Virus genome (UHGV): UHGV-0010228 | Length of the DNA: 64,000 bases | Reading direction: 5' to 3' (one strand) | DNA from: a virus | Shown here: positions 1-64,000 of the stretch, piece after piece | Position numbering within the stretch: position 1 is the stretch's first letter | Layout of the letters: each line of letters opens with the position of its first letter | Program-made: the position numbers and the translations under genes | The notes under the pieces: generated by a model | Databases searched by the model: none | What the model was told of the DNA's origin: nothing | Seen by the model: only the letters and a program-made list of their open reading frames with translations

Positions 1-85
1 AACTTACAGGATGCTTACCTGAAGCTCTAACAGTTCCCTTAACTTTCTCTTCTACAGTCTTCTTCATTTCATCGTACTTTGACAT
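1..85 (-). CDS. Hypothetical protein, N-terminal fragment (continues beyond the left edge of the window)
   Basis: Minus-strand ATG at 85-83 (MSKYDEMKKTVEEKVKG...) preceded by a GGAG-type RBS (plus-strand 'ctcctt' at 92-97). The ORF stays open to the window edge. Confidence 0.4.
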   Translation of the reverse strand, partial: MSKYDEMKKTVEEKVKGTVRASGKHPVS

Positions 86-159
86 TTTTTTAATCTCCTT
101 TTCATGATTCAGATTTAATTATAAATTAAATTACTCGTGGTGTTCGTTGAGTTATAAAT

Positions 160-1848
160 TTATAACGTAGTTGCTCCAGATGGTGGATTTACCATCTTAG
201 TTGATACTGGTTCTGAATTATTGAATTCATTTACAAGTTCTTCCCTGTCCATTTCAGAATATTCAGCGGAAGTTTCACTATCAGTAGCTATCACTTCAGT
301 AGCTTCAACTACATCAACAGATTCTTTCAGTTTTTCCGCCTTCTCTTTAGCTAACTGAGCATCTGCCTGAGCTTTGAGCTTTTCCCAATATTCTTTATAA
401 ATAGTTACTAACTGCTTATATGCGACGTCACCTTCTTTAATTCCATACTCATGAACTCGATTTAAGAATTCTCTATATGGCAGATGGAAGATTTCTGGAT
501 CTATATCTTCATAATCATCTTCATCATCTTCGTCGTCATATTCATCTTCATCAATTTCTTCTTCAATATCTTCACTATCATCATCACCATTTATAAGTTT
601 ATTAAATGCTGCTATTGCAGCATCTTCTTCAACTACAGGTTTAGTAGTTTTCTTTTCAACTACTATTTCGTCATCATCATCTTCGTCTTCAGTTAAATAT
701 TCAATAACATCATATACAACTTTAGACAAATCTTTGATCTGATTCTTTAATTCTGAAACTTCAGTGTTAGTAGATGGTACTACTTTAGGCTTTGGAGTAA
801 TGTTTGAAGACTGATTATTAGCATTCTGACTCTGAAGAGATATCAGTGTTGACATCATATCAATCATCTTATCTATCCTTGGGTCATACATATTCTGCTG
901 CTGAGACTGAAGATTTTCAGTTCTCCTAGAGTGATTATATGGCGATCCACCTCTTCCATAACGGCGATTTGCGTAATCTTCCCCATAGACATACGCATCA
1001 AATTCATAATCGTCATCATCGTCATCATCTGGTTCACCTAATTCAGCAATCTGATCATCACTTAAACCATCTAATATGGAATAACCTGATGATGAACGAT
1101 AGTCTTCATCATCATTATTACGGTTATTATTTCCTGGGTTTATCATCTTAAATGAACCATTCTTAAAATCGGGTGCATTACCCATCATTCTCTGATAATC
1201 CATGTATGCATTATAGTTATCTAAATCTTCCTGTGTGTATACGTCCGGAAGACGATAAAATTCATTGTATTTCGAATATTCTTCTTCATCTTCATCGATT
1301 AAATCGTCATCGAAGAAATCTCCTAATCCGAAATTATGATGAATTCCATCTTTATCACTATCAATAAAGTTCATTAAACCTTTATACTTATTTTTATAAC
1401 CTTTAGCATTAAGATTTAAATATGACTTAAATTCTATTATAGTTTTCTTATATGCCTTATTATAGAATTTCAGTTCTTTCTTTAATGCATCAACATTTTT
1501 GCCATGTTTCTGTCTATCCTTAATACGATTTCTAGTATGCTTAATATCACATACTAAATTTATTAAATCCCTCATTGCCATCATAAGAGATTTAGATCCA
1601 ACTAATCTTTCAAGATTATTACGACCAACATATTTGTCAATCATAAATAATATCATCTTTGAATCTTCACAACGTATTATTCTAGATGCAAATCTATCCG
1701 CACCGAATAATTCATTGAAGATATCATCAACTGCGGAGACATTATCAGGAACTCTAGTTCCCATATTTACACATAAATTCACCATGCTTTTAGCAAGATA
1801 CATGTTTGATACATGTCTATACTTATATTTCTTATTCTTCATCTTCAT
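160..1848 (-). CDS. Large acidic (D/E-rich) hypothetical protein
   Basis: Long ORF. Probable start is MKMKNKK directly after GGAGG. Contains long poly-D/E tracts (DDDDDDD, EDEDDDDE, DEDEYDDEDDEDDYED) and a basic N-terminal region. Confidence 0.6.
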   Translation of the reverse strand: MKMKNKKYKYRHVSNMYLAKSMVNLCVNMGTRVPDNVSAVDDIFNELFGADRFASRIIRCEDSKMILFMIDKYVGRNNLERLVGSKSLMMAMRDLINLVCDIKHTRNRIKDRQKHGKNVDALKKELKFYNKAYKKTIIEFKSYLNLNAKGYKNKYKGLMNFIDSDKDGIHHNFGLGDFFDDDLIDEDEEEYSKYNEFYRLPDVYTQEDLDNYNAYMDYQRMMGNAPDFKNGSFKMINPGNNNRNNDDEDYRSSSGYSILDGLSDDQIAELGEPDDDDDDDYEFDAYVYGEDYANRRYGRGGSPYNHSRRTENLQSQQQNMYDPRIDKMIDMMSTLISLQSQNANNQSSNITPKPKVVPSTNTEVSELKNQIKDLSKVVYDVIEYLTEDEDDDDEIVVEKKTTKPVVEEDAAIAAFNKLINGDDDSEDIEEEIDEDEYDDEDDEDDYEDIDPEIFHLPYREFLNRVHEYGIKEGDVAYKQLVTIYKEYWEKLKAQADAQLAKEKAEKLKESVDVVEATEVIATDSETSAEYSEMDREELVNEFNNSEPVSTKMVNPPSGATTL

Positions 1849-2395
1849 CCTCCACATAATTATCTAATGTATCAGTTAATTCGTCTGGATCGTGAAAATC
1901 ATTATCTTCAACATCATCAAAGATTGATTCATCTTCATCTAAATCATTCTTATATAATTCAACATATCTGCCAATCTGATCTTCGACAATATTTCTATAA
2001 GTATCTTCATCTGATATTATATCAATACAATTATTAATGATCGTATCCTTATATTCATCACTGAATTCATCAATTGAGATATCGTCAGAATATGACTCAA
2101 TGATATCATCATATGCAGATGAAAATGCTGATCTATCGTGATATGTTATTACGTCAGATCCATAAAATTCTTCCATAGCATCTGAATATTCTTTCTTAGT
2201 TTTATAACCAGAAGGATCAATGAATGATTCCATATCATTCATTGCTTTTGTGACTTCATCTGCAATGTTTAAAATCTTTTCGTCATCTTCATTATCTGTG
2301 TAAGATGATACCATTGCATAAAAGTTTGATAATCTGCTCATTGTGTTTTTCTCCTTTTTAATTAAGTAATATAATTTATTAGTGTTATTCACCAT
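1832..2395 (-). CDS. Acidic hypothetical protein
   Basis: 187-aa ORF that overlaps the start of the downstream gene. D/E-rich. Confidence 0.55.
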   Translation of the reverse strand: MVNNTNKLYYLIKKEKNTMSRLSNFYAMVSSYTDNEDDEKILNIADEVTKAMNDMESFIDPSGYKTKKEYSDAMEEFYGSDVITYHDRSAFSSAYDDIIESYSDDISIDEFSDEYKDTIINNCIDIISDEDTYRNIVEDQIGRYVELYKNDLDEDESIFDDVEDNDFHDPDELTDTLDNYVEDEDEE

Positions 2396-2523
2396 TAGAG
2401 ATAATTATAAGCGCGGATTTCTTATAATTATTTCACTAAAATAATATATCATTATAAAAAAAATAGAGGATGAAGAATAAACTTCATCCTCTTATGCTAG
2501 TTATTTATATAATTAGCAAATTT

Positions 2524-3258
2524 TTACCAACCCTGATAATCGTAAAGATTTGCTAAATCTTCATCAAGAAAATCCATTGCCTCATCATATGCAACATCAA
2601 GATCTTCTTCTGTTATACCCATGACATCTCCAGCATTATTATTGAAAGTGTCATTTATATAATCTGTAGATATATAATTATATCCACATACAGTTGATAT
2701 AAATTCCTGAATTTCTGGAGCACATGCCATACGCCATTCATAAGTTGGATACTTATTTACTATCTTAACTTTTAATGGTTTAGAACTGGCTTGATTCCAA
2801 TGAACTGTAAAATCATACGATTCTCTTAATTCGTTAAGAGAATCAACATATGACATACCAGATAGCAGTCCTAACTGAGCCTGAAGGAGCATAGCTCCAT
2901 AATCATTGAAGTTAAGAGTTCCATATGTTATCTCATACTCCTTAACCTCGTCATTATCAGTTATAGTATCAAAACTGATAATGTCAAATCCAGTTGCACA
3001 GTCTTTTGCAACTATTTGTGCAACTTCTGAAATTTCTGACTCTGAAATTCCCATTTCTCCTTCACCTAACCACGAGAGCCAGTTTTCTAACGTTTCCTGA
3101 ATACCATACCCAGTAAACTTTTCAAACTGACTCCAGCTATTTTTTGTATTAATTTGCTCAAAAGTATTATACACCATTTCGGATGATTTTGCACATCCTG
3201 TGAATAATAATATTGACGCAATAACTAATACTAATACGGTAAAGATACTTTTCTTCAT
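2524..3258 (-). CDS. Putative secreted lipoprotein
   Basis: Start at MKKSIFTVLVLVIASILLFTGC after 'aaggaggg'. Signal peptide plus lipobox-like LFTGC. Confidence 0.6.
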   Translation of the reverse strand: MKKSIFTVLVLVIASILLFTGCAKSSEMVYNTFEQINTKNSWSQFEKFTGYGIQETLENWLSWLGEGEMGISESEISEVAQIVAKDCATGFDIISFDTITDNDEVKEYEITYGTLNFNDYGAMLLQAQLGLLSGMSYVDSLNELRESYDFTVHWNQASSKPLKVKIVNKYPTYEWRMACAPEIQEFISTVCGYNYISTDYINDTFNNNAGDVMGITEEDLDVAYDEAMDFLDEDLANLYDYQGW

Positions 3259-3271
3259 TTTATTTCCCTCC

Positions 3272-3877
3272 TTATACATAAAGATTATTCCATTCTACAA
3301 CCGAATACTGATCGGTTCCATCCATTGGCATTTGGTCTGAATATGCCCAATAAATGCCAATTACATGATATTCCTCATTAGGATTTATTCTTAATCCTAT
3401 AGTCTTTTCATAATCCAAAACAATTTCTGGATCGGTAACATTTTCAATTGGGCTGAATGTGTTTGGAAAATATGGATCTTCTATAAAGTGTGAGAAAAAT
3501 TCATCATCAGTAGCAATGATATATATATTCTCAAGGTCTGGAAAATATAATGCAATTTCTGGACCTTCCCCATAATAATTTCCAGTAACATGTGATCCCA
3601 TATCACTTTCATCGATATCAATAAGAGCAAATTTTGCTCTACTCTTATCAATATAATCTAAATAGGTCATTGTATCTTCAACTATAGATTTTAATTCATC
3701 AGATGGTATATACCCGTTAAATTCTGAATTGGGATTTACATCCCAGTTATACTGATAACTATCCTCGTCAGAAGATACTGGTGATGATTCTATAGGGTTT
3801 TCTTTGGCTGGTGATTCTCCAACTCCACAACCTGATAAACCTATAATACCTGCTAATATTAATGCTACAATTTTCAT
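3272..3877 (-). CDS. Putative secreted lipoprotein
   Basis: MKIVALILAGIIGLSGC is a canonical lipobox (L-S-G-C). RBS 'aaggagg'. Arranged in tandem with 2524-3258. Confidence 0.65.
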   Translation of the reverse strand: MKIVALILAGIIGLSGCGVGESPAKENPIESSPVSSDEDSYQYNWDVNPNSEFNGYIPSDELKSIVEDTMTYLDYIDKSRAKFALIDIDESDMGSHVTGNYYGEGPEIALYFPDLENIYIIATDDEFFSHFIEDPYFPNTFSPIENVTDPEIVLDYEKTIGLRINPNEEYHVIGIYWAYSDQMPMDGTDQYSVVEWNNLYV

Positions 3878-4003
3878 TTTATTTCCTCCTTAATAATAAC
3901 TTATAACTAGCATTTAATCACTATAATAATATATCAATTTAAAAAAATACAAATATCAGGAAGCTTTAACATTTCATTAAAATGTATACAAGGAGGTGTA
4001 CAA

Positions 4004-7000
4004 ATGCTATTCGAAAATTATGAAGATTGGAGAGTATATCCACCACAACCGAGGATATATTTCCCTAAAAATTCTTCAAAAAATAAAACTGCAGGATATG
4101 GATCAGCGTTATTTTTATTAACCCCCAAAACTACATCATCTTTCGAATTTATGAAAGATAAAAATGTAGCACTCAGAATGTCTTTATATAAATACTATAT
4201 GATAGAGACGATGTATAAAGAAAAAATTGGTCGAAAAAATGTCATATTAAATATGACTAGACAGATGGAAGCTTTATATAATGAAAATAATGTTGAAAAA
4301 GATACTACAATATCTTATATTCCTAGACCTCAGAAAAAAGCTAGATTAAAATCTGGTAATAATATAATTGTAGATTTATCAATGTGGATGGAATTATATC
4401 TTAAATATACAGTAACTATTCAGAATCCTAAGGAAAAGTGTAGAATATTTATAGATTTATTAGATAAATTGCTTAATGATAGTAATTATAATAATTATGA
4501 AAAATTAGTATGCATAGATATAAATTCATGGACTAATAGAGCGGCAGATTGTGTTATGATGAATCGCGATCTACTCAATAACCCTCTATCAATTTTAATT
4601 TATGCTATGGTTAAATATCCGGATTTATTAAATGGAAAACTTAAAAACTTTAGAATATATCTCGTAAATAGATCTAGTAAGCAGATTTTTCTCTTTAATA
4701 CAAAAGATATTATTAAAGATAATTATAACAAATTTAAGAGTAAGATCAAATTATTCAAGGGTATATCTATATCATCTTCTGAAACTCTTGAGGGCGATAC
4801 CAATATATCAGAAGGTGAAGCCAAGGCTATCGCTATCAATAATTATAAAAATAAAGTATTAAAGTCAATGAAGAGTAATCTCTTAGGTAACAGTAAGAAT
4901 ACTGAAATTCGAGAAATTACTGACGATGATGAATTGATTGATAGTAATGATGATTATGATGAGATCTTCGATGTTACTAAAGAAATAGAAGAAGAATCTG
5001 ATGAAGTAAAACCAACCGATGAAGATTCTAATCTTTTTGATGAAATGGGAGCAGAGTTAGATCTTGATGCTGAAGCTTTGGCTGAATTAGATAATATGAT
5101 TGGTGATATTGATGATGTATCAACTGATGATATATTGAATACTCCAGTAGATGAAGTTGCAGATGATCTTGCTGAACGTGTTAAAAATAATGTATTCATT
5201 GCGGAATTTAAACCTAAGAGGACAAGTGAGCAAGAAGAGCGAAATCGTGAAATGATGGATATTCAGGCAATAGCTCTTAATCAGGAAAATATTGATAATG
5301 CAAAAACCAAGATAATTGATACAACAGATTTTTCAGACTATATCAATTCTTCCAATGTAAATATTCTTAAATCAAAATATGTTAATTTTGATAAAGACTA
5401 TGTTGAAAAGAAAATGGAAGGTGACATAGACAATGCTGTTGCTTGCTTATCTGGAGCGACAGATAAGATATTCATCACCAATAAAGAAGTTATTGATTCT
5501 TCAGACTCTTTAAATCTTAAGAGGACTTTAAAATATTCCCTTGAAGATGAAAAAGGTAATAAAATGACAATAACTTTTGATGTACCTATTATAATTGATA
5601 ACTGCTATATCTATGTAAATGGTAGTAAGAAGTTGATAGGTCATCAGTTTATATTAAAACCTCTAGTAAAAACTGGTCCTGATACTGTTCAGTTAGTAAC
5701 TTCATATAATAAAGTATTTATCACTAGAGATGGCGTTGTAGATTATATATCTTCTAGCATTATAACTTATATGGAGAAGAATCCAGAGAAGTTTAAGTGT
5801 GTTAGGGGTAATTCATCAATTAAGAATAAGAAATATAACACAGCATTAGATTTTACAATGTATGCTAAGTTATTTACTAGATTTACAATTGGTGATGAAG
5901 AATTTATTACCGGCATTGAAGAATTTTATGATAGATACAATAAAAAATATCCAACTAAAAAACTTAAGTTGGATAAAAAGAAAATTGCTGAGAAGTATCC
6001 AATTTCATTTAATAAAAAGACTGGTGAAATAAGATATATGAAATCAACTGAAAGTTTTTCGGATATCTTATTATCAATCATTGATGAAGAAGATAAGAAA
6101 GCAATTAGTAGAATTAAAAAGAAACCTAGACTGGTTTATGTTAGGGCTAAATTAATGGGCCAAATATTCCCAATGGCTCTTCTTTTAATGTATCATGAAG
6201 GATTCGCGTCTATAATGAAACGTGCAGATATTGCTTATCAATTCACAGATAAGAAGTCATATAATAAAATGGATAAAATGAGATATGATTTCTTAGAACT
6301 ATCGGATGGATTAGTCGTCTGGGAACGTAGAAATATGTTAACTTCATTACTCATGAATGGCTTAAAGCGATTAGATTTTACACCTTATACAATAGAAGAG
6401 TTAGAATCTAAGGATACTTATAGGTCATTATTAGTCGACTTATATAATGGGGATAATTCTATTTCATATAAAATAGATCAGTTCTATGATTTTACAATAG
6501 ATTCTATTACTAAGGAGATATTAGAGGATATGAATTATCCTACAAATCTTCCTGATTTATTAATATTAGCAGTTAAGATGTTATGTGATAGCGCATATGC
6601 TCTTGAAAATAATATGAATAATATGAGAATTAGAAGTAATGAGGTAATTCCAGCGATTATTCATAAAGAAATAGCAGATGCATATAACTTATATAGAAAG
6701 ACATCTTATAAGAAGAAACCAGTTAATGTATCTATTAAACCAAATATCATAATTGATAAATTACTATCTGCTGATACCAATCTCATCGAGGAATTTAGTA
6801 CTATAAATCCTGTATTAGAGATAGAAAAAGCTCGTTGTGTAACATTTAAAGGCTATAGAGGTATACAGTTAGATAGAGCGATAACTCTTCCTAGACGTGG
6901 ATATGATCCATCAATGTTAGGAATTATGGGAATTTCAACATCATCAGATGCTAACTGTGGTGTAAATAGACAGATGACATTAGAACCTGCGATTACATCT

Positions 7001-7159
7001 ACAAGAGGATACTTGGAGGTAAATGGTGTTGAAAATGTAAATTCTTTAACAGATGCTAATTTACTATCGCCAGCAGAATTATTAACACCACTCGGTGTTA
7101 TACATGATGACCCCGATAGAACTGCGATCAAAAAAAGCTTGTTAGATGTCGCAGTATAA
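4004..7159 (+). CDS. Multisubunit RNA polymerase beta subunit, N-terminal part (exon 1). The ORF reads through into a group I intron and stops at 7157-7159.
   Basis: RBS 'aaggagg'. C-terminal region 'SDANCGVNRQMTLEP' resembles the conserved bacterial beta motif 'DSNRALMGANMQRQAVPL'. 'YIYVNGSKKLIGHQFILKP' is reminiscent of 'FIINGTERVIVSQL'. Contiguous with the intron and exon 2. Confidence 0.55.
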   Translation: MLFENYEDWRVYPPQPRIYFPKNSSKNKTAGYGSALFLLTPKTTSSFEFMKDKNVALRMSLYKYYMIETMYKEKIGRKNVILNMTRQMEALYNENNVEKDTTISYIPRPQKKARLKSGNNIIVDLSMWMELYLKYTVTIQNPKEKCRIFIDLLDKLLNDSNYNNYEKLVCIDINSWTNRAADCVMMNRDLLNNPLSILIYAMVKYPDLLNGKLKNFRIYLVNRSSKQIFLFNTKDIIKDNYNKFKSKIKLFKGISISSSETLEGDTNISEGEAKAIAINNYKNKVLKSMKSNLLGNSKNTEIREITDDDELIDSNDDYDEIFDVTKEIEEESDEVKPTDEDSNLFDEMGAELDLDAEALAELDNMIGDIDDVSTDDILNTPVDEVADDLAERVKNNVFIAEFKPKRTSEQEERNREMMDIQAIALNQENIDNAKTKIIDTTDFSDYINSSNVNILKSKYVNFDKDYVEKKMEGDIDNAVACLSGATDKIFITNKEVIDSSDSLNLKRTLKYSLEDEKGNKMTITFDVPIIIDNCYIYVNGSKKLIGHQFILKPLVKTGPDTVQLVTSYNKVFITRDGVVDYISSSIITYMEKNPEKFKCVRGNSSIKNKKYNTALDFTMYAKLFTRFTIGDEEFITGIEEFYDRYNKKYPTKKLKLDKKKIAEKYPISFNKKTGEIRYMKSTESFSDILLSIIDEEDKKAISRIKKKPRLVYVRAKLMGQIFPMALLLMYHEGFASIMKRADIAYQFTDKKSYNKMDKMRYDFLELSDGLVVWERRNMLTSLLMNGLKRLDFTPYTIEELESKDTYRSLLVDLYNGDNSISYKIDQFYDFTIDSITKEILEDMNYPTNLPDLLILAVKMLCDSAYALENNMNNMRIRSNEVIPAIIHKEIADAYNLYRKTSYKKKPVNVSIKPNIIIDKLLSADTNLIEEFSTINPVLEIEKARCVTFKGYRGIQLDRAITLPRRGYDPSMLGIMGISTSSDANCGVNRQMTLEPAITSTRGYLEVNGVENVNSLTDANLLSPAELLTPLGVIHDDPDRTAIKKSLLDVAV

Positions 7160-7542
7160 TACCTTGTGAATTGCGGGGATAATTGATACTTTTTATATAC
7201 TAAATCATTATAGTAATATAATGATGGCGAGGGGTAATTCCTTAGGTATAGTAATAATTATAAAAAGAATATTAAATCCGCATCTAATGCTCTTTATACG
7301 AGAAAAGTTCAGAGACTATCGAAAGCTAGATATCTATCATTTATAGAAATATATAAAATACTATACAATATATAGTATGGATAGATTGAGATAACCAAGT
7401 GAGTAGAGTAGAGCCAAGTTATTGGGTTAGTATATATATGATATTAGTATATAGTAAATCTATTAAATCGAAGCGCAAGGGTTAGATTTTATTTGGTAAA
7501 AGAGTAAGATCTAATAAGATATAGTCCGCGATCACATTGTGG
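7001..7542 (+). ncRNA. Group I self-splicing intron with no internal ORF, interrupting the RNAP beta gene. Boundaries are approximate.
   Basis: Canonical core elements occur in the right order and spacing: P 'gAATTGCGGGg' at 7168-7178, Q 'AAATCCGCA' at 7262-7270, R 'GTTCAGAGACTATC' at 7295-7308 and S 'AAGATATAGTCC' at 7516-7527. P4 pairs tgcgg with ccgca, and P7 pairs gacta with tagtc. Candidate P1 is exon 'atct' (6997-7000) with IGS 'ggat' (7007-7010). Candidate P10 is 'aaga' (7003-7006) with exon-2 'tctt' (7543-7546). Candidate omega-G is 7542. Confidence 0.7.
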
Positions 7543-8724
7543 TCTTACAAGCAAACGAAATACATGATTCCAGTTGCTGATTCGTCACCAGTGTTAATAG
7601 GTAATAAAGTTGAATCTATTTTACCATATTTAATTTCAAATGAATTTGTTGTTGATGCTAAGCAAGATGGTGAAGTTGTTGAGATTAAAGACGATTATTG
7701 TGTCGTAAAATATAAAGATGGAACTTATTATTCTATAGATATTGGAAGTAGAATTAAGAAAAATGCAAGTGCAGGTTTCTTTATAGACAATAAATTAACT
7801 TGCAATTTAAAAGTTGGAGATAAATTCAAAAAGGGTGATATTTTAGCTTACAGTGATAAAGCATTTACTCCTAATAGAGATGGTAAAGGCGCATCTATGA
7901 ATTTAGGAGTATTAACAAAAATTGCAATTGTAAGTAATTGGGATGTATATGAGGATAGTGCACCTATCACTAAAAAATTAGCTGAACGGTTAGCTACAGA
8001 TATGGTTTGGGAAAAAGCAGTATCATTAAATCCTGGTACTTACATTGAAAAGATGGTTAAGATTGGTGATAAAATAAAGACTGGTGAATCACTGATGTTA
8101 TTTGAAGAAGTTGATGATACGGATTTCGCTGCTGTTCTTAAACAGATTCGTGAAGAAAATCAAGAAGAACTTATTGAAAGCACAAAATCAACTATTACTT
8201 CGAAATACACAGGAGAAATTGCTGATATTAAAATATATTCAACTGTGCCAGTTGAAGAGATGGATGAATCTTTAGCTAAAATAGTGACCGATTATTATAA
8301 AAAGGTCGAAAAAAGAAATAATATTCTTGAAAAATATAAGAATCCTGGAGATTGTAATTATTATAAATCTGGACAGATTATATCTGAGGAATCTAAAGTT
8401 ATGAAACCATCTAAATCTGGTAAGATTAAAGGTGAGTATGCCGAAAATTCAGTAGTTATTGTATTCTATGTTAAGTATAGAGATGTAGCTGCTAAGGGTG
8501 ATAAAGTATGTGCACAGTTCGCACTTAAGGGTGTTTGCTCACATGTTATAGAAGAAGGATTAGAGCCATATTCTGAATATAGACCAGATGAAGAAATATC
8601 AGCTCTTATTGCACCTCTTGCAGTATCTGCAAGAAAAGTTCCGTCAGTATTCAAGATGATGTTTGGTAATAAATTGCTTATAGAATTAAAACGACATTTG
8701 AAAGATATGTACTTAAATAACTAA
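7543..8724 (+). CDS. Multisubunit RNA polymerase beta subunit, C-terminal part (exon 2)
   Basis: 'IPVADSSPVLIGNKVE' resembles 'VPLMQPEAPFVGTGME'. 'GDKVCAQFALKGVCSHVIEEGLEPYSE...IAPLAVSARK' matches the universally conserved beta motif 'GDKMAGRHGNKGVISKI..EDMPY...LNPLGVPSRMN'. There is no ATG or RBS at the 5' end of the ORF (the track starts at TTG), consistent with an exon. Confidence 0.75.
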   Translation, partial: SYKQTKYMIPVADSSPVLIGNKVESILPYLISNEFVVDAKQDGEVVEIKDDYCVVKYKDGTYYSIDIGSRIKKNASAGFFIDNKLTCNLKVGDKFKKGDILAYSDKAFTPNRDGKGASMNLGVLTKIAIVSNWDVYEDSAPITKKLAERLATDMVWEKAVSLNPGTYIEKMVKIGDKIKTGESLMLFEEVDDTDFAAVLKQIREENQEELIESTKSTITSKYTGEIADIKIYSTVPVEEMDESLAKIVTDYYKKVEKRNNILEKYKNPGDCNYYKSGQIISEESKVMKPSKSGKIKGEYAENSVVIVFYVKYRDVAAKGDKVCAQFALKGVCSHVIEEGLEPYSEYRPDEEISALIAPLAVSARKVPSVFKMMFGNKLLIELKRHLKDMYLNN

Positions 8725-8848
8725 ATAAACAAATTATGAATATAAGATATTGTCTAATATCTTATATTCATAATTCTATATAAATTTTATGAATATATTA
8801 TTTTGATGATAATATTATATTTCTTAAACAGTGAAAGGAGAATTAAAA

Positions 8849-9925
8849 ATGGAAACTACGAGAAAAATTACACACAAAACGATAAAGAACGGTGAGGTTC
8901 TTGTAGACTCAACAAACACAGAAGTTACTACAATTGAAACGGGTGATAATTATCATAGAGAAATCACAATTTCAAAAAGCGAATCCGGGGAAAATGAATT
9001 TGTTTCATTTAAAGGGGTTCGTCATTTCTCCGATAATTCTTATCGAGATGAATCATATTATATTACTAACGAATCATTAGTTGGAAATGTCTCAGATGTT
9101 ACAGATATTGACGAAGGTGATTATCATATTACCATTGAAGAGCACTACTATTGTATCATTGAGGGTAATTACTTAAATAATATTCCTGAAACTCTTCCTG
9201 AAGATTCCTTAATTCTTGAACGTGTGATGGTTACTAGTAAATCTAAAACCCCTTCAGGAATTGAATATGCTGCAACTGCAGTAACTGAATGTAAGACTAC
9301 TGAAGGTATGGATGAGTATAACTATATGGTATCTACACATACTTTACCAACAGATACCGAATCACCATTTGGTGGTAAAACGCAGCTTATTGCAGTTAAT
9401 TCACTTGAACCTGGAAGAACTAGAGTTAGATTAGTATGTGTTACTGTACCTGATGATGATTCTAATCCTGAATTATTATTTGCATTTGAAAATGTAGGTA
9501 GTAAGGATTCAGATCCTTCAGCATTTATTTCAACACATATTAATTATGATCAGATGGATTCCGTTTTAAATATATCTATAACAGATCTTGAAGATGGAAA
9601 TGTGTATATTGAATTAAAGAATGAAAACGTTGAAATCGAAGTTGGAGTATCGTTAGAAGAATTCAAGAGTAGAAAAGTTACAGATATTAATGGTGCAATA
9701 TATCTCGAATCTAATATTGGGGATGATAGTAGAAACACACTTGAACTTATCGGTGATAGTGGGTTCGCTAAGATCGAACAGATCATCTCATTAATAACAT
9801 GGGATAAAGTGATTGAAAAAATCAATGATGTTTTGAAGTATATTAATAACAGTGAAATTGCAAATATAACTTTCATGTTTGAGGACGGTGAAGCACATTT
9901 TGATCCTGATTATATTCAGGCATAA
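8849..9925 (+). CDS. Hypothetical protein
   Basis: ATG at 8849 with RBS 'aaaggag' at 8834-8840. The track start at 8831 is GTG. Followed by a strong terminator. Confidence 0.6.
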   Translation: METTRKITHKTIKNGEVLVDSTNTEVTTIETGDNYHREITISKSESGENEFVSFKGVRHFSDNSYRDESYYITNESLVGNVSDVTDIDEGDYHITIEEHYYCIIEGNYLNNIPETLPEDSLILERVMVTSKSKTPSGIEYAATAVTECKTTEGMDEYNYMVSTHTLPTDTESPFGGKTQLIAVNSLEPGRTRVRLVCVTVPDDDSNPELLFAFENVGSKDSDPSAFISTHINYDQMDSVLNISITDLEDGNVYIELKNENVEIEVGVSLEEFKSRKVTDINGAIYLESNIGDDSRNTLELIGDSGFAKIEQIISLITWDKVIEKINDVLKYINNSEIANITFMFEDGEAHFDPDYIQA

Positions 9926-9955
9926 TAATATTGCTATCTAAAATTTAATATAATA

Positions 9956-9992
9956 AAGTATCACAAAATTTTGTGATACTTTATTTTTTTTC
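9956..9992 (+). terminator. Rho-independent terminator
   Basis: Hairpin 'aagtatcacaaaattttgtgatactt' followed by T9. Confidence 0.75.
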
Positions 9993-10493
9993 TGAAAATA
10001 TTTTGATAGATTTTTAAACGATATATTACTCAGATGAATCTTTCGTTTCATAAGAGTTTATATAGAAATATTTCTATATAAACTCTTATTCCTAGTTGTA
10101 TATAAATGAGCTTATATAAATATAAATATTTATATAAGTAGATAGATATTAGAATTTATATATAATCTATATAGAGTTTATAGAGCTTTTATATATAAAT
10201 ATAGTAGATATTATATATATTTATATAAATAGAAAATAAATTATAAATAGTTATGAATTTTATTAAAGAATATTATTTACAGTTATATAAATAAATCTAT
10301 ATAAATAAATCTATATAAATATTTCAATACTCAATAAATATAAAAATACTCTTTAATAAATATATTATATAATAGAATATAAATTATATCCGATATAAAA
10401 ATACCCTACCCTGACGGCATCCGAGCAATATATCTTCGATATAATGTTATGGGGTATTTTTAAGTTTTCAACCCCCGAAAGGAGTCAATTAAA
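9993..10493. repeat. Non-coding AT-rich region with a 38-bp perfect palindrome (10051-10088) and about 8 copies of the 'TATATAAATA' iteron. Candidate origin or regulatory hub.
   Basis: 'taagagtttatatagaaat|atttctatataaactctta' is a perfect inverted repeat. 'ttatataaat' recurs throughout 10100-10330, including the tandem 'aaatctatataaataaatctatataaat'. There is a stem-loop 'aaataccc...gggtattt' at 10401-10456. Confidence 0.6.
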
Positions 10494-11006
10494 ATGAAAT
10501 TTTACAGAGCAGATTATGGTGCATACACATTAGCAATTTCAGAAAAGGAAAAATATGCTAGAAAGTATGCAGAAGATATGAGATGTCTATCTTCAAATAG
10601 TTCAGATAATAAGTCATATACTATTAAAGAAATAGATACAACATATGATGAATTAATGAATAATGATTTAGAAGGAAGATTAGTTCAGAAAATGGGTAAA
10701 GGATTATATCTTACATATGAAGATATATATCTATTAGATAAAGAATCTTCCAACTTTATATCTTTATATGAAAATACAATCAAATCTCTACAAGAATTAG
10801 CATATTATAGTTCAAAGATACCTTCTAATACAGGATTAACAGAAAAATTTAAAGATCTAAGAAGTATAATGGTAGATTACAATTCTAATTTTCAGAAAGC
10901 AAAATTCTCAGCTGCAGTACAACACAACTCACCAGTATTTTCTGAAAATATAGATGAATATATCTTTTATGTATTCGGATCTAATGAATTAAAATGTTCA
11001 AATTAA
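10494..11006 (+). CDS. Hypothetical protein
   Basis: RBS 'aaaggag'. 170-aa ORF. Confidence 0.55.
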   Translation: MKFYRADYGAYTLAISEKEKYARKYAEDMRCLSSNSSDNKSYTIKEIDTTYDELMNNDLEGRLVQKMGKGLYLTYEDIYLLDKESSNFISLYENTIKSLQELAYYSSKIPSNTGLTEKFKDLRSIMVDYNSNFQKAKFSAAVQHNSPVFSENIDEYIFYVFGSNELKCSN

Positions 11007-11150
11007 TTATAATATAAAAGAAATATAGTAGAAGGCTAAAAGCCTTCTACTATATTTACCACACAGATTTTCAAAAAGGAATGAATTATTTGAGGAAAAA
11101 TTTATACAATATGTTTTCAAATTTACATATATGTTTAGTATATTCTAAAA

Positions 11151-11696
11151 TTAAAACGGATTATATTGCATAGCCATAGAACTGAATTTCTCAAGAATTA
11201 TTCCACCATTATCAGGATTCTTCCAATATTCTTTAGAAGTTTTTGAAAAATTTAAATTACATTCAAATTTAATAAATTCTTTAAATTTTTTATATGGCAT
11301 TCTACACATATGCATCCAACAATCCTTGAAAAAGTCATCATAAAGATTATTTTTTATAGCCCATTTGTAGCCAGGAGTAGTTCTTGATGTGAATAGATAT
11401 GGTGCATCCCATAATATCATTTGTTCACCTTCCATTTTAGCAGTGAATATAATTATGTAATCTATACCGTTATTAGGATTGTAATTTAAATATGCATATA
11501 TACGAGTTAGTTTGGGGAAATATATCTTATAATTATCTAATAAATTCTGAAATACAATTTGCCTATCATTTGGTGAAATAAACATTAATTCGTTCATAGG
11601 TGGAACTACCTTATCTCTTATCTTAATCATTTTTTGATTCCTCCTTTTCATCATTAAATAGAGTGTTAAAGAGTGTATAGAGAATTCTCTATACAC
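11151..11696 (-). CDS. Hypothetical protein
   Basis: 181-aa ORF convergent with 10494-11006. Confidence 0.5.
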   Translation of the reverse strand: MYREFSIHSLTLYLMMKRRNQKMIKIRDKVVPPMNELMFISPNDRQIVFQNLLDNYKIYFPKLTRIYAYLNYNPNNGIDYIIIFTAKMEGEQMILWDAPYLFTSRTTPGYKWAIKNNLYDDFFKDCWMHMCRMPYKKFKEFIKFECNLNFSKTSKEYWKNPDNGGIILEKFSSMAMQYNPF

Positions 11697-11848
11697 TCTT
11701 TAATCGGGAATAAACTACACTAGGATTTATATTACAATAGGAGATTTAGTAATTTTCTTTTTTCTAGGTTTTACATACATGTTAATACAATATAAAAATT
11801 TATTTATATTAATATATTATTAATTTGATAGGAGGAAATATAAATATT

Positions 11849-12976
11849 ATGAGAAAAGGTATAATCTTAAAGAATAGTGGTAAATATAGTATCAAATCTT
11901 TACCAAAATTAATTCCAAAAAGAAATAAATTAGATAAGATTAAGTATATCTTATTACCAATAATGGGAGATATGTATAATATATACTTACCATTAATACC
12001 AACTGAATTAATGTATTCTACAAAAATTACAGTTAATATGATATTAGGCACATATTCTGTTGACTATGAAACTGAAGAGATCATATACTTAGATGAATTA
12101 TATGATGATAGAGAATTTGATGATTATATATCGTTTATAAATTATATTTATACTATATATAAATCAGATGGATTCAATATTGTATTTTCATCATTAAAAT
12201 CAGACTCATTTAATGTTGAAATATTTGAATTCTTAAAAGTTACAAGTCTGGATATTAAATTTTATAAAGATAATGAATTAAAAGATAAAATCTTTTATGA
12301 ATCTGAAGATCCAGATTATCAAAATTATTATATAAATGGAGTTGAAGCTATAAATCAAGATTTAATATCGTTATTAGATAAAATAATAGTTCCAACGTAT
12401 AATCCACATAGTCAACCAAAAAGATTGGAAAGTATATTATTTAATGATTTAGGATATGAATTCTCACCAATAAATGATTTAAAAGATAATCATATTTATT
12501 GCGATTTTGTATTATATCCAATATATGAATTTAATAGTTTCATAATGATATCTCCAGATGAAATAGAAAATCTCAGCAAAAATTATTCATCTAGGTTATA
12601 CATCTTAACATTGCCCAAAATAATTAAGTATTATAATGATCCTCAAGTAATGAATAATATTAAAAATCTAATAATACGAGATGAAATATCTGGTGAGTTG
12701 GATGTATGGGATTACTTTGAGTATTCAATATTATATTATGATCGTATATTAACTTTAATACCATATATAGAGTATATTTGCTTATATTTAGAATATATAT
12801 ACATGAATTATCTTGATGATAATATTAATCCTGGAGAAAGCAATATACTTATTAAAGTTAATAGTGATGGAAGAAGATTATCTGATTGTGATTACTATCT
12901 TTTATCAGAATTAAAAGATCGTAATAATATAAATTCAATTATATCTAAACTATTAGAAGGAGAAGACAATGATTAA
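11849..12976 (+). CDS. Hypothetical protein (Y/I/N-rich)
   Basis: ATG at 11849 with RBS 'taggagg'. A plus-oriented 'taatatattattaatttg' motif lies at 11809-11826. Confidence 0.55.
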   Translation: MRKGIILKNSGKYSIKSLPKLIPKRNKLDKIKYILLPIMGDMYNIYLPLIPTELMYSTKITVNMILGTYSVDYETEEIIYLDELYDDREFDDYISFINYIYTIYKSDGFNIVFSSLKSDSFNVEIFEFLKVTSLDIKFYKDNELKDKIFYESEDPDYQNYYINGVEAINQDLISLLDKIIVPTYNPHSQPKRLESILFNDLGYEFSPINDLKDNHIYCDFVLYPIYEFNSFIMISPDEIENLSKNYSSRLYILTLPKIIKYYNDPQVMNNIKNLIIRDEISGELDVWDYFEYSILYYDRILTLIPYIEYICLYLEYIYMNYLDDNINPGESNILIKVNSDGRRLSDCDYYLLSELKDRNNINSIISKLLEGEDND

Positions 12977-13679
12977 AAACATGATAATGAAAAGTAGATT
13001 CTTAAAAATCTATATGCCTTTAGATGAGAAAGATGCTTTATTAATATTGAATGAAGCAAGCCAGATCTTTGATAATGGTATAGTGATTTATCCTCACGAT
13101 ATCGATTCACCTATAGATCCAGAATCGTGCTATATAATAAAACATAAAGGTGAATCTCCAAATGGTGACATATTCAGATATATATCTGATTGTGCAATAC
13201 TTAATGGGTCAGATTCGATTCCATCAACACTAATTCCAATGGAATTAGAAATCGCACCAGCAACAAATATTCATATACTAAGTAAATTAGATACTGAAAG
13301 ATCAAATGATAAATTCATAATTTATCCATGTACAGATATGAATTTAATAATCAAAGTAAAGACAAAATTTTATGAAAAAGTAGTATCATCAGTAAAAGGT
13401 GTCAGATTTGATTTTGCATTGAAACCTATAGGTGAAGTACTTAATAGATATAACATATTTAATTCAACTGCATTGATATCTGATATATTTCTGGTTGTTA
13501 AATATATGCTTTATCTACCATATATCGTAATGGCATATGGAGATGCGTGTGCACTTAAGATATCTATAGAATATAAAGATAAGTCAACAACTAATATTCT
13601 ATACTCATATGATGATGTTGTTCATGGTAATATTATAGCTGATGTAATGGAGGTGATAAATTGGAAGGAATCTCATTAG
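12969..13679 (+). CDS. Hypothetical protein
   Basis: Start overlaps the upstream stop (ATGATTAA). 236 aa. Confidence 0.55.
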   Translation: MIKNMIMKSRFLKIYMPLDEKDALLILNEASQIFDNGIVIYPHDIDSPIDPESCYIIKHKGESPNGDIFRYISDCAILNGSDSIPSTLIPMELEIAPATNIHILSKLDTERSNDKFIIYPCTDMNLIIKVKTKFYEKVVSSVKGVRFDFALKPIGEVLNRYNIFNSTALISDIFLVVKYMLYLPYIVMAYGDACALKISIEYKDKSTTNILYSYDDVVHGNIIADVMEVINWKESH

Positions 13680-13763
13680 ACAAAATTCTGGAGAGTTTAA
13701 ACTCTCCAGAAAATAAACTGATAAATCCAAATTATAAAGGTAATATAGAGGAGGACAATACTG

Positions 13764-14378
13764 GTGATATTTGATAAACTTACAATGAAAATTATTAATA
13801 ATGAAAAGAAATTGATAGATTTAAATAATAGTGAATCTACAGCATTTGCTGTAGATATTATAACAGAATATTGTGTCCACAATAAAACTCATATAATACA
13901 AATAGTAAAATCGTCTATTGTAGCATTACTATTAATGATTATAATGATATTTTCTTGGATAAATATGTATAAGCATCAAGTTGTGATAAATATGGATTAT
14001 GATTTATTAGTTGCAATAGATCATATTTTATTAACAATATGTAGCATATATGCGCTATATTATTTAATTTCATCTGGAAAAATAACTGTATTATTAGTTG
14101 ACGTATATAATTCAATTAATCACTTAGGTAGTTTGAGTAAACTTCATAAAGAAATTAATAGTATCGATCCAGATGAACTCAAGACTAATAAATCTAAGGA
14201 ATTATTTAGCCAAGCAATTAATCAAGTTGTAAATCTTAGTGAACTTAAAACTGCATATTTAATTGCTGATCATTTATCATATGCCAACGAATATGTATCT
14301 TTCAATAGAGTGCGAAATTTCATGAATAAATTGGTTGTGTGTTATGTTGCGTTAACATCTTTCTTAATATATATTTAA
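13764..14378 (+). CDS. Membrane protein (multiple TM helices)
   Basis: GTG start with 'gaggagg' 8 nt upstream. Hydrophobic segments 'IVALLLMIIMIFSWI' and 'LLTICSIYALYYLI'. Confidence 0.5.
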   Translation: MIFDKLTMKIINNEKKLIDLNNSESTAFAVDIITEYCVHNKTHIIQIVKSSIVALLLMIIMIFSWINMYKHQVVINMDYDLLVAIDHILLTICSIYALYYLISSGKITVLLVDVYNSINHLGSLSKLHKEINSIDPDELKTNKSKELFSQAINQVVNLSELKTAYLIADHLSYANEYVSFNRVRNFMNKLVVCYVALTSFLIYI

Positions 14379-14396
14379 ATTGGAGGTTAAAATACT

Positions 14397-14858
14397 ATGA
14401 GTAATATGAAAAATTTTAATCTTAATAATCCGTTCGTTATTAAGTGTAAAGAGAGTTATGATAATCTCAATAAGACAATAATTGAATCTATCAAGGCTTC
14501 AATTGAGATGATTATTGGTACCTTTATAATAGTGCTAATAGATTTATTAGGGCATTTTCTTATGCCTGAATATAATAATATCACTAGAGCACTGATAAGT
14601 GCAATTGTATTATTTACATTAGTTATTATATTATCAACCCTATTAGTTGATAATATAATACGCAAATCTAAATTAGTTGATATAAATAAATTAATAGATT
14701 CAAATTCATTTGAAGTATTAAATGCTAATAATGAATTACTATTCAATACCAATCTTGAAATAGAAAATCTAGAAGGTAAATGTAATGTTATGATAAATGT
14801 ATTTATTGTAACATTATGTGTTGAAATTGTTAGTCAGATTATATTATGGGTGGTGTAA
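14397..14858 (+). CDS. Membrane protein
   Basis: RBS 'ggaggt'. TM segments 'IIGTFIIVLIDLLG' and 'ISAIVLFTLVIILSTLLV'. Confidence 0.5.
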   Translation: MSNMKNFNLNNPFVIKCKESYDNLNKTIIESIKASIEMIIGTFIIVLIDLLGHFLMPEYNNITRALISAIVLFTLVIILSTLLVDNIIRKSKLVDINKLIDSNSFEVLNANNELLFNTNLEIENLEGKCNVMINVFIVTLCVEIVSQIILWVV

Positions 14859-14861
14859 GTT

Positions 14862-15359
14862 ATGGAAATAAATGGAATAATTAAAAAATATAAGTTATCA
14901 TCTTTACCTGAAGATATCAAAAGTGATATATTATCTATGAGCCCTAAATATATTCCTGAGATTATTAAAACTAATACTTCTACATTTATAAAGGCTAATG
15001 ATATAGCAATGATAGATAATTGGTCTAAATCATATATTAGATTTATATTGTATGATGTAAATGGTAAAATGATCGATAATGATGGGGATTATATTGAATA
15101 TGATGATTCGTTATATATGGCAAGATATTCAATATCATCTATAGCTACAATAGATCAGTTGAATATGGATTATGTAGTTAAATGTGATGATATTGAGTTA
15201 TATGGAGTTATTGATGGTAATGGTAATACTAGATATATAGGATTTATATCTATGGACTTAGATAAATTTCCAGATTTAAATTCAATAATATTTGGAGAAG
15301 AAAATAGAGAAATAATTTATAATAAATTCTTCAAGTATAATCAGAATATAAAAAAATAA
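14862..15359 (+). CDS. Hypothetical protein
   Basis: 165-aa ORF tightly following 14397-14858. Confidence 0.5.
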   Translation: MEINGIIKKYKLSSLPEDIKSDILSMSPKYIPEIIKTNTSTFIKANDIAMIDNWSKSYIRFILYDVNGKMIDNDGDYIEYDDSLYMARYSISSIATIDQLNMDYVVKCDDIELYGVIDGNGNTRYIGFISMDLDKFPDLNSIIFGEENREIIYNKFFKYNQNIKK

Positions 15360-15375
15360 ATTTATTAAAGTCTAT

Positions 15376-15412
15376 ATCAAAGAGAGTTCCAACATTGGAA
15401 CTCTCTTTGATA
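15376..15412. terminator. Bidirectional terminator hairpin between convergent genes
   Basis: 'atcaaagagagttccaacattggaactctctttgat' forms a 15-bp stem. Confidence 0.65.
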
Positions 15413-15441
15413 GTTTGGTAGAAGATATTTTTTATTTTTCT

Positions 15442-15981
15442 TTAGTAATGCACTACTCCTCCAAGTGCATCCATGATAGGGTCGAGCTTCCGACCAATGT
15501 GCTTATATATACGCATATGGTCGTTAATTTCTGGAGTGAATTTTCCTCCAGAAACTTCAAGCTCCTTCTGGATCAGTTTTTCCAGCTGATCCATAGCTCC
15601 TATAAGAGCCTTTGCTTTTTCGTTGAGTTCTTCGTTATTCATCTTTGAGTAAGAAGAATTCGTACTTGAAAAAGCTTTCTTTGCTTTGTCTCTTGTAAAG
15701 CAAAGTAAAGATTTGAGTTTCTGAGCTGCCGGTGGAAGGATCTTAGCTGCAGCATATGCTGTACCATATGTTACAGCACAAAGGCCGGCATATGCTCCTA
15801 ATACAGCAGCCGTTACTTTTATAGCATCTGCAGGAGTTGCCTTAAGGTCAGTTGTTTTTTCAACTTCCTCGTTCTCGATCTGTTCTCGAGCCTCAACGAC
15901 TCTGCGATCCTGAAGATTTGATAATAAATTCTCTTCAGTTGTAGTTGTAGTATTAACCTGATTCATCTTATTTTTTCTCAT
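15442..15981 (-). CDS. Membrane-anchored hypothetical protein, GC-richer than its surroundings (moron-like)
   Basis: Roughly 40% GC against about 28% around it. TM segment 'VTAAVLGAYAGLCAVTYGTAYAAA'. RBS 'aaggagg'. Preceded by the conserved terminator-promoter module. Confidence 0.6.
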   Translation of the reverse strand: MRKNKMNQVNTTTTTEENLLSNLQDRRVVEAREQIENEEVEKTTDLKATPADAIKVTAAVLGAYAGLCAVTYGTAYAAAKILPPAAQKLKSLLCFTRDKAKKAFSSTNSSYSKMNNEELNEKAKALIGAMDQLEKLIQKELEVSGGKFTPEINDHMRIYKHIGRKLDPIMDALGGVVHY

Positions 15982-16100
15982 AGTATTTTCCTCCTTATTA
16001 TACTATATGAGTTGTATTTATTCACTTTAATAATATACTAATAAAAAAAAAAGAAATTACGGTATATTCTATATATAGAATATACCGTAAATAATATAAT
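15982..16100 (-). promoter_or_regulatory. Repeated module, copy 1: 36-bp perfect-palindrome terminator (16057-16092) + T10 + 'TATATTATTAAAGTG' promoter-like motif + conserved leader with TGTATAAT-like box and RBS
   Basis: The minus-strand read gives a hairpin then 'tttctttttttttt' then 'tattagtatattattaaagtg'. Near-identical copies occur at 33912-34030 and 17112-17190. Confidence 0.6.
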
Positions 16101-16104
16101 GAAA

Positions 16105-16276
16105 ACAATTCATATTAGTCATCAAACTCGATAGGTTTGATGTCATCAGCAACTTCTTTAAGTTCATCAAGAGTCATAACTTCATCATCATATACTGCAT
16201 TAGCAGTATTAATAATAGTTGCTAATCCTCCTATAATAGATAATGCACCAAATGCATAATTGAGTAATCTCATCAT
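16105..16276 (-). CDS. Small hydrophobic protein (about 56 aa)
   Basis: MMRLLNYAFGALSIIGGLATIINTANAVYDDEVMTLDELKEVADDIKPIEFDD. RBS 'aaggag'. Below the ORF-track length cutoff. Confidence 0.45.
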
Positions 16277-16367
16277 TTTTGTGTGCTCCTTTCCATAATT
16301 ATCATTATTATATAGTTATATTTATATAAAAAAGATAAGTCGATAATCAACTTATCTTTGGTAGAGT

Positions 16368-16493
16368 TTATCTACCTGTTAATTCTTTTCTTATAGCATT
16401 ATAACCATCATTAACTAACCGAGTAGTAATGGTTGTAAAGAATGCTGTGATTATAGCTGTTAATGCTATAATCCCTATTTTCTTCCATCCCAT
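16368..16493 (-). CDS. Small membrane protein (41 aa)
   Basis: MGWKKIGIIALTAIITAFFTTITTRLVNDGYNAIRKELTGR. RBS 'aggagg'. Confidence 0.45.
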   Translation of the reverse strand: MGWKKIGIIALTAIITAFFTTITTRLVNDGYNAIRKELTGR

Positions 16494-16578
16494 AATAGTA
16501 ACCTCCTATGTATTTATTCATATTAATAATATATTGAAAAAAATAAAGTATAATAAGTGCATTGAAGCACTCACGCTT

Positions 16579-16794
16579 TTATTTGCGTGAGTGCTTTTTT
16601 CTTCTCATATATTTGGATATCTTCTGATATCCAAATATAATTACTGCTTCTGATAGGAGTATTCCTACTCCTATTATAATTGTCTGGAAATCTGCGCCGC
16701 CAATGCAGCAGCAGATGCCGACTACAGTTATTGCGAATATGAGTATGGACAGTGTCCATACCCATATTCTTTCAATTGGAGTTGTGTTTTTCAT
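16579..16794 (-). CDS. Small membrane protein (71 aa) with a CCC motif
   Basis: MKNTTPIERIWVWTLSILIFAITVVGICCCIGG... GC-richer codons. The C-terminal codons form a hairpin plus T6 on the plus strand (16566-16600). Confidence 0.5.
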   Translation of the reverse strand: MKNTTPIERIWVWTLSILIFAITVVGICCCIGGADFQTIIIGVGILLSEAVIIFGYQKISKYMRRKKHSRK

Positions 16795-16795
16795 T

Positions 16796-16963
16796 TTAAC
16801 ACCCCCAATTGTTATGTAAGAGATTTATATTCATCTCTTCCTGACGAAGCTGCTCTGCCTGAAGGCGCTGCTGCTCCTCTTCCATTAATTTGTGGGCTTT
16901 CTTAATAAGCCCACCGCCACCTTTCTTTTCAGTCTCTCTAACTTCTTTAAATCTAATTCTCAT
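16796..16963 (-). CDS. Small charged protein (55 aa), paralog of 16968-17111
   Basis: MRIRFKEVRETEKKGGGGLIKKAHKLMEEEQQRLQAEQLRQEE... RBS 'aaggagg'. The track's 88-aa version is an upstream extension. Confidence 0.5.
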   Translation of the reverse strand: MRIRFKEVRETEKKGGGGLIKKAHKLMEEEQQRLQAEQLRQEEMNINLLHNNWGC

Positions 16964-16967
16964 GATG

Positions 16968-17111
16968 TTATTCCTCCTTTTCATCATATCCCATAAGTTC
17001 TTTATAAAGGCGTAATGCTTCTTCAGAGAAGCCACCCTGTGAAGATTTTTTGTTTTCTTCACGTTCTTTCACCTCTATTATCTCTCTCACTTCTCTAATT
17101 TTTATTCTCAT
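16968..17111 (-). CDS. Small charged protein (47 aa), paralog of 16796-16963
   Basis: MRIKIREVREIIEVKEREENKKSSQGGFSEEALRLYKELMGYDEKEE. RBS 'aaggagg'. Same N-terminal MRI(K/R)..EVRE as its paralog. Confidence 0.5.
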   Translation of the reverse strand: MRIKIREVREIIEVKEREENKKSSQGGFSEEALRLYKELMGYDEKEE

Positions 17112-17190
17112 AGTATTTCCTCCTTTATTATACACTATGATTATAACTTCACTTTAATAATATATGAATATACAATCCAGTAATTACGGT
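17112..17190 (-). promoter_or_regulatory. Repeated promoter/leader module, copy 3 (drives the small-protein operon 17111 to 16105)
   Basis: The minus-strand read is 'accgtaattactggattgtatattcatatattattaaagtgaagttataatcatagtgtataataaaggagg'. It shares 'accgtaatt', 'tatattattaaagtg' and 'catagtgtataat' with copies 1 and 2. Confidence 0.55.
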
Positions 17191-17234
17191 CAAATAACAA
17201 TGCTCTAATTTATATAAAGGAGGCGATCTATATT

Positions 17235-17879
17235 ATGGAAATGCCAAATATAGAATACACAGGAGATATATCAAAATTCATAACTACTGAAGATGATATG
17301 TATAATAATATAATGTATTATAAAGATAATGATTTCTTTATGGATTCAATGAATTATTCTAAATTCATAAAGGGATGTGAAAGATTAGTTAGAACTTCTA
17401 AGGACTATTCTAAATTCGTTAGTGTGATAAAGAATGAATTTGGTATCGACTATTGTCAGGTCTCACCAAAGATACATGATGTAGATACTCAAATTGAAAT
17501 GCATCATGGACCATTATTCACGTTATATGATATATGTGAAGTAATAACTAATTATTTCTTAATGTCTAATTTTAAAGTAAATTCATTTAGAATAGCAAAT
17601 CAAGTAATGCAAGAGCATTGGGATCTTAGAGTACAAGTAATAATGTTATCCACTACAAATCATGAAGCAGTTCATAATAGAGATATATTCATAAACTATA
17701 ACCAGGCAATTGGTGATATTGATTCATTCATTAAGCGATATACGCCATATTTATCAGATGAGCAGAAATATAAGATCTGGAATTACTTTAATCTTTGTAA
17801 TAACAATCCGGCGTTTGCTAAGAGTTTTGATAGAGGTATATTAGATCTTGATTATGTTAAAAAATATATAAAGTTGTAG
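17235..17879 (+). CDS. HNH / His-Me-finger-like motif protein (paralog A)
   Basis: 'IEMHHGPLFTLYDI ... NHEAVHN' is shared with 25247-25948 and resembles the colicin-DNase 'ELHHEKP...HIDIH' motif. Good RBS 'aaaggagg'. Confidence 0.5.
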   Translation: MEMPNIEYTGDISKFITTEDDMYNNIMYYKDNDFFMDSMNYSKFIKGCERLVRTSKDYSKFVSVIKNEFGIDYCQVSPKIHDVDTQIEMHHGPLFTLYDICEVITNYFLMSNFKVNSFRIANQVMQEHWDLRVQVIMLSTTNHEAVHNRDIFINYNQAIGDIDSFIKRYTPYLSDEQKYKIWNYFNLCNNNPAFAKSFDRGILDLDYVKKYIKL

Positions 17880-17927
17880 TCATATAAAACTTAATTATAA
17901 TTTATAAATCTGAAAGGAGACTTAATT

Positions 17928-18341
17928 ATGAACGAAAATCTTCAGACATTATTAGCATCATGTGCACCATTACTGATTTTATTAATAACTATTATAACTG
18001 CATATGTAGTTAAGCTTATTAATAAAATATGTGATGATACTACAAGTAAAACTAATAATGAAATGCTTAATTATGCAATTGATGCTGTTAATTCAATATC
18101 GGTAACAGTTGTAAAAGCTTTTAATCAGCAGATAGTTGACGATCTTAAAGCAAAATCAGAAGATGGCAAATTAACTATTGATGAAATTAGAATGATTAAA
18201 ACCGATGCGATCAATACAATTAAAGAATCATTAACTGATACAGTTAAGGAAACTATTGAAACTGCATATGGTGATTTAGATCAGTATATATCAAATACTA
18301 TTGAATCAGCAATATCTGATGTTAAAAATGAAAATAAATAG
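17928..18341 (+). CDS. Single-pass membrane protein
   Basis: RBS 'aaaggag'. N-terminal TM segment 'LLASCAPLLILLITIITAYVV' followed by a polar helical domain. Confidence 0.55.
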   Translation: MNENLQTLLASCAPLLILLITIITAYVVKLINKICDDTTSKTNNEMLNYAIDAVNSISVTVVKAFNQQIVDDLKAKSEDGKLTIDEIRMIKTDAINTIKESLTDTVKETIETAYGDLDQYISNTIESAISDVKNENK

Positions 18342-18369
18342 AGAAGGGATATCCCTTCTCTATTTTTAA

Positions 18370-18888
18370 TTACTTCTTATCATTATCTTTAGTAGCATGA
18401 TATTTATTAATAGTATCGGAATCAGTATACTTTTCCGGCACATCAACATACTTATGAATCTGACTTCTAGGATGGATCTTTACAACCACACCAGTCTCAT
18501 TCATAGCTTTAATTATTGCCTTAGCAATTTCTGCTTTCCATTTAGGATTAGCAAAATGGAAATACTGAATAGCTCGACCAATTAATTCTTTAGTAGCAAC
18601 TGGATCATTTTTAACTATAAGAGGATATTTTCTCTGACGCTTACCATCTTTATCTGTGAATACAATAGCAAAGGCTTCATCTGGAAGTGCATCTCTAGTT
18701 TTAGAATCCAATATCTGCTTCTTTCTAACGCCCTCAAAGGCAAAATCAAATACAGACTCAAATGCTAAATCTTCTTCACAAACTTCATCATCCTGAGTAT
18801 GATTTATATCATTTAACTGTTCAATTAAAATATCGAGATCATAATTTGGATCAGTATCGCCAAAATAAAAATCACTTACGATTCCCAT
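18370..18888 (-). CDS. Hypothetical protein
   Basis: 172-aa ORF. Confidence 0.5.
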   Translation of the reverse strand: MGIVSDFYFGDTDPNYDLDILIEQLNDINHTQDDEVCEEDLAFESVFDFAFEGVRKKQILDSKTRDALPDEAFAIVFTDKDGKRQRKYPLIVKNDPVATKELIGRAIQYFHFANPKWKAEIAKAIIKAMNETGVVVKIHPRSQIHKYVDVPEKYTDSDTINKYHATKDNDKK

Positions 18889-18978
18889 GATAATTCTCCT
18901 TTCGTAATTCAGAATTTTATTGAATTGTTAAAAAATTAAATAGATAGTAGAATGATATCTACTATCTATTTAATTTAT

Positions 18979-19611
18979 TTAGAGGTCTTCTTTATCCGCT
19001 ACAGGAGTAGGAGCTTTGTAAGGGTCGAAAATAACTTCATTTCGATATACTCCTATAGCATCTTCAAGATTAATCTTTTTGCTTACAAATGCAAATGATC
19101 CTCGATTATTAGTTATTTCTGATAAGTCAATATTATTTACAGATTCACCATCAATAATATCTGTAATAATATTCTTTATATAACCATAATGCCGACGAAT
19201 GTTTTCGCCTTCTTTAACAGATATCATTACAAAATCTGTACTATTAATATCAACATTATATGGCCCATGTATTGTATCGAAAGTGAATACAAAGTCGGAT
19301 TCTTTATTTCTAGGACTTGGTATTCTTCCATAACGAATAAATACTCTCTCTGCAGATATGATATCTGAGAGTAATATTGTACGAGGAATTGTAAGATGTG
19401 TTGGTCCTTCTTCAGACCACTGAACATTAGATTCTAATGTAACTTCCTTTTTTTCTTCATTTATGATTACATTACATATAGATGCTATCAATTCCATCCC
19501 ATTGTTTAATCTAAAATGATATGTGCATGATGATGAAATGAATCCTGATATTGGCTGATCTTCCTTAAATACAGGAATATTCCATCCCTTTCTAACAGTA
19601 GCTGATGCCAT
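18979..19611 (-). CDS. Hypothetical protein
   Basis: 210-aa ORF. The promoter-like motif 'cattgtaataatataatatt' lies at 19668-19687 upstream. Confidence 0.5.
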   Translation of the reverse strand: MASATVRKGWNIPVFKEDQPISGFISSSCTYHFRLNNGMELIASICNVIINEEKKEVTLESNVQWSEEGPTHLTIPRTILLSDIISAERVFIRYGRIPSPRNKESDFVFTFDTIHGPYNVDINSTDFVMISVKEGENIRRHYGYIKNIITDIIDGESVNNIDLSEITNNRGSFAFVSKKINLEDAIGVYRNEVIFDPYKAPTPVADKEDL

Positions 19612-19706
19612 GTTAATCTCCTCTCTATAAAAACTTTCTTTAAAAATAAAATATTAATAAGTTATTTACATTGTAATAATATAATATTAGAGAGGAGACT
19701 CATTAA

Positions 19707-19865
19707 ATGAAATATAAAGTAACATGGTATAATCAGAATGAAATAGTTTCTGTTGAACCAGAATTAATTGAAGCTGCAAATGAAGAAGAAGCTAGATCGA
19801 AGGCATATATTAGGTATAATGGTAACCCACCAGGACCTATGGTATATTTAGAGGAAGTGAAATAA
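19707..19865 (+). CDS. Small protein (52 aa)
   Basis: MKYKVTWYNQNEIVSVEPELIEAANEEEARSKAYIRYNGNPPGPMVYLEEVK. RBS 'agaggag'. Sits immediately upstream of 19869. Confidence 0.45.
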   Translation: MKYKVTWYNQNEIVSVEPELIEAANEEEARSKAYIRYNGNPPGPMVYLEEVK

Positions 19866-19868
19866 ATT

Positions 19869-20258
19869 ATGAAAGAAATTATTATTATAATATTTACGAT
19901 TTTTGCTTTCATGTTATTATTTATAACGATTGCTTATTATGAATTTTATCAGTATAAAAAATGGATTGCTAGAAAGATGCCAATTCAAAATGATTTTGGA
20001 ACTCTAATGCAGATATTGACTGCAACAATAAAAACCGAATTAGATCTATATGAAGATGATATATTTAGTAATAAAGGTGGTATTACTAATAGCAACTTCG
20101 ATAATTATTATAACGATCTATGTTTGAGAATCATCAATTCACTATCTAAGCAATTTATAGATCAGCTTACACAATATATTACATATGAAACTATAGTACG
20201 ATATATAGCTAGATCTGTAAAAAAATATTTGTCAGAAAAAGTTAATGGGACATTTTAA
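19869..20258 (+). CDS. Membrane protein (N-terminal TM)
   Basis: 'IIIIIFTIFAFMLLFITIAYY'. 129 aa. Confidence 0.5.
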   Translation: MKEIIIIIFTIFAFMLLFITIAYYEFYQYKKWIARKMPIQNDFGTLMQILTATIKTELDLYEDDIFSNKGGITNSNFDNYYNDLCLRIINSLSKQFIDQLTQYITYETIVRYIARSVKKYLSEKVNGTF

Positions 20259-20296
20259 AAATATAGGATATGGAAACTTTCCATATCCTATATTTA

Positions 20297-20698
20297 TTAA
20301 TTATTTTCCTTCATAGCTTTCTTAGCTTCTTTAGCAGCCTTACGTCTAGCAAAGAATCCTCTAAGACCAGTCTTCTTTACTGGTGTTAAATCTTTGCCCT
20401 CTTCCTTAAGTTCTTTAATCCTTTCAGTATCAAGTGGCTTCATTTCAGATTCCTCCTCCTTTTTTTCCATGTTATTTAAATTTTTTATTTTATTCTTTTC
20501 GAGTATGATATGAACTTCATTATATAAAGCACCATCTAATTCCTTAAGACGAACATGCATATCCTTGCTAATCGTTGTTTTAGATACGTTAAATTCCTTA
20601 GATGCTGCAAGCATTGTTGATTTATGATTAACAATCCACTTAGCTTCGTCAATAACCCGCTTATCAATAACTTCACTAAATACAAATTCTTTTTCCAT
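20297..20698 (-). CDS. spoIIID: SpoIIID-like HTH sporulation transcription regulator (stage III sporulation protein D family) with a K/E-rich C-terminal extension
   Basis: 'IDKRVIDEAKWIVNHKSTMLAASKEFNVSKTTISKDMHVRLKELDGALYNEVHIILEKNK' aligns with B. subtilis SpoIIID 'IKERTIKIGKYIVETKKTVRVIAKEFGVSKSTVHKDLTERLPEINPDLANEVKEILDYHK'. This is my recalled sequence, at about 40-45% identity. Confidence 0.7.
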   Translation of the reverse strand: MEKEFVFSEVIDKRVIDEAKWIVNHKSTMLAASKEFNVSKTTISKDMHVRLKELDGALYNEVHIILEKNKIKNLNNMEKKEEESEMKPLDTERIKELKEEGKDLTPVKKTGLRGFFARRKAAKEAKKAMKENN

Positions 20699-20712
20699 GA
20701 AAATTACTCCTC

Positions 20713-21459
20713 CTATTTTAAGAATAGTTTGGTTAATGGTAGAACTATATTTTTATAATTAAATGAAATATCTAAATCATTTAAATCATCTTCAGTTATC
20801 TCATCAATTATCGTAGAATATTCTTCGATCATTAGTCGATATTGAGAATCTGAATTATATTCTCTATAATGATCAAGTATAAGATCTTTATTTTTATAGG
20901 CTTGTAGATACTCTTTTAAATATTTATTTACTGAGTAACCATTATTACCTATTGTTGTAATATCCCTAATAAATCGATTCATACCATTATCATGTAATTT
21001 TATTTTATCATCTGGAAGTCCTTTAACATCAAACGACTTTCCAATATAGAATTCGTATTGTGGAATAAGAAGAAAATGCTTGTATTTATTCTTGGCCACA
21101 AAATTAACTATATTATCTAAAGAATTATACTTTATACTATAATTCTTTACAAATATAGCATCTCTTTTTATAGAGATTATGTTATCTTCAGGAATTTTAT
21201 TCAATTCTATAAAAAGATTAACTGCATCATTAAATCCTCGTTCTAATTTAGAAGCAAAGTCGGGATCTTTTTGCATGATCCCGACTTTTATAACTCGCTT
21301 CTCTTTTGATAAATTGGCCAATTTATCAATATCTTTATCAGGTAATAAGTTATAATATTTCATTATAGAAGTATTACCTGATTTGATATCCCATTCGACT
21401 ATTTCAGAATTTAATATAAGAGGATTATTCTTATTTGTCCTGAACATTAGTCTGACCAA
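20713..21459 (-). CDS. Hypothetical protein
   Basis: 248 aa. First gene of a tightly packed minus-strand operon that runs to 24195. Confidence 0.5.
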   Translation of the reverse strand: MVRLMFRTNKNNPLILNSEIVEWDIKSGNTSIMKYYNLLPDKDIDKLANLSKEKRVIKVGIMQKDPDFASKLERGFNDAVNLFIELNKIPEDNIISIKRDAIFVKNYSIKYNSLDNIVNFVAKNKYKHFLLIPQYEFYIGKSFDVKGLPDDKIKLHDNGMNRFIRDITTIGNNGYSVNKYLKEYLQAYKNKDLILDHYREYNSDSQYRLMIEEYSTIIDEITEDDLNDLDISFNYKNIVLPLTKLFLK

Positions 21460-22157
21460 AGAAAACGATCAAGATCGTCAGTAAGCCCAAACGAATACTC
21501 ATCTTTGTGCTTTTTCTTCTTATCTTTCTTTTTCTTTTTCTTATCCATCTTATCATCTTCATCATGATGTTTATCCTTTTTATCTTTATCTTTTTTACCT
21601 TTAGATACTTTATCTTCTAAGTCAGATATTCTATTGGATACCTTATTTAAATCTTCCTTAGAAAGCTTCTTTCCTAAAATTTTCTTATTCTCTTTAAGTA
21701 CGTCTTCCATATATATAAACTGTGGAAGATTCTTAAATAATTTTTTATATTCATTTAAGAATCTTATTCCCATAGCTTTATATACTTTATTAGGTAATAC
21801 TATAAATACATTAATTTCAGGAATTGGTTTGTTTGCATTAGATAATGCAAACATTGTTTTTACCGCCTTAATCATTGAAGCTTTAACTCTACGATTATCA
21901 AAATAATCATCAATTATATCTTCAACCTTATCAGGATCATAATCGTCGTCGTCATCATCTTCTGTTAAGATTTTAATTAATTTTCTAGGCGGTGTAAAAT
22001 TCCCATCTGAAGTGCAATGGCTAAATGTATCACTAATTGTTTTAGCTGTAGATACTGAAGATCCTGTATCTTCTCCATCTATTATGAAATAATCATAATC
22101 TGGAAGGATCTTCTTCGCCATCTTTTCAAAACTCTTTTTCTTACAAATATAAATCAT
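21447..22157 (-). CDS. Hypothetical protein with a lysine/aspartate-rich C-terminal tail
   Basis: 'KDKDKKDKHHDEDDKMDKKKKKKDKKKKHKDE'. Confidence 0.5.
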   Translation of the reverse strand: MIYICKKKSFEKMAKKILPDYDYFIIDGEDTGSSVSTAKTISDTFSHCTSDGNFTPPRKLIKILTEDDDDDDYDPDKVEDIIDDYFDNRRVKASMIKAVKTMFALSNANKPIPEINVFIVLPNKVYKAMGIRFLNEYKKLFKNLPQFIYMEDVLKENKKILGKKLSKEDLNKVSNRISDLEDKVSKGKKDKDKKDKHHDEDDKMDKKKKKKDKKKKHKDEYSFGLTDDLDRFLWSD

Positions 22158-22158
22158 A

Positions 22159-22965
22159 CTATTTACCTCCTATAGTACTTTCAATATTAATTAAATCTGG
22201 AAGCTTGAAACCATTTAACATTTCCATAGTTTCCATCTCTAACTTATCATAATGATTTGCCATTTTCTGAATTATTCTATGTGGCGGAACTTGCAATCTA
22301 CATTTTGGGTTATTACATTCAAAACGTGTATAATTTCTATCCCATTCCAATTTAGCACCACATCTTGGGCATCTAAATAATTCAGTTTTATTTTCTAATG
22401 TTAATGGATATAAATATCCATAATCAAGAATACGAATTTCATCACCTTCAGGTGTTTCAATATATCCATAATTAGCAGAATTTTTTACTGTAAATCCAAT
22501 ATCATCAAATATAAACGCTGACGATATTTGTGATAACATATCTTTGATTACTGGCTCATTATATATAAATTGCTCCTGATCCATAACATTTACATACTGT
22601 TGACATAATATTAACATATTAGTCTCATATGATTTTGCTAAGAATCTAGGCATTTCTGCTGATCGTTTAAATTCCGTAAAATTATCAACGATCCCTCGTC
22701 TATCAAGAGCGACTTTAAATACAAAATTATTTTTCAGTAATCCAATTCTATTAGTACCAGTACCTAATTCATCAAATCCATATGGTTCACATATATATTT
22801 TATAATTTCTGCTCTAGCATTATTATCCATTATATCAACTGATAATGCCTGATAAAATAATGCTTTTAATATCTCATCAGGGAAATATTCCTTGATGAGA
22901 CTTTCTGGCACCTCTTTCTCGACAGTTTTATTAAAATCAAGATCGAGGTTTGGTAATTTAAACAT
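22159..22965 (-). CDS. Hypothetical protein with a C-terminal C4 zinc ribbon
   Basis: 'CPRCGAKLEWDRNYTRFECNNPKC'. Confidence 0.5.
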   Translation of the reverse strand: MFKLPNLDLDFNKTVEKEVPESLIKEYFPDEILKALFYQALSVDIMDNNARAEIIKYICEPYGFDELGTGTNRIGLLKNNFVFKVALDRRGIVDNFTEFKRSAEMPRFLAKSYETNMLILCQQYVNVMDQEQFIYNEPVIKDMLSQISSAFIFDDIGFTVKNSANYGYIETPEGDEIRILDYGYLYPLTLENKTELFRCPRCGAKLEWDRNYTRFECNNPKCRLQVPPHRIIQKMANHYDKLEMETMEMLNGFKLPDLINIESTIGGK

Positions 22966-22977
22966 TATAAATCTCCT

Positions 22978-24195
22978 TTAATATCCTAAATCCAAATCAG
23001 AATCTGCACTCATTCCATAATCATATTCACCAATTTCATAATCATCGATATCTATATCTGATAATCTGAATGACATTTCACCATTACGGAAGAATGACCT
23101 TCGATGACCATTTAGTACGTTCATGATACGACTATCTGATTCAAATTCTTCTTTGGCTCGTTTCTTGGCTTTCTTCTGACGCTTTTTAAGTTTCTTCCTC
23201 TCTTTCTTAGTCATTGGTGTTACTCCACATTCTGCACCAATCTTCTGACGAAGCATTTTAGCACCAGATTTACCAAGATCCTTCATCTGATCTCCAATAT
23301 CAAGGCCACATTTATACATATATGTGGCAACTTCAATCTTATCGATATCAGACTGACGGACTAATCTACCATTCATTACTTGAACCGTATCCATAGCTTC
23401 AAGTCTAGCTATTTCACTTTCTGTCATACCATCATATTTATGCATTTCTTCATAAATTGCAATAATTGAATCTGGATCTTCAGTTTCGCGTCCTTTCTGA
23501 TCAAATCGAATTGGTTTATTAGAATTGATGAAATCAATGATAGCATCAGTATCTGCCATACCAGAATATTTAAGATAAATATTCTTCTTCCTCTTCTTTC
23601 TTTCCTGCCGTCTATATTCATATTCCATTTCTTCTGGAACATAATCCATATCAAATACTTCATCAGGAAGATCTAATACTGCAGGATCTACAGGATGTGT
23701 TTCAGCATAACGCTTCATCACAAATCCTTTCATTTTATTAAAGAATCTATCATCATCTCTCCATACTGGAATTGGAGAATTTAATAACTTCTTATTCTTC
23801 TTCTTCATCTTTAATTTAGGTTCTGGTGGAATATATATATCTAATACACCTCCATCAACTAAAGATTCAACAAAGTCCAGAGGACCATACATATCTGTAA
23901 TCTTTGCAATATATTCATCGTATATATCAATAGCATCAGCCCAATCAAAATAGTCACCATATTTGCGACGAATTGTGCGAGCTTCACTATCATCAATTGA
24001 AGATGTTGATACTGATCTTGTCAAATAATCGTCATCTTCAAAGTTGTTATGTTGAACACTTAACACGAAATCTGGGAGCTCAATCAAATCTGTTTTTGCG
24101 AGCTTCATTATCTGCCTAGCTCTTTCGTGTAAATCTTCAATATCATAATCATCTGGATTAGCAACATCCATAGGATTATCTATCATATCAAACAT
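22978..24195 (-). CDS. Hypothetical protein with several highly basic K/R tracts
   Basis: 'RRQERKKRKKN' and 'KKERKKLKKRQKKAKKRAKEE'. Possible nucleic-acid-binding or virion-internal protein. Confidence 0.5.
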   Translation of the reverse strand: MFDMIDNPMDVANPDDYDIEDLHERARQIMKLAKTDLIELPDFVLSVQHNNFEDDDYLTRSVSTSSIDDSEARTIRRKYGDYFDWADAIDIYDEYIAKITDMYGPLDFVESLVDGGVLDIYIPPEPKLKMKKKNKKLLNSPIPVWRDDDRFFNKMKGFVMKRYAETHPVDPAVLDLPDEVFDMDYVPEEMEYEYRRQERKKRKKNIYLKYSGMADTDAIIDFINSNKPIRFDQKGRETEDPDSIIAIYEEMHKYDGMTESEIARLEAMDTVQVMNGRLVRQSDIDKIEVATYMYKCGLDIGDQMKDLGKSGAKMLRQKIGAECGVTPMTKKERKKLKKRQKKAKKRAKEEFESDSRIMNVLNGHRRSFFRNGEMSFRLSDIDIDDYEIGEYDYGMSADSDLDLGY

Positions 24196-24331
24196 TTAGA
24201 CCTAACCTCCTATATAATATTTTATTCCCATTCTTCATTGTAATAATATATTAGCAAAAAATAAACTTAAGAATTGATAAGGATAGGAGCTAGTAGCGTT
24301 TAACTACTAGCTCCCTATCGGAGAATAAATA

Positions 24332-24595
24332 CTATGAGATTGAAGATTCTTCAGAATTTATCTCTGAAATATCTTCCGGATTTATATCAACATCTGAATT
24401 AGATGTAGATGTCGCTTCCGCTTCAATATTGTCAGATTCGATGTTACCATCTCCACCATACTCTGGATCGTCAGCTGGGCAACACGCATAGTCTGGTGCT
24501 GATCCATCCTTAGAGAATATACCTTTTGCGATCCACAGTCCTGCGCATACAATTGCAATACCGATAATTACTAAAACCTTTTTAATTCCTGACAT
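24332..24595 (-). CDS. Small membrane-anchored protein with an acidic tail
   Basis: TM segment 'VLVIIGIAIVCAGLWIAKGIF', then a D/E/S-rich tail. Confidence 0.5.
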   Translation of the reverse strand: MSGIKKVLVIIGIAIVCAGLWIAKGIFSKDGSAPDYACCPADDPEYGGDGNIESDNIEAEATSTSNSDVDINPEDISEINSEESSIS

Positions 24596-24674
24596 TTTTA
24601 TGTCCTCCTTTATAAGTACTTATAAGATGTATTTTATCACATTAATAATATATCAATAAAATTAATATCTATTT

Positions 24675-25157
24675 TTACATTCTATAAAATCCTTCTATAG
24701 GAATATAATCATCGAATTCTTCGTCTATATCATATACAAATTTACGATAAAAATCTGGTAAATTATATAACTGATCAACAAAATTAGTCGCTAAGTATCC
24801 AGTGATTTTATCGATTGTTGATACAATATCAGATTCATTTCTAATTTTACTTTCGTCAATACATAATACAATATAATTTGATGAATAAATTTCAAAATCT
24901 AAATCACCATTCGTGATTATTAAGAATAAACCCTTTAATGGTTCTAATGTCTCTGTCTTACATAATACCCCAACTACCATCGAACCTGAAATTATAGCAT
25001 TACGTTTACGACCATTAATTGGATATAATTTATGTAAATTTCGAAGTATGTCCGAAATAGAGAGATCAGTAACATCTAAATTTAACTGAACATAATCAAG
25101 ATCAGTTACTTTTTCTGGTAAGAATTTCTTCAGAAAATTTTCCTTTGACTCTACCAT
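24675..25157 (-). CDS. Hypothetical protein
   Basis: Start MVESKEN after 'aaaggag'. The upstream hairpin 25203-25232 terminates the preceding gene. Confidence 0.5.
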   Translation of the reverse strand: MVESKENFLKKFLPEKVTDLDYVQLNLDVTDLSISDILRNLHKLYPINGRKRNAIISGSMVVGVLCKTETLEPLKGLFLIITNGDLDFEIYSSNYIVLCIDESKIRNESDIVSTIDKITGYLATNFVDQLYNLPDFYRKFVYDIDEEFDDYIPIEGFYRM

Positions 25158-25246
25158 TATATCAACTCCTTTCATATTTTTAATATATTAGTTTATAATA
25201 TAAATAGAGATACATATTTGTATCTCTATTTATAAATTTATAATTA

Positions 25247-25948
25247 TTATTCACTTTTATCTTTCATACTCATTGCATTTTTCCATTCTTCTGGAATTTC
25301 AGGTAAATTTACACCTTCAATATTAACATATACGAATTCTGTGTCTAGTACATCTGATAATATATCTGGGCACTTAAGACTTAATTCAACCTTAGCTTCA
25401 AGTTTTTCTATCACTTTAGGATCCATATATTCTTCATATTCATTAAAGAATCTATCATATGAATGATATATTTTCTGCAATGGAATAAATATCTTATCTG
25501 CATGGACTAAATCGTGCATAGTTTTAGATAGTGGGACCAAACCAACTTTACCCTCATAGTGCAATTCTTCAACTTCATCGGCTACTGTAAAATGATTCAG
25601 TGGAATACCTAAAGCTTCATATTTATTAACTACTGTTTGTACTATATCAAATAATGTAAATGGTTCATGATGTATCTCTATTCTATATCTTCTACCATTA
25701 GAAGTTGATAATCCTTTTAATACCTCACAGCGATTCATATCTAAATTATTTTTTAAGAATTTTATATGATCTCGATATTCATCGGATCGTCTAATCATCA
25801 TTTCTACATCTTTAATAAATCTAACTTTATCCTTAGTTTTATTAAATACTATAACCGGGCGTTCTAATTTCTCATCTAATGATATATTAATAGAAGATTC
25901 TGGTCTTTCTCTCTTAGTGTTTGCTAATGCACTACGATATAATATCAT
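25247..25948 (-). CDS. HNH / His-Me-finger-like motif protein (paralog B)
   Basis: 'IEIHHEPFTLFDI ... HDLVHAD' parallels 17235-17879. Confidence 0.5.
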   Translation of the reverse strand: MILYRSALANTKRERPESSINISLDEKLERPVIVFNKTKDKVRFIKDVEMMIRRSDEYRDHIKFLKNNLDMNRCEVLKGLSTSNGRRYRIEIHHEPFTLFDIVQTVVNKYEALGIPLNHFTVADEVEELHYEGKVGLVPLSKTMHDLVHADKIFIPLQKIYHSYDRFFNEYEEYMDPKVIEKLEAKVELSLKCPDILSDVLDTEFVYVNIEGVNLPEIPEEWKNAMSMKDKSE

Positions 25949-26703
25949 ACATTAAACCTCCGTCCTTCTGGAATTATAATTGGAGACATTTCTTCGCAAT
26001 GCTTCAATTCCTCATATGTTGTAAAACTATGAGCTCTAAGGCATGAAATTGCTTGTGGGACTTCTTTTGCAATTTCCCAATAGTTTGATCCTCCATAAGT
26101 GTTAACCCTATATGGCATATGGATGTAATCAAAATTATGGTATAAAGTTTTTTCATCAATAAGCCTTTTAGCTTTTCTAGGTGTCATATAATTTGCAAAA
26201 TATATTCTACCAATAGTATTAGACCAAGTTGAGACTAATATATCAGAACCCCTTCTAGCAATAGGCATCTCTCTAGTATCAAATGTTATTGTATAAACTT
26301 CTCTATTAATATTTTTATCTCCATATAAAGATATTGTGTGTGATTGCGACTCAATTACATCAGATAAGAAATCATCTGAAGTTCCAATCCCAACTTTATT
26401 ATTAGTTAATATATAACATTCTTTCTTAAGATGATGCTTAAGTTCGTACCATAAGTTATATATATCCGAGATATATATAACATCTATTGCTGGAGGTACA
26501 ATATAGATTTTTTTATATGACATTTTCTTAGCTATGTTGTATCCATCATTAAAGAAATTAGGAACTAATGGAATCATTATAAGAGTATCATTCCACGAAT
26601 TCGTCATACAATATATAGTAGATCTATAATAATCTCCATTTTCATACGGCGGTCTAAATAACCCATAATATCCAATTAGTGGATATGAAGAAGGATAACT
26701 CAT
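25945..26703 (-). CDS. Hypothetical protein
   Basis: 4-nt overlap (ATGA) with the downstream gene. 252 aa. Confidence 0.5.
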   Translation of the reverse strand: MSYPSSYPLIGYYGLFRPPYENGDYYRSTIYCMTNSWNDTLIMIPLVPNFFNDGYNIAKKMSYKKIYIVPPAIDVIYISDIYNLWYELKHHLKKECYILTNNKVGIGTSDDFLSDVIESQSHTISLYGDKNINREVYTITFDTREMPIARRGSDILVSTWSNTIGRIYFANYMTPRKAKRLIDEKTLYHNFDYIHMPYRVNTYGGSNYWEIAKEVPQAISCLRAHSFTTYEELKHCEEMSPIIIPEGRRFNV

Positions 26704-26791
26704 ATCTATTCACCTCCTATTAGATTATCTAAATGTTATTTATTATTCCTCGAAAACACGAGGATAAAATAAATACATGTAATAAAGAGAG

Positions 26792-29119
26792 GTGAAATAT
26801 ATTGTCATGAATACAACATATGATATCTCACTATCAAGTGAAGTATATGCCAATTTGATAATGACTTTATCAACAGGAATAGTTTGGAAAAATTTATCCT
26901 TGGCAAATACTTATGATAATAAAGAAAATTTATATTCATCCGAAATATTCATTTCCGCCAATAGAGGAATGTTATCATTTGAAATTGTAGATGAAATTCC
27001 AAAAGAAGTATTTATTAATCTGGGATATTCCGATGATTTAGCAACTAAATATTCTTTAAGAAAATCATTAATCCCACAAGAAGAAAGAAATGCTGTAATT
27101 ACAGAATATCAAAAAGCATTATGTACAATAAATCCAAATACTGGAAGACCTGGATATAATTGTCCACAAATAGATGCTGATGGAAATTCAGTTGATAATT
27201 GGGTTGAAGTGTATAGTGAAAAAAATAATTATTATAGAATGCTAATAGGATTGCCAGATTTAGAAGATACTGATTTTGTATATAATACTAAATCTGTAAA
27301 TTGGCCTATGAATGTCCCAATACATGAAATGACATTCGTTCAAAGATTGGAGATAGAAGAGAGTGGATATTTGGATGAGCTAATAAAGCAAAATCCAAAG
27401 AAGAAATATCTTCAGTATGTTGGTTCTAGAATGATTGATCTCTATTCTGCTAGAACTTCTGATAGATTCGATATATTATGGATGAATGATATATCTTCAC
27501 AATCAACTATAAAAGATGAGTTTATTGATGTATATAATAATAATAAAAATCTCGTGAATAGAGTGTATTATACTGATGCATATCGCAAGTATAATACACA
27601 ATATGATTCATTTTTAGCATTATCAATATTATTAATGACAATACAGGTTATGAATAGTAAATATCTTGAGAAAGATATAACAAGAGATTTTTATGATGTT
27701 GAATCTTTAAGAGCAGTTTATGATTCATATGGAGTACCATATTATAATGAGATACCACTCGAATATCATAAACGAATTGTAAAGAATATAAATCATCTTA
27801 TAACATATAAAGGTAGTAATACTGTATTTAAAGATCTATTTAAGATATTCGACCTCGAATCAATGAGTATATATCAGTATTATTTAGTAAAACGTCATAA
27901 AGTTGATGAAAATGGTAATCCTATATTTATATATGAGAAAGATTCTGCTGGTAATAAAGTTTTATCTGATGAAAGTTTTGATTATTCGTTTTCTAAAGTT
28001 AAATTAGGAACTGACCCATCATTAGCAATTGCAGATGAAGCCAATACTATACAATATGATGATATTGTAGAATCAGATCCATACTGGATAGAAGATGCAG
28101 ACTTAAAAAATAAATTAGCATCTGAGGAATTTAATTACAATGAAACTAAATATATAGGTATTCAATCAATATTTGATTTAATGGGTTTAACATATCAGAA
28201 TAGCTATGCTATTAAATTAATTCTAGATAATAAATCTATATTAAAAACTCTGTATATTACATCAAATACTGGTATAAATGCCAGTCTATATGATCTAATC
28301 ATATATTTAGGAGCATTATTCTGTAAGAGTAAAGGATGGGAAGGCGTCATTACTAAAGATTTAGCAACTACAACTAAATATCTTGGATTCAACTATAAAG
28401 ATACTATAAATACTATAAAATCTAAAGACTATTATTGGAAATATATCGAAAAGCATCCAGATATGAAAAATAGATTATTTAACTATATTGATGGTATGAA
28501 TATTACAGCTAGTACTAATGTAGTAAATAATGCAATTGATGTAGTCATTGATCTGAAAAATTTCTTACTTGAAGGAATGAGATCTTCTCAAACCAATGAT
28601 GAATATTTTGTATATCGAGATTTATATAATAGCTTATTAGTCAGTGAATTTGTTGGTGATGCTTTTAATATTAGTGGATCAAAATCTACAACATTTAGAG
28701 AAGTATTATCTAAGAATAATAGTTCATTATATACAAGATATCTCGAATCATCCGAACCTAATATTGAAATGGAATATGTTATAGCCGCAATTGAAAAGAT
28801 GATACCTAATTTATCATGTTTAAGAAATGCGTGCGATTTAGATGTTAGCACATTAACATCTGCACTATTTAAAATTCTTGGATATTTCAAATCTGCTAAA
28901 GCAGAATTGGTTGGATATGATATTGTATATATGATAACTTCTAGAAGTACAACGTTCCTTAGATTAATTGATATAGTTAAAAGAACCGGAAAATATACAA
29001 CGTGGATAAATGAAGAATATCCACTAATTGATAGATTTAAGCATATGATAGATAAGCAGACATTTATTGATAATATGCAAATAATGTTTAGAGATGAACT
29101 TGAAGAAGTTATATTATAA
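26792..29119 (+). CDS. Large hypothetical, probably structural, protein (775 aa)
   Basis: GTG at 26792 or ATG at 26807. AACA-N6-TA at 26765-26776 upstream. First gene of the plus-strand block 26792-33169. Confidence 0.55.
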   Translation: MKYIVMNTTYDISLSSEVYANLIMTLSTGIVWKNLSLANTYDNKENLYSSEIFISANRGMLSFEIVDEIPKEVFINLGYSDDLATKYSLRKSLIPQEERNAVITEYQKALCTINPNTGRPGYNCPQIDADGNSVDNWVEVYSEKNNYYRMLIGLPDLEDTDFVYNTKSVNWPMNVPIHEMTFVQRLEIEESGYLDELIKQNPKKKYLQYVGSRMIDLYSARTSDRFDILWMNDISSQSTIKDEFIDVYNNNKNLVNRVYYTDAYRKYNTQYDSFLALSILLMTIQVMNSKYLEKDITRDFYDVESLRAVYDSYGVPYYNEIPLEYHKRIVKNINHLITYKGSNTVFKDLFKIFDLESMSIYQYYLVKRHKVDENGNPIFIYEKDSAGNKVLSDESFDYSFSKVKLGTDPSLAIADEANTIQYDDIVESDPYWIEDADLKNKLASEEFNYNETKYIGIQSIFDLMGLTYQNSYAIKLILDNKSILKTLYITSNTGINASLYDLIIYLGALFCKSKGWEGVITKDLATTTKYLGFNYKDTINTIKSKDYYWKYIEKHPDMKNRLFNYIDGMNITASTNVVNNAIDVVIDLKNFLLEGMRSSQTNDEYFVYRDLYNSLLVSEFVGDAFNISGSKSTTFREVLSKNNSSLYTRYLESSEPNIEMEYVIAAIEKMIPNLSCLRNACDLDVSTLTSALFKILGYFKSAKAELVGYDIVYMITSRSTTFLRLIDIVKRTGKYTTWINEEYPLIDRFKHMIDKQTFIDNMQIMFRDELEEVIL

Positions 29120-29133
29120 GGAGGATAAATAAT

Positions 29134-29940
29134 ATGGCAGAAATTATAAAAGATAAGCTTAATTTTAATGAAGGCTTTAGTAAGGGTAAGATAACACATG
29201 GAATCTTGTATGAAAAGACTCATGATGATAATGGAAGAGAGATAATTAAAAAAGTATCCGATAATAGTATCGTATTTGGTGGTGCTATGACAGCTTTAGA
29301 GAAGTTAACTGGGACACAGGCTAAGTTTAAACCTGCAACGTTAAATGAGATATTAGATATACCAGTTAGTGGAGGAACCCCAGGTAAAGAAACTATTGCA
29401 TTATTTGGTGTAGGTATCGGAGGATCAGGATTAGATTGGGGATCAGTTGTAGCTCCTGATATTAAGCAGAGAAATGTAATTGATCAAATCCCATTACGAT
29501 ATGGTAGTGTATTAAATGATTCTGACGCTAATATGTACTATTTAAAGAAAGCTAATAGTGGAGATCCGGGTACATATTCTTGGTATTTAAAGGAATTTAC
29601 TGATGACCCTATCATATCAGCATTTTGGAAGAATGCTATAGAAACTGATGAAGATGGTACTGAAATTACTGGAGAAGTGTTTGATTCTAAATCTACAGAA
29701 GGTATAGAAACTTTCGCAGAATTCCATTTCAATCTTAATAAGTATGATGTGCGCGACTATTTTGAAGCTACTGGTGATTTAACATATGCAAGATACAATA
29801 CATTCGGATTTTATCTTGGTGAAAAAGTTGGTAATGAATATGCAAATGTTAGATTATTCTCTGTAGTTACATTTAAAAATAGAGATGTATCCGAATCTAC
29901 TATATCAGAATATATTTATAGAGTATATGCATTAATATAA
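29134..29940 (+). CDS. Hypothetical structural protein
   Basis: RBS 'aaggagg'. Followed by the terminator 29951-29984 ('aataggatagcctaaggctatcctatt' plus T-rich run). Confidence 0.55.
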   Translation: MAEIIKDKLNFNEGFSKGKITHGILYEKTHDDNGREIIKKVSDNSIVFGGAMTALEKLTGTQAKFKPATLNEILDIPVSGGTPGKETIALFGVGIGGSGLDWGSVVAPDIKQRNVIDQIPLRYGSVLNDSDANMYYLKKANSGDPGTYSWYLKEFTDDPIISAFWKNAIETDEDGTEITGEVFDSKSTEGIETFAEFHFNLNKYDVRDYFEATGDLTYARYNTFGFYLGEKVGNEYANVRLFSVVTFKNRDVSESTISEYIYRVYALI

Positions 29941-30116
29941 AAAAATAATAAATAGGATAGCCTAAGGCTATCCTATTTATTATATATAATGTAAGAAAAA
30001 GAAGACACACAACTTTCAACTTTTCAGAATTTACATATATGTTTATAAAAAATTTATATCTATATCTAGAGATATTTTAACATTTAGATAATGATTTAAG
30101 GAGGTGATTTGTAATT

Positions 30117-30920
30117 ATGAATTACTTAACTAAATATAGCGGACCAATAATAGATCAAGCATTAGAAAAAGCTCTTAATTGGGAAGAAGTGCCTAATGGA
30201 TTTATAAAAATTTTATCTACTGAATCATCACCATATGATTTAAATACTATAAAAAATCCTGGTAACTATCAGATAGTATATACTACTAATGGACCAAGTC
30301 AAGGATTAATGTATAGACCGATAAATTTATATGTATCAGTTTCCGAAGATGTTACATATCAGATGGTGAGATGCTTTAGTGAATGGTACATGCGTTTCTA
30401 TGATGTTGAACTTGATAAGTGGACAGAATGGGAATTGAGCCAAACTGAAGCGCAGGTTATATTAGATAGTACTGCACCGACGAATCCTAGTGAAAATACT
30501 GTATGGATTGACACTTCTCATGGAAATCCTATAATTAAGAAATGGAATGGTAGTGTTTGGTTAGAGTATTATCCTGATAAGATAATGATGAAGTCGATAT
30601 ATGATAAAAATAATATGAATACCGATTTCTTTGATTATGTCGATAAAGCATTAGCGGATATTGCAGGTGGCGATATTGGTACTATAGTAAATAACCACAT
30701 TAATGATAGTACAATACATGTAACTCAAGAGGAAAAGACTAAGTGGAATAACGCCGCATCTAGAGAATATTTAAGTGATGAAGTATCTGCAATGGAAGAT
30801 CGAATTAATTCTGCACTTGAAGATAAGGTTTCTAGTATCACGAAAAATATAGCAGCAAGTGATTCTATAGATGTTACTAGATTAAAACGAGCAGTTGAAA
30901 GACTCGCTTTATATATATAA
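30117..30920 (+). CDS. Tail-fibre-like protein, paralog 1
   Basis: RBS 'aaggagg'. Shares 'LNW', 'PTNPSEN.VWI..S.G', 'KWNGSVW' and 'IYDKNNMNTDFFDYVDKA' with 30938-32782. Confidence 0.5.
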   Translation: MNYLTKYSGPIIDQALEKALNWEEVPNGFIKILSTESSPYDLNTIKNPGNYQIVYTTNGPSQGLMYRPINLYVSVSEDVTYQMVRCFSEWYMRFYDVELDKWTEWELSQTEAQVILDSTAPTNPSENTVWIDTSHGNPIIKKWNGSVWLEYYPDKIMMKSIYDKNNMNTDFFDYVDKALADIAGGDIGTIVNNHINDSTIHVTQEEKTKWNNAASREYLSDEVSAMEDRINSALEDKVSSITKNIAASDSIDVTRLKRAVERLALYI

Positions 30921-30937
30921 AGGAGGTGTAATTCAAA

Positions 30938-32782
30938 ATGCCTCTAGGAAATTATACAATAAATGGTCAATATAATTCAGAAAAAATTATAAATGGTATC
31001 TTATTTGATAAGATCATATATAAAATATTAAATTGGATGCCTAATGAAGTTACATGGGAAAAGGTTGGATTAGACGAATCTAATCCTTTTGATTTAAAAG
31101 CCTCTAGAAAAATATCTAATGCTTCAGAATTAAAATCTTATGCGGTTTTTAATTATATTAATGGACCAGAAAATGATATATCAAATGCAGTTGTTGGTAG
31201 TCCTTTAAATGTTATATATACACATAAGATCACTACTAGTGATAATAAAATGACACCTTATGAGTTTGCATTTTATAAAAATCATATATATTATAGAAAT
31301 CCAAATTCTACAAGTAATAAGTGGTTAGATTGTGATAATATTGATAGATTTGGCAATGAACGAATTATTATATCCAGAGAACAAATTAGACCAACTAATC
31401 CATCTGGTAATATGATATGGCTATCATCAAATGGAAAGCTTTATATTTATATAAATGGAAAATGGTATGATCCAACTATAACAGATATGATGGATAGAAC
31501 CATCTACGATAAAAACAATCGAGGTGAAAATCCATTTGAATATTTCCATGATAAAATGCAAGATGTATTAAATGAATACAATAAATTCTTAAAGCATAAA
31601 AATAATCTTTTTAAATTAATTCATTTATTAGAAACAGAAAGAGCTTATTATGAAACATTAGTTTCTCAAAAAGATATTCAGAATGCTCTTGATACTAGTT
31701 ATTTCAATAATTATCTAGATAAGATTCAGGAATATATTCAATATAAACTAGATCTTTATTACAATAATGAATTATATGGAAATTCGATATGTTCTTGGGT
31801 TGAAGTTCCACAGTATGTATTAGGAGATAATCACACATATAATGATATTAATGATATTTATTATAGTGAAAATATTTTAGGTATAAAAATAGGCAGTACG
31901 TTATCACTATATAATACATCAAATGATTCATATGATACATATAAGACAATAAGTTCTAGCGCTGCATTTATTGATTACGTGGTAGATAATAATTATTTAT
32001 ATTATGCAACTCTATCGAATAGTAGAGCAAATCAATATAGTTTAACGTTATATATTGAAGAACCGACAAATGAATCTGCGACTAAATTTGTAAAGATATC
32101 TGCACAAGATTGGAATTTTGATAGTCCGATTAAAACGTTCAAAATATCATATCTCGATGGTTATATTTTTGAATATGGTACATTGGAGAATTCCAAATAT
32201 TTTTTACATGTAAATACAATTTGTGATTCGGACCTTGATGTATTTATTGTATCACCTAATAGCTCAACTGCAAAATATTTCATATCTGATATGAGACGTA
32301 ATTTATCTCCAGATGCGGAGTCATCAGAGAATTATCAAATTTATTTAGGAAATATAGATGAAGATAATATTAAATCAGTCAATATGCTTGTATTTACAAC
32401 ATTAGATGAAATATTATTATTGAATAATGAAACATTAATAAGTAAAAATTATAGTGTTGGATTATCTAATGGGGATATGTATATACTTAGTATTGAATAT
32501 CCATATGTTAGTAATACTGTAGATACCGACATTAAACGTATGTGGGAAGTTGTGAATGAAATTGAAATTGATAATAAATATCTTAATCAAGTAGAAGTAT
32601 ATGCTCATAATACTAAGAATTCGTCACTCAATCTATATTGGAGAAATTTAAAATTAAACGAATTAGGAATTAAATCTGTACAAAAAGTATGTGCTGGTAA
32701 ATATAAATACTTAGCATTAATCACTGATTTAGAAGATCAAACTAAATTAATAATAAGTGATATGATATACTATGATATATAA
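30938..32782 (+). CDS. Tail-fibre-like protein, paralog 2 (614 aa)
   Basis: RBS 'aaggagg'. 'RPTNPSGNMIWLSSNGKLYIYINGKWYDP...IYDKNNRGENPFEYFHDKM' parallels paralog 1, with a long divergent C-terminus. Confidence 0.5.
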   Translation: MPLGNYTINGQYNSEKIINGILFDKIIYKILNWMPNEVTWEKVGLDESNPFDLKASRKISNASELKSYAVFNYINGPENDISNAVVGSPLNVIYTHKITTSDNKMTPYEFAFYKNHIYYRNPNSTSNKWLDCDNIDRFGNERIIISREQIRPTNPSGNMIWLSSNGKLYIYINGKWYDPTITDMMDRTIYDKNNRGENPFEYFHDKMQDVLNEYNKFLKHKNNLFKLIHLLETERAYYETLVSQKDIQNALDTSYFNNYLDKIQEYIQYKLDLYYNNELYGNSICSWVEVPQYVLGDNHTYNDINDIYYSENILGIKIGSTLSLYNTSNDSYDTYKTISSSAAFIDYVVDNNYLYYATLSNSRANQYSLTLYIEEPTNESATKFVKISAQDWNFDSPIKTFKISYLDGYIFEYGTLENSKYFLHVNTICDSDLDVFIVSPNSSTAKYFISDMRRNLSPDAESSENYQIYLGNIDEDNIKSVNMLVFTTLDEILLLNNETLISKNYSVGLSNGDMYILSIEYPYVSNTVDTDIKRMWEVVNEIEIDNKYLNQVEVYAHNTKNSSLNLYWRNLKLNELGIKSVQKVCAGKYKYLALITDLEDQTKLIISDMIYYDI

Positions 32783-32806
32783 GAGAAAGGGGGGCTAATA
32801 AAAAAT

Positions 32807-33169
32807 ATGGAAATGCAATTTTTACAGGGTATTATGGATACTCAAATATATGCATTAGCAGTTGCATTATATTTACTCGGAATCGGAATTAGAAAGATTA
32901 GTACTGTAAAGAATAATCATATTCCAGTTATACTTGGTATTGTAGGTATAGTATTTGTAGCATTGCATATATTTGCAACTCAGAGTTTTGATACACCACA
33001 GCAGATAGCTGCGGCAATATTTGCCGCATTTGTTCAGGGTATATTGTGCGCAGCAGCAGCAGTATATGCTGATCAGATTTTTAAGCAGTATAAAAAATTA
33101 AAATCTGTAGTAACTACTAATGAGCCTGAAGAAGAAACTTCAGATCGAGTAGATGAGGATTATAACTAA
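32807..33169 (+). CDS. Putative class-I holin (3 TM segments, charged C-terminus)
   Basis: TM segments 'IYALAVALYLLGIGI', 'IPVILGIVGIVFVALHIF' and 'IAAAIFAAFVQGILCAAAAVYA', then an acidic tail. Lies downstream of the fibre-like genes. Confidence 0.55.
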   Translation: MEMQFLQGIMDTQIYALAVALYLLGIGIRKISTVKNNHIPVILGIVGIVFVALHIFATQSFDTPQQIAAAIFAAFVQGILCAAAAVYADQIFKQYKKLKSVVTTNEPEEETSDRVDEDYN

Positions 33170-33174
33170 AAAAA

Positions 33175-33236
33175 GAAACCTCCGAAGAGGTTTCATAAAT
33201 AATCAGACTAGATTTATACTAGTCTGATTATTTTTA
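33175..33236. terminator. Back-to-back terminators
   Basis: Hairpin 'aatcagactagatttatactagtctgatt' plus 'attttt' serves the plus-strand holin gene. Hairpin 'gaaacctccgaagaggtttc', read on the minus strand and followed by T7, serves the minus-strand gene 33234-33911. Confidence 0.65.
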
Positions 33237-33911
33237 CTTGAAAAGACCTTCTGATATCAGAAGGTCTTTTCTACACCATTCGTCAAGTGTGACGAGACAA
33301 TCATTTTCATCACGCATAGCACCGAGCGCAACTGATCTCATAAGTTCTTTCTCATGAGAGACGAACTTTGAGTATGCTTCACCAAAGTTTGGTGAGGTCA
33401 CCTCAGGAAGAAATGCGAGTTTAGGATTATTAAGAACCTCCTTACACCTGTAATCAAGATACACGTCCATCAACTTGCACTCTTCTGGGCTGAAAATTTC
33501 AGCATTGCTCTTTCTGAGCTTTAATACTAAATTGTTAAATCTTTCATCCCAATTCGCAATAAAAGATTTAATTTTTTCCTTACCATATTTAGTGAGGATC
33601 TTACCAGCTTTATAATCTGGCAAGAAAGTTTTTACAATATCATCGATGAATATGGTAATGAGTTCGATAACACCACCTTTTTCATGATTAAAGATGAATG
33701 TAAAATCAAACCCCTGACCATTATCATCATGAGCCTGGATTCCGTGAATAGCGTTTGCGGATTTACAAATCATTGCTCTAAATATCGGGTCCGAAATGAA
33801 TTTCACAACTTTAGCTGATTCCTCACTTAATTCGAGCTTTGATTCGGAATCGAAAATCAATCCAATATTAGCAATAGTTATAATTTCTTCGTTAGTTATA
33901 TTAATTCTCAT
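33234..33911 (-). CDS. Hypothetical protein, GC-richer (moron-like)
   Basis: 3' half is about 42% GC. Preceded by copy 2 of the terminator/promoter/leader module. 225 aa. Confidence 0.6.
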   Translation of the reverse strand: MRINITNEEIITIANIGLIFDSESKLELSEESAKVVKFISDPIFRAMICKSANAIHGIQAHDDNGQGFDFTFIFNHEKGGVIELITIFIDDIVKTFLPDYKAGKILTKYGKEKIKSFIANWDERFNNLVLKLRKSNAEIFSPEECKLMDVYLDYRCKEVLNNPKLAFLPEVTSPNFGEAYSKFVSHEKELMRSVALGAMRDENDCLVTLDEWCRKDLLISEGLFK

Positions 33912-34030
33912 AGTATATATCTCCTTTCTTTATATACAATTTTTTATTGTATATACTATGACTATAATTTATTCTCATCTTAATAATATACAAATAAAAA
34001 AAAAAGAAATTACGGTATTTAATTATTATT
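33912..34030 (-). promoter_or_regulatory. Repeated module, copy 2
   Basis: The minus-strand read is 'accgtaatttcttttttttttatttgtatattattaag...tatagtcatagtatatacaat...aaggagatatatactATG'. It shares at least 40 nt with copy 1. Confidence 0.55.
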
Positions 34031-34104
34031 TTTCTATGAGCCTTGTGATAGATGAGCAACAAATATTATAATTATAAATCACATTACGAGGAGGCAAAGA
34101 GATT

Positions 34105-34593
34105 ATGGAGTCAAGTCTTCTTTTAGAAGGTTTCCAAATTGTGATGGCTTTCTTATCACCAATAATTGTTGCTGTGATTGGTTATAAGGCTACTCGATTA
34201 AATGAAGAAACCAAAAAAATAAACGAGGTGCAACAGGAGCTTAATAAAACTAAAGAACAGCAGGTTGCTGAAAGATTTGAAGAGATCGAAGAAAATATTG
34301 AAGAGTTGGCATCTGGTTTAACTGCCATTAAATCTAAATGTGCAGATATAGAAGATGATATCGATATCATAACTCATCAAGTAGAGTTTCAGTCTCAACT
34401 CCTTAGAGTTTACAATTCTTCAAGTAATAATGTTATAAATCTCTGCGATGCATTAACATCTTCGCTTGTCAAATATTATCAATCACAACCTGAAATATAT
34501 GAAGCTATAAAAGAATATGAAAATTCTAAAAAAGCTATCACGACAGATATTTTAAGTTTGATTCAATCATTTGGTAGTGAAAGGAGGCCATGA
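34105..34593 (+). CDS. Membrane-anchored coiled-coil protein
   Basis: RBS 'gaggagg'. N-terminal TM segment 'IVMAFLSPIIVAVIGY', then heptad-rich sequence. Confidence 0.5.
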   Translation: MESSLLLEGFQIVMAFLSPIIVAVIGYKATRLNEETKKINEVQQELNKTKEQQVAERFEEIEENIEELASGLTAIKSKCADIEDDIDIITHQVEFQSQLLRVYNSSSNNVINLCDALTSSLVKYYQSQPEIYEAIKEYENSKKAITTDILSLIQSFGSERRP

Positions 34594-34928
34594 GATTTAT
34601 GGCTATGACTAATGAAGCTTTTCAGAGCATGATAGATGAATATGGAGATAGAATATTCTATATAAATCTTAATAATGAATATAAGATGTATATAGGATAC
34701 GAATCTTCACATATTATTTCTGTAAAGGATTTAAAATTGAAGAATGTTGGTGGGGTTGATATGTTTGGGGTTCCAAATGTACCACCTGATGCTAAACTTC
34801 GCAATCTGTCTAAGAAAAACAATAACGAACCAGTATATTATACATGGCATTGTACTGAATATATTGAGACGATTGGAGTTATGGAAGAGAAATATAACGA
34901 CTATAGACCAGATCCGATTGCAATGTAA
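34590..34928 (+). CDS. Hypothetical protein
   Basis: Start overlaps the upstream stop (ATGA). Terminator at 34947-34978 ('aagaagagttatttaataactcttctt' plus T6). Confidence 0.5.
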   Translation: MRFMAMTNEAFQSMIDEYGDRIFYINLNNEYKMYIGYESSHIISVKDLKLKNVGGVDMFGVPNVPPDAKLRNLSKKNNNEPVYYTWHCTEYIETIGVMEEKYNDYRPDPIAM

Positions 34929-35130
34929 GAGAGTTTATAATTAATTAAGAAGAGTTATTTAATAACTCTTCTTTTTTATTAACTCATTTTATCTTTATAT
35001 ATTATTTTTATGCAGGACAGGAATAATCGATTATAAAAATATATAATAATAAACTTTTATATTAATTTAGAACCGTATTAGATCATGTCTTGAAATAAAT
35101 TAATGTAAGAAAAAGAAAGGGAGAATTAAA

Positions 35131-35574
35131 ATGACAGACATCTCAAAATATGTTAAAGCGAAAAAAGAAGCTGGCAGAATTGCTGGTATAAAGGTAAAGC
35201 AGAATAATGCGGAACTTCAGTGCGAGTGCACACATACTGAAAAAGGAGGTCCAGCATTAGAATTTAACAAAAAGACACATGTTTGTGAATGTAAAATATG
35301 TGGTAAAGCTGTAAATCTTAATCCGATCTCTATTGAAGATCAGAATAAGGCAGTTACAGTAATTGACGACATGTGTGATCTGATCAAAATGCGTATAAAT
35401 CCTAACAATAAGAAAGAGATGGATTTGTATAAAAAGATCAAGAAGTTACAGTTAAGAGTTACTACATCATTAAGAGATTATTACCAGGCAGCACGTAGCA
35501 ATAATAAGAAGAATGGTAATAAGAAGAAGAATAACAACAATCACTCTGATTTCGGAAGAACAGTAACAAAATAG
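35131..35574 (+). CDS. Small basic Cys-rich (CxC...CxC...CxxC) protein
   Basis: 'CECTHTEKGG...HVCECKICGK', then a K/N-rich tail. RBS 'aagggag'. Confidence 0.5.
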   Translation: MTDISKYVKAKKEAGRIAGIKVKQNNAELQCECTHTEKGGPALEFNKKTHVCECKICGKAVNLNPISIEDQNKAVTVIDDMCDLIKMRINPNNKKEMDLYKKIKKLQLRVTTSLRDYYQAARSNNKKNGNKKKNNNNHSDFGRTVTK

Positions 35575-35656
35575 AGTGAGTCAAATAATCTATTAACATA
35601 ATATTATTGGGATGAATATTATTATTCATCCCTTTATTTTTTTATAGGAGGTAATC

Positions 35657-36397
35657 ATGAATAAGGAAGATATCAAAGATTATATAAATGATAGCGAAGT
35701 TAGAAAATATATAAATTTTGAAGCTGAATATTCTAATGGAATTATAGATAAAACTTTAATTGAAATTGAAGCTGTAACAACAGATCACCCAGAAATTGAT
35801 AGTAATAATAAATATTATAGAAATCTGATAGATACTCTTACTAGTAGTAAAGATATTTTAAATCATGCCAGAGATATTGCTTTAAAAATATTAGATAAAT
35901 GTGATGAATATACTATTGGTGAATTCTATATGCTGGTAAATGGCATTCGATCTTTATTATATGGAACTCCAATATATGCATTATCTGGAAATGATGATGA
36001 ATGGGATGATTGCACAAAAGAAATAGATAAATTAACTAAGACTATCGAATTTTATAGTCCAAAGTTCAGTAAAGTTGAAGAATATACTTCAGAAATTAAT
36101 ATTGATTCTATTGAAGTCAATAAACGGTATTCTAACATATATAGAATAAATAAAGATAATTCATTAGCATTTAGACTAGATGCAATTACTATGGAAAATG
36201 AACGGGAAGATTTTGATCCTACTGATGGTATTAGATTTATTGAGTTTCCATGGTCATATAAAGATTCAATTATAATTCCTGATAGTGTAGAAAATCCACA
36301 TAAATATATTAATGAAATGGATTTTTATTTTGATGGTACACCTATCCCTAAAAAAGAATTAGAAAGTTTAATGGAAAATAATAAGAAAGAGGAATAA
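35657..36397 (+). CDS. Hypothetical protein
   Basis: RBS 'taggagg'. Terminator at 36383-36424 overlaps the stop codon. Confidence 0.55.
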   Translation: MNKEDIKDYINDSEVRKYINFEAEYSNGIIDKTLIEIEAVTTDHPEIDSNNKYYRNLIDTLTSSKDILNHARDIALKILDKCDEYTIGEFYMLVNGIRSLLYGTPIYALSGNDDEWDDCTKEIDKLTKTIEFYSPKFSKVEEYTSEINIDSIEVNKRYSNIYRINKDNSLAFRLDAITMENEREDFDPTDGIRFIEFPWSYKDSIIIPDSVENPHKYINEMDFYFDGTPIPKKELESLMENNKKEE

Positions 36398-36650
36398 AAA
36401 CTCCTCTTTCTTATTATTTTTGTATTTATCATAAGACAATATATTATTAATATGTAAGTATACTAACACTTATATTAAAATTATATTGATTTATAGAAAG
36501 GAGATAATACTATGAGTATAGCAAATCAGACAAGTGGAGGAGCAAATTATCAGAATTCAAGTAGTGCAAATGATTTTAAATCTATAAAATTGAATCAAAC
36601 AAGTGCAATACATAATGAAACTATGAATTTCTCAGTTAAGGAGGAATTAA

Positions 36651-39071
36651 ATGGGAAAGAAAACTGCTAAAGAAGTAAATCTTGTAAGTAAAGACAATAT
36701 ATCATTTAAAGATGATAAGTTTGTATACTTACAAGATGAATTAGACGCGATTAGAGGCGCAATGCGAATGTACATCCCTAGAGGAGAAACTGATGGAGCA
36801 TTGCATTTATTCAAGGAAATTTTCAATAATGCATTAGATGAGTGTAATAATGAAAATTCTCCGGCTAATAAGATTATTGTAGAATTTCGTGAAAGTGAGT
36901 GTAAATTCTCAGTATCAGATGAAGGAAGAGGAATTCCTACAGATATATTAGTAGATGCAGTTATGAAGAAACATGTATCTACTAAATTAGTAGACTTATC
37001 CGAATCTCGTAATAAGAGACAGACTGGTATACATGGTGTAGGTATGACAGTAACCGCAGCATTGACTGATTATATGTCACTTACAACTTATAGAGAAGAT
37101 CATTGTAAAACTATAGAACTTATAGATGGTGTAATGAAAGAATATCCTATAAAGAAATTAAAGAAACCTAGACATGGATTAGAAGTTACTTTAGTACCAT
37201 CTGAGAAATATCTAGGTGAGATTAATCTTACTAACGATATTGTAGAGGATTTTATTAGACATATGGCATATATAGTACCAGATGGAATAATAATTGAATT
37301 CTATAAAGAAGGTCCTGATGGTAATATGGTATTTACAAAATATCATAATTTAGGATTGTCTGAAAATCTTCATTACTTATCATCATCATTAGAATTTCCA
37401 CCTATAGAATTAAAAATCATTACTGAAAATTTTGATTTATTTACAGCGTTTGCATACGATAAATCAACTGATGATATGATCTACGAATCGTATGCGAATT
37501 ATGTAATAACAACTGAAGGTGGAACCCATGAGCAGTTAGTAATTAGATCTCTATGTGAATATTTCACCAGAGAAGCAAAGAAAGCAGATGCTACATCTAA
37601 ATATGAAGTAGCATATGATGATTGTAAAAAAGGATTGTGTTTTGTAGTTAATATAGAGCATGTAAGACCTGAATTAGAAGGACAGCATAAATCTAAAATA
37701 TCAAATAAAGATATATTAGCAGATGGAAAGAAACCATTATTGGATGCGCTTCATACGTATTTTAGTAACAACCCTACTCAGTTGAAGAAAATAATTACTT
37801 ATCTTAGACAGATATCTAAAATAAGACAGGAAGCACATAAGATAAAAGGAGTTTCTAATAAGAAACCATCTACGTTCTTAGATGATGCTGAAATAAAAAT
37901 GTTTAAGAATGTGTCTGATAGAAAGTATAATGGATATAAAGAATTATATATAGCCGAAGGAGATTCTGCATTATCCGGTATAGATAGTGCAAGAAATCCA
38001 AAATATCAGGCAATATTTGGAGTTCAAGGTGTTATAGACAATACTCACGACTTAACATTAACTCAATTATTGCAGAAGAGAACTTTTAAGAATTTAGTTA
38101 AAATTCTTGGATGTGGTATTGGTAAAGATTTTGATATAACTAAATTGAGATTTAATAAGATCATAATAGCATGTGATAGTGATGTTGATGGATCTAATAT
38201 TACCTCTTTGATACTATGCTTCTTCTATATCTTTATGCCAGAACTAATTACACAGAATAAGGTATTTAGAGCAATGCCACCATTATATCTATTAGATAAG
38301 AAATCTCTTAAGAAGTTTTATAATGGCAGAGAATGGTTGTATGATAAACAGGAATATTATGATTTACTTAATACTATCATAGCTAATAATGCAACTATTG
38401 CTTTACCTAATAAATCTTCTAAAAAGAATGAAGTAAATATATTATCTAAGAAAGAAAAGAAAGAGTGGCTTAGTCTCAATTCTGAATATAATCTTGAATT
38501 ACTTAATCTTAGTAAGAAAGCAACATGTGATGAAACTATTCTAGAATATGTCTGCTGGTATTTACTAGAAGCCGATGGTAATGTGAAATTATTTAAGAAG
38601 CTCATTGAGAAAGAATTTAATGAAATGGAATTCGACCCATCAAATCAGGTTCTATTAGGTTCTTGGAATGGAAATTATTTCTCATTAATATGTGATAAGT
38701 TATTCTTAAAGAGTGCAAAGAGATTCATGAACTTATTATCACAGAATATTTCACTATTCGTATATTGTGGTGATAAGGACGAAAATGATATAGAGAAAAT
38801 GACTATAGGTCAATTCTTTAATCTCATGCACAGAAATTATAATGTTAAGATCGAGCAGAGGTTTAAGGGAATTGGAGAATCAGATGCAGATTTATTATTT
38901 GTAACTACAACCAATCCTAAACTTAGAACTCTCATAAAATTTGATCTTAATAGTATAGAAGCAACAAATGAGATGTTTGAATTGCTTCATGGTAAGTCCG
39001 AAAATATGAGAGAGCAGCGTAGGCAGTTACTTGAAAATGCTGAAATATCATATGCGGATATAGACAACTAA
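36651..39071 (+). CDS. Type II DNA topoisomerase, ATPase/TOPRIM large subunit (GyrB-like / T4 gp39+gp60-like)
   Basis: GHKL N-box 'FKEIFNNALDE'. G2 box 'GIHGVGMTV'. TOPRIM 'YIAEGDSALSG' and 'IIIACDSDVDGSNI'. RBS 'aaggagg'. Confidence 0.9.
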   Translation: MGKKTAKEVNLVSKDNISFKDDKFVYLQDELDAIRGAMRMYIPRGETDGALHLFKEIFNNALDECNNENSPANKIIVEFRESECKFSVSDEGRGIPTDILVDAVMKKHVSTKLVDLSESRNKRQTGIHGVGMTVTAALTDYMSLTTYREDHCKTIELIDGVMKEYPIKKLKKPRHGLEVTLVPSEKYLGEINLTNDIVEDFIRHMAYIVPDGIIIEFYKEGPDGNMVFTKYHNLGLSENLHYLSSSLEFPPIELKIITENFDLFTAFAYDKSTDDMIYESYANYVITTEGGTHEQLVIRSLCEYFTREAKKADATSKYEVAYDDCKKGLCFVVNIEHVRPELEGQHKSKISNKDILADGKKPLLDALHTYFSNNPTQLKKIITYLRQISKIRQEAHKIKGVSNKKPSTFLDDAEIKMFKNVSDRKYNGYKELYIAEGDSALSGIDSARNPKYQAIFGVQGVIDNTHDLTLTQLLQKRTFKNLVKILGCGIGKDFDITKLRFNKIIIACDSDVDGSNITSLILCFFYIFMPELITQNKVFRAMPPLYLLDKKSLKKFYNGREWLYDKQEYYDLLNTIIANNATIALPNKSSKKNEVNILSKKEKKEWLSLNSEYNLELLNLSKKATCDETILEYVCWYLLEADGNVKLFKKLIEKEFNEMEFDPSNQVLLGSWNGNYFSLICDKLFLKSAKRFMNLLSQNISLFVYCGDKDENDIEKMTIGQFFNLMHRNYNVKIEQRFKGIGESDADLLFVTTTNPKLRTLIKFDLNSIEATNEMFELLHGKSENMREQRRQLLENAEISYADIDN

Positions 39072-39081
39072 AAGGAGATAT

Positions 39082-41556
39082 ATGGCAAAGAAAAAGAAAG
39101 ATTCCGGAATAGATACTAATTCTCTATGGTCCGGAATAGAAGATGATGCATTTATCAATGAATCAAATCTTAAAGAAGTTGATATTGCAGAATATAATCA
39201 AAAAGAAATGACAATATTTTCTGCGAATGTTAATTATTTTAGACAGATTATAAGATTATCTGATTCACTAAAACCTGTAGAAAGAAGAATACTCTATTCA
39301 ATGTTTAAGTCTGGGAATCGTCCTGGACTTAAACAGAAATCAAATCTCATAGTAGGTAATGCAGCATTGATACATAATCATGGTGATTGTTATCCAACAT
39401 TAGTATCGATGTCTCAAAGATGGAAAAAGATGGTGCCGTTGATTGATGGTAAAGGAGCATTTGGTTCTGAATCTGAAGAACGATATGCTGCTATGAGATA
39501 TACTGAAGCATCTATGAGTAAATATGCTTATGAATGTTTCTTTGAAGATTATGATGATGATTGTGTTGAGCAGTTATTCAATACAGCATCTGATAGTTAT
39601 GAACCTATGTCATTACCAGCTAAATTTCCGAATATTTTAGTTAATGGTGGATTGGGTTTTGCAGTTGGTAATAGTTTCTGTATTCCACCATTTAATATTG
39701 ATGATATAATAGCTAATTGTGAGAAAGTAATGAAGAATCCTAAAGCACCAGATGTATTTATGATTCCAGATTTTCCAACAGGTTGTTATATCGTAGATGA
39801 TGGTGAAACTTTAAAGACAATATGTGATACTGGTAAAGGAACTATAAAGATGAGAGGTGTTGTTGATGTAGTAGAAACTTCTAAGACTTGGGAGTTGAGA
39901 ATAACTGCATTACCATGGTTTGTAACATTATCATCTATAGAGACAAAGCTGGTTGATCTTCATAAAAATGGTACACTTCCTATTAAGGATTTACAGAATC
40001 ATTCACATCCAATAAAATTAGCTGATGGTAAAATAGGATCTAAAGTTGATTATCGAATTATAATAGATAAAACTCATGATCCATATGCTATATTAGAGAA
40101 GATATATAAGAATACAATGCTACAGAAATCCTTAGGTATAAACTTTAAAGTTGTGCTTGAAGAGCTAGCTATAAAGACTTTATCTCTAAGAGAGCTTATA
40201 TTATCTTGGATTGATGAAAGAAGATCATATAAAAGAAGATTATATAATAAGAAGATAACTAAGCTTAGTGCTAGAATTGACTTATTAGAAATTCTCTTAT
40301 ATTTATTGAAGGCTGAGAATATCGAGAAGACATTAAAGATAATTAAAGATTCTAATTCTGATGAAGTAGTAAAGAAACTCATGAAACATGGAAAGATGAA
40401 TTCTTATCAAGCATCTAAAATTGCTGATATGAAATTATCAGCATTTACTAAAGATGCTAGAAAGAAATATGCTGAAGAGAAAGCTGCTAAAGAAAAAGAA
40501 TTAGAAAAGGTATTATCAATAGTTAAATCTGAAAAGAAAATTGATAAGATTATTCTTGAAGAACTATATGATCTTAAGAAATACTCATCTCCAAGAAAAA
40601 CTCAGGTTATAACCGATGACACTGGAGAAAAGATTGCAGATATTGATTATAATATAATCATAACTAAAATGGGATTGATTAAAAAGATACCGTTTAATCC
40701 AGATCCAAATAAGAATTCTAACATGGGTTCATTTAAGAATTTTGATGCACCTATTAAAAGAATAACGTGTAATAATCTCAATAGTATTTTAATGTTTGAT
40801 AGTTTTGGTAGATATTCTGCAGTTCCAGTTTATAAGATAGACACAACTGAATTATCTCATCATGGTAATAATCTATATGATATTGCAGGTCTTAATGGTA
40901 GCGTAGTTACTGTAATGGATCAATTAGATGATAATTATATAGAGTATATGAGTAAGATCGGCGATTTATTTATGGTAACTTTAACTAGAAATGGGTATAT
41001 TAAGAAGACACCATTAGAAGCATATACTAAAATAAGGTCAACTAAGAATATTAAAGCATGTAAACTTAGAGATGATGATTCTCTTGTATGGGCTGGAGTT
41101 GTAGTTAGTAAAGAAGATATTATTATCTATTCAAAAAAAGGTAATTATGTTGCAATGAACATAGATGATATTTCTCCACAGGGAAAAGATTCTATGGGTG
41201 TAATTGGAATGAAGATGAAAGATCTTGATGAATGTGTTGGTATTGCATTTGTTGGAGATAAAGATCAGTATATTACAGTTATAACTGAAAAAGGTAATAT
41301 AAAGAAATGTGAGATTCAATATCTCACAACTGGTAAAGGTAAGAGATCATATCTTACATCATTAGATACAAATGATAATGTTGTATTTGTATCTGGTATG
41401 ATAGATAAGGAAAGTGTTATAGTCTTTACGAGGACAGATTATACAGAAATTGAAGCGACTATAATACCAACCCTATCTAGGAAAGCAAAATGTAAGAAGA
41501 TGATACCAGTGCCACAAGGTTCATCTATAATAAGATGTGACATAGTAAAGAGGTAG
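39082..41556 (+). CDS. Type II DNA topoisomerase, DNA breakage-reunion subunit (GyrA-like / T4 gp52-like)
   Basis: 'AAMRYTEASMSKYA' active-site tyrosine motif. RBS 'aaaggag'. Adjacent to the GyrB-like gene. Confidence 0.85.
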   Translation: MAKKKKDSGIDTNSLWSGIEDDAFINESNLKEVDIAEYNQKEMTIFSANVNYFRQIIRLSDSLKPVERRILYSMFKSGNRPGLKQKSNLIVGNAALIHNHGDCYPTLVSMSQRWKKMVPLIDGKGAFGSESEERYAAMRYTEASMSKYAYECFFEDYDDDCVEQLFNTASDSYEPMSLPAKFPNILVNGGLGFAVGNSFCIPPFNIDDIIANCEKVMKNPKAPDVFMIPDFPTGCYIVDDGETLKTICDTGKGTIKMRGVVDVVETSKTWELRITALPWFVTLSSIETKLVDLHKNGTLPIKDLQNHSHPIKLADGKIGSKVDYRIIIDKTHDPYAILEKIYKNTMLQKSLGINFKVVLEELAIKTLSLRELILSWIDERRSYKRRLYNKKITKLSARIDLLEILLYLLKAENIEKTLKIIKDSNSDEVVKKLMKHGKMNSYQASKIADMKLSAFTKDARKKYAEEKAAKEKELEKVLSIVKSEKKIDKIILEELYDLKKYSSPRKTQVITDDTGEKIADIDYNIIITKMGLIKKIPFNPDPNKNSNMGSFKNFDAPIKRITCNNLNSILMFDSFGRYSAVPVYKIDTTELSHHGNNLYDIAGLNGSVVTVMDQLDDNYIEYMSKIGDLFMVTLTRNGYIKKTPLEAYTKIRSTKNIKACKLRDDDSLVWAGVVVSKEDIIIYSKKGNYVAMNIDDISPQGKDSMGVIGMKMKDLDECVGIAFVGDKDQYITVITEKGNIKKCEIQYLTTGKGKRSYLTSLDTNDNVVFVSGMIDKESVIVFTRTDYTEIEATIIPTLSRKAKCKKMIPVPQGSSIIRCDIVKR

Positions 41557-41593
41557 CAATTGCTACCTCTTTAGGTTAAGGAGAAATATCGAT

Positions 41594-41806
41594 ATGAATA
41601 AACATTGGTGTATGACAGAATCTGAAGCTGGCGAAGTACTAAAATTTATCAATGAATTAGATCCTCAATCTAGACCTGAAGTTCATTATATTAAATATCC
41701 AAAGATAGCAACTCAATCTTTAGATGAATATTCGGCAATCACATTAATATATATTACGTGGGAATGGGTAGATCCAATTTATCCAGAATATTTATCTATA
41801 TTATAA
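41594..41806 (+). CDS. Small hypothetical protein (70 aa)
   Basis: RBS 'taaggag'. Confidence 0.45.
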   Translation: MNKHWCMTESEAGEVLKFINELDPQSRPEVHYIKYPKIATQSLDEYSAITLIYITWEWVDPIYPEYLSIL

Positions 41807-41857
41807 TCAACTTTTATATTAATTAAATTAAGAAATTTCCTAAGGAGGATTACGATA

Positions 41858-42607
41858 ATGGCAGATAATAAATATAATAATTCAATTACAACGAGCTTAA
41901 TAACATTATTTGATAGCTCAAGTGTACAGTTAAGAATATCAGGATTAGAAAATGGAATCTCAGTTGCATTTTGGATGCCTAATAGAGATCCGGTAACTGG
42001 TAAATTGACTTATCCTAAAGAATCCAGATATTCAACTATAATAACAACTGATAGAGTTGCTACATTAGATAAGATGATAAGTGAATTACTTATACCAGAA
42101 TTTGAAGCTGGTAGAGATAAATCAGTTGCTGTATTTACAAATAGGCAGAAATCCATGATTTTTGAAATTAGAGTTATTAATGGGGAATTCTTCGCATCAT
42201 TATATACAGATGTAGACCCTATGACTTTAATACCTAAGAATGGATTTAGATTCAAATTTGAAAAGACAACTGCGGCATCTGATTATAATAGTGAAACAGG
42301 TAATATGAATATTACTGAATATGATGGTAATTTCTATATCTTTACAGAATTACTTCATAACATAGTCACTATTGGAAATAATAAAGTTTCTGGTCATTCA
42401 GTAAGACAGGCAAATTCGTTTACAACATCTTCATTATTTGAATATATTAGAGCGATCGCTGCTAAGATGGGAGTAACTGTAGAAAATAGATCTTACAGTT
42501 CTATGAGTACCAGTCCCTCAACATCTTATGAAAACTCTACTACGAATACCAGTGATCCAATGCCTGAAATGAAAGAAATTACAGATATTACTCAGATGCT
42601 TCAGTAG
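41858..42607 (+). CDS. Hypothetical protein (late operon)
   Basis: RBS 'taaggagg'. Confidence 0.55.
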   Translation: MADNKYNNSITTSLITLFDSSSVQLRISGLENGISVAFWMPNRDPVTGKLTYPKESRYSTIITTDRVATLDKMISELLIPEFEAGRDKSVAVFTNRQKSMIFEIRVINGEFFASLYTDVDPMTLIPKNGFRFKFEKTTAASDYNSETGNMNITEYDGNFYIFTELLHNIVTIGNNKVSGHSVRQANSFTTSSLFEYIRAIAAKMGVTVENRSYSSMSTSPSTSYENSTTNTSDPMPEMKEITDITQMLQ

Positions 42608-42616
42608 GAGTATAAT

Positions 42617-43423
42617 ATGAGATTAAACGGTCAATTAGTTCCGGATCTATTATTTCCAAAAGATGAATATGGAAATCGGGATGAGATTCTGATCGTTGAT
42701 TTTGATACAGTGTGCCAATCCGAGTGTGAAAATATTGCACTCGGATTGTATCAAAATGATGAATATAAGAAACGATTTCCAAAATTAACTGAAATGATAA
42801 ATATTAGAGATCATTTCGACGTATTTTATAATACGGCACCATTTAATCAGTCTTCTTTTTTTGATTATATTTCTGATAATACATTATCAGATGAAGAAAA
42901 GAAAGCACTTGCTATTGAAGGATTTTCTACTGATACTTATACTATACAAAATAGTACAATGATGATGTTTGCATTAACAGAATTAGTAGATCAAAAATAT
43001 ATAAAGAAGATTATTTTTTATTTTAATAGACCAATATACGAACATGATATTGGTTATCTATTAGCAAACTTTAAAGATTATGCTGATAAAATAATTGTGA
43101 CTGATGAATCAATGCTATCTTTAGCTGAAGAAGATGTTGAAACTCAACAATATACGACATATATGACAACTAAAATTGATGATATAATAGAGATGATGCA
43201 AAATCCGGAGAAGTATAATACTGTAGGATTAGCTTTCTTTATACCTAAGACTTTAGATAATATGACTATTAAAATTGATGATGGTCACAAATATTATATC
43301 AATAGAGGAGCTGAAGAATTACGCGGATATGAAATGATAGGCCAGATTAGAGTTATACGCTATATATCTGAACCATGGGTGAAATATCCAGATATTTCTT
43401 TAGACGTTAATTTACCAATATAA
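42617..43423 (+). CDS. Hypothetical protein (late operon)
   Basis: RBS 'taggag'. Confidence 0.55.
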   Translation: MRLNGQLVPDLLFPKDEYGNRDEILIVDFDTVCQSECENIALGLYQNDEYKKRFPKLTEMINIRDHFDVFYNTAPFNQSSFFDYISDNTLSDEEKKALAIEGFSTDTYTIQNSTMMMFALTELVDQKYIKKIIFYFNRPIYEHDIGYLLANFKDYADKIIVTDESMLSLAEEDVETQQYTTYMTTKIDDIIEMMQNPEKYNTVGLAFFIPKTLDNMTIKIDDGHKYYINRGAEELRGYEMIGQIRVIRYISEPWVKYPDISLDVNLPI

Positions 43424-43437
43424 GAAAAGGAGATATT

Positions 43438-45474
43438 ATGAACAAATCAAGTTTATATGAAGACATTTATTCATCTACTAATATTATTAATGGTGATGAG
43501 TATCGTGAAATGATAACTACTATAGCAAATTTGGCTTCAGATATGGTAGTTAAGACATTAGGACCATATGGTGCTACAACAATCATTGATGATGGTAGTG
43601 GATATACATATCCTACTAAGGATGGTTGGTCAACATTAAATAGACTTAGATTTAATGATCCTATATATAATACATTATTTAATGTATTAAAACAGATTAG
43701 TTTTAATTCTGTAAGTACAGTTGGTGATGGTACAACAACTGCAATGGTTGGGGCTAGTCACTTCTTAAAGAATTTTGATGAGTATGAAAAACCAACTAAT
43801 TTTAGACAGGCAGACTTTATAGCAGCTATGAATAAAGTATCTGATGATATTGAGCATAGAATGCTCAATAGTTCTAGAGTTAAAGTTATTAACTCTGATA
43901 ATATTTCAGATGCTATATTCCCTATAGCATATACGGCAACTAACGGTAATGCCGAATTTGCAAATATTATTCAGGATATATATACACAGACTGAAAATCC
44001 TAATATTCATGTAGAAATGTCTAAAGGAGATAAGATATCGTATGTGATACAAGATGGATATAAATTTGATTCATCTGTATTAGATTTCAATGTATATATA
44101 AATGAAGACAATGGTACATACAAAAAAGACACTGTTACTAAGTGCGTGATATTTGATCATAACATCACATATCAGCAGCATAAGAATATTGTATTAGAAT
44201 TAACGAGATATGCTCAGACACATTCAACTGAAATAATAATAATGGCGCCATACTTTGATGATATTATTACAACTATGATATCTAATCAGATACAGCAGTT
44301 ATCTATGAAAGGTATGATTCCTAATATTATACTCATGCAGGTTCCTATTACAATGGATATCCATAAGCAAATACTTTCAGATATTTCTGTACTTATTAAT
44401 GCACCAATATTTGATACTGCAAGATTAAAGTTATTTAATATTCTTTATCACAATCAGACACATGATAAGGAAGAACAGATTGAAGATGATATTCTAGAAA
44501 TGGATCTTTTCAAAGAAAATAATCCTTCAGAATTATTATTTGCTTGCTTAGGTACTATAAGATCTATAGTAATTGATAAGAAGAATTCATATATTAAGAA
44601 TTATGATTCGATTATTGACCCTGTAAAGTATAATGCATTAATTAAGGATGCTACCGATAGATATCTTAAACTCAAAGAAGACGCCGATAAGACATTTAAT
44701 GGTCATCTTGATAAAGATTATATGTTTGCTAGAATGAGATATATAAAGCTTACTGGTAAGATGGGTACAATATATGTAGGTGGATTATCTGAATTACAGA
44801 AGAGATGTGATAAAGATGCTATTGACGATGCAGTTATGGTTTGTAAGTCAGCATATGAGCATGGTTATGTTAGAGGATTAACTCTCGAACTTATAACTTG
44901 CATTGCTGAAGCAATGACTGATATTAATGAAAATAATATAGAGATATCTGATTATGAAGCAATGGCATATAATTTATTATATAGAACTTTCTTAGATGTA
45001 TCACTTGATTGCCTTAAGAATAAATATGGTGATAGTGAAGTTGTATATGTTAAGGACTTACATGAGGATCCATCTAATGATGAATATCAGACAATAAGAA
45101 TTCAGGATATTGTACCATATTGTGCAGAGCATGATGCTGGATTTAATCTAGTTACCGATACAATTACAGATATTGAAACTACATCAGTTGTATCTTCGGT
45201 TGCCACTGATTTAGAGATTATGAAGGCAGTTATCAATATTCTTACAACTATTATAACATCTAACCAGTTCTTATCTATGGGTAAATCATATGATAGAAAG
45301 GTTAGTCATGATAGGGAATTAGACAGACTTGTTAGTGATAAGAGAGCAATCGCTCGTGCTCAGGCAGAAGAAGTAACCAATGTGCTTAAGACAAATGTGC
45401 TCGGTGACAAAGTTTTTTCACTTTTAAATCTTCCACAGAAAGCTGAGCAGATATCTATGAATTTAGAAGATTAA
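43438..45474 (+). CDS. GroEL-like phage chaperonin (678 aa)
   Basis: 'VKTLGPYGATTIID...PTKDGWSTLNRLRFNDP...VGDGTTTAMVGA' aligns with GroEL 'VKVTLGPKGRNVVL...ITKDGVSVAREIELEDK...AGDGTTTATVLA'. RBS 'aaaggag'. Terminator at 45483-45520. Confidence 0.8.
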   Translation: MNKSSLYEDIYSSTNIINGDEYREMITTIANLASDMVVKTLGPYGATTIIDDGSGYTYPTKDGWSTLNRLRFNDPIYNTLFNVLKQISFNSVSTVGDGTTTAMVGASHFLKNFDEYEKPTNFRQADFIAAMNKVSDDIEHRMLNSSRVKVINSDNISDAIFPIAYTATNGNAEFANIIQDIYTQTENPNIHVEMSKGDKISYVIQDGYKFDSSVLDFNVYINEDNGTYKKDTVTKCVIFDHNITYQQHKNIVLELTRYAQTHSTEIIIMAPYFDDIITTMISNQIQQLSMKGMIPNIILMQVPITMDIHKQILSDISVLINAPIFDTARLKLFNILYHNQTHDKEEQIEDDILEMDLFKENNPSELLFACLGTIRSIVIDKKNSYIKNYDSIIDPVKYNALIKDATDRYLKLKEDADKTFNGHLDKDYMFARMRYIKLTGKMGTIYVGGLSELQKRCDKDAIDDAVMVCKSAYEHGYVRGLTLELITCIAEAMTDINENNIEISDYEAMAYNLLYRTFLDVSLDCLKNKYGDSEVVYVKDLHEDPSNDEYQTIRIQDIVPYCAEHDAGFNLVTDTITDIETTSVVSSVATDLEIMKAVINILTTIITSNQFLSMGKSYDRKVSHDRELDRLVSDKRAIARAQAEEVTNVLKTNVLGDKVFSLLNLPQKAEQISMNLED

Positions 45475-45604
45475 TTAAACATAAGAAGATAAGACTAAAA
45501 AGTCTTATCTTCTTTTCATTTCTAAGCTTTAACGATCATAAAACAAGTTGTTAAATTAATAAAGATTATAAATCTCTTTAATTCTAATAAAGGAGGAAAT
45601 ATAG

Positions 45605-46966
45605 ATGTCAGATTTTTCGTTAAAAAATGTGTTTGATGGATCTAAAACTAGTCAGGGACCTAGCTTAGTTTCATATGTAATAAATGCGACGAATAATAAA
45701 ACTTTGTCTAGAATGGCAAAGGATTCTATCTTTCAGTTCTCAACTATCTGTAGTAGCTCTATAGACACTGATGAATTAGGTGTTATATGCAAATCAATAG
45801 AACAGACATATGCATCAATGCTTATGTCTGTATTATCATTAAACGCTACAGTTGATAGAAGAAAATATCCAACGCTTACTCAGTATCTTAAGTCATTTCA
45901 TAATTCGGGACTTATAGGCGGTAATGATCCGGGATCAATGTTTAGTATAGATAGTTATACTATAACATGTAATGGTCATCACGTTTCAACTCCAGTTATG
46001 GAATCATTATGGGAAACTCTTGAAGATGGGTTAGATATGTCTAGTGTAAACAATATTTACAAGCCATATACTAAGACAAAGAATATTCTCAAGAAGTCTT
46101 ACGAGTTAATCCAGGCAACTGAAGCTAATAATACTGATCCATTTAGAAATAAAGGTAAGTTAGGCAGCATATTAGACGGTAGACGCAGAAATCCTTATAC
46201 TATAGATGGTGAACATGGATTCAATGCGACATTTAGCGGCGATGCTAACAAATTAGCTAGTGATGCTGATAAAGATAACTATGGTAATGTTAAAAATAGT
46301 AGAACTAAAGTTATTAAACTTGATGGTAAGAATGAAATTACCAAGTCTGATAAATTAGCCAATATGGAACCTACTATGATTACAATTACATTCTCAAATG
46401 TAATGCCAGGTAAAGTTGCTGATGTTTGGACTCAGACAGTTACTCTTGGTGTTAAAACGATGCCTAGACTTGTAAAGACAAATCTTATGGTTCAGTCTAT
46501 AATAGATATGTGCAAGGATAGGCTTGTATTTAAGATCATAAAGTGGTCTAAGGGAGAAATTAAAGCTTCTCAGGCAATATCCGAACTTGCTCTTGGTCTT
46601 CAGAGTGCTAAAAAAGAAGCAATTGGTATGATTGACAAGAAGAAGAGTTGGGTAGCTGCACTCAAGCGTAGAAAATTTGCAGATAATATTCAGAAGCTTA
46701 TCGGCAAAAGATTGCTTCCTAATACTACAATCATAATTACTGAAGCTGAAGCTGAAATGGTTAGGTCTCAGTGCGGTATTGATATTATGGATTCTAGAGT
46801 CGTTAAGAAGGTAATGAATAAATACTTCTTATTAGGTTTTGGTGTTTATGATACTGAAGCTAAGGTATTAAATGTAATTTATGATTCAGATGAAGCATAT
46901 GCGTCATATGCTTTAAGTGGATTAATTGCACTTACTAAAAAAGAAATTAACGCATCATTAAGATAG
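45605..46966 (+). CDS. Hypothetical protein (453 aa)
   Basis: RBS 'aaaggagg'. AACA-N6-TA at 45542-45553 upstream. Confidence 0.55.
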   Translation: MSDFSLKNVFDGSKTSQGPSLVSYVINATNNKTLSRMAKDSIFQFSTICSSSIDTDELGVICKSIEQTYASMLMSVLSLNATVDRRKYPTLTQYLKSFHNSGLIGGNDPGSMFSIDSYTITCNGHHVSTPVMESLWETLEDGLDMSSVNNIYKPYTKTKNILKKSYELIQATEANNTDPFRNKGKLGSILDGRRRNPYTIDGEHGFNATFSGDANKLASDADKDNYGNVKNSRTKVIKLDGKNEITKSDKLANMEPTMITITFSNVMPGKVADVWTQTVTLGVKTMPRLVKTNLMVQSIIDMCKDRLVFKIIKWSKGEIKASQAISELALGLQSAKKEAIGMIDKKKSWVAALKRRKFADNIQKLIGKRLLPNTTIIITEAEAEMVRSQCGIDIMDSRVVKKVMNKYFLLGFGVYDTEAKVLNVIYDSDEAYASYALSGLIALTKKEINASLR

Positions 46967-46979
46967 GAGGTGTATTCTA

Positions 46980-48047
46980 ATGAGTGAAAGAGTTAAAGAT
47001 GAATCAGTATTTAGATCCAATTCATTTATTATGGAATCTTTACGTAAAATGGCATTAGATCAGCCTGTATCTGATAGAATGCATTATGTTGATAGTGCAA
47101 TAGAAGCTATGATAGATCAACCTACAAGCGGTAGACTTATTCAGTCTATGTATAAAGAAATAATGTCAATGGCTGATATTGATTTTGGCAAAGTTCCGGA
47201 TAGTAAGGGCGATCTTACTAAGTATGCTTATTATTCTCAGCTTGTAAAGTGTATTGAAATTTTAAATAATTTGGCAAAGAATGCTCCTAATAGTGACACT
47301 TCAACAATAACAACAATGAATAATTTCCATAACGTATTACTCGATGCTAGAGATGATTTTGTTTTTGGATATAGATTTGGAGTTGATTTATTAAAGCATA
47401 TATATCAGATAAACGTGTTAGTATTACACGAACTAGTAAATGCATGTATTATAGAAGTTACTGACGCATTAAAGACTGCTGCTAGTGGAACTAATACTCC
47501 AATAATGGGTAATGCAAGATCTAGATCTAATTTATTTGTAGATATTGCTAATAATTTTATTAATATCTACAATAAAGGTGATTGGGCAACATTTATGAAA
47601 GCTTATAGAAAAAATAGCTCTAATCTTTTTGGTACTAGAGGTGAGGTATTTATTGCTGAAGTTATTGGTAACTCTACACTTATTGCTGGCTCATTAGCAA
47701 TACCGGGATTAAGATGGGTTGCTATAGTTGTTGGTGTATTTATTGTGGCTAGAATTGCAACTAGAGCATTCTATGCTGCTAAGTATAAGATGGGAGATTA
47801 TGCTAAGTATCAGGCAGAGTTAATAAAGGCTAATATGGCTGCAGAATATGCATCTGGAGATGACACTACTAAACAGACAGAATTAGTCGAAAGACTTGAA
47901 GATCTCTCAGCTAAATTACTTGGTAAATATAATAAGACTGAAAGAAAAGCAACTGCAGATATTAAAGTATCTAATGCTCAGAATTATAATAAGACTGAAC
48001 TTAATAACGCGGAAACTTTCTCAGGTTTGGATTTTGAATTAGTATAG
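46980..48047 (+). CDS. Hypothetical protein with a central TM helix
   Basis: RBS 'taggagg'. 'LIAGSLAIPGLRWVAIVVGVFIVARIATRAF'. Confidence 0.55.
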   Translation: MSERVKDESVFRSNSFIMESLRKMALDQPVSDRMHYVDSAIEAMIDQPTSGRLIQSMYKEIMSMADIDFGKVPDSKGDLTKYAYYSQLVKCIEILNNLAKNAPNSDTSTITTMNNFHNVLLDARDDFVFGYRFGVDLLKHIYQINVLVLHELVNACIIEVTDALKTAASGTNTPIMGNARSRSNLFVDIANNFINIYNKGDWATFMKAYRKNSSNLFGTRGEVFIAEVIGNSTLIAGSLAIPGLRWVAIVVGVFIVARIATRAFYAAKYKMGDYAKYQAELIKANMAAEYASGDDTTKQTELVERLEDLSAKLLGKYNKTERKATADIKVSNAQNYNKTELNNAETFSGLDFELV

Positions 48048-48058
48048 ATTTAATATAA

Positions 48059-48090
48059 ATATGGTATAGACTTTAAAGTCTATACCATAT
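48059..48090. terminator. Bidirectional terminator between convergent genes
   Basis: Perfect hairpin 'atatggtatagactttaaagtctataccatat'. Confidence 0.7.
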
Positions 48091-48093
48091 TTA

Positions 48094-51000
48094 TTATTTA
48101 CAAAATTCGTCTAGTAAGTCATTTTCTAATGCACCTATTTTAGTATCATATATATCAAAATCTCTAATAGGAGATTTGATAATAACTCTTTTAGGTGTAT
48201 ATAAGCCATCAAATCTTTTTAGTATTGTAGTCTGAACTGTTTCTTTTATATAATGAAGAATATTGGATGTTTTATGAATGTATGGTTGTTCCACAGGGAC
48301 TCTATATCCATCTACAAATATTCTAGCAAACTTAAAGTTTATATTATCAGTATATTTTACAAATGTTGTATATGATGTATTATCTCCCCAAGTTAAGTTT
48401 TTATTATAAGAATCGGTCAAGAAGTTACTGTTATATTTATTATCGCTATACCAATCAAATTCTATAGTATCATAATCAATTGGTGTATGAACTAATACTA
48501 TACTATCAAGAGGATTTATCTTTGATGATATATTAGGGTCATTAGATCCTGCTCCTAAATTGGTTATTTTAAGAGTTACATTATCATTTGCATTTGTTGG
48601 CATTACTAATGTATATTCATCATTAGATAATAATCTTCCATTAATATACAATTCATATTTATTAGAATTAATTGATGCTCCATTTAATGGAATTAATATA
48701 CTATTAGTCTTTGATAATTTTTCGGCATTTATTATTGTTGTATTAGTTAAACTACCACCATTTGTTACTGTAATTCTACGATTCAATAAAGCATCATTCT
48801 TTAATTTAATTGAGAGATCTTTTAGACTTATATCTTTATGGGAAAGATCACCATCTGCGTAAGTTGGTATATCTGAAATATCATCAGATGATATTTCTAC
48901 ACCAGATTCTTTAAGAATGATTGGGATTGTATCTTTAGTTGCATACATTTCTTGTAACGATGTAAGTAAATATATAATATCTCGTTGGGTAGCAATAACT
49001 TCACGATATTCGCTAGTTGCAGGATCTTTATATTTATATTTATTAGCAGTTATTATGAATTCAAAATTACTCTTATCATAGATTTCGCCAGTAATTGAAT
49101 CGATAAACATAAGATCTTCTATTTTTATCTCATCAAGTTCACTATCTGAGAATATAAATTGATAGTCATTTTTCATTGTAAATTTAATATCGTCACTAAG
49201 CATATATTCTGATGATGATGTGCTTTTATTATAAATATCCGCAGTGATATCATCACCATTATGAACGTTTTCATATTCGCTAATTACTGTATTAGGATGA
49301 TATATTTTATCATATATGATTTTTTCTTTTATTTTCTTTACAGTATTATCACTAGATGCTGTATAAATATACTGGTTATATTGATCTGGTACTACTTCAT
49401 TTATTTCATCACTATGAGCTTCGAAACTCCAAAGCACTTTACCATTAGATGCTTTTAATTTATATAGTTTATGATCTGTAGATGCTACAAATACATATTT
49501 TTCATTTGCTGATAATGCAACTTTCCATATATTCTGTCCAATAGGAGATTCCCATATTAATGAACCATCACCAGAATTAAGCTTACGAACTATTCCATCT
49601 TCGCCACCACTATATAGTATAGTATTAGAAGAATCTATTATAAGTGAATATGTTGGTTTGGATGAATACGTTTTTTGCCATAATCTCCTAGAATCTTTAA
49701 CTCTAATTTTTGATATTGAATAATCATCGTCCGTTTCACCACTCACATATTTATATGTATAATAATCATCAATGCACAATGCATAAGTTCTATTTACTGC
49801 GGTTTTATAAACTGATTCATCTTTTCTAGTTTCAACGTCTATTATATAAACATTATTATCACTAGATGCAATATACAGATTATCACCATATATATCAGTT
49901 GCAACTGAATAAGGATATCCTACCGGTACTTTATATGTCCATTCAAGTTTACCTGTTTCACTCGATAATTTTCTTACAGTACCAATTTTATCTGCAGTAT
50001 ATATATCATCATCAATAAGTAATAAATCCAATACATCATCACTATTAGTATTTGTCCACACAACTTCCTGAGTATATATTTTACCAGAAGAACTATCAAT
50101 AGATTCTGATGCTAACATACGTTTTACTGGTAATTGATATCTACCATTTATATACGTTAAATTACCACCCATCTTAGTTTCTGTAAGGTATCTCAAAATA
50201 TAGTTAGTATTTTCTTTAATATTCTTTGCCTTAAATGATTTATTTATTGTATGAATTTCAAGATTATCAATAAAATTATACAATTTTACATATATATATG
50301 GATCACTATTTGCTAATATTAGTAATTTATCAAGCATATACCCTCGAATATCGCCTTTATAATCACTATCGATAAAATCATAATGGCCATAATCTGGAAT
50401 TATAGGATTATAATTCTTGATAGATAATATTTTATTATTACCAACCAATGTATTATATTCTGTACGGCCTGTTAAGTTATTCATAAATTCAATAGCATGA
50501 TTATCATATACATAATTAATATGTGACTGATTATATTCGTATAATTCAATATATATCGAATTATGATTTCCTTCATGTACAACTATACGTTTTATATCTC
50601 CTTGAGAATCTATAATGTAATTATACTTACCATTACTATCCATCATAGATTTTATAACTGGATATTGTGGATCATTAACCAATTCACTTATTATGGCTCC
50701 AGTTTCAGCATCATATTTGTCTAAATGACCATTCTGTTTACCAACTAATATAAACTTCTTATCTAATGACATATCAATACTATTGATCATTGATAAACAA
50801 CTACTATTTCTCCATGTGATAGTAAAAGTACTTGTATTATAACACAATAACTCACCAAGATAATTTCCAGTATATAATCTAGTATTATCAGAAGATAATA
50901 CAAAGTTATATAATCCACCAGAACCAGTTACAAATACCGTTGATAATATCGGATCACCTGTGCTTGCTAAATGCGAGCTAAAATATGTTTGAGTTATAGG

Positions 51001-52503
51001 ATCTGGCCCTACTCTACCACAGAATAAAGTTATATCATCATTAGAAATTTCTAATTTATATGCATCATTAGTTACTGAATTGATTGTGTTAGTCCATTCC
51101 ATTGCACCTTTATCAGTTGTATATGAATTAATTTCACCTGTAGATCTAGCAGTAAATACAGAGAAATTAGTTTTATTAACACAGACATCATTTATGCAAT
51201 GTTTATTATATGATATCGTCCATAATACTAATCCTAAAGAAGCCTCAATCTTAAGTAATGCACCATCACTACAACCTACATATAGGTATTTTTCATCGTA
51301 TGTAAGGGTATTACATGTGAATTCGCAATCATAATCATTTGTCCATAGAGTAATATTGTTATCAATACTGAAATATGATAATTTACTCTTTCCGTCTTTT
51401 GTAGATGATATATATACAAATTTATTATCTTTAGTAACTATAAAATTAGCATCACTTCCGAATTCAATATTTGCTAATGTTGTTACAATAACTTCGCTAT
51501 ATGATAATGAATTTGAGAAGTTATATAAATCAGGAAAAGCAAATTCTGAATATATATCACTAGGAACTCTACCTGCATGAACTTCCATATCTCTATTATA
51601 GTCATATACTCGAATATTCTTAATACTAGTAGTATACTCAGAATAGTTAGTTGATATAATAGGTAACGTTTCATCAGATGCCTGATGAGTGATGATATTA
51701 GTTCTATGAGGTCTATTTATTATGTAAATATCCGATACTGATGATATAACACTCTTATCATTAAATATTTTTGAATATGTAAAACTTATATTTGATTGAG
51801 AAATACCATTACATACAGCTGGAGTTACATAATATAATTTAGAAGTTCTCCCCATGGGCACATACAAATCCCAACTATTTGACTCAATTATTCCTGATCT
51901 CATTAATGATGATCTAGGTATTGTTATCTGTGATTTATCACCCGAAGATCCAATAGTCTTAGTAGTAACTTTATATACAGATGCGTATTCTTCATACCAT
52001 AAATTAATAAATACATTATCAATTATGTAATCGGATATAGTTTCATCAGACAATATGTCTTTAGATATAAACATTATAGTCTTATTATATTTAGTAATTA
52101 CAAATGATATATCTAATATAGAATATTTTCCGAATTCACACATTATTTTATAACTAAATATATGATTAGTATCTTTAAATATGTCCATTAATGATATTGA
52201 CATATCATATAATTTATTATATGCTCTAATAAATTTATACCTATCTCTGATAGGTATAATATTATCATCAAATATATAAGAATAAGTACCAACTGCATAT
52301 CCATATTTAGCATTAATATCTTTTCTGATTTTAAAATCATCTATAGATATAGTGCATTCGAAATTTGGAATTAATGAAGCTTCCATTATTCTTGATCTAG
52401 AATAATTCTCATGCATGGCCTGATGCCAAAAATATGCAATCAATTTATCATCATATCTACTATTGAAATAATATGATGCATTACAAAAATAAGGGTTTTT
52501 CAT
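48094..52503 (-). CDS. Giant protein (1469 aa) with two PQQ/WD-like beta-propeller domains. Candidate virion fibre or receptor-binding protein.
   Basis: Repeated blades 'Y(V/T)(G/A)S.DG.L.K....G...W', for example 'YVGCSDGALLKIEASLGLVLWT', 'YSGGEDGIVRKLNSGDGSLIWESPIG', 'FVASTDHKLYKLKASNGKVLWSFEAH' and 'YTASSDNTVKKIK'. Confidence 0.6.
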   Translation of the reverse strand: MKNPYFCNASYYFNSRYDDKLIAYFWHQAMHENYSRSRIMEASLIPNFECTISIDDFKIRKDINAKYGYAVGTYSYIFDDNIIPIRDRYKFIRAYNKLYDMSISLMDIFKDTNHIFSYKIMCEFGKYSILDISFVITKYNKTIMFISKDILSDETISDYIIDNVFINLWYEEYASVYKVTTKTIGSSGDKSQITIPRSSLMRSGIIESNSWDLYVPMGRTSKLYYVTPAVCNGISQSNISFTYSKIFNDKSVISSVSDIYIINRPHRTNIITHQASDETLPIISTNYSEYTTSIKNIRVYDYNRDMEVHAGRVPSDIYSEFAFPDLYNFSNSLSYSEVIVTTLANIEFGSDANFIVTKDNKFVYISSTKDGKSKLSYFSIDNNITLWTNDYDCEFTCNTLTYDEKYLYVGCSDGALLKIEASLGLVLWTISYNKHCINDVCVNKTNFSVFTARSTGEINSYTTDKGAMEWTNTINSVTNDAYKLEISNDDITLFCGRVGPDPITQTYFSSHLASTGDPILSTVFVTGSGGLYNFVLSSDNTRLYTGNYLGELLCYNTSTFTITWRNSSCLSMINSIDMSLDKKFILVGKQNGHLDKYDAETGAIISELVNDPQYPVIKSMMDSNGKYNYIIDSQGDIKRIVVHEGNHNSIYIELYEYNQSHINYVYDNHAIEFMNNLTGRTEYNTLVGNNKILSIKNYNPIIPDYGHYDFIDSDYKGDIRGYMLDKLLILANSDPYIYVKLYNFIDNLEIHTINKSFKAKNIKENTNYILRYLTETKMGGNLTYINGRYQLPVKRMLASESIDSSSGKIYTQEVVWTNTNSDDVLDLLLIDDDIYTADKIGTVRKLSSETGKLEWTYKVPVGYPYSVATDIYGDNLYIASSDNNVYIIDVETRKDESVYKTAVNRTYALCIDDYYTYKYVSGETDDDYSISKIRVKDSRRLWQKTYSSKPTYSLIIDSSNTILYSGGEDGIVRKLNSGDGSLIWESPIGQNIWKVALSANEKYVFVASTDHKLYKLKASNGKVLWSFEAHSDEINEVVPDQYNQYIYTASSDNTVKKIKEKIIYDKIYHPNTVISEYENVHNGDDITADIYNKSTSSSEYMLSDDIKFTMKNDYQFIFSDSELDEIKIEDLMFIDSITGEIYDKSNFEFIITANKYKYKDPATSEYREVIATQRDIIYLLTSLQEMYATKDTIPIILKESGVEISSDDISDIPTYADGDLSHKDISLKDLSIKLKNDALLNRRITVTNGGSLTNTTIINAEKLSKTNSILIPLNGASINSNKYELYINGRLLSNDEYTLVMPTNANDNVTLKITNLGAGSNDPNISSKINPLDSIVLVHTPIDYDTIEFDWYSDNKYNSNFLTDSYNKNLTWGDNTSYTTFVKYTDNINFKFARIFVDGYRVPVEQPYIHKTSNILHYIKETVQTTILKRFDGLYTPKRVIIKSPIRDFDIYDTKIGALENDLLDEFCK

Positions 52504-52512
52504 AAAAACCTC

Positions 52513-53784
52513 CTATCTATTAGAAGCTATACAATATACAAAATATTCATATATTGCCCTTCTAAATCTATTTAAGGTATCTGCTCTATTAGTAGTTCTA
52601 TAGGTTTTACTACCGGCAAGTAACCATTTATCTATATATTTTTTAACGATAGCAATATTTGGGTCATTAGAATTACCTTTTTTATAAACTTCATTCATAG
52701 ATACTATAAATCTTTTAGATTTAATTTCTCTAACAGTTCTTTTTTCCGTGATTAAGAATAAATAGAACATTGCTTGAAAGAATTCATTTAATTCATCATG
52801 ACTTTGCCCATTGTCATCATTTAGTACGATTTCAATAGAATTACGCATATCATCAGCAGATACTCCACGGTTTTGAGCCACAAACTTTATCCATCGTTCA
52901 TCGGGTCTATTTGATAAGAATTTTGTCGTATACTTATCAGCTAATCTACTAACATCACCAAGATTTGATTCATCTTCATATGATTCGCCTTCTTCGTTTA
53001 TAGAGTTAGCAGTAAATATCGCATTCTTATTCTCATTATTCTTATATGCAACTTCTGCATATCCTGTCATATAACCTTTAAATTTTGTAGTTATTCTATC
53101 CGCAACCCATAAGAGGGATTTGTAATCAGAATACTCTTTAATATCATCCTCATATGTTGCTATGGCGTTGAATATTCCATATTCGATCCATTTCTGAACT
53201 GAACCTAATGTTTTTAATCTAAATCTATTAGACAGATTATTTACAGTATATTCATGAATAACCTTAGGAAGATTATATCTAGGAAATGATATCTTATATG
53301 CCTGCCAATAATAATTGTATCCCATATAATAAATGAATCCATTTATAAATTTAGGATCTGCTTTTATTTTCCATAAGGCATTAAGAATCATCAATTCAAT
53401 TACATGGTCAAATTTACCTACAACAAATGCCTTCTTCATCGTATATGAAGAAGGCACTTCTATTTTACTGATAGATTCTTTTATGTCTTCTTCACTAACA
53501 TTAGCACAGTCAAAATATATTCCTCTATCCTTATTATTAAATCTATTATAATCATATGGATATGGAGTTTCAAATATTTTAATATACCGCTGACGGTAAA
53601 GCGCAATATATTTATAAAGCTTTTTTACATTGACAAAATTATCCTTCTTAAGGCTTTCCTCAATAGTTTTAGCATACGTATCTCTCATCGTATATTTCTT
53701 TTCAAAAGTATCTGCAAGACGACGCTGCTCATCTGTTGTTACCTTATCAGAAGTATCAATTTCAACTTTTGGAAGCTTTTGCAT
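52513..53784 (-). CDS. Hypothetical protein (423 aa)
   Basis: RBS 'aaggagg'. Minus-strand AACA-N6-TA upstream (plus-strand 53814-53825). Confidence 0.55.
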   Translation of the reverse strand: MQKLPKVEIDTSDKVTTDEQRRLADTFEKKYTMRDTYAKTIEESLKKDNFVNVKKLYKYIALYRQRYIKIFETPYPYDYNRFNNKDRGIYFDCANVSEEDIKESISKIEVPSSYTMKKAFVVGKFDHVIELMILNALWKIKADPKFINGFIYYMGYNYYWQAYKISFPRYNLPKVIHEYTVNNLSNRFRLKTLGSVQKWIEYGIFNAIATYEDDIKEYSDYKSLLWVADRITTKFKGYMTGYAEVAYKNNENKNAIFTANSINEEGESYEDESNLGDVSRLADKYTTKFLSNRPDERWIKFVAQNRGVSADDMRNSIEIVLNDDNGQSHDELNEFFQAMFYLFLITEKRTVREIKSKRFIVSMNEVYKKGNSNDPNIAIVKKYIDKWLLAGSKTYRTTNRADTLNRFRRAIYEYFVYCIASNR

Positions 53785-53837
53785 TATAATTAACCTCCTT
53801 CTAGATTTTATTAAGGTGGTGTTTTGGAAAATGGATT

Positions 53838-53872
53838 ATAAAAAAAGGAAGCTTAGAGCTTCCTTTTTTTTA
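53838..53872 (-). terminator. Rho-independent terminator
   Basis: 'ggaagcttagagcttcc' followed by T7 on the minus strand. Confidence 0.65.
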
Positions 53873-55414
53873 AACTATACTTAAGAATTCTAAGAATTCA
53901 TTTGTAATATCATCGTTATCTACACTTGTTAGTACAAATCCATTTATATTAGGATTAAAATCTATAAATTCAAATGTGCAATTTATAATTGCTGACAGCA
54001 TTTTTAATATTGGATCATCTTTACTATCAATTTCTGCTATATATTTGAATTTTTCCGATATTATACTTTTATATATTGGAGATTGTGTTATACCTTCAAT
54101 GAATTTTGTATTCTTAATTATATTCTCTTTATATTTACTTGTAATAGTTGCTGTAGTTATCTGTGATAATAGTGGCATATTTGATAATTGAAATATTTTT
54201 TTCATGTATAATAGTAATAATATTGTAGTTTCGCGATTTAAACTATATATTGCATATGTATCATGAAACATTTTGCTATAGAATGAATGCATTAAGAATT
54301 CGGTAATTGAATTTAATACTACATGCTCATTATAGAACTCTAATTCATGATCTTTAAATTCAATAGCATGATAATTCTGCTTAATCTCTTCTATAACATT
54401 TTGAATATTAACATCACTTATCAACACATTAGACTCATCAATCTTATATGCCTGCATATCCAATGCTTCTGCTCTGGATAAATAATCATCAGAATCATTT
54501 GATGAATCATTAGAATCTATTTCGTATGGCTTATTATTATAATTCTCTCTGCCATAATTAGTGTTATATTTATTAATAACTCCATCAATAAATGATACAC
54601 AACTCATTCTATAATCAAGTTTATAAAGAGATTTAACGATGATAACTCTATGGATTAATTCATCAGTATATAAAGCTAAAGAGTCTCCTCTAAGTTGTTT
54701 TTTCTGATAGTGTATATGCCTATTATTATTGTAAGACTTTTCAGCTCTATAATCAATAAATTTGCATAATGGAATATACACTTCAACATCATTCTCTTCA
54801 AATCTTGATATTATCTTTGTGAATATCTTACAATATGCATCTAAGTAATATGTCTTCTCTTTATATTTAAATGAAGTTCCAATATTCTTATAGTGAATGC
54901 ATAATGGTAAAATGATTCTAAATGCAAAAGATAATGCAATAATTTGTTGAGCTTGAGCATTTGTAATCTTAGGTGTATTCTTATATTTACCAGAAGAATC
55001 TGTATTGATATTTATGGTATACAGATCTTTAGACATTTGCTTGCATTTTCTTATAAAGTCATCAGTTATTATTCGTTCTAAAACTAAATTCCTGAATGCT
55101 TTTTGTGATATACCTGGATTCTGATCAATAATAAATTTAATTGATAATGTTGCTAAAAATGATGATTTGTCAGTGTCATAAAACGCTAAGAAATAATTAA
55201 TATGATGGACTATATCTGCCATCTTCTTTTTATAATGATTCATATTTATATAATAGATCGATAATGGACTTTCATTCATTCCGATCTTATCATATTGGGC
55301 AACAACAACTTCATTCTCATACTTATAGTATAAGTCTGCTTCGGTTGGTTCCCATTTTGCTAATTCAGGTCTGATAATTGTGTTGTCTTCATTCATTTTG
55401 TCTAAATCCTCCAT
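53870..55414 (-). CDS. Hypothetical protein (514 aa)
   Basis: RBS 'atggagg'. Promoter-like 'tatattcatatattgtataagtg' upstream on the minus strand (plus-strand 55434-55456). Confidence 0.55.
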   Translation of the reverse strand: MEDLDKMNEDNTIIRPELAKWEPTEADLYYKYENEVVVAQYDKIGMNESPLSIYYINMNHYKKKMADIVHHINYFLAFYDTDKSSFLATLSIKFIIDQNPGISQKAFRNLVLERIITDDFIRKCKQMSKDLYTININTDSSGKYKNTPKITNAQAQQIIALSFAFRIILPLCIHYKNIGTSFKYKEKTYYLDAYCKIFTKIISRFEENDVEVYIPLCKFIDYRAEKSYNNNRHIHYQKKQLRGDSLALYTDELIHRVIIVKSLYKLDYRMSCVSFIDGVINKYNTNYGRENYNNKPYEIDSNDSSNDSDDYLSRAEALDMQAYKIDESNVLISDVNIQNVIEEIKQNYHAIEFKDHELEFYNEHVVLNSITEFLMHSFYSKMFHDTYAIYSLNRETTILLLLYMKKIFQLSNMPLLSQITTATITSKYKENIIKNTKFIEGITQSPIYKSIISEKFKYIAEIDSKDDPILKMLSAIINCTFEFIDFNPNINGFVLTSVDNDDITNEFLEFLSIV

Positions 55415-55465
55415 TTATTCTCATTAACTATTCACTTATACAATATATGAATATAATTAAAGAAA

Positions 55466-56206
55466 CTAAAATTTCTTCGTTTTAATTGTGACACTACTTC
55501 GTTTCATTCTTTTAGATGCTGTACTAACTTTAGATACTTTTTTAACCTTTTTAGAACCCTGATCGATCTGTTCTTTTATTGGTCGCTTATTTGCTGCAAT
55601 TTTAGCCTCATTTTTAGTAACTCTTTTACCATCGATCTTGTCCTTTTTATAAGCATTCATGATCTCATCCTGAGATCTAACGTATCTAGCAATACTATTA
55701 TATGTTGATTTAATAGCAATATTATTTATATGACTAACTCTACTTATAATATTTTGACGTATAAATAATAGTGCTAAATATAAGCTACGTTCAGCACCAA
55801 TAACATCAAATCTGTTTCGTTGAGTTGCTAATCGTTTTTTAACTTCAGGATTATATTTATTTAATAACCATTTACATAGCATTTTTTCTCTATAAAAAAT
55901 ATTAGCATATGTAAAGATAAAAGATGGACAATTACTAAATACTGTAAAATCTAAATTATATATGTCAACTTCTTCAGGTTTAAGTTTATCAAGATCAAAT
56001 TCAAGTACTACATCATAATTATAATTCTCATTAGATTTGGATGGTACTACAATATGAAATATAGCATGATTCTGATTTTTATACACTTTATACTCAAACT
56101 TAGTTACTAATTTTGAGTATTGATCCTTGTAATCTTCAATAATTTGCTTAGACGCAAATGCCGCACCTTTACCATAAGGATTTTGTAAATACTCTAGCAT
56201 ATTCAT
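55466..56206 (-). CDS. Hypothetical protein with a very basic C-terminus
   Basis: 'KRPIKEQIDQGSKKVKKVSKVSTASKRMKRSSVTIKTKKF'. RBS 'caggagg'. Confidence 0.55.
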   Translation of the reverse strand: MNMLEYLQNPYGKGAAFASKQIIEDYKDQYSKLVTKFEYKVYKNQNHAIFHIVVPSKSNENYNYDVVLEFDLDKLKPEEVDIYNLDFTVFSNCPSFIFTYANIFYREKMLCKWLLNKYNPEVKKRLATQRNRFDVIGAERSLYLALLFIRQNIISRVSHINNIAIKSTYNSIARYVRSQDEIMNAYKKDKIDGKRVTKNEAKIAANKRPIKEQIDQGSKKVKKVSKVSTASKRMKRSSVTIKTKKF

Positions 56207-56294
56207 AATCTAAAATCCTCCTGTTAATATTAATTATACGTTAAACAGTTACATATATGTTAGATCGATATTGAATAATTAAAGGAGGTATACT

Positions 56295-56843
56295 ATGCAT
56301 CAGTATAGCCCATGTGATATTTATCTATCAGGTGGTTCGATTAATAATGCTGAAAATAGACAGGAATTTAAAGAATCTATAGCATTAAAATCCTTAGGTT
56401 TGTCTATTACTGAAATGACGAATAATCAAAATAATAAGCCTGAAACTAATGACTGTATGGCATCTATGAGATTATATTCTAAATATAATGTCTTTATTAT
56501 TGCGCCACCAATAAGTAATGAATATGATTATAGTGTATTAATGCAGGATTTAGTTCAGATAATGGAAATCGCATCTACAAGAGGAAGGGATCATCTTATT
56601 CCAATATTTTTAAGATCTTCTAAATCTGGAACTATATCTGAAGTAATATGGAACACATTACAAACGATAATATATCAGCTATCAGAATATTTTCACATTC
56701 CAATATTCTATAATATTAAATCTGCAGTTGATCATATAGAAAGATTAGAACATGCAACTACCATAGATGAGTATATTGCAGCAATGAATTATCGCGATTA
56801 TGATGAATTAATATATTATCATGAAAATGAATTAAATAAGTAA
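56295..56843 (+). CDS. Hypothetical protein
   Basis: RBS 'aaaggagg'. AACA-N6-TA at 56244-56255 overlaps the 'TTACATATATGTT' element. Two tandem terminator hairpins at 56853-56896 and 56928-56966. Confidence 0.55.
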   Translation: MHQYSPCDIYLSGGSINNAENRQEFKESIALKSLGLSITEMTNNQNNKPETNDCMASMRLYSKYNVFIIAPPISNEYDYSVLMQDLVQIMEIASTRGRDHLIPIFLRSSKSGTISEVIWNTLQTIIYQLSEYFHIPIFYNIKSAVDHIERLEHATTIDEYIAAMNYRDYDELIYYHENELNK

Positions 56844-56963
56844 CAAAAAAATAAAACGATGATCCGGTGGGGAGCCATCATCATCGTTTTATTTTACCTT
56901 CTGTTTAGTTACACGAACATCACGAGTAAATAAGATAACCGCTTTGGTTATCTTATTTATTTT

Positions 56964-58169
56964 TTATACCTGACCGTTCATATATATTGCATGATGTATA
57001 TCCTGACAGTCAGTGAAGAAATTATTGTCAACTGTTGGACGATATTTATTCCAACAGTTTTTAAGTTCTTCTGGAGAAGCCTCATCTGAGAATTTCATTT
57101 GATCATATAATGGATCGAAGCAGTTCAACCAATGTGGATGTTCCCTCTTCCATTTTTCGTATATTTCACCAAAGTCTTTCTTTGCATGATAATCAAATCT
57201 CAACTTATCAGCTTCATAGCGATTTCGTATTTTAAAGTTCTTAAAATACTCTTTACCTTCATCTCGCTCAAGGAAGCAATTTATCTGATTTTCGTTATAA
57301 GTTTTTAACTTGGCAAGTTTCTCACTAAAGATCTTGCTTCGTTCATTTGGATGAATAGAATAAAATTCTAATCTATTTTCCAAATCAGATATTGCCATTC
57401 TACGATATGAAAGCTCAGCACAGACCTGATCATGAGAATCTATTATTACATCAGGTGCAACGACAAGTTTCCGCTTACTCATCATTCTACGCTCTAACGC
57501 TTCGATATCTTCTCCGATTCTATCTGCCCAATACTTTCTAATATGCCATGCAGCTCCGGCTTGACTTTCAGGAGATCTTGGCATAATAATTTCGATTCCC
57601 ATTTCTTTACCCTTACGAGCATATTTAGGAATCTCCAGCTGAGAAGCATCAAGATAATCAGCTGGCTTATAATATGGAGAGAAATTATCAACTAAATATT
57701 TTTCAGCTTCTTCCGGAGTCATATTTAAAAGATCTCCTGAAACTGCTAATGCGAAGAATTTCTCTCTTAATTCCTGAGGCCAATGAGTATAGATACTAGC
57801 CCAATGTTTTTCCCACTTATGCCTATATCTAGCTTTGGTATCAGGAGAAGGATTGTCGTGTAAATAATCTGCACGAATATCATTATTCTCTTCGCGATCA
57901 TATCTAATATTTTCAACAATTCTTCTTACATCCCTTAACTGAGTTGGCATTTCAGGATCAACATACGGTGAATTATGTGCTGACCATTCAGGATCCCTAT
58001 CATACCAACTCTCCGGATCACCTAATACACCATCTTGAAGAATGGGGTCGAGATCATCGATCTCTTTCTGGCTCATAGGTTTATACTTCGGATATTCGGG
58101 ATTAATCGGGGAGTTAATATAGTCAGTATCTTCAATTTCGAACTGACCTAATAATCTACGCCCTTCCAC
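56964..58169 (-). CDS. Hypothetical protein, GC-richer
   Basis: 401 aa at about 36-38% GC. Overlaps the upstream gene by 22 nt. Confidence 0.55.
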   Translation of the reverse strand: MEGRRLLGQFEIEDTDYINSPINPEYPKYKPMSQKEIDDLDPILQDGVLGDPESWYDRDPEWSAHNSPYVDPEMPTQLRDVRRIVENIRYDREENNDIRADYLHDNPSPDTKARYRHKWEKHWASIYTHWPQELREKFFALAVSGDLLNMTPEEAEKYLVDNFSPYYKPADYLDASQLEIPKYARKGKEMGIEIIMPRSPESQAGAAWHIRKYWADRIGEDIEALERRMMSKRKLVVAPDVIIDSHDQVCAELSYRRMAISDLENRLEFYSIHPNERSKIFSEKLAKLKTYNENQINCFLERDEGKEYFKNFKIRNRYEADKLRFDYHAKKDFGEIYEKWKREHPHWLNCFDPLYDQMKFSDEASPEELKNCWNKYRPTVDNNFFTDCQDIHHAIYMNGQV

Positions 58170-58978
58170 AGGTTTTTGTTCTTTTCTGGATTCTTTGACT
58201 TCTTCTTTGACTTCTTCTTCTTGTCTCTGTCCAGACCTACGGTTTTTAATTTTTTCTTTTTTTTTTCACGCTCAATGCGTTCATCTTCTTCTCTAATCTG
58301 TCTAAGAATTTCTTCTTCTTCAGCTTCGAGATCTCTATTTCTTCTAGCAACTTTGTCTTCTCTCTGCATAGCTGCTAATTCTGATCTAGTTAAAGATGAT
58401 AATCTTTTCATATAATCATCAAATTCATCATCTTCACTATCATCAACCTCCCATATAAAATCTGAAAGAGGTCTTTCCATTATGTCAACATCCTCGTCGT
58501 CATCATAGAAATAATAACCCATAGGATCTCCTTCTTCATCCAGTAAATCTGGATCTTCGAAATCCTCCTCTGGTGCTATATTTTTCCAGTGAGCACGTTT
58601 ATAGAGATGTCTTTTCTTTTCCCCCTTACGAACGTCTTTTAAACCACTGTCGATTCTATCATATTTATGCTTTTTAGCATATCTAATTCTTTCAAGCTTC
58701 TGATTAAGACGCTGAGCCTTTTTAGGATCACGCTTCTTCTTAATCACTTCAGTTGCAATTATGTCATCAGGATCTTCATATTCTTCACTAGTAGATCCAA
58801 AAGGATTTAAACCTCTGAAAATCTTATTGAACCATCCTGATACAAATAAGTATACAGTGCCAATGATTGCACTTAAATTAGCAACGATATTTGCTAATTC
58901 TTTAATGTTATTATTCTTAAAGAAGTTAATAACAGACTTAACAATCAATGCTACAAAATTTGTATTTGCAAATGTCAT
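58148..58978 (-). CDS. Membrane-anchored, highly charged protein. Contains an A10 homopolymer in the coding sequence.
   Basis: TM segment 'IVANLSAIIGTVYLFVSGWF', then E/K/R/D-rich repeats. T10 on the plus strand at 58256-58265 encodes KKK. Confidence 0.55.
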   Translation of the reverse strand: MTFANTNFVALIVKSVINFFKNNNIKELANIVANLSAIIGTVYLFVSGWFNKIFRGLNPFGSTSEEYEDPDDIIATEVIKKKRDPKKAQRLNQKLERIRYAKKHKYDRIDSGLKDVRKGEKKRHLYKRAHWKNIAPEEDFEDPDLLDEEGDPMGYYFYDDDEDVDIMERPLSDFIWEVDDSEDDEFDDYMKRLSSLTRSELAAMQREDKVARRNRDLEAEEEEILRQIREEDERIEREKKKKKLKTVGLDRDKKKKSKKKSKNPEKNKNLWKGVDY

Positions 58979-59150
58979 TTTTCTTTTCTCCTTTCTAATA
59001 TATTAATTATATAATAATCACGGGGCCATCTATTTTAATATATAATCACAAAAATAATATATTTATAAAAAATAAATAATATTCACATATTTTTATAAAT
59101 ATCAATTAAATATAGATTAACAGTGGAATAAATCAAGGGGGTGTTATATA

Positions 59151-60464
59151 ATGTCTAAACTTGAACTGTCTAAAATAAGTAGTAATAGTCCTGCTAGTGG
59201 AGTATTTTTTAATTATTCTACAGATAAATATGGTAAGTCTATTGATTATAGAAATGTAGATAATCGTCTTAATACTATTGGAGTTGATAAAAGTGAACAA
59301 AACACTGATCGTGAAAGCTTGTATTGGGTTGAGCCTAAAGTAATGCCACGCGGACAAAGTAATATAGTATTACAGGCAATGAATGATGGATTTAGAAGTC
59401 CACATGAAGATTATTTTAATTTTAATAGATTTTATAATGTAAATTTAACAGATGGAATACCATCTAATAGACACTATGTTTTTATGTGCCGGCCAGATTT
59501 ATATTTACTTCAATTATATAACCCATCATCACCATCTCAAAGATATGGTTTAAGTAGCGAAAGTAGAGTTGCGGGTGATCCATTATTTAGAAAATTGTGG
59601 TATGAAAATCCTCTATTAATAGAATCGTTAACGGCAGAGTTTGATGTATATAATATAAATAATCAAATCAAAGATTCTATGGTTGCAGTTAATAGATCTG
59701 GGTATGGTAACTCATTGCATGTTGACCCTATGACTGATAAAGCTGGTAACCATTTAACAACACATTCACTATTGCCATTTTTAACAGGAAGGGTTCAATC
59801 AATACAAATTCCTGATTTTGCTATTAAAACATATCAGATGACTCAGCCATATACCAAATACGGATTGCCTATGTCATTAACAGCAATCGAATCAACTACA
59901 GGTGGTTCATTTGATATTACTTTTAGAGAAGATGCACAATATAGTGTAACTAAATTATTCTATGCGTGGGTATATTATATGGATGGAGTTATGAGAAATA
60001 AATTCTCTCCTAAATTAAAATATATGAGATTTAATGCATTAGATTATGCCACATCTATATATGATATAATAGTTGGTGATGATGGCGAAGAGATTGTGTG
60101 GTTTGGTAAATATACAGGTTGCATTCCAACAAATGTACCAGTATCAGATTTAGGATTTAATAAAGGTGGAAGTCCTATTGATTCTGTAAGTATAACATTT
60201 AATTACTTTAATTATGAAGCTATGAATCCTGAGATATTGCTAGATCTTAACTATAATTCATTAGGATATAATTATATGGAGAAATATGGTACTAAAATAT
60301 TTGACGAATCTGACTGTCTATTAGATCATATGAGTACGTATAACCCAGATTTAGTTGGACCTGCGAGTGGTTATGTTGGAAGACCATTTGTGGTATCATA
60401 TCATCCTTTAAGAGAAACTGAAAAGACAAAACATAAACTATGGTGGGCAAGACCAAGTTATTAA
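59151..60464 (+). CDS. Hypothetical protein (437 aa), possibly structural
   Basis: RBS 'aagggggtg'. AACA-N6-TA at 59119-59130. Confidence 0.55.
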   Translation: MSKLELSKISSNSPASGVFFNYSTDKYGKSIDYRNVDNRLNTIGVDKSEQNTDRESLYWVEPKVMPRGQSNIVLQAMNDGFRSPHEDYFNFNRFYNVNLTDGIPSNRHYVFMCRPDLYLLQLYNPSSPSQRYGLSSESRVAGDPLFRKLWYENPLLIESLTAEFDVYNINNQIKDSMVAVNRSGYGNSLHVDPMTDKAGNHLTTHSLLPFLTGRVQSIQIPDFAIKTYQMTQPYTKYGLPMSLTAIESTTGGSFDITFREDAQYSVTKLFYAWVYYMDGVMRNKFSPKLKYMRFNALDYATSIYDIIVGDDGEEIVWFGKYTGCIPTNVPVSDLGFNKGGSPIDSVSITFNYFNYEAMNPEILLDLNYNSLGYNYMEKYGTKIFDESDCLLDHMSTYNPDLVGPASGYVGRPFVVSYHPLRETEKTKHKLWWARPSY

Positions 60465-60510
60465 AATAAGAAAAGAATGAGAGATAACATATGTTATCTC
60501 TCATATTTAA

Positions 60511-61029
60511 TTACTTTCTTGCTTTACCGGCACTAGCCTGTGAATTAATTTCACGATCAATCTTTTCATTGATTGACTTGCCAGACTTAGATTCTAAGTT
60601 AGTTGCTTTTCTCTTAGAATTCATCATAATTCTCTTAGCTTCAGTCTTAGCTCTTGCACCATACTTAGCATTGATCTTACTCTTAGCATCAAGCATAAGA
60701 TCTCTATACTTCTTATACTTAGTAAAGAGAGAATCTCCGGCTTTCTTAGCAAGTGCAATCGCAACTCTACCCTGAATTCTATTAAGATCGGCAGCCTTAG
60801 AATCCTTAATAAGGATTCTTCTAGATGCTTCCATTGCAGAATCTGCATCATCAATTATGCCATATATAGCCATTTCAACTGCAGCATCATTAATCAGATC
60901 GTTAAATTCTTCATCTGTAGAGCAATTCTCTCTAATAGCTGCGAGGACAATTGAAGATTCAGTTGCAGGATCATCAATAGTGAGCTCGTCAATAGACGTT
61001 GGCATGTTTAAGTCAGAAAGAAGTCCCAT
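60511..61029 (-). CDS. Hypothetical protein
   Basis: Preferred start is MGLLSDLNMPT after 'aaaggagg'. The track ORF extends further, to 61071. Confidence 0.5.
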   Translation of the reverse strand: MGLLSDLNMPTSIDELTIDDPATESSIVLAAIRENCSTDEEFNDLINDAAVEMAIYGIIDDADSAMEASRRILIKDSKAADLNRIQGRVAIALAKKAGDSLFTKYKKYRDLMLDAKSKINAKYGARAKTEAKRIMMNSKRKATNLESKSGKSINEKIDREINSQASAGKARK

Positions 61030-61194
61030 TGTATAATTACCTCCTTTTAGGATTTTATTCATATTAAACACTTATTATCATAAATTTATTGTATTTGTTT
61101 ATATTGGTGTTAATTAAATTCCTGCAACTTCGATAATTATAAATAAAAAATATGAAATATATATTATTAAATTGAACTGAGAAGGAGGATTACA

Positions 61195-63219
61195 ATGGAA
61201 GCAAAATTTATTACTCATTGGAAAGATGAAATGAAAAGATCTATTAGATTGAAATATTATGATAAAGAATTATCAGAAGTTAAATTAGATCAATATCTTA
61301 ATAAGATTATTGAAAAAAGAATAAATAATCGGGGTATAGCATTAGTAAATAACTATACTAATACAGTTGCTAAATCTAATATATTATCTATAATCGATAT
61401 TATAGAAGAGAATAATTTAATTACTGCCGCAGGTGGATGCTTATTCTTACAACATGGTGTTAGAAGAAATTTATTATATGAATTTATCCAATATCTAAAG
61501 GCAGAAAGAAATGCCGCTAAAAAAAGACGTAAAAAATATGACAAAGGAACTCTCGAGTGGTTAATGGAAGATATAACTCAGTTAAATGTAAAATTAATCA
61601 TGAATTCTCTATATGGATGCATGGGATATCCGGGATTTATTCTATTCAACTTATTCTTAGCTGAAGCCATTACAAATCAAGGTAGACATATTATTACATC
61701 ATGCACTGCTGCTATTGAAAATTATATGGGTAGCGCATTTAGTTTAACATCTGAAGGCGAAGCCATTACATATATTAATAATATAGATAGAGAATTTTAT
61801 CTTAATGATTATGATAAATTAATTGATACTTCAATATTTGATGATACTAGTAATGTGTATGACTTATGTTATAAGCATATGATTAAGCATTGTCATTTTA
61901 ATATATCTGAATCGTTTAATTATGTTTTACATGATATCATATATAAGATGCCTTTAAAAGAGGTTATTGTCTTATATTATAAGAATAATCTGATCAGATT
62001 TAATAATAATCAATTTATGAAAGATAATATAAAATATATAATCGACAATAATGGTAATCTTGTATTTGGATCGATTGATTATCTTAGTAATGATAAGATG
62101 AAAGAATGTGCTACCCGTTTATTAGATATATATAACATATTCGTTATATATAACTATCCTATATATGATAAAGTAAGAAAAGCAATGTATCAGCCTAAGA
62201 CGAAAACATTGTATACTGATACTGATTCAGTATTTATATCATTTGATGAATTAGTTAGATATACTATGAATATTTACAATAATGAAGCAGCTCCTAATCT
62301 ATCTATAGATGAAACTAAAACTACAGCTGCATTCTTACATTTTATATATGTAGATTTAATGCTAGATATGGCATTGAAGACATTATGTAAGACTAACAAC
62401 ATTGCTGAAGAGCATTCAAAGTTACTAATAATAAAAAATGAATTCTTTTATTCTCGTATAGTTTTCATGAACGCTAAGAAAAGATATATTGCATATGCAT
62501 TATTCCAAGAGGGTCAGTTTATTAAAGATCCTAATGAAGCATTAGATATAAAGGGATTAGATTTTAAGAAAGCATCTACGAATCCATATCTAAAAGAGTT
62601 CTTTACAACTATATCAATGAATGATATCATGTTGGCAGATAATATTAATCCTAGATTATTATTTAAAAAGATGATAGATTTGAAAAAGACTATTGAGGAA
62701 GGTATTCGGCATGGTGATAGACGATTCTTTAAACAGAGTAATTGTAAAACTCTTGATAATTATAAGAATCCATATAGTACCCAGCAAGTTGTGGCTACAA
62801 TATTATGGAATACATTAGTTCCCGAAAGTGCACTGGAGTTACCAGCAGAAGTATATGTAGTTCCTATTAAATCAATGAAGTTTGATAAACCACCTGAAGG
62901 AAAAATGTCATTAAAGACCCCATTAGATTATCCTAATATAAGAAAATTTGCAGAAGATTTTCCGGAAGAATATGAACGACTTCATAGAGAGATATATATG
63001 AATGAGAATATTCTTATTAGGCATATGAGTTTAAACTCTATAGCATTACCTAGAAATAATGATGTTAAAATTCCTGATTATATAGTCTCATTAATAAACT
63101 TTAATCAGATCACAAAAGATGCATTAGCTTTATTCTTACCAGTATTGAATTCAATAGGATTGAAGAGTTTACCAACTACAACGACAGATGAGCATATGAG
63201 TAACATTGTAGAATTATAA
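61195..63219 (+). CDS. Family B DNA polymerase, C-terminal polymerase part (motifs B, KKRY and C). Split gene.
   Basis: 'KLIMNSLYGCMG' is motif B (KxxxNSxYG). 'LYTDTDSVFISF' is motif C (YGDTDS). 'NAKKRYIAYA' is the KKRY motif. There is no motif A (DxxSLYPS) and no Exo I-III. RBS 'gaaggagg'. A plus-oriented 'atatattattaa' motif lies at 61158-61169. Confidence 0.8.
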   Translation: MEAKFITHWKDEMKRSIRLKYYDKELSEVKLDQYLNKIIEKRINNRGIALVNNYTNTVAKSNILSIIDIIEENNLITAAGGCLFLQHGVRRNLLYEFIQYLKAERNAAKKRRKKYDKGTLEWLMEDITQLNVKLIMNSLYGCMGYPGFILFNLFLAEAITNQGRHIITSCTAAIENYMGSAFSLTSEGEAITYINNIDREFYLNDYDKLIDTSIFDDTSNVYDLCYKHMIKHCHFNISESFNYVLHDIIYKMPLKEVIVLYYKNNLIRFNNNQFMKDNIKYIIDNNGNLVFGSIDYLSNDKMKECATRLLDIYNIFVIYNYPIYDKVRKAMYQPKTKTLYTDTDSVFISFDELVRYTMNIYNNEAAPNLSIDETKTTAAFLHFIYVDLMLDMALKTLCKTNNIAEEHSKLLIIKNEFFYSRIVFMNAKKRYIAYALFQEGQFIKDPNEALDIKGLDFKKASTNPYLKEFFTTISMNDIMLADNINPRLLFKKMIDLKKTIEEGIRHGDRRFFKQSNCKTLDNYKNPYSTQQVVATILWNTLVPESALELPAEVYVVPIKSMKFDKPPEGKMSLKTPLDYPNIRKFAEDFPEEYERLHREIYMNENILIRHMSLNSIALPRNNDVKIPDYIVSLINFNQITKDALALFLPVLNSIGLKSLPTTTTDEHMSNIVEL

Positions 63220-63233
63220 AAAAAATAAAGAAT

Positions 63234-63293
63234 GACGATTGGAGTATACGTCAATCTGTGCGCCATTACAGATTTACAAGTACTCCAATCGTC
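63234..63293 (+). other. GC-richer two-tier stem-loop downstream of the polymerase gene
   Basis: 13-bp stem 'gacgattggagta' pairing with 'tactccaatcgtc', and an inner stem 'tctgt' with 'acaga'. No T-run follows. Confidence 0.4.
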
Positions 63294-63427
63294 TAACAAA
63301 TTAGATAATAACTATAAAGAGGGGCGGATATTTATATCCGATAGATATTAACACCTTAATAATATATAGATGAAAAATTAATATATTACGATGAAATAAT
63401 AATAGAGTAGAATGATATCATTCTACT

Positions 63428-64000
63428 CTATTTTATAAACATTGCACTAGTTATTGGTAAAAAGTATTCGCCTTCTGCAGATAAATTCATTACGTATTTA
63501 CTGATTCTATACTGACCATTCACATTTGTCATATTTACTTTAGTATTTGAAATTGATACAGTAAATGTTTTGTTTGGTGTTAATGCAGACATTATAAGTG
63601 AATTGCTATTAAGTGTTAAAATACTCTGATTTTCATTTATTTTTTTAGCAATTTGTGAAGCCGTATTAGCACCACCATTGTAAACATAGGTTACAGTATT
63701 AGAACCGAATTTACCTCCTGTAGTAGTACTAATACTACCAGATGCTGCATCGATTACTTGTATATTACTAACAGTTGTATCATTACTTTTATTCTCAAAT
63801 TTGTATGACCCCTCAGGGATTATTACATTATAAGTCTTATTTTTTCCGTCTATATACATTCCTGATATCGCAGACGTTTTTTCATTATCGCCAGATAGTG
63901 ATAACAGATTAATTGTACGATATTCATTAGTATAATATGCTGTGCATTTAGTCTGTTTATCTATTATATAGCCGCGGTTTAGATCGAAAAATATTATAGT
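63428..64000 (-). CDS. Hypothetical protein, probably 5'-truncated by the window edge
   Basis: The minus-strand frame stays open from 64000 through the track's first Met at 63859. Terminator hairpin at 63396-63421 downstream. Confidence 0.45.
   Translation of the reverse strand, partial: TIIFFDLNRGYIIDKQTKCTAYYTNEYRTINLLSLSGDNEKTSAISGMYIDGKNKTYNVIIPEGSYKFENKSNDTTVSNIQVIDAASGSISTTTGGKFGSNTVTYVYNGGANTASQIAKKINENQSILTLNSNSLIMSALTPNKTFTVSISNTKVNMTNVNGQYRISKYVMNLSAEGEYFLPITSAMFIK

Follow-up and report, generated by a model that had tools for sequence, protein, structure and literature searches.

Probable AR9-type early promoters in a 64,000-nt stretch of an uncultivated jumbo phage genome

Introduction

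The early promoters of phage AR9 are the closest described counterparts of the sites reported here. In AR9, 41 early promoters were mapped by dRNA-seq and primer extension, and their consensus is AAATATATATTAT-(6N)-G(+1) (PMC5312081). Early transcription of AR9 persists when translation is blocked; because it needs no new protein synthesis, the early motif has been attributed to a virion polymerase injected into the cell (PMC5312081). In phiKZ the early core is TATATTAC, and in OBP and N1M2 it is KATATTATYWAAGTGWA (PMC7058600). T-rich DNA upstream of -19 also belongs to the phiKZ early promoter as mapped (PMC8244752). A TATATTAT core was predicted upstream of 29 genes in MarsHill (bioRxiv 10.1101/2020.12.14.422802). 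According to a 2020 review, early motifs of jumbo phages vary by phage, and one can be identified in all jumbo phages that encode these polymerases. The kind of feature is already known, and the probable promoters of the DNA described here are a new case of AR9-type jumbo phage early promoters.

We analyzed 64,000 nt (the window, meaning the whole stretch of DNA under study) of UHGV-0010228, a metagenomic genome of an uncultivated phage. The window had a GC content of 29% and was approximately 90% coding by a crude gene call.

Results

A conserved motif upstream of gene starts

Alignment of 16 strong sites revealed the pattern TATATTATT-N4-TG, which was fixed in all of them; the G was followed by A in 12. 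The octamer TATATTAT was followed by T as the next base at every site, and this region was centered near -10. A G lay 6 nt past TATATTAT in 16 of 16 sites, with an invariant T just before it, and was taken as the predicted start. The strong sites, named by strand and by the position of the initial T of TATATTAT, were 2448-, 3933-, 16037-, 17164-, 19683-, 24250-, 24652-, 33990-, 8794+, 11813+, 36440+, 61160+, 16533-, 34998+, 59061- and 63366-. The predicted cores, with the genes that each would drive, were as follows:

2433..2448, minus strand: early promoter core TATATTATTTTAGTGA; predicted start G 2434; would drive 1832-2341 and 160-1842; terminator hairpin 2465-2492 directly upstream; kept in L004
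3918..3933, minus strand: early promoter core TATATTATTATAGTGA; predicted start G 3919; would drive 3272-3877 and 2524-3258; ortholog at L004 9931-
8794..8809, plus strand: early promoter core TATATTATTTTGATGA; predicted start G 8808; would drive 8849-9925; core intact in L004 despite a 12-nt indel just upstream
11813..11828, plus strand: early promoter core TATATTATTAATTTGA; predicted start G 11827; would drive the operon 11849-15359
16022..16037, minus strand: early promoter core TATATTATTAAAGTGA; predicted start G 16023; would drive 15442-15981; terminator 16057-16090 upstream
16518..16533, minus strand: early promoter core TATATTATTAATATGA; predicted start G 16519; would drive the small ORF 16368-16493; new relative to the initial annotation
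17149..17164, minus strand: early promoter core TATATTATTAAAGTGA; predicted start G 17150; first ATG with a ribosome-binding site at 17114
19668..19683, minus strand: early promoter core TATATTATTACAATGT; predicted start G 19669; would drive 18979-19611
24235..24250, minus strand: early promoter core TATATTATTACAATGA; predicted start G 24236; would drive a six-gene operon from 24195 down to 20297
24637..24652, minus strand: early promoter core TATATTATTAATGTGA; predicted start G 24638; would drive 24332-24595
33975..33990, minus strand: early promoter core TATATTATTAAGATGA; predicted start G 33976; would drive 33234-33911
34998..35013, plus strand: early promoter core TATATTATTTTTATGC; predicted start G 35012; would drive 35131-35574; terminator hairpin upstream; new
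36440..36455, plus strand: early promoter core TATATTATTAATATGT; predicted start G 36454; would drive a small ORF, then gyrB 36651-39071 and gyrA 39082-41556
59046..59061, minus strand: early promoter core TATATTATTTTTGTGA; predicted start G 59047; would drive 58148-58978; new
61160..61175, plus strand: early promoter core TATATTATTAAATTGA; predicted start G 61174; would drive the family B DNA polymerase 61195-63219; ranked first by the AR9-trained matrix
63351..63366, minus strand: early promoter core TATATTATTAAGGTGT; predicted start G 63352; no ORF downstream, a structured RNA candidate of about 125 nt; new

All 13 copies listed in the initial annotation were present within 1-3 nt of the positions given there, and 12 of them were strong sites; 16533-, 34998+, 59061- and 63366- were additional. 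The repeated motif was real. Its written consensus needs correction: only 3 strong sites out of 16 had the prefix TGA and 7 had GTG, so that neither is a general feature. The copy at 55434-55456, which had already been called a variant, was indeed TATATTGTATAAGTGA, with one core mismatch and a weak score. The weak sites were as follows:

55432..55447, minus strand: weak variant TATATTGTATAAGTGA; upstream of 53870-55396; function doubtful
10022..10037, plus strand: weak variant TATATTACTCAGATGA; lies within 9926-10493, a region with no ORF; same sequence in L004
25172..25187, minus strand: weak variant TATATTAAAAATATGA; upstream of 24675-25157

Like these three, a further weak variant, at 7220-, had one mismatch. 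In AR9, a single-base deviation abolished the activity of the g057 promoter (PMC5312081).

The motif was concentrated in intergenic DNA. Intergenic DNA (6,198 nt) contained 16 copies of the looser pattern TATATTAT-N5-TG, and coding DNA (57,846 nt) contained a single one. The number expected in the intergenic DNA was 0.36 from dinucleotide shuffles and 0.44-0.63 from Markov models (order 3-5) built on the same intergenic sequence, with a simulation maximum of 4. Absence of enrichment once AT content is controlled had been named beforehand as the finding that would speak against the motif; with 16 sites versus 0.36-0.63 expected, the enrichment therefore held. All 16 window matches to the full pattern TATATTATT-N4-TG were intergenic, and the other two matches to the looser pattern lacked T at position 9.

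Orientation was nearly uniform, with 15 of 16 sites facing a co-oriented gene start. Start codons lay 35-133 nt from the initial T of the motif, close to the 40-110 nt proposed initially, giving predicted leaders of 21-119 nt. The T-run said to precede the motif was also borne out: T made up 56% of the bases at -35 to -19 compared to 38% in the background (p = 5e-9). At approximately six sites this T-run doubled as the tail of an intrinsic terminator hairpin, and 10 sites had no adjacent hairpin. Terminator-like sites were themselves enriched (18 versus 4.2 +/- 1.8). A shared leader TGAATAAATACA past the start site was not enriched, with 41 matches versus 37.6 expected.

Three regions containing strong or weak sites had further features. 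A candidate early small RNA is the transcript predicted from the minus strand at 63225-63352 (about 125 nt), which had a fold of -39.2 kcal/mol, with z = -6.3 relative to shuffles, and ended in a long hairpin followed by T8, just past the 3' end of the DNA polymerase gene, which is convergent. On the minus strand at 16115-17164, very small genes (41-71 aa) were densely packed, with three early promoters in 1.1 kb and terminator hairpins between them, resembling the small early gene cassettes of other large phages. The region 9926-10493 (568 nt) was ORF-free and very AT-rich and contained a terminator, the variant 10022+, a hairpin and many direct repeats of the TATATAAAT type. It could be an origin-like or regulatory region.

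Genome context and the virion polymerase gene

No match to the window was found in a nucleotide search against phage genomes. Pfam and PHROG searches recognized an RNA polymerase beta subunit and several structural proteins of the virion, together with a chaperonin, both gyrase subunits (B and A) and a family B DNA polymerase of divergent sequence. The DNA polymerase best matched those of AR9, PBS1 and related Bacillus phages (about 26% identity) and MarsHill, followed by Staphylococcus jumbo phages and phiR1-37. The best annotated matches of the beta subunit were the "viral RNA polymerase beta subunit" of the Staphylococcus jumbo phages MarsHill and Madawaska. Exact copies of window proteins were present on metagenomic contigs of 223-237 kb. 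Together, the protein matches and the size of these contigs place the window in an uncultivated jumbo phage that is related to AR9 and phiKZ and has its own multisubunit polymerases. The polymerase gene was as follows:

4004..8724 (4004-7159 + 7537-8724), plus strand: virion-type RNA polymerase beta subunit, by homology; a late-type motif upstream, not an early one

Beta was the virion polymerase subunit examined in the window, and it is the presumed reader of the early motif. The gene was broken by an intron-like insertion of about 400 nt (about 7133-7542), between ...DPDRTA and SYKQTKY... In the related protein P0007 (1419 aa), the sequence was seamless across the insertion point. Another relative, L007, had two Rfam group I introns (12924-13241 and 13390-13787) just downstream of its first beta ORF, overlapping the 3' end of that ORF. 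The insertion in the window had no Rfam hit even at E = 1, and tRNA and Rfam scans of the window returned nothing.

A late motif and the separation of two gene classes

Genes without the early motif mostly had AACA-N6-T[AG] upstream, which is the late-promoter consensus of AR9. This motif occurred 18 times in intergenic DNA versus 7-9 expected, and 13 copies were located 32-82 nt upstream of a co-oriented start:

3968..3979, plus strand: AR9-type late motif AACATTTCATTA; lies 36 nt before the gene for the polymerase beta subunit
17196+, 18929-, 26737-, 26755+, 30079+, 35595+, 45542+, 53823-, 56244+, 56261-, 59119+ and 61111-: the other 12 AR9-type late motif sites

Of the 38 gene starts preceded by a gap of 45 nt or more, 15 had only the early motif, 13 had only the late motif, none had both and 10 had neither (Fisher p = 2.8e-4). 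The virion polymerase beta gene and all genes assigned to the virion or its structure (starts 26807, 30117, 45605 then 46980, 59151 and 60511) were behind late motifs. Behind the early motifs were gyrB, gyrA and the DNA polymerase gene, and no virion-assigned gene. This split of functions between the two motifs matches the AR9 programme.

Other features were observed among the late-type sites. The near-palindromic AACATATATGTA recurred on the minus strand at 11124-11135, 30032-30043 and 56250-56261, two of the copies having no downstream gene, and at 56244-56261 it formed overlapping divergent late-type motifs. A late-type operon included, beside other large genes, a gene on the minus strand (48094-52503) for a 1469-aa protein with beta-propeller (PQQ/WD40-like) repeats. 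AR9 reads its AACA late motif on the uracil-containing template strand, so by analogy this lineage might also carry uracil in its DNA.

Recovery of the sites with AR9 promoters and conservation in relatives

When the window was scored with a matrix trained on the mapped promoters of AR9 alone, the 17 best-scoring positions out of about 128,000 included 11 of the 16 sites, and ranks 1-4 were all among the 16.

Relatives were drawn from the protein database and its contigs; scans of IMG/VR with the DNA polymerase or the beta subunit as single queries yielded no relatives. The same core was present on contigs whose beta subunits share 96%, 51%, 44% and 43% identity with that of the window, one of these contigs being at 37% GC. 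Across eight orthologous sites in the relative with the 96% identical beta subunit, the core was 98% identical compared to 86% upstream and 80% downstream (60-nt flanks), and indels directly adjoined the intact core. In relatives with 36-42% identity, the core was diverged or absent in the DNA examined. The more distant L134 and L135 lacked the strict pattern, L134 having a diverged CATATAATT-N4-TGG. No clear motif was seen in 50 kb around the beta gene of Listeria phage LPJP1, whose beta subunit is the closest among cultured phages.

Some relatives had a structured early leader. Beside the polymerase beta gene, L005 (9012-), L006 (9884-), L007 (8170-), L134 (9897-) and L136 (9881-) each had an early transcript with a leader of about 140-230 nt. 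These leaders started with GGA and contained a 9-bp hairpin at about +18 to +54, in which seven of nine pairs showed compensatory changes over the five sequences. The loop was partly conserved as CGT..CGG(A/G), departing from this in L005. Rfam gave no match, and the window lacked a counterpart.

An upstream element in fixed register

At 4 of the 16 window sites, (C/T)CGTAAT preceded the motif, the CG lying exactly 24 nt upstream of the core, and sites in two relatives had the same arrangement. The window copies were as follows:

16056..16062, minus strand: upstream element CCGTAAT; CG 24 nt upstream of the core, at about -38 relative to the predicted start; core 16037-
17183..17189, minus strand: upstream element CCGTAAT; same -24 register; core 17164-
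34009..34015, minus strand: upstream element CCGTAAT; same -24 register; core 33990-
63385..63391, minus strand: upstream element TCGTAAT; same -24 register; core 63366-

Among 39 sites, CG occurred 10 times at the -24 offset and at most four times at any other offset. A weaker form of the element was widespread. In the window, T(-36), A(-35) and T(-33) were each present in 75-81% of the 16 sites. The AR9 promoters had TATT at -36 to -33 in 56-64% and AA at -31/-30 in 82-85%. In the AR9 promoter table, 9 of 38 promoters had CGTA at the -24 offset, and the tabulated sequences contained it at no other place. P292 was a tenth such promoter, seen once the ends of the AR9 record were joined: positions 251030-251042 of KU878088.1 followed by 1-30 gave CCGTAT in the exact -24 register for this end-located early promoter, which suggests that the record ends are contiguous in the phage DNA.

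The AR9 authors single out eight "pre-early" genes (PMC5312081), which lie at or downstream of P048, P108, P120, P169, P234 and P292. The element was present in all six pre-early promoters and in 4 of 33 others (Fisher p = 6e-5), these four being g047, g069, g190 and g253. In an informal, uncomputed look at AR9 Table S2, the 20-minute signal heights did not differ obviously with or without the element, and it would therefore be tied to timing rather than strength. The element was absent from the text of the AR9 paper (PMC5312081), and a literature search, with the 2016 AR9 genome paper outside it, found nothing relevant, so the extra upstream element may be new to the literature.

A search of IMG/VR with CCGTAWT-N18-TATATTATT gave matches that were rejected as chance; among at least 120 single matches listed, 10 had N4-TG and none were clustered.

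We propose tentatively, at somewhat short of an even chance, that the early promoters are bipartite. They would combine the core with a -35-like CCGTA(A/T)T (its C at about -38; reduced in the minimal form to TA(A/T)T, at -36 to -33), conserved from AR9 to the window phage, and the full form would mark a subclass that is first fired or first shut off. A conserved element at a constant offset, linked in AR9 to the earliest transcripts, would offer a handle on the sigma-less recognition of promoters by virion polymerases of jumbo phages.

Discussion

The sites described here very probably serve as early-class promoters in an uncultivated jumbo phage, a relative of AR9 and PBS1 and, more distantly, of phiKZ. 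A role as early promoters of a phiKZ-like virion RNAP had been suggested in the initial annotation. The match to AR9, the beta subunit gene, the presence of a second promoter class and the lack of host-type features all support this suggestion.

The TATTAT of the motif sits at -12 to -7, which makes promoters of the host sigma-A holoenzyme the main alternative; TATTAT would be the -10 hexamer and the T/A-rich DNA upstream a UP-like element. In many phages of Gram-positive hosts, the early genes are read by the host polymerase. SPO1 has been described in this way (PMC13401047). TATTAT matches TATAAT at five of six positions, and its spacing to the G is bacterial-like. However, a TTGACA-like -35 hexamer, 16-18 nt ahead of the -10 hexamer, did not occur above chance: the mean best match was 2.56 of 6 versus 2.61 in controls, and individual sites matched at two to three positions and none at four. 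There was no extended TG at -15/-14, where the sites had A and T, respectively, and two-hexamer sigma-70-like sites were not enriched in the first 20 kb (141 versus 159 +/- 16 shuffled). Nine invariant core bases together with T(-1) and G(+1) are also unlike sigma-A promoters, and in AR9 the same motif is credited to the injected virion polymerase (PMC5312081). That the sites are chiefly sigma-A promoters is thus improbable, although some recognition by the host polymerase is conceivable.

It is quite improbable that the sites are a middle class, read by a second, non-virion phage polymerase or through a phage-encoded specificity factor, because the motif that the second polymerase uses in AR9 is the other class found in the window. 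Two promoter classes were seen, the letters by themselves are silent on which enzyme reads which, and phiKZ does have a third, middle class. However, AACA-N6-TA is the motif of the AR9 non-virion holoenzyme, the genes for the virion polymerase beta subunit and virion proteins are behind the AACA class as in AR9, and TATATTAT-N6-G is the early class of AR9 (PMC5312081). The sites might instead have no promoter function and be a repeated binding site of a regulator or part of intergenic terminator or insulator cassettes. The position of about six sites directly after a terminator hairpin and the excess of terminator-like sites fit such a role, but the 10 sites without a hairpin, the strict orientation towards the downstream gene at promoter-like distances and the identity of the motif with the mapped promoter class of AR9 make it highly improbable.

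As early-class promoters, the sites would work as in AR9. The sequence itself shows the motif with its enrichment, orientation and conservation, the split of genes between two motif classes and the polymerase gene; from homology and genome organisation, we infer which enzyme reads the motif, where exactly transcription would start and when. A multisubunit RNA polymerase packaged in the virion, with the beta subunit encoded at 4004-8724, would be injected with the DNA. It would recognize TATATTATT near -10, with the T-rich tract at about -35 to -19 before it, and would start at the invariant G, 6 nt past TATATTAT. Gyrase, the DNA polymerase and many small genes of unknown function could then be transcribed with neither the host polymerase nor newly made proteins being required. 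The late class would have its own, second polymerase, which would read the AACA-N6-TA late promoters of the virion genes and of the virion polymerase gene itself. The result is a predicted transcription map for an uncultivated jumbo-phage lineage, with 16 early and 13 late units in 64 kb.

Comparison with known systems

The early promoters of the phiKZ group resemble those of the window in having an AT-rich element of about 10 nt centered at -10, a start about 6 nt further on and T-rich DNA upstream of -19. A phiKZ-like core had been suggested when the motif was first noticed; the literature gives TATATTAC (PMC7058600), and AR9 proved a much closer match. The phiKZ core agrees with the window at seven of eight positions, the window having T for the C that ends the phiKZ core, and the T-rich tract of the window is 56% T. 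In OBP and N1M2, ATATTATYWAAGTG is almost the window consensus. Unlike the window, with its AACA type, phiKZ has TATG late promoters, and the phages of this group are nucleus-forming and have Gram-negative hosts.

MarsHill is similar in having TATATTAT-N5-TGA (in its first 50 kb) and an upstream AGCGTAAC at 3 of about 10 sites. However, its position 9 is A rather than T, its upstream CG is at -23 from the core rather than -24, and its promoters are predicted only.

AR9 is distant from the window phage, with a DNA polymerase that is about 26% identical, and the window has no nucleotide similarity to any phage record. The AR9 promoters have a near-invariant AAA at -19 to -17, where the window has A-T-T-a-A at -19 to -15, with T-rich DNA further upstream. 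The missing AAA argues against identity with the AR9 consensus but not against membership in the class of virion-polymerase early promoters. T(-6) and T(-1), invariant in the window, are merely preferred in AR9. By contrast, the TATATTAT octamer and the 6-nt gap to the invariant G are the same in the window as in AR9 and PBS1. AR9 also shares intergenic early sites before non-structural genes, a separate AACA-N6-TA late class before virion genes and a subset of promoters with CCGTA(T/A)T whose CG is exactly 24 nt upstream of the octamer. The two-polymerase programme of the AR9 type, along with both of its motifs, would thus persist across a very deep divergence.

Follow-up and report, generated by a model that had tools for sequence, protein, structure and literature searches.

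A predicted early promoter followed by a structurally conserved hairpin upstream of an orphan gene in a gut jumbo phage distantly resembling AR9

The oriF and oriG origins of phage T4 and the primary origin of phage T7 each place a phage promoter upstream of an AT-rich unwinding element, and in both phages these unwinding elements are tens of base pairs long. In origins of the plasmid and lambda type, an inverted repeat of iteron halves is the operator of the initiator gene. Among jumbo phages, the Bacillus phage AR9 has an early promoter consensus of AAATATATATTAT-N6-G(+1) and a late consensus of AACA-N6-TA/G, its 5' UTRs are up to 491 nt long, and its virion polymerase reportedly tolerates single promoter changes poorly (Lavysh et al. 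2017, PMC5312081). In the jumbo phage 201phi2-1, transcription start sites followed by immediate termination give rise to small RNAs derived from 5' UTRs (PMC11512511).

The window considered here, the whole 64,000-nt stretch that was analyzed, comes from an uncultured human-gut phage (source assemblies are Hadza and other gut metagenomes; samples containing it include ERZ4562246, ERZ4559413 and ERR7738254). The genome, ~256 kb in full, is that of a distantly AR9-like jumbo phage whose multisubunit RNA polymerase genes are split. The split beta genes lie at 4004-8724 (PHROG 3148/14872), and the closest named relatives, at ~30% amino-acid identity in RNA polymerase beta, are AR9/PBS1-like phages together with Staphylococcus or Listeria jumbo phages. 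A megablast of positions 7500-12000 against phage records gave no match, and a scan for tRNA and tmRNA genes found none. The early motif ATATATTAY-N6-G occurs 16 times in the window where 3.6 copies are expected; 13 of these copies are canonical, and on a reading of their flanks they lie upstream of genes. The late-type motif TAACA-N6-TAA occurs 12 times, always between ORFs when compared with the ORF list. The early sites share with AR9 the core ATATATTAT, the 6 nt to the G and the position upstream of genes, and the genomes also share the split multisubunit polymerase genes and a recurring second motif of the late type, AACA-N6-TA. Unlike AR9, the consensus here is ATATATTATT-N4-TG with an upstream T-run, and the polymerase beta is only distantly related. 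Despite a polymerase that is only ~30% identical, the phage appears, from these motifs, to use the two-promoter code of AR9.

The island of interest is an ORF-free gap of 568 bp (9926-10493, GC 0.18) between the stop codon at 9925 and the ATG at 10494. It is the largest ORF-free gap found in the window, contains no plus-strand ORF of at least 20 aa, and at the 200-400-bp scale has the lowest GC in the 64 kb (0.08-0.13, against 0.165-0.195 for the next lowest). The sequence-only reading had described it as a 500-bp non-coding island with a palindrome and an iteron array, a candidate replication origin or regulatory center, in a genome whose other gaps stay below 150 bp. That description is partly confirmed, with corrections: the island exists but extends over 568 bp, and the statement about gaps is only roughly right, gaps of 170-380 bp between ORFs of at least 100 aa being present (e.g. 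7160-7536). By position in the window, the features in and around the island are as follows.

9952-9993, plus strand: intrinsic terminator of the upstream 358-aa gene (8849-9925), a 15-pair hairpin followed by T8
9992-10049, plus strand: conserved 58-nt block with the predicted early promoter P_A (virion RNA polymerase type), recognized by motif and conservation
10050-10089, no strand: P1, a perfect 40-bp palindrome in the sequence (ATAAGAGTTTATATAGAAAT followed directly by ATTTCTATATAAACTCTTAT)
10090-10355, no strand: AT-rich repeat tract, GC 0.12, supported by motif counts against shuffles, GC and repeat families
10284-10321, plus strand: tandem 14-mer TATATAAATAAATC, 2.7 copies, from Tandem Repeats Finder
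10360-10375, plus strand: P_B, a doubtful second match to the early pattern, ATATATTATATAATAG
10392-10466, plus strand: weakly supported leader stem-loop followed by a U-rich run, in the minimum-energy fold
10477-10484, plus strand: ribosome-binding site GAAAGGAG, 9 nt upstream of the start codon (ATG at 10494), kept in the related contigs L027 and L028
10494-11006, plus strand: 170-aa orphan gene (ORF) that the island would serve
11151-11630, minus strand: 159-aa orphan gene convergent with the 170-aa gene, from gene calls in L001 and L027
11666-11703, no strand: P2, a perfect 38-bp palindrome whose arm resembles that of P1 (AAGAGTNTATANAGAA), between the late-type promoter and the 159-aa gene
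11771-11784, minus strand: AR9-like late-promoter motif TAACATGTATGTAA (TAACA-N6-TAA), facing P2 and the 159-aa gene

The reading preferred here, to which an even chance is given, is that the island controls the orphan early gene at 10494-11006 and supplies its leader, in a jumbo phage equipped with multisubunit RNA polymerases of its own. The conserved part of the island comprises only the early promoter motif and then the hairpin, and the repeats are its least conserved component. What survives of the proposed regulatory center is thus narrower than first suggested, namely the predicted early promoter P_A, which is strongly conserved, and the hairpin P1, whose structure is conserved.

The terminator of the 358-aa gene, which had previously been overlooked, folds at -16.4 kcal/mol (z = -6.2) and is the sole report of a terminator scan in the island region (9952-9985); the short assembly contigs L025 and L027 end within it, and contigs L026 and L028, from a second lineage at 86% identity (sample SRR11450244), also end at the island. 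P_A follows this terminator in sense orientation in the intergenic space, and the next plus-strand gene begins at 10494. It reads ATATATTAC-TCAGAT-G (10021-10036), with the core at 10021-10029, a predicted start at G10036 and T-rich sequence upstream, and has 8 of the 9 core bases, the correct spacing and the G. At core position 9 it carries C for T, a departure from both the canonical core and the AR9 consensus that counts against its predicted activity. With a matrix built from the 13 canonical sites it scores 15.5 bits, rank 16 in the window, the canonical sites spanning 14.8-30.4. The distance from the predicted start to the ATG, 458 nt, is long, yet within the range of AR9 UTRs. The 58-nt block is identical at all 58 positions in L027, a relative that is 86% identical overall and in which the next gene shows 81% identity at third codon positions (0.81^58 ~ 5e-6). 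In core and spacing, in position and in conservation beyond the neutral rate, P_A has the properties of an AR9-type early promoter, as far as these can be read from sequence, and it would be used by the polymerase injected with the virion. An exact-pattern scan with the block found no matches in viral or metagenome contigs. P_B scores only 5.8 bits with the same matrix, and the segment comprising P_B and the leader is 83% identical in L027, close to the neutral rate.

P1 begins at +15 of the predicted P_A transcript, 14 nt beyond the end of the promoter. It had been given as a perfect palindrome of 38 bp at 10051-10088; it is perfect, and one base pair longer on each side. As RNA it would form a hairpin of -21.1 kcal/mol (z = -7.7). 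In L027, 5 of its 40 positions differ, and the arm pairing stays perfect: the hairpin still folds (-20.9 kcal/mol) because four of the changes form two mirror-image compensatory pairs (8/33 and 19/22) and the fifth is central. Such symmetry can also persist by template-switch mutation, without selection. P1 is followed by TCCTAGTTG, which contains no T run, and it is therefore not a canonical intrinsic terminator. Nor is it unusual among the palindromes of this genome: in the window, 15 palindromes are perfect and have arms of 16 nt or more, most of them at gene ends and terminator-like.

In the control and leader reading, P1 would act as a base-paired hairpin, most likely at the RNA level. 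It may be a 5' stem-loop that stabilizes or processes the message, or a promoter-proximal stop that would yield a short RNA of ~55 nt and reduce read-through. Its start, 14 nt from the predicted 5' end, is far for a classic 5' stabilizer. The second option recalls 201phi2-1, with which the locus shares a predicted start, a strong hairpin within tens of nucleotides, a coding gene next in line and a phage with its own RNA polymerases. It differs in that P1 lacks a U tract, in that the transcript ends are predicted, and in that this is a low-GC gut phage rather than a Pseudomonas phage. A second candidate small RNA lies at 63234-63367. Rfam searches, covering the whole window at gathering thresholds and 9900-10600 at E<=1, returned only chance matches to microRNA-type hairpins.

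Further downstream, the ribosome-binding site that the sequence-only reading had assigned to the next gene is present, and so is the long-loop stem it had noted (aaataccc...gggtattt), in the sense that it appears in the minimum-energy fold, where ~10396-10408 pair with 10450-10462. In the window the stem is no more stable than in shuffled sequence (z = -1.2; z = -2.2 in L027), and its right arm carries an uncompensated T-to-C change in L027 that leaves an A.C mismatch. On these grounds and on the near-neutral divergence of the segment, a conserved riboswitch-like element at 10396-10462 is not supported.

The 170-aa protein has homologues at 92% and 81% identity and one at 28% in L013, a more distant syntenic relative; the 159-aa protein has a homologue in L013 at 44%. 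The 170-aa protein has no significant Pfam, PHROG or PDB match and an unusable structure model (pLDDT 36), and the 159-aa protein no family or PDB match and a model too poor for a fold search (pLDDT 50). None of the nine neighboring genes at 8849-15981, these two included, has a Pfam, PHROG or PDB sequence match. Searches of the 358-aa and 170-aa proteins against viral contigs, and of the 170-aa alignment against metagenome contigs, found no relatives.

The tract between P1 and P_B carries TATATAAAT, of which 10 exact copies lie within 10099-10320 (31 in the window). Dinucleotide-preserving shuffles of the tract yield 0.67-0.93 copies, the highest counts being 4 and 6, and the array therefore exceeds what AT-richness alone would give. 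About eight direct repeats between 10100 and 10330 had been proposed; the array is real, with 7 of its exact copies on the plus strand and 3 inverted, and the tandem repeat reported inside it is confirmed as TATATAAATAAATC. The motif is only 9-10 bp long, and the plus-strand copies start 14, 79, 30, 62, 14 and 14 bp apart. Degenerate copies of TATATAAAT and partial copies of the P1 arm (e.g. 10173-10185) are also present, and the P1 arm itself includes the array motif (TCTATATAAAC).

The tract changes quickly. Strains that are 99.3-99.5% identical differ in 14-mer copy number and by a 6-bp indel, strains L020-L023 having one unit fewer (2 copies against 3). In L027 the tract is 65% identical, which is to say unalignable, and 58 nt longer, while the adjacent protein is 92% identical; its turnover is faster than that of near-neutral sites. 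What is kept is an extreme composition in both lineages (GC 0.11-0.12) and a similar size, and the heptamer TATAAAT is enriched in the L027 tract (10 copies against 3.0 expected). The kept composition and size and this enrichment hint at some constraint beyond that on a neutral spacer. The window tract shows neither A-tract helical phasing or curvature nor a 10-11 bp periodicity, and its AT and GC skew, taken as a sign of transcription, is inconsistent with that of L027. A 23-mer of the tandem repeat matches two unrelated-looking AT-rich contigs in an exact-pattern scan, which was taken as chance. A further candidate, that the array consists of degenerate early promoters, was discarded when no element exceeded 5 bits with the promoter matrix. 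On these comparisons, the TATATAAAT tract is not, in our reading, a set of conserved protein-binding iterons. It would instead be a slippage-prone, very AT-rich, low-complexity stretch of ~260 bp, partly seeded by copies of the P1 arm, and any role it has would depend on its composition and its length, those of an AU-rich leader or spacer.

It may be that the same promoter serves replication. In a transcription-activated origin like T4 oriF/oriG or the primary origin of T7, P_A would fire into an AT-rich unwinding region, and the transcript, perhaps shaped by P1, would form an R-loop and prime leading-strand synthesis; the tract sequence would be free to drift because only composition matters. 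This reading is considered unlikely, as is the combined proposal that P_A, the P1 hairpin and the 260-340-bp tract form an origin at which DNA synthesis is primed by the injected virion RNA polymerase. The conserved P_A does lie directly before the 200-400 bp that are richest in AT in the whole window (10090-10400, GC 0.08-0.13), L027 keeps the composition and approximate size of this region rather than its sequence, and a 2026 review of jumbo phages mentions no origin or iteron and so offers no competing site. As in the T4 and T7 origins, a phage-specific promoter, here a predicted one, lies directly upstream of an unusually AT-rich tract that would be free to vary in sequence. Unlike those origins, the tract here is ~260-340 bp long and is separated from the promoter by a 40-bp hairpin.

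The comparison with L013 weighs against an origin. In this relative both orphan genes keep their order and an ordinary early promoter is placed ~45 nt before the start codon, but the palindrome, the array and the tract are missing; so is the accessory 358-aa gene that adjoins the module here. The same comparison disposed of the idea that P1 and P2 are the ends of a mobile or invertible cassette, as L013 has both genes in order without the palindromes. In L016, a related phage, an AT-rich low-complexity tract occurs in a different context, and such tracts may be a general by-product. A cumulative GC-skew minimum had been put forward as a check on the origin. When the skew was regressed with a breakpoint, orientation accounted for it (coefficient 0.18), and there is no orientation-independent break at the island, at ~10 kb (F ~1), a test that is weak in this genome because skew simply tracks gene strand.

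The resemblance between P1 and P2 raises the alternative of a protein-binding platform, in which a dimeric phage regulator would bind CTATATAAA-like sites, the two palindromes being high-affinity operators and the array a set of low-affinity sites. The arms of P1 and P2 are 14/16 identical, second highest among 105 palindrome pairs, and exact matches to AAGAGTNTATANAGAA in the window are confined to these four arms. Each palindrome has a predicted promoter before it and a gene after it and lacks a T tract; the two would be operators placed between the promoters and the two convergent orphan genes. P2 (RNA hairpin -24.7 kcal/mol) is unchanged in L027 and L028 over the reach of those contigs. 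The array motif within the P1 arm, the partial arm copies in the array and the TATAAAT enrichment that persists in L027 would also suit such a regulator. However, each half-site is 2 bp nearer to the center in one palindrome than in the other, which a single dimer would not easily accommodate, and P1 changes in L027 in mirror-image fashion at a position where P1 and P2 also disagree, a pattern that suits base pairing better than base-specific contacts. The array sites vary in position and number, no DNA-binding domain was detected in the neighboring genes, and another family of related palindromes is found among ordinary terminators, so that similarity of arms need not mean a shared operator. 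This reading, too, is regarded as unlikely.

That the island is an iteron origin of the classical kind, served by a dedicated initiator, or else a pac site or a centromere-like one, is very improbable. Like the iteron origins R6K, P1, pPS10 and lambda ori from plasmids and lambdoid phages, the island has repeats, an inverted repeat and AT-rich DNA beside a gene, and an AT-rich unwinding region is present. Here the repeats are short, irregularly spaced (14-79 bp) and in both orientations, polymorphic in number even among nearly identical strains, unconserved beside a protein that is 92% identical, and absent with the tract from syntenic L013. Regular phased spacing is lacking, as is A-tract phasing. 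No match to the DnaA box TTATCCACA with at most one mismatch occurs inside 9926-10493, and no Rep, initiator or terminase was matched among the window ORFs scanned. A pac site is expected in or beside the gene for the terminase small subunit, with packaging-series ends, and the PHROG scan of these ORFs gave no terminase match. The proposal of an iteron array belonging to an origin or pac site is not supported by any of these tests.

Least probable of all is the cluster of strong promoters offered as the other option, for although the island is very AT-rich and has TATAAT-like words, a real-looking P_A and a weak P_B, only one site resembles an early promoter, no array element passes 5 bits, the late-type TAACA-N6-TAA motif is absent from the island, sigma-70-like sites are no more frequent than in shuffles (8 against 9.2 expected), and the TATATAAAT copies elsewhere in the window lie mostly inside ORFs or beside terminators rather than at gene starts.

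For phages of this kind, the locus is a caution that repeats and a palindrome in AT-rich phage DNA are not in themselves evidence of an origin. Should P_A, P1 and the tract nevertheless prove to be one, they would be the first origin candidate for AR9-like jumbo phages encoding multisubunit RNA polymerases and a testable entry point into how replication starts, a topic unmentioned in the 2026 review. Under the preferred reading of a control and leader region, the conserved module of predicted promoter and hairpin is a target for transcript mapping, as is the candidate at 63234-63367. If the two-promoter code is indeed shared with AR9, early and late genes of this phage would be predictable from sequence alone.

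The ORF-free island ahead of the 170-aa orphan gene (10494-11006, + strand) spans 568 bp at GC 0.18, from the upstream stop at 9925 to the ATG at 10494, and its + strand contains no ORF of at least 20 aa. It is the most AT-rich part of the window, with GC 0.08 over 200 bp, 0.107 over 300 bp and 0.133 over 400 bp; the next-lowest stretch lies at 0.165-0.195. The features described in the sequence-only reading are real, although some need redrawing: the gap is longer than the roughly 500 bp proposed, the 38-bp palindrome is perfect but gains one base at each end to reach 40 bp, and the long-loop stem, while present in the minimum-energy fold, is no better than shuffled sequence (z = -1.2). The upstream gene's ordinary hairpin and T8 terminator had been overlooked. 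The elements are arranged as follows.

9952-9993, terminator
10021-10029, core of P_A, a predicted AR9-type early promoter (15.5 bits; predicted start G10036)
10050-10089, perfect palindrome P1, beginning at +15 of the predicted P_A transcript
10090-10355, AT-rich TATATAAAT tract
10360-10375, P_B, a weak second early-promoter match (only 5.8 bits)
~10392-10466, leader stem
10477-10484, ribosome-binding site, followed by the ATG at 10494

A long perfect palindrome is not in itself special in this genome, since the window contains 15 whose arms measure 16 nt or more, mostly terminator-like and at gene ends. Three terminator-like palindromes (18933-18976, 63401-63432 and 11021-11057) have ATAGTAGAATGATATC-like arms in common at 13-15 of 16 positions; such families suggest that hairpins were duplicated or that the phage polymerases prefer certain sequences at terminators. 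Short Logan/ENA contigs (L001, L024, L025, L027 and L028) start or stop within the palindromes at 9952-9985, 10050-10089 and 11666-11703, an assembly-graph artefact that fragments this region in other samples.

The 64-kb window (GC ~29%) encodes the RNA polymerase beta subunit as two pieces, 4004-7159 and 7537-8724, which match PHROG 3148/14872 (E 1e-45 to 1e-79) and Pfam RNA_pol_Rpb2_6. Their closest named relatives, at only 25-32% amino-acid identity, belong to jumbo phages of Listeria, Staphylococcus and Bacillus (AR9/PBS1-like) and to Yersinia phiR1-37. Other products include topoisomerase II, a GroEL-like protein, DNA polymerase, virion proteins, holins and a SpoIIID-like protein; a tRNA scan and an Rfam search of the window found no tRNA genes or Rfam families. 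No DNA-level match to phage records was found, and near-identical contigs come from human-gut metagenome assemblies, Hadza samples among them, one contig of the phage being given as 256,540 bp. On the basis of the polymerase relatives, the gut contigs and that contig size, this is an uncultured gut jumbo phage, and its host is probably a low-GC spore-former. The gene at 20297-20698 (- strand) has a hit (E = 2e-15) to phrog_11726, the phage family of sporulation stage III protein D (SpoIIID). This match hints that the host is a spore-forming Firmicute, and interference with sporulation is possible.

The two beta pieces are separated by a 377-bp gap (7160-7536), and no ribosome-binding site precedes the second (TTG 7537 or ATG 7564). 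The PHROG 14872 profile is contiguous over the junction (profile positions 1008 and 1011), the gap folds with z = -3.0 with its flanks pairing (GUGAAUUGCGG with CCGCGAUCAC), and relatives carry gaps of 285-341 bp at the same position. Rfam returned nothing for the gap, which may be a self-splicing intron instead of a true gene split.

In AR9, early promoters have the form AAATATATATTAT-N6-G(+1) and late promoters the form AACA-N6-TA/G (PMC5312081). The window holds 16 copies of ATATATTAY-N6-G against 3.6 expected, a count that no shuffle reached. Thirteen copies have a tighter form, ATATATTATT-N4-TG with an upstream T-run; by eye, these canonical early sites lie on the sense strand, a few tens to ~130 nt ahead of start codons. 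All 12 copies of the late-type motif TAACA-N6-TAA (for example at 3967, 17195, 18917, 26725, 30078 and 59118) fall between ORFs in our comparison with the ORF list. These motif statistics and positions suggest that the phage has an early/late promoter system like that of AR9. The late-type motif at 3967 lies upstream of the beta gene at 4004, which would by analogy with AR9 encode the virion-packaged polymerase. In a matrix built from the 13 canonical early sites, P_A ranks 16th in the window and inside the training range. The suggestion that the island is a cluster of strong promoters is not supported: no element in the tract exceeds 5 bits, the late-type motif is missing from the island, and sigma-70-like sites number 8 against 9.2 in shuffles.

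Two further sets of sites were seen. A 13-mer, TTACATATATGTT, occurs three times identically (11123-11135, 30031-30043 and 56249-56261) and once as a variant (11771-11783); its reverse complement, AACATATATGTAA, fits the AR9 late pattern AACA-N6-TA. By our reading two of the three copies face the preceding gene's terminator hairpin, and these would then give antisense or very short transcripts. On the - strand at 63234-63367, an early-promoter match that is among the strongest (28.7 bits) is followed by ~130 nt free of ORFs that end in a 26-nt-arm hairpin and T8 run (fold -39.2 kcal/mol, z = -6.0). This stretch, which lies between the genes for DNA polymerase and a 143-aa product, is a candidate for a small non-coding RNA made early.

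Relatives were recovered at three levels. The near-identical strains L020-L023 match the window at 99.3-99.5% over 15-20 kb, and differ from it by one 14-bp unit fewer and a small A/T swap in the tract, by a 6-bp ATATAA indel there in two of the four, and by a single T within the terminator's run of Ts; repeat number is thus polymorphic. L027 is 86% identical overall, with its two genes at 90-92% (the 170-aa protein at 92%). There, the block 9992-10049, which includes P_A, is identical at 58 of 58 nt, P1 at 35 of 40, P_B and the leader at 83%, and the tract, 58 nt longer, at 65% in a gapped alignment. Since identity at third codon positions in the 170-aa gene is only 81%, the P_A block is strongly constrained (0.81^58 is ~5e-6); the leader evolves at about a near-neutral rate and the tract faster. 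L013, with a beta C-terminal piece 71% identical, keeps the gene order after the polymerase genes, including homologues of the 170-aa (28%) and 159-aa (44%) products and of the following genes. The 358-aa gene is missing from it, as are the palindrome and the array, and an ordinary early promoter, GATATATTATTATGG, stands ~45 nt before the start codon of its 170-aa homologue. The more distant L014 and L016 carry other genes after the polymerase.

The conserved functional core is most likely a 98-bp module, 9992-10089, comprising a predicted virion-polymerase early promoter and a hairpin, and it is a credible regulatory element. Four of the five P1 differences in L027 form two mirror pairs (T8A with A33T; A19T with T22A) and the fifth is central, so that P1 is again a palindrome, folding at -20.9 kcal/mol against -21.1 in the window. 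Because the substitutions are mirror-symmetric, P1 seems to be needed as a base-paired structure and not as an exact sequence, which points to a role in RNA (or single-stranded DNA) rather than through base-specific protein contacts; template-switch mutation can likewise keep palindromes perfect. Without a U tract, P1 is not a canonical terminator. It could be a 5' stem-loop affecting stability, a double-strand RNase site, or a promoter-proximal stop yielding a short RNA. This last event is of a type documented in jumbo phage 201phi2-1, in which long-read transcriptomics traced 8 of 11 small RNAs to transcription that terminates prematurely within 5' UTRs (PMC11512511). If P_A transcripts read through, the tract would form the bulk of a 458-nt AU-rich leader; AR9 UTRs reach 491 nt (PMC5312081).

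P2 (11666-11703) is another perfect palindrome. Its arms are identical to those of P1 at 14 of 16 positions, the second-highest score of 105 palindrome pairs, and it is unchanged in L027 and L028. It lies between a predicted late-type promoter (11771-11784, - strand) and the 159-aa orphan gene (11151-11630, - strand). Two related hairpins, both in 5'-leader positions, thus flank the convergent 170-aa/159-aa pair, and this suggests a shared regulator, whether a DNA- or RNA-binding protein or a nuclease. That P1 and P2 are DNA operators of such a regulator is unlikely, as the half-site distance to the centre differs between them and ordinary terminators also include a family of related palindromes. 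Family and PDB searches and structure modelling gave no clue to the function of either orphan.

The TATATAAAT excess is real, with 10 of the window's 31 copies in 10099-10320 (7 on the + strand, 3 on the -) against 0.7-0.9 expected from dinucleotide-preserving shuffles of the tract, none of 2,500 reaching 10. A 14-bp unit is repeated 2.7 times at 10284-10321, and the tract is partly built from copies of the P1 arms (repeat families D3, D13 and D15). The L027 tract has GC 0.11 and 10 TATAAAT against 3.0 expected; exact copies of TATATAAAT number only 4 there and occupy other positions. What had been called an iteron array is best understood as AT-rich DNA that evolves fast, and it behaves as a slippage-prone low-complexity spacer. 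Single CTATATAAAT-like copies adjoin terminator hairpins outside the island (8777-8808 and 2503-2511), one of them 7 nt upstream of the 358-aa gene's early promoter, and the array motif may derive from terminator-promoter junction sequence. In L016, a related phage of 259 kb whose beta piece is 64% identical, low-complexity AAATAAAT-type repeats make up a separate AT-rich island (19401-19700, GC 0.09) in a different context, between two convergent genes; tracts of this kind may be a recurring feature of the phage group.

The proposed replication origin is unproven. One resembling T4 oriF/oriG and the T7 primary origin, where a promoter is followed by an unwinding region, survives because it requires only composition, and the island has the same outline, a conserved phage promoter (predicted here) ahead of the most meltable DNA of the window. 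It is nonetheless improbable, and L013 manages without the tract. The classical iteron form is contradicted, most of its defining features failing: the repeats are irregularly spaced, of mixed orientation and without helical phasing, they vary in copy number and are missing from the syntenic L013, they are conserved less than the rest of the island, next to a conserved protein, and there are no DnaA boxes and no recognised initiator or terminase gene in any ORF scanned. Allowing for a GC-skew breakpoint at 9-11 kb gives no better fit (F 0.8-1.5), a weak test because skew here follows transcription, gene orientation explaining per-gene skew (coefficient 0.18, intercept 0.001). An origin of the promoter and unwinding-region kind would be the more interesting outcome if replication mapping bore it out; as a promoter-hairpin module with its leader, the island would be a further instance of phage regulatory elements whose kinds are already known.

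Follow-up and report, generated by a model that had tools for sequence, protein, structure and literature searches.

A repeated terminator, promoter and leader module beside swapped alleles of orphan genes in an uncultured gut jumbo phage: a probable early transcription unit

Known systems

The closest analogue of the locus described here is the PeSL cassette of T4-type phages. PeSLs contain a sigma-70-type promoter and polyG/polyC stems, and about 50 of them are found per genome (PMC2839356, PMC4122927). Excised mini-circles with one chimeric element and an ORF also belong to the PeSL system. In the present locus, the analogous arrangement is built on another promoter type.

Two further systems resemble parts of it. 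Morons, described by Hendrix and colleagues in lambdoid and other temperate phages, are autonomous promoter-gene-terminator units of atypical composition that lie between resident genes. In early transcripts of phage T4, for example those of genes e and soc, hairpins occlude the ribosome binding site (RBS) or the start.

Phages of the AR9/PBS1-like group use two multisubunit RNA polymerases (RNAPs) that are encoded by the phage. The early consensus of the AR9 virion RNAP (vRNAP) has been mapped experimentally and is AAATATATATTAT-(6N)-G+1 (PMC5312081; review PMC7598289).

The phage and the window

The source of the DNA is an uncultured human-gut jumbo phage that is related to Bacillus phage AR9 and belongs to the AR9/PBS1-like group. 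Its genome is about 256 kb long, with 29% GC. The stretch that was analysed, here called the window, is 64 kb long and has a GC fraction of 0.291; together with 9 kb beyond its end, the sequence examined comes to about 73 kb of the genome. The relatives used for comparison (contigs numbered with an L) are metagenomic assemblies throughout.

The gene for the RNAP beta subunit is split in the window into an N-terminal part (4004-7159) and a C-terminal part (7537-8724), and no beta' gene is found within the 64 kb. The isolates with the closest beta proteins are Staphylococcus jumbo phages, LPJP1, phiR1-37 and PBS1, at 25-36% identity. A nucleotide search with positions 14000-18500 gave zero matches among isolated phages, and Rfam and tRNA scans across the window returned nothing.

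Anatomy of the unit

The features of the locus and of its repeats are collected in Table 1. Read on the minus strand, module m1 consists, in this order, of the palindrome, TTTC, T10, ATTAGTATATTATTAAAGTG, TAGTATAAT, AAGGAGG (15990-15996) and the ATG. An earlier description made from the letters of this DNA (the sequence-only reading) had placed the T10, the sequence that follows it, a box and AAGGAGG upstream of the gene, and all of these were confirmed on that strand. It had also proposed a perfect palindrome of 36 bp at 16057-16092; the palindrome is indeed perfect, but its size is 34 bp. This palindrome is the stem-loop of an intrinsic terminator belonging to the upstream unit (gene 16115-16276), and it is at the same time the 5' part of m1. 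The predicted leader hairpin of m1 is weak, with a minimum free energy of -6.1 kcal/mol (z -2.8).

The ORF that follows is, as had been proposed, a real gene, with 179 aa counted from its ATG. A transmembrane anchor had been assigned to its product. The segment is borderline, with a 19-residue Kyte-Doolittle maximum of 1.61 at residues 53-71, and the protein is, as judged from its sequence, probably membrane-associated.

The gene had been taken for a lone insert between plus-strand blocks. Instead, it ends a minus-strand block, 1.7 kb long (15442-17111), in which six small genes form separate units. One of these, with promoter m4, has a terminator stem-loop (in the region 16553-16597), an octamer at 16526-16533, a gene for a 41-aa hydrophobic protein (16368-16493) and a second terminator (16331-16359). 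In the neighbouring operon, the 71-aa protein shows a weak 4TM effector match (E 0.006), the sole family match among the small proteins of the block.

Table 1. Features of the locus and of the related modules in the window
Feature	Position	Strand	Remarks
Stem-loop, about 16 bp	15376..15411		Self-complementary match between convergent genes 14862-15359 (+) and 15442-15981 (-)
179-aa orphan gene, putatively early	15442..15981	-	ATG start; hypervariable allele; GC3-rich; predicted all-helical, with one borderline hydrophobic helix
Leader hairpin of m1, predicted	15977..16011	-	5' arm CUCAUAUAGUAU pairs with AUG-containing 3' arm AUACUAUGAG; SD in loop
Putative early promoter core, TATATTAT-N6-G	16023..16037	-	Matches the AR9 vRNAP consensus; predicted start G16023
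TTTC, then T10 (T10 at 16043-16052)	16043..16056	-	Terminator tail and AT-rich stretch 5' of the putative early promoter
Perfect palindrome, 34 bp, TTACGGTATATTCTATATATAGAATATACCGTAA	16057..16090	-	15-pair terminator score; 100% conserved in L005
Further unit with promoter m4	16331..16597	-	L005 synteny break at promoter
Small-protein operon, 47 + 55 + 71 aa	16579..17111	-	GC3 up to 0.44; 47-aa gene precisely missing in some strains
Module m3	17112..17192	-	ACCGTAATT at -26, putative early promoter, leader hairpin; upstream of the small-protein operon
225-aa orphan gene, putatively early	33234..33911	-	GC3-rich; minority allele; locus with at least four alleles
Module m2	33912..34018	-	3' arm only of the m1 hairpin (ATACCGTAA), T10, putative early promoter, leader hairpin

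Early and late promoter motifs

The core promoter motif is not private to the cassettes but genome-wide: the window contains 21 exact sites of TATATTAT-N6-G against 6.1 expected, and shuffled sequences reach 13 at most. Most sites (17 of 21) are intergenic, and 15 point towards a gene start that follows at a distance of 35-133 nt. The motif is found, for instance, upstream of the DNA polymerase gene, of the operon with the topoisomerase genes, and of orphan genes. An alignment of 17 sites gives the consensus tTATtaATATATTATTAa..TGA, with TATATTAT-N6-G invariant in all of them. In eight of the 17 putative early promoters, a strong stem-loop lies no more than about 40 nt upstream.

The octamer, the 6-nt spacer and the G at +1 are the same as in the AR9 early consensus (PMC5312081). 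Promoter use, start and timing are assigned here by motif identity with AR9, a relative whose RNAP is only about 30% identical, and on this footing the sites would be read by the virion RNAP, with early timing.

A late motif of the AR9 type, AACA-N6-T[AG], shows about sixfold enrichment in the DNA preceding genes (Poisson P 1e-7 for 14 sites). It takes the TA form in 13 of the 13 sites inspected and stands before the RNAP beta gene as well as before virion and structural genes. A single gene carries an early as well as a late motif upstream. An AR9-like late motif would predict dU in the virion DNA. A non-coding RNA common to the long early leaders at 63366, 10361, 34998 and 2448 was considered and rejected, the alignment having produced no convincing similarity.

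Alternatively, the module could contain a host sigma-A promoter with TATAAT as its -10 element, its repeats being explained by a strong promoter consensus and a strong RBS. In m1 and m3, TATAAT does end 1-2 nt before the SD, and a simple scan finds TTCATA-17-TATAAT at 17168-17140. Nevertheless, this explanation is very improbable. Transcription would start 6-8 nt past TATAAT, within or after the SD, resulting in an mRNA without an RBS, and none of the possible -35/-10 pairs would give a workable start site. The box is missing from m2 (TATATACAAT). Sigma-70-like matches show no enrichment in the window (54 against 46.9 expected), and the motif that is invariant in all 17 sites is the AR9 vRNAP consensus. 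Finally, in the predicted leader hairpin the TATAAT stretch makes up the 5' arm and the loop. The TATAAT-like box very probably sits in the 5' UTR and is not a -10 element.

Recurrence of the module

Recurrence of the module before gene 33234-33911 and before the operon at 17111 had been proposed in the sequence-only reading, and it is borne out. Modules m1 and m2 are 93% identical over 44 nt (41/44; 16022-16065 and 33975-34018), and for 17149-17192 in m3 the identity to this reference is 77%. The leader and start of m1 and m3 (15971-16010 and 17101-17140) are 83% identical. The shared sequence is not a mere promoter consensus, since the identity reaches beyond it; among early promoters other than m1, m2 and m3, similarity is limited to about 20 nt.

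A second shared element is ACCGTAATT. It has exactly three copies in 64 kb, each exactly 26 nt upstream of the TATATTAT octamer. The octamers of m2 and m3 are found at 33983-33990 and 17157-17164, with predicted starts at G33976 and G17150.

All three modules also have in common a predicted leader hairpin that pairs the AUG. Its energy is -12.1 in m2 (z -2.9) and -9.3 in m3 (z -4.3); the corresponding hairpin of L005 is weaker (z -0.7). From these predicted folds we infer that the hairpin may have a function.

The extended module is present in three copies in about 73 kb of the roughly 256-kb genome, each of them 5' of an orphan unit. The 9 kb past the end of the window hold no extra extended module and no GC3 outlier. 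When the module pattern was searched for in IMG/VR, only chance matches were found, in 12 unrelated contigs without BLAST similarity to the window, and the JGI metagenomes gave a single match, in a marine contig.

Base composition

The sequence-only reading had pointed to a GC-rich gene in an AT-rich genome (0.40 against 0.29), and rightly so. Gene 15442-15981 has a GC of 0.402 and a GC3 of 0.317, compared with 0.291 for the window and a typical GC3 of about 0.19. The cargo genes also depart from average codon usage, as had been anticipated. When synonymous codons are resampled so that amino-acid content is controlled, z is 4.3 for this gene and 5.8 for 33234-33911, and the two are the strongest GC3 outliers among 64 genes.

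These two outliers, the unit's own promoter motif and terminators, and the orphan status of the proteins would all suit a true moron, that is, a self-contained unit in which a recent gene from a higher-GC donor (the host or a mobile element) was inserted between resident genes. That origin is improbable. No donor is found, the sole homologues being alleles of the same clade at the same locus, and no relative has an empty site for either large gene. Furthermore, GC3 is 0.32-0.42 in every allele (0.14-0.19 in the flanks) despite saturated synonymous sites. This argues against a recent import followed by compositional decay, after which the opposite would be seen.

Translational selection was rejected as the sole cause of the high GC3, because C-ending and G-ending codons are both raised. 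The high GC3 falls outside what the cassette-exchange model described below explains.

Allele replacement between strains

A homologous allele occupies the same site in L005, L007, L022, L026 and L035. Since this is true of every relative recovered, the alleles have been replaced, not inserted. The same observation, together with the lack of an outside homologue for either protein among about 5.8 billion clustered proteins, speaks against the delivery of foreign cargo that had been proposed earlier. An apparent deletion in L002 was discarded as only a scaffold gap of Ns.

The replacements have sharp edges. Overall, dS in flanking genes is 0-0.15. The ORFs have an identity of 42-60%, a saturated dS and a dN/dS of about 0.25 (0.2-0.27). 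For instance, eleven genes were compared between the window and L022. Ten flanking genes have a dS of 0-0.012, and the 225-aa ORF is 42% identical (dS 2.1, dN/dS 0.27); at this second locus, identity is 100% through codon 14 and again from the stop codon onward. Contig L037, which comes from the L022 sample, adds 12.8 kb at 99.7% identity with the window. In L005, the flanking proteins are 96-98% identical to those of the window and dS is 0.03-0.15 in four of six flanking genes; the 179-aa ORF is 60% identical, with a dS of 1.06. Strain identities at the second locus are graded (86%, 42% and 40%). Saturated dS together with a dN/dS of 0.2-0.27 indicates that the alleles are old and subject to purifying selection.

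The alleles of L022 and L026 are mosaics, in which 100%-identical blocks alternate with blocks of 60-70% identity, and the module of L035 is chimeric, with an m1-type promoter joined to an m2-type leader. On the 5' side, the junctions fall a few codons into the ORF (codon 3 to codon 14), downstream of the module. The 3' junctions are ordinary, unrelated terminators with no second module copy. At the first locus, the stem-loop at 15376-15411 is the 3' boundary of the swapped segment, and identity to L005 is back at 90-100% from about 15431. L005 loses synteny at promoter m4, a break that could be a chimera at its coverage of 3x. Strains also differ by an indel of the 47-aa gene, with its junction at repeated RBS sequences. 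The module and terminators coincide with recombination boundaries in related strains.

Divergence that is sharply limited to an ORF in otherwise identical genomes, with graded identities between strains, could also be made by targeted hypermutation, either of DGR type or associated with transcription. Such a process is extremely improbable here. It does not account for mosaics of perfectly identical and strongly divergent blocks, and the age and purifying selection of the alleles speak against it. Substitutions have a symmetric spectrum in which transitions dominate, without adenine specificity, and the whole ORF is diverged. The leader, although transcribed, is spared. Among the scanned proteins, none has a reverse-transcriptase-like family match.

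The encoded proteins

Only two homologues were found for each cargo protein when about 5.8 billion clustered proteins were searched for each. Both are encoded at the same locus in relatives, and no homologue of either protein was found outside the phage clade in that collection. A HMMER profile search with the 179-aa family against 1.84 billion cluster representatives recovered the family itself only, and neither cargo protein, for which the sequence-only reading had put forward host takeover, anti-defence or superinfection exclusion as candidate functions, has a significant match in PADLOC, Pfam, PHROGs or NCBIfam. AlphaFold2 models from 3-sequence alignments have a pLDDT of 49 (225 aa) and 55 (179 aa), too poor for a fold search.

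Two orphan, putatively early genes are swapped wholesale between strains that are 99.7-100% identical elsewhere. Because this pattern is typical of genes in phage-host or phage-phage conflict, they are candidates for anti-defence and exclusion screens. As a guess, the protein might be a strain-specific early host-interaction protein, acting in exclusion or anti-defence, whose polymorphism would be maintained by frequency-dependent selection.

A proposed mechanism

The locus is probably a monocistronic early unit whose terminator/promoter/leader module flanks swapped alleles of an orphan gene. The stem-loop and T-run would end transcription of the upstream unit. Right behind this terminator, TATATTAT-N6-G would be read from G16023 by the virion-packaged RNAP, just after the DNA is injected. 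Folding of the 42-nt leader could then leave the SD in a loop and enclose the AUG in a stem. The unit would yield the 179-aa orphan, with its probable association with membranes, and would be ended by the stem-loop common with the convergent neighbour.

The module may also do double duty. Besides insulating and driving the gene, it could act as a homology patch at three or more loci for homologous recombination and so be a substrate for crossovers. With the module as a conserved recombination patch, the ORFs between it and the downstream terminator would act as exchangeable cassettes. Deeply diverged mosaic alleles of one orphan gene would in this way be shuffled among otherwise near-identical strains. 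Because the alleles occupy the same locus, allelic homologous recombination via any conserved flank would be enough, and the module need not be preferred.

It is possible, though on the whole unlikely, that the module has no special role at all. Under this explanation, two fast-evolving host-interaction genes are under balancing selection, and the likeness of m1, m2 and m3 reflects old duplications under promoter and translation constraint. The alleles are fixed at one locus, their 3' junctions are unrelated terminators, and the extended copies in about 73 kb number just three, all of which fits. However, m2, in a divergent intergenic region, contains a functionless half-hairpin and T10 that were copied there from a terminator of m1 type. 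The chimeric module of L035, the one breakpoint and one indel junction within promoter/RBS repeats, and the coincidence of all three extended modules with GC3-rich units also argue against it.

A stronger version of the cassette-exchange proposal is decidedly doubtful, namely that early host-interaction genes have a dedicated system for shuffling their alleles, marked by the three extended modules. The patch formed by the palindrome or ACCGTAATT, the promoter and the leader would then be the preferred entry for recombination, possibly targeted by a nuclease. Repeated heteroduplex repair between diverged alleles would raise GC3 by GC-biased gene conversion, and the proteins would be strain-specific superinfection-exclusion or anti-defence determinants under negative frequency-dependent selection. 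The puzzle that this version addresses is that of hypervariable ORFs with a GC3 nearly twice that of the genome despite saturated synonymous divergence. If it is true, arms-race cassettes of AT-rich jumbo phages could be recognised by their base composition.

Comparison with known systems

With morons, the unit shares its own promoter and terminator and its atypical composition. Unlike morons, the two large genes show no presence/absence polymorphism in the relatives recovered, no outside donor was found for them, and the unit would be expressed in a jumbo phage's lytic early programme and not from a prophage.

The predicted leader fold pairs the initiation codon, as do the hairpins of T4 e and soc. 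In contrast to these, the loop leaves the SD exposed, and the short stems reach -6 to -12 kcal/mol. An internal late promoter that would bypass the leader hairpin was not found.

AR9/PBS1 early promoters share the TATATTAT octamer, the 6-nt spacer, the G at +1, the AT-rich upstream stretch and the position before early operons. The late motif AACA-N6-TA before virion genes and the split beta genes are likewise shared with these phages. The flanks of the octamer differ: TA(A/T) follows it here, whereas AR9 has AAATA before it. The subfamily marked by ACCGTAATT and the leader hairpin, and its association with hypervariable GC-rich orphans, are absent from the available portions of PMC5312081 and PMC7598289. 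Unlike the isolates of the AR9 group, this is an uncultured gut phage with an RNAP 25-36% identical to theirs, and its promoters are predicted from sequence.

Several differences separate the module from PeSLs. Its promoter is of the virion-RNAP consensus type of AR9-like jumbo phages and not sigma-70-like, its stems are AT-rich palindromes and not polyG/polyC, and three extended copies in about 73 kb compare with about 50 per T4-type genome. What is exchanged also differs, in that deeply diverged homologous alleles are swapped at fixed loci, with the 47-aa gene as the exception, in place of the gain and loss of unrelated ORFs. No link of PeSLs to GC-rich genes has been reported, and a full-text literature search found no paper that mentions PeSL together with a jumbo phage.

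The likeness to PeSLs is nonetheless extensive. In both cases one composite joins a terminator stem-loop to an AT-rich tract, an early promoter (here assigned by motif), an SD and a start codon. PeSLs are repeated with about 100 bp conserved, 5' of orphan genes in plastic regions, and the three extended modules seen in about 73 kb likewise precede orphan units. In both systems the indel or replacement junctions between near-identical phages fall in or beside the elements. The locus would extend to an uncultured human-gut phage lineage both the two-polymerase programme of AR9 type and the shuffling of terminator/promoter cassettes, so far described for T4-type sigma-70 phages alone.

Anatomy of the region

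The sequence-only reading had placed a promoter-bearing module and a GC-rich minus-strand gene at 15376-16100, and both are indeed there. The perfect palindrome of the 5' flank is present, although it measures 34 bp rather than the 36 bp claimed. The gene is not an isolated minus-strand insert. Six small minus-strand genes (15442-17111) form separate units with one terminator each, and this one comes last.

Features of the gene region and examples of the late motif
Feature	Position	Strand	Basis
Perfect palindrome, 34 bp	16057-16090	-	sequence
TTTC then T10	16043-16056	-	sequence
Octamer TATATTAT, with ATTAG on its 5' side	16030-16037	-	sequence
TAAAGT spacer then G, after the octamer	G at 16023	-	sequence
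42-nt leader holding TAGTATAAT and AAGGAGG	between G16023 and ATG	-	sequence
179-aa ORF, ATG at 15981, end at 15442	15442-15981	-	sequence/ORF call
Stem-loop of ~16 bp, common to the 179-aa ORF and convergent gene 14862-15359	15376-15411		
Late motif AACA-N6-TA	3968-3979, 26755-26766, 59119-59130	+	motif match

Predicted early and late promoters

PHROG and Pfam matches identify a jumbo phage. The beta subunit of its multisubunit RNAP is split (4004-7159 and 7537-8724), and further matches include topoisomerase II, GroEL, DNA polymerase B, virion proteins, and two holins. By RNAP beta, the closest isolates are Listeria LPJP1, Staphylococcus jumbo phages, phiR1-37, and PBS1 (25-36% identity); a nucleotide search of 14000-18500 against isolated phages gave no match.

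For the Bacillus jumbo phage AR9, dRNA-seq work gives an early consensus, AAATATATATTAT-(6N)-G+1, and a late one, AACA-(6N)-TA/G. The early promoters are used independently of protein synthesis and were therefore assigned to the virion RNAP (PMC5312081; PMC7598289). In the window, TATATTAT-N6-G occurs at 21 sites (6.1 expected; shuffle maximum 13). Seventeen are intergenic, and 15 of these lie in sense orientation 35-133 nt before a gene start. The genes behind them include the DNA polymerase gene, the operon containing the topoisomerase genes, and many orphan genes.

About sixfold enrichment upstream of genes was found for AACA-N6-T[AG] (14 sites; Poisson P 1e-7), and the genes it precedes encode virion proteins and RNAP beta. 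Each of the 13 copies inspected ends in TA, and most stand 32-41 nt ahead of the start codon. Only one gene carries both motifs. Because the module's motif is identical to the AR9 early consensus, and given this genome-wide pattern, we infer that the module promoter is a virion-RNAP early promoter starting at G16023. The motif is shared across the phage and not private to the cassettes. A TATAAT-like box was rejected as a -10 element, since transcripts beginning 6-8 nt downstream of it would lack the SD; sigma-70-like matches are not enriched in the window.

The AR9 late motif is recognised only with deoxyuridine in the template strand. With that motif enriched here, the gut phage may, by analogy, have uracil-containing DNA and a gp226-like specificity subunit.

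Two other early-type promoters have unusual surroundings. At 63222-63366(-), neither an SD nor an ORF comes after TATATTAT-N6-G (start near 63352). What follows is a highly structured stretch of about 125 nt, ending in a 13-bp-stem terminator and T-run (MFE -39.2 kcal/mol, z -6.0). This candidate early small non-coding RNA has no Rfam match, converges on the DNA polymerase gene at its 3' end, and is conserved in the related strain L037. Three tandem repeats of 14 nt, AATAAATCTATATA, occupy 10276-10331(+) within intergenic DNA of 18% GC; immediately downstream is a promoter at 10361 whose leader is 133 nt.

A repeated module

The module before 15442-15981 (m1) recurs before 33234-33911(-) (m2) and before the operon starting at 17111 (m3), with identity reaching beyond the promoter consensus, as had been claimed. 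Over 44 nt, m1 (16022-16065) and m2 (33975-34018) are 93% identical, and m3 (17149-17192) shows 77% identity to the same reference; across leader and start, m1 and m3 agree at 83% over 40 nt.

The 9-mer ACCGTAATT has exactly three copies in 64 kb, each exactly 26 nt upstream of the octamer. In m1 it is the descending arm of the terminator hairpin. Neither m2 nor m3, both sited in divergent intergenic regions, has the ascending arm, yet the T10 tail is still present in m2; both modules therefore represent an m1-type composite that was copied and cut short within the hairpin. A strong stem-loop (11-20 bp) lies within about 40 nt upstream of 8 of the 17 early promoters, the terminator's T-tail running into their AT-rich upstream part.

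All three leaders are predicted to fold into hairpins in which a 5' arm, UCAUAGUAUA, pairs with an AUG-containing 3' arm, UAUACUAUGA, leaving the SD in the loop (m1, m2, and m3: -6.1, -12.1, and -9.3 kcal/mol; z -2.8, -2.9, and -4.3). This pairing explains the conserved strings TCATAGTATA and ATACTATGAGA. Three other early leaders, when folded, gave no such hairpin, and it is weaker in the related contigs L005 (z -0.7) and L007 (z -2.1). A translational or stabilising role is possible.

Allele divergence

At locus 1 (the 179-aa ORF), proteins flanking the gene are 96-98% identical between the window and L005. Flanking dS is 0.03-0.15 in four of six genes, and 0.49, from very few sites, in the 41-aa gene. 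The ORF itself shows 60% amino-acid identity, dS 1.06, and dN/dS 0.25.

Locus 2 (33234-33911, 225 aa) is more extreme. Ten flanking genes are 99-100% identical in amino acids between the window and L022 (dS 0-0.012), and the ORF is 42% identical (dS 2.1, dN/dS 0.27). At the nucleotide level, identity is 100% from the promoter across the leader to codon 14, drops to about 50% within the ORF, and is 100% again at the stop codon. L037, from the same sample as L022, matches the window at 99.7% identity along 12.8 kb. There are at least four alleles, and contigs with an identical holin gene mostly carry a 213-aa allele, not the window's.

The L022 and L026 alleles are mosaic: perfectly identical blocks of 140-200 nt alternate with blocks of 60-70%, and the substitution spectrum is symmetric and dominated by transitions. 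Both features reject DGR-type mutagenesis, and the pattern is one of recombination among old allelic lineages.

The two holin-family genes are different (phrog_13712, PF16079 Hol44): 17928-18341(+) and 32807-33169(+). One directly adjoins variable cassette 2; about 0.8 kb separates the other from the variable block of small genes.

Base composition

The 179-aa ORF has GC 0.402 and GC3 0.317 (window GC 0.291). Synonymous codons were resampled according to codon usage in the window itself, so that amino-acid content was controlled for. Among 64 genes the two most extreme were those singled out earlier as GC-rich, 33234-33911 (z=5.8) and 15442-15981 (z=4.3), followed by small-protein operon genes (z=3.2-3.4). 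Locus 2 alleles have GC3 of 0.34-0.42, against 0.14-0.19 in the flanks.

Decay after import is ruled out for the high GC3 of all alleles because dS is saturated. Simple selection for C-ending codons is rejected; C-ending and G-ending codons are both raised. The high GC3 might stem from GC-biased gene conversion at a hot spot of recombination, from mRNA-level selection in immediate-early transcripts, or from exchange with an unsampled higher-GC reservoir.

Other outliers, all lacking a family match, are 56964-58169(-) (z 4.0), 58148-58978(-) (z 3.1), and 35131-35574(+) (z 3.4). The last is 100% conserved in L022, so high GC3 is not always tied to variability. The lowest z-score (-3.6) belongs to 48094-52503(-); its 1469-aa product contains PQQ/WD40-like beta-propeller repeats and matches no PHROG.

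Modules as possible exchange sites

Several observations favour a role for the modules in exchange. The 5' junctions fall inside the ORF just past the module: codon 3 at locus 1, codon 14 at locus 2. The locus-2 module of a more distant contig, L035, joins an m1-type promoter segment (ATTAGTATATTATTAAAGTGAATAAATACA) to an m2-type leader and is thus chimeric. Two independent assemblies (L001 and L003) show a precise deletion of the 47-aa gene 16968-17111(-), with the junction in a repeated RBS, AAGGAGGAA. The gene opens the small-protein operon and is paralogous to the one behind it (MRIKIREVRE versus MRIRFKEVRE).

L005 synteny stops at 16534, directly upstream of the octamer (16526-16533) of m4, the early promoter before the 41-aa gene. 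Upstream of this, L005 1-5003 holds genes unrelated to the 64-kb window, including one for a head-tail joining protein (PF24214); either the promoter was the site of a rearrangement, or the low-coverage assembly is chimeric.

Weighing against a special role are the low coverage of the L005 contig, 3' junctions that consist of unrelated terminators, and the absence from the data of any allele at a different locus.

Origin of the cargo proteins

In a 5.8-billion-cluster collection, each cargo protein has two homologues besides itself, and a profile of the 179-aa family found nothing beyond the family among 1.84 billion representatives. The homologues all come from human-gut metagenome contigs that belong to this phage clade, and their syntenic position is the same throughout. 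Neither protein matches family or defence databases, and AlphaFold2 models them, with low confidence, as all- or mostly helical. The cargo genes are hypervariable and not demonstrably foreign. Of the portable-cassette reading, a recombinogenic, portable module before compositionally odd genes survives; a foreign source of the cargo is not shown, and the promoter is not private to the cassettes.

Comparison with known systems

The label of moron fails on presence/absence and on a foreign source. The main value of the region is that it points to two conflict-type early genes and provides evidence that PeSL-like shuffling may use virion-RNAP promoters; a full-text literature search found no paper with both "PeSL" and "jumbo".

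Promoter-early stem-loop (PeSL) cassettes of T4-type phages combine a stem-loop terminator, early promoter, SD, and start codon, with conservation over about 100 bp. They precede orphan genes in hyperplastic regions and mediate indels and replacements among near-identical phages (PMC2839356; PMC4122927). They are the nearest counterpart of the modules. The sigma-70-type promoter, a defining PeSL feature, is missing here, and modules are far fewer in the sequence covered, but the two work alike.

What the first reader, a model, noticed from the sequence alone, without database searches (positions are those of the whole stretch)
20297..20698. Phage-encoded homolog of the sporulation mother-cell transcription factor SpoIIID
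About 60 residues match the SpoIIID HTH domain at roughly 40-45% identity. The conserved recognition helix is 'SKEFNVSKTTISKDM', against host 'AKEFGVSKSTVHKDL'. A 60-aa K/E-rich tail follows that is absent from host SpoIIID.

In Bacillus, SpoIIID controls the switch from sigmaE to sigmaK in the mother cell. A lytic jumbo phage carrying its own copy could be manipulating host sporulation to avoid entrapment in spores or to time lysis. It could equally have repurposed the HTH for phage gene regulation.

The gene sits at the promoter-distal end of a minus-strand operon (24195 down to 20297) that carries an upstream early-promoter-like motif.
Basis: partly seen in the sequence, partly recalled or inferred. 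Interest (0 to 1): 0.7.

Follow-up and report, generated by a model that had tools for sequence, protein, structure and literature searches.

The report
SpoIIID-like regulator in gut jumbo phage
An uncultured human-gut giant phage carries an early-expressed, remodelled copy of the DNA-binding core of the bacterial sporulation regulator SpoIIID; this is a real and conserved gene, but phage copies of spoIIID were already known and its target is still untested.

Summary
ORF 20297-20698 (-) encodes a 133-aa protein. Residues 9-72 match Pfam SpoIIID (57.5 bits, cutoff 27). SpoIIID (PDB 2L0K) is the only significant fold match, with about 43% identity over 60 residues.

It is not a SpoIIID equivalent. 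It scores 52.7 against the 111.5-bit NCBIfam cutoff. It lacks the C-terminal basic extension (RHxRGGxATKxKY) and has Leu in place of a near-invariant Arg. Instead it has an indel-prone acidic linker and a lineage-specific basic C-terminal helix. That helix is under purifying selection (dN/dS 0.05-0.19).

The phage is a roughly 224-kb uncultured human-gut relative of AR9/PBS1 and uses both AR9 promoter classes. The gene ends a five-gene unit bounded by two hairpin terminators and driven by an AR9-type early promoter. In AR9 and LPJP1 the homologous unit ends one gene earlier, so the gene is an add-on.

Phage spoIIID homologs are already known (phi3626 ORF42, PHROG 11726, Schwartz 2023), and those keep the extension. 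Most likely function (inferred): an early DNA-binding regulator that mimics or competes with host SpoIIID. SpoIIID boxes are not enriched in the phage DNA. The host is unknown.

Verdict: new variant of a known kind, moderate interest.

The parts
20297..20698 (-). SpoIIID-like gene, 133 aa plus stop codon
   Evidence: ORF list and sequence. Pfam PF12116 57.5 bits. Identical or near-identical protein on at least 7 metagenome contigs. Overall dN/dS 0.10-0.16 against diverged orthologs.
20483..20674 (-). SpoIIID-type helix-turn-helix domain (aa 9-72)
   Evidence: Pfam match aa 9-71 to profile positions 2-64 of 82. 2L0K alignment aa 10-78. AF2 pLDDT 98 for aa 11-70, with helices 4-25, 29-36, 40-54 and 56-85. 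Foldseek top hit 2L0K, prob 1.0. dN/dS 0.07-0.13.
20537..20581 (-). Predicted recognition helix (aa 40-54, KTTISKDMHVRLKEL)
   Evidence: AF2 helix 40-54. It aligns to the B. subtilis SKSTVHKDLTERL segment. Family-invariant S39, K40, D46 and L51 are retained.
20444..20476 (-). Acidic, indel-prone linker (aa 75-85). It replaces the canonical RHxRGGxATKxKY extension.
   Evidence: Alignment with orthologs shows a 2-aa and a 14-aa insertion here. dN/dS 0.5-1.0 in two of three pairs. The canonical extension is absent.
20300..20443 (-). Lineage-specific conserved C-terminal module (aa 86-133), ending in a basic helix (aa 112-132)
   Evidence: Nearly invariant among orthologs. dN/dS 0.05-0.19. AF2 helix 112-132 with pLDDT 93-96. 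Net charge of aa 101-133 is +8. Apart from the close relative P0003, none of the 150 best hits among 1.84 billion representatives matches it. No paralog in the window.
20709..20714 (-). Ribosome-binding site AGGAGG
   Evidence: Read from the sequence. AGGAGG-type words are the most enriched intergenic k-mers in the window.
20259..20295 (.). 17-bp hairpin between the convergent genes, a likely bidirectional terminator that ends the operon
   Evidence: Terminator scan and sequence.
20713..21447 (-). Operon gene 4 (244 aa from the ATG; PHROG 21037), a homolog of AR9 gp238
   Evidence: PHROG hit 1.1e-29. tblastn hits to AR9, LPJP1, Staphylococcus jumbo phages and phiR1-37. In AR9 and LPJP1 the homolog is the last gene of its unit.
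21447..22157 (-). Operon gene 3 (236 aa, D/E- and K-rich, no family match)
   Evidence: Its stop overlaps the start of gene 4 by one base.
22159..22965 (-). Operon gene 2 (268 aa, weak zinc-ribbon and PHROG 4301 matches)
22978..24195 (-). Operon gene 1 (405 aa, no family match, K-rich tracts)
24236..24251 (-). AR9-type early (virion RNA polymerase) promoter motif ATATATTAT-TACAAT-G, 41 nt upstream of the first ATG
   Evidence: Motif 15 copies vs 2.6 +/- 1.7 expected. 14 of 15 copies are intergenic, most within about 200 nt upstream of a same-strand gene. AR9 early consensus AAATATATATTAT-(6N)-G (PMC5312081).
24282..24319 (-). Hairpin followed by a T-run, the terminator of the preceding 87-aa gene. 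It marks the upstream boundary of the operon.
   Evidence: Read from the sequence.

Best explanation
**Shown**
- The gene encodes a sequence-specific DNA-binding protein whose N-terminal 70 residues are a SpoIIID-family helix-turn-helix domain.
- The canonical C-terminal basic extension of SpoIIID is gone. In its place are a flexible acidic linker and a lineage-specific basic helix, and both ordered modules are under purifying selection.
- The gene is the last cistron of a five-gene unit in a roughly 224-kb human-gut AR9/PBS1-like jumbo phage. The unit sits behind an AR9-type early promoter and carries no late-type motif.
- In AR9 and LPJP1 the homologous unit ends one gene earlier, so this gene is an added accessory gene.

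**Inferred**
- The protein is made within minutes of infection by the injected virion RNA polymerase.
- Its recognition helix is close to SpoIIID's (SKTTISKD vs SKSTVHKD), so it probably recognises SpoIIID-box-like sites.
- Those sites are not enriched in the phage's own DNA, and SpoIIID is otherwise a gene of endospore-formers. The most likely targets are therefore SpoIIID-controlled promoters on the chromosome of a spore-forming Firmicute host.
- There it would act as a mimic or competitor of host SpoIIID and perturb the mother-cell sigmaE-to-sigmaK programme.
- The basic C-terminal helix is proposed to supply the extra DNA contact, or a partner contact, that the lost extension provides in SpoIIID.
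- The direction of the effect (blocking or promoting spore completion) cannot be predicted.
For: - **Family:** Pfam PF12116 57.5 bits vs cutoff 27, with other HTH families at 16 bits or less. PHROG 11726 'sporulation stage III protein D', E 2.3e-15. 2L0K by sequence, E 1.2e-8. 2L0K by fold as the only significant hit. Confident AF2 model.
- **Conserved residues:** R14, S39, K40, D46, L51, L58 and V62 are retained.
- **Selection:** dN/dS is 0.07-0.13 for the HTH and 0.05-0.19 for the C-module, at dS 0.5-1.6. Gene order (244-aa gene, SpoIIID-like gene, convergent 129-130-aa gene) is conserved in diverged relatives.
- **Early class:** The promoter motif is strongly enriched and copies are correctly placed and match the AR9 consensus. 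There is no late-type motif in front of the operon or the gene. The AR9 homolog of the upstream gene lies in an annotated early unit.
- **Accessory status:** No counterpart in AR9, LPJP1 or any GenBank phage.
- **Host-directed rather than self-directed:** SpoIIID-box patterns are below expectation in the window, 7 vs 14.7 +/- 3.5 and 38 vs 54.5 +/- 7.1.
- **Host transcription continues:** In AR9 infection host mRNAs fall only about 2-fold, so host transcription remains available to be modulated (PMC5312081).
- **Precedent:** spoIIID is among the genes enriched in phages of spore-formers, many from the human gut (PMC10294663). The near-identical contigs include a Hadza gut sample.
Against: - No binding site, target gene or host is known.
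- The host could not be identified. There was no match in GTDB genomes, IMG/VR or GenBank phages.
- The closest cultured relatives by RNA polymerase beta infect non-spore-formers (Listeria, Staphylococcus) as well as Bacillus.
- One of SpoIIID's two DNA-binding determinants is missing. A near-invariant Arg is Leu, and the recognition-helix His is Ser. Affinity and specificity may therefore differ from SpoIIID.
- Only 64 kb of about 224 kb of phage DNA could be scanned for sites, and the box patterns are degenerate.
- No other sporulation-family gene was found in the window.
- SpoIIID acts late, in the mother cell. The regulator would matter only in cells infected around the time of sporulation.
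Confidence: 0.4

Rival explanations
1. The SpoIIID-type HTH has been repurposed as a regulator of the phage's own transcription. For example, it could shut off early (virion RNA polymerase) promoters or tune middle genes by binding phage DNA with an altered specificity. In that case it has nothing to do with sporulation.
For: - It is expressed from an early promoter in a phage that runs its own two RNA polymerases.
- The recognition surface is altered (Arg to Leu, His to Ser) and the C-terminus is replaced, which fits a new specificity.
- Jumbo phages commonly carry HTH repressors thought to regulate their own programmes (PMC7824862).
- The closest cultured relatives include phages of non-spore-formers.
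Against: - Canonical SpoIIID-box patterns are depleted, not enriched, in the window.
- Apart from the two promoter classes, ribosome-binding sites and terminator palindromes, no other recurrent intergenic motif was found that could serve as an operator.
- AR9, LPJP1 and the other relatives lack the gene, so it is not part of the conserved regulatory core.
Confidence: 0.3
2. It regulates host genes unrelated to sporulation, or acts as a general DNA-binding or nucleoid-associated early protein. The HTH plus the basic tail would give low-specificity binding that helps host takeover.
For: - Loss of the specificity- and affinity-enhancing extension, and gain of a +8 basic tail.
- The operon partners also carry K-rich tracts.
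- It belongs to the early expression class.
Against: - Family-invariant recognition-helix residues are kept under strong purifying selection. That argues for sequence-specific recognition.
- K-rich tracts are expected by composition in a 29% GC genome.
Confidence: 0.15
3. The match is only a generic helix-turn-helix resemblance, or the ORF is not a functional gene.
For: The match covers only about 60 residues, and the score is far below the NCBIfam equivalog cutoff.
Against: - The Pfam score is twice the gathering threshold, and other HTH families are below their thresholds.
- The fold search returns SpoIIID alone.
- There are 309 family representatives at E <= 1e-3.
- dN/dS is about 0.1, with conserved synteny, a ribosome-binding site and a terminator.
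Confidence: 0.02

Closest known systems
SpoIIID of Bacillus subtilis and other endospore-formers (PF12116, TIGR02844; PDB 2L0K)
   Same: - The same HTH fold and family. Identity is about 43% over 60 residues (40% over 88 columns).
- The S-K-x-T-x-x-K-D recognition helix and most invariant residues are conserved.
   Different: - It lacks the C-terminal basic extension RHxRGGxATKxKY, the second DNA-binding determinant (PMC3789822).
- The near-invariant Arg is Leu.
- It has 60 extra residues: an acidic linker and a basic helix.
- It is encoded by a phage behind a virion-RNA-polymerase early promoter rather than a sigmaE promoter.
- It scores 52.7 bits against 154 for B. subtilis on TIGR02844.
SpoIIID homologs of cultured phages of spore-formers: Clostridium phages phi3626 (ORF42) and vB_CpeS-CP51, Bacillus phage vB_BceM-HSE3; PHROG 11726
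   Same: - All are phage-borne members of the same family, and the window protein matches PHROG 11726.
- All are proposed, without experiments, to affect sporulation.
   Different: - Those proteins are 90-100 aa. They cover the whole SpoIIID profile including the extension, at 76-106 bits.
- They sit in 33-124-kb phages that depend on the host polymerase. phi3626 and CP51 carry integrase or recombinase genes.
- The window protein keeps only the HTH core, has a new tail, and sits in an AR9-like jumbo phage with its own RNA polymerases. tblastn with it finds none of them at E <= 1e-3.
Other phage-carried sporulation regulators: truncated Spo0A (DNA-binding domain only) and sigF/sigG-like sigma factors (Schwartz et al. 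2023, PMC10294663)
   Same: - The same logic applies: a phage keeps the DNA-binding or promoter-recognition part of a host sporulation regulator and drops the part that ties it to host control.
- Phage sigF/G-like factors reduced spore yield when expressed in B. subtilis (as cited in PMC10294663).
   Different: - It is a different protein family.
- Here the part removed is a DNA-binding extension rather than a signal-receiver domain.
- There are no experimental data for any phage SpoIIID homolog.
Tandem-array SpoIIID-like proteins from metagenomes (P0005-P0009, P0061; one named SpoIIID in an Oscillospiraceae MAG)
   Same: - These are the next-best matches after the one close relative P0003 in the exhaustive search.
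- They also consist of HTH cores without the RGG-type extension.
- P0008 lies on 219-235-kb contigs.
   Different: - They have 2-6 HTH copies per protein and no acidic-linker or basic-helix tail.
- Their biology is unknown.

Membership tests
SpoIIID family (Pfam PF12116) | Sequence match to the family profile above the curated gathering score | tested here: met
   57.5 bits vs 27; aa 9-71 on profile positions 2-64 of 82.
SpoIIID family (Pfam PF12116) | SpoIIID-type helical HTH fold | tested here: met
   AF2 model pLDDT 88, and 98 over aa 11-70. Foldseek against the PDB: 2L0K is the only significant hit, prob 1.0, TM 0.64 normalised to the target.
SpoIIID proper (NCBIfam TIGR02844 equivalog) | Score at or above the equivalog cutoff over the full-length profile | tested here: not met
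   52.7 bits vs 111.5; profile positions 3-64 of 80 only. B. subtilis SpoIIID scores 154 over 1-80.
SpoIIID proper | C-terminal basic region or helical extension (RHxRGGxATKxKY) that, with the HTH, lets a monomer bind DNA | tested here: not met
   Absent in alignments. The tail scores 0.8 bits against a profile of 68 canonical extensions, and 34 of 500 shuffles score as high. The role of this region comes from the PMC3789822 Fig. S3 legend citing Himes 2010, and from my own knowledge of Chen et al. 2014.
SpoIIID proper | Family-invariant residues of the HTH | tested here: inconclusive
   R14, S39, K40, D46, L51, L58 and V62 are retained. The near-invariant Arg (B. subtilis R24) is Leu30, and the recognition-helix His is Ser44.
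SpoIIID proper | Binds SpoIIID boxes and controls sigmaE/sigmaK-dependent mother-cell genes | not testable with these tools
   Needs EMSA, ChIP or reporter assays.
SpoIIID proper | Chromosomal gene of an endospore-forming Firmicute, transcribed in the mother cell | tested here: not met
   The gene is encoded in a jumbo-phage genome behind an AR9-type early promoter.
Phage-encoded SpoIIID homologs (PHROG 11726) | Match to the PHROG profile; phage-borne | tested here: met
   E 2.3e-15, aa 7-72 on profile positions 7-72 of 89. The phage context is established.
Phage-encoded SpoIIID homologs (PHROG 11726) | Full-length architecture as in phi3626, CP51 and HSE3 (HTH plus extension, 90-100 aa) | tested here: not met
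   Those cover TIGR02844 positions 4-79. The window protein stops at position 64 and carries a different 60-aa tail.
Phage-encoded SpoIIID homologs (PHROG 11726) | Host is an endospore-former | not testable with these tools
   The host is unknown. The sample origin is human gut. No match in GTDB genomes.
AR9/PBS1-like jumbo phages (genomic context) | Genome over 200 kb, multisubunit RNA polymerase, AR9-type early and late promoter motifs | tested here: met
   223,545-bp contig. RNA polymerase beta is closest to LPJP1, Staphylococcus S6/PALS_2 and Goe21, at about 30% identity. Early motif 15 vs 2.6 expected. Late-like motif upstream of 15 of 57 genes vs 3.6% background, clustered at -32 to -41.
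AR9/PBS1-like jumbo phages (genomic context) | Uracil-containing DNA | not testable with these tools
   This would need the whole genome (absence of thymidylate synthase and dUTPase) or chemical analysis.

The most novel reading that the evidence does not exclude
The protein could be a purpose-built SpoIIID antagonist or mimic used by a virulent or pseudolysogenic jumbo phage.

- It keeps SpoIIID's site recognition but has swapped the affinity-giving extension for a new basic helix.
- It would be made immediately after infection by the injected polymerase.
- It would occupy SpoIIID boxes on the host chromosome and rewire the sigmaE-to-sigmaK switch. That would either stop spore completion so the mother cell keeps producing phage, or drive it so the phage genome is carried in the spore.
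- If the phage DNA contains uracil like AR9's, an HTH that reads thymine methyl groups would ignore the phage genome. That would explain why no sites are seen there.
- This would be the first mechanistic handle on sporulation control by a jumbo phage. It would also be a candidate type of gene for the classical, still unexplained 'spore-converting' phages PMB12 and SP10.
Probability: 0.2. Interest if true: 0.7.

Novelty: new variant of a known kind. Interest (0 to 1): 0.4.

Why it matters
- **Known catalogue, no experiments.** Phage-carried sporulation regulators are a recognised but almost entirely untested class. Only phage sigma factors have been tested.
- **A natural domain-swap experiment.** This variant keeps the SpoIIID recognition core, loses the second DNA-binding element, and gains a new conserved tail. 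It sits in a phage that does not need host RNA polymerase for its own genes. A host-directed regulator here would be a clean case of an auxiliary regulatory gene.
- **Possible biological reach.** If it acts on sporulation, it bears on how gut phages shape spore formation and transmission of gut Clostridia. It also bears on the old unexplained phenomenon of phage-enhanced sporulation.
- **If it acts on phage promoters instead.** It would then be one of the few candidate transcription regulators for AR9-like phages.
- **Either way it is testable.** The protein is only 133 aa.

Tried and rejected
1. **Known-phage identity.** Megablast of 3 kb and tblastn of the protein against 50,697 GenBank phages gave no match. 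The lineage is also absent from IMG/VR and from GTDB species genomes, so no host could be assigned.
3. **Tail as a displaced canonical extension.** The idea was that the basic tail (TGLRGFFARRK...) is the SpoIIID extension displaced by an insertion. A profile of 68 extensions gave 0.8 bits and 34 of 500 shuffles scored as high, so this is not supported.
4. **C-terminal helix as a membrane-targeting amphipathic helix.** The hydrophobic moment is 0.35 and 21% of shuffles are higher, so this is not supported.
5. **Tail as a tag shared by other proteins of the phage.** No paralog of the tail or of the HTH exists in any window ORF.
6. **SpoIIID boxes as phage operators.** The patterns are depleted rather than enriched.
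7. **Search for another operator-like intergenic motif.** Only ribosome-binding sites, T-runs and palindromic terminator stems such as AGAGTTTA turned up.
8. **Insertion point from both flanks.** The convergent 129-aa ORF is not detectably homologous to AR9 gp239 or to the LPJP1 neighbour. Only the left flank anchors the synteny.
9. **Other sporulation genes.** A Pfam sweep of 38 further ORFs found no sigma factors or sporulation families.
10. **SpoIIID biochemistry and structure papers.** Himes 2010 and Chen 2014 are not held in the library. Sample accessions gave no literature hit.
Full report
**1. The observation**

It starts at ATG 20698, is preceded by AGGAGG at 20709-20714, and ends at TAA. 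The quoted peptide and its B. subtilis counterpart are both correct. BLASTP against B. subtilis SpoIIID gives 40% identity over 88 columns. Over the first 60 aligned columns it is 26/60, about 43%. The 60-residue tail contains 13 Lys and 11 Glu.

**2. Is it SpoIIID-specific?**

Yes, for the domain.
- Pfam PF12116 scores 57.5 bits against a gathering score of 27. It covers aa 9-71 on profile positions 2-64 of 82. All other HTH families fall below their cutoffs.
- PHROG 11726, 'sporulation stage III protein D', matches at 2.3e-15.
- The solved SpoIIID structure 2L0K is found by sequence at E 1.2e-8.
- An AlphaFold2 model has mean pLDDT 88, and 98 over aa 11-70. In a Foldseek search of the PDB, 2L0K is the only significant hit, with probability 1.0. 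The next hit has E about 1.
- An exhaustive HMMER search of 1.84 billion representatives finds 309 family members at E <= 1e-3.

**3. It is not an equivalent of SpoIIID**

It fails the NCBIfam equivalog model TIGR02844, scoring 52.7 bits against a cutoff of 111.5 and matching profile positions 3-64 of 80.

| Protein | TIGR02844 bits | Profile positions |
|---|---|---|
| B. subtilis SpoIIID | 154 | 1-80 |
| Phage CP51 homolog | 106 | 4-78 |
| Phage phi3626 homolog | 84 | 4-77 |
| Phage HSE3 homolog | 76 | 5-79 |
| Window protein | 52.7 | 3-64 |

(Scores; architecture.)

- **The missing part.** What is absent is the C-terminal extension RHxRGGxATKxKY. It follows the HTH directly in canonical proteins.
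[quoted passage not shown] S3 legend citing Himes et al. 2010). From my own knowledge of Chen et al. 2014, it forms a helical extension proposed to lie in the adjacent minor groove and to explain high-affinity binding by a monomer.
- **Other changes.** A nearly invariant Arg of the first HTH helix (B. subtilis R24) is Leu30. The recognition-helix His is Ser44. The other invariant residues (R14, S39, K40, D46, L51, L58, V62) are kept.
- **Placement in the family.** In a domain-distance analysis the protein sits on a long branch. It is roughly equidistant from many canonical SpoIIIDs, and only its own orthologs are close.

**4. The tail**

Alignment with orthologs of 76-99% identity splits the tail into two parts.
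- **Linker (aa 75-85).** It is acidic and prone to indels, with insertions of 2 and 14 aa in the orthologs.
- **C-module (aa 86-133).** It is almost invariant: EMKPLDTERIKELKEEGKDLTPVKKTGLRGFFARRKAAKEAKKA.

Codon-level comparison with two diverged loci (dS 0.5-1.6) gives these dN/dS values:

| Region | dN/dS |
|---|---|
| HTH | 0.07-0.13 |
| C-module | 0.05-0.19 |
| Linker | about 0.5-1.0 in two of three pairs |

Further properties of the tail:
- AF2 predicts a confident helix at aa 112-132.
- Residues 101-133 carry a net charge of +8, and the stretch before them -4.
- The tail is not a displaced copy of the canonical extension. It scores 0.8 bits, and 34 of 500 shuffles do as well.
- It is not significantly amphipathic.
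- It has no paralog in the window.
- Apart from the close relative P0003, none of the 150 best hits of the exhaustive search matches it.

It is therefore a functional, lineage-specific module of unknown role. The simplest proposal is an extra DNA contact or a partner contact that compensates for the lost extension.

**5. Genomic context**

- **The phage.** The window has 29% GC. It encodes a multisubunit RNA polymerase beta, topoisomerase II, a GroEL-like protein and a DNA polymerase. The RNA polymerase beta is closest, at about 30% identity, to Listeria phage LPJP1, the Staphylococcus S6/PALS_2 group and B. subtilis Goe21, which is the AR9/PBS1-like group.
- **Origin.** Near-identical copies of the gene lie on a 223,545-bp contig and on a contig from a Hadza human-gut metagenome. 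Nothing similar exists in GenBank phages, IMG/VR or GTDB genomes.
- **Early promoters.** The AR9 early consensus is AAATATATATTAT-(6N)-G (PMC5312081). Its core ATATATTAT-N6-G occurs 15 times in the window against 2.6 +/- 1.7 expected. Fourteen copies are intergenic, most within about 200 nt upstream of a same-strand gene.
- **Late promoters.** The AR9 late motif AACA-N6-T(A/G) lies upstream of 15 of 57 genes, against 3.6% of coding 120-mers. Nine copies cluster at -32 to -41 from the start codon.
- **The operon.** The SpoIIID-like gene is the last of five tightly packed genes (24195 to 20297). The unit is bounded by hairpin terminators at 24282-24319 and 20259-20295. An early motif sits at 24236-24251, 41 nt upstream of the first ATG. 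No late-type motif precedes the operon or the gene. It is therefore predicted to be an early gene transcribed by the injected virion polymerase.
- **Evidence of acquisition.** The upstream neighbour (PHROG 21037) is homologous to AR9 gp238. In AR9, gp238 closes an annotated early unit and is followed by a convergent gene. LPJP1 has the same layout. The SpoIIID-like gene is thus an extra cistron appended to a conserved early unit. The right flank is not conserved.

**6. What it probably does**

Shown: a conserved, early-class, phage-specific DNA-binding protein with a SpoIIID-type recognition domain.

Inferred: it recognises SpoIIID-box-like DNA.
- Two published box patterns, KRTAACARK for C. 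difficile (PMC5025042) and WWRRACARNY for B. subtilis (from my own knowledge), are below expectation in the window. The counts are 7 vs 14.7 +/- 3.5 and 38 vs 54.5 +/- 7.1.
- No other operator-like intergenic motif was found.
- Accessory status, the family's link to endospore-formers, the gut origin and the precedent of phage-borne sporulation regulators (PMC10294663) also point toward the host.

My best reading (confidence 0.4) is a host-directed mimic or competitor of SpoIIID that perturbs the mother-cell sigmaE-to-sigmaK programme.

The main rival (0.3) is a repurposed regulator of phage transcription with changed specificity. A less specific host-takeover DNA-binding role is possible (0.15). 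'Generic HTH or non-gene' is refuted.

The weak points are as follows:
- The host is unknown.
- The DNA-binding surface is altered.
- Only 64 of about 224 kb could be scanned for sites.
- No other sporulation gene was found in the window.

**7. Novelty**

Phage spoIIID homologs are not new.
- phi3626 ORF42 is annotated 'similar to sporulation specific transcriptional regulator SpoIIID'. From my own knowledge, Zimmer et al. 2002 proposed an effect on sporulation.
- CP51 and HSE3 carry annotated copies.
- PHROG 11726 exists.
- Schwartz et al. 2023 list spoIIID among regulators enriched in phages of spore-formers.
- None has been tested experimentally (PMC12713726).

What is new here:
- The architecture: the HTH core only, plus a novel conserved tail.
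- The carrier: an AR9-like jumbo phage with its own polymerases. Neither my searches of GenBank phages nor a comparative survey of 224 jumbo phages turned up a SpoIIID homolog in that group.

Classical spore-converting Bacillus phages PMB12 and SP10 enhance sporulation through unknown genes (PMC4124054). Genes of this kind are candidates for such effects.

**8. Verdict**

This is a new variant of a known kind, with interest 0.4.

Noticed in passing
P0005-P0009, P0016, P0017, P0061 (metagenome proteins); L006 10001-11800: 17 of the 150 best family hits carry 2-6 tandem SpoIIID-like HTH domains without the canonical extension. One (P0006/MDR0919985.1) is named SpoIIID in an Oscillospiraceae MAG. 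P0008 (599 aa) lies on 219-235-kb contigs within a long same-strand run of small unknown ORFs, which may be another jumbo phage or a large mobile element.
   Followed up: partly
window, 15 sites (e.g. 2434-2449, 8793-8808, 24236-24251, 24638-24653, 36439-36454, 61159-61174): An AR9-type early promoter motif ATATATTAT-N6-G is strongly over-represented, 15 copies vs 2.6 expected. Fourteen copies are intergenic, most within about 200 nt upstream of a same-strand gene, including the topoisomerase II and DNA polymerase genes.
   Followed up: yes
window, upstream of genes starting at 4004, 17235, 18888, 26703, 26792, 30117, 53784, 59151, 61071 and others: The AR9 late-promoter motif AACA-N6-T(A/G) lies upstream of 15 of 57 genes, against 3.6% of coding 120-mers. 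Nine copies cluster at -32 to -41 from the start codon. The set does not overlap the early set. In AR9 this motif is read on a uracil-containing template strand, which hints that this phage may also have uracil DNA (PMC9209446 abstract).
   Followed up: partly
window 1-64000: SpoIIID-box-like patterns are under-represented by about 2.2-2.3 standard deviations relative to dinucleotide shuffles (7 vs 14.7; 38 vs 54.5). This could be site avoidance or just a codon or composition effect.
   Followed up: no
window 21447-22157 and 22978-24195 (minus strand): Two operon partners have long Lys-rich and Asp/Glu-rich low-complexity tracts (e.g. KKKKKKDKKKKHKD; KKERKKLKKRQKKAKKRAKEE) and no family match. 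The 268-aa gene between them (22159-22965) has a weak CxxC...CxxC zinc-ribbon signal.
   Followed up: no
window 20259-20295, 25199-25234, 10053-10086, 13692-13705, 24282-24319: Long perfect AT-rich hairpins sit between genes, several of them between convergent genes. They look like bidirectional terminators, and they account for the enriched intergenic word AGAGTTTA.
   Followed up: partly
window 43438-45474 (+); 4004-7159 (+); one further ORF among the 38 scanned: The phage encodes a 678-aa GroEL-like chaperonin (PHROG 5725) and a 1051-aa RNA polymerase beta-like protein. A second ORF also matches RNA_pol_Rpb2_6, which fits the two split multisubunit polymerases of AR9-like phages. A Hol44-type holin and a large beta-propeller protein are also present. 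Which ORFs carry the last three matches was not determined.
   Followed up: no
window 25247-25948 (-): A 233-aa protein with a strong match to PHROG 12252 (E 4.7e-51, unknown function) lies just upstream of the operon region. It is a conserved phage protein with no assigned role.
   Followed up: no
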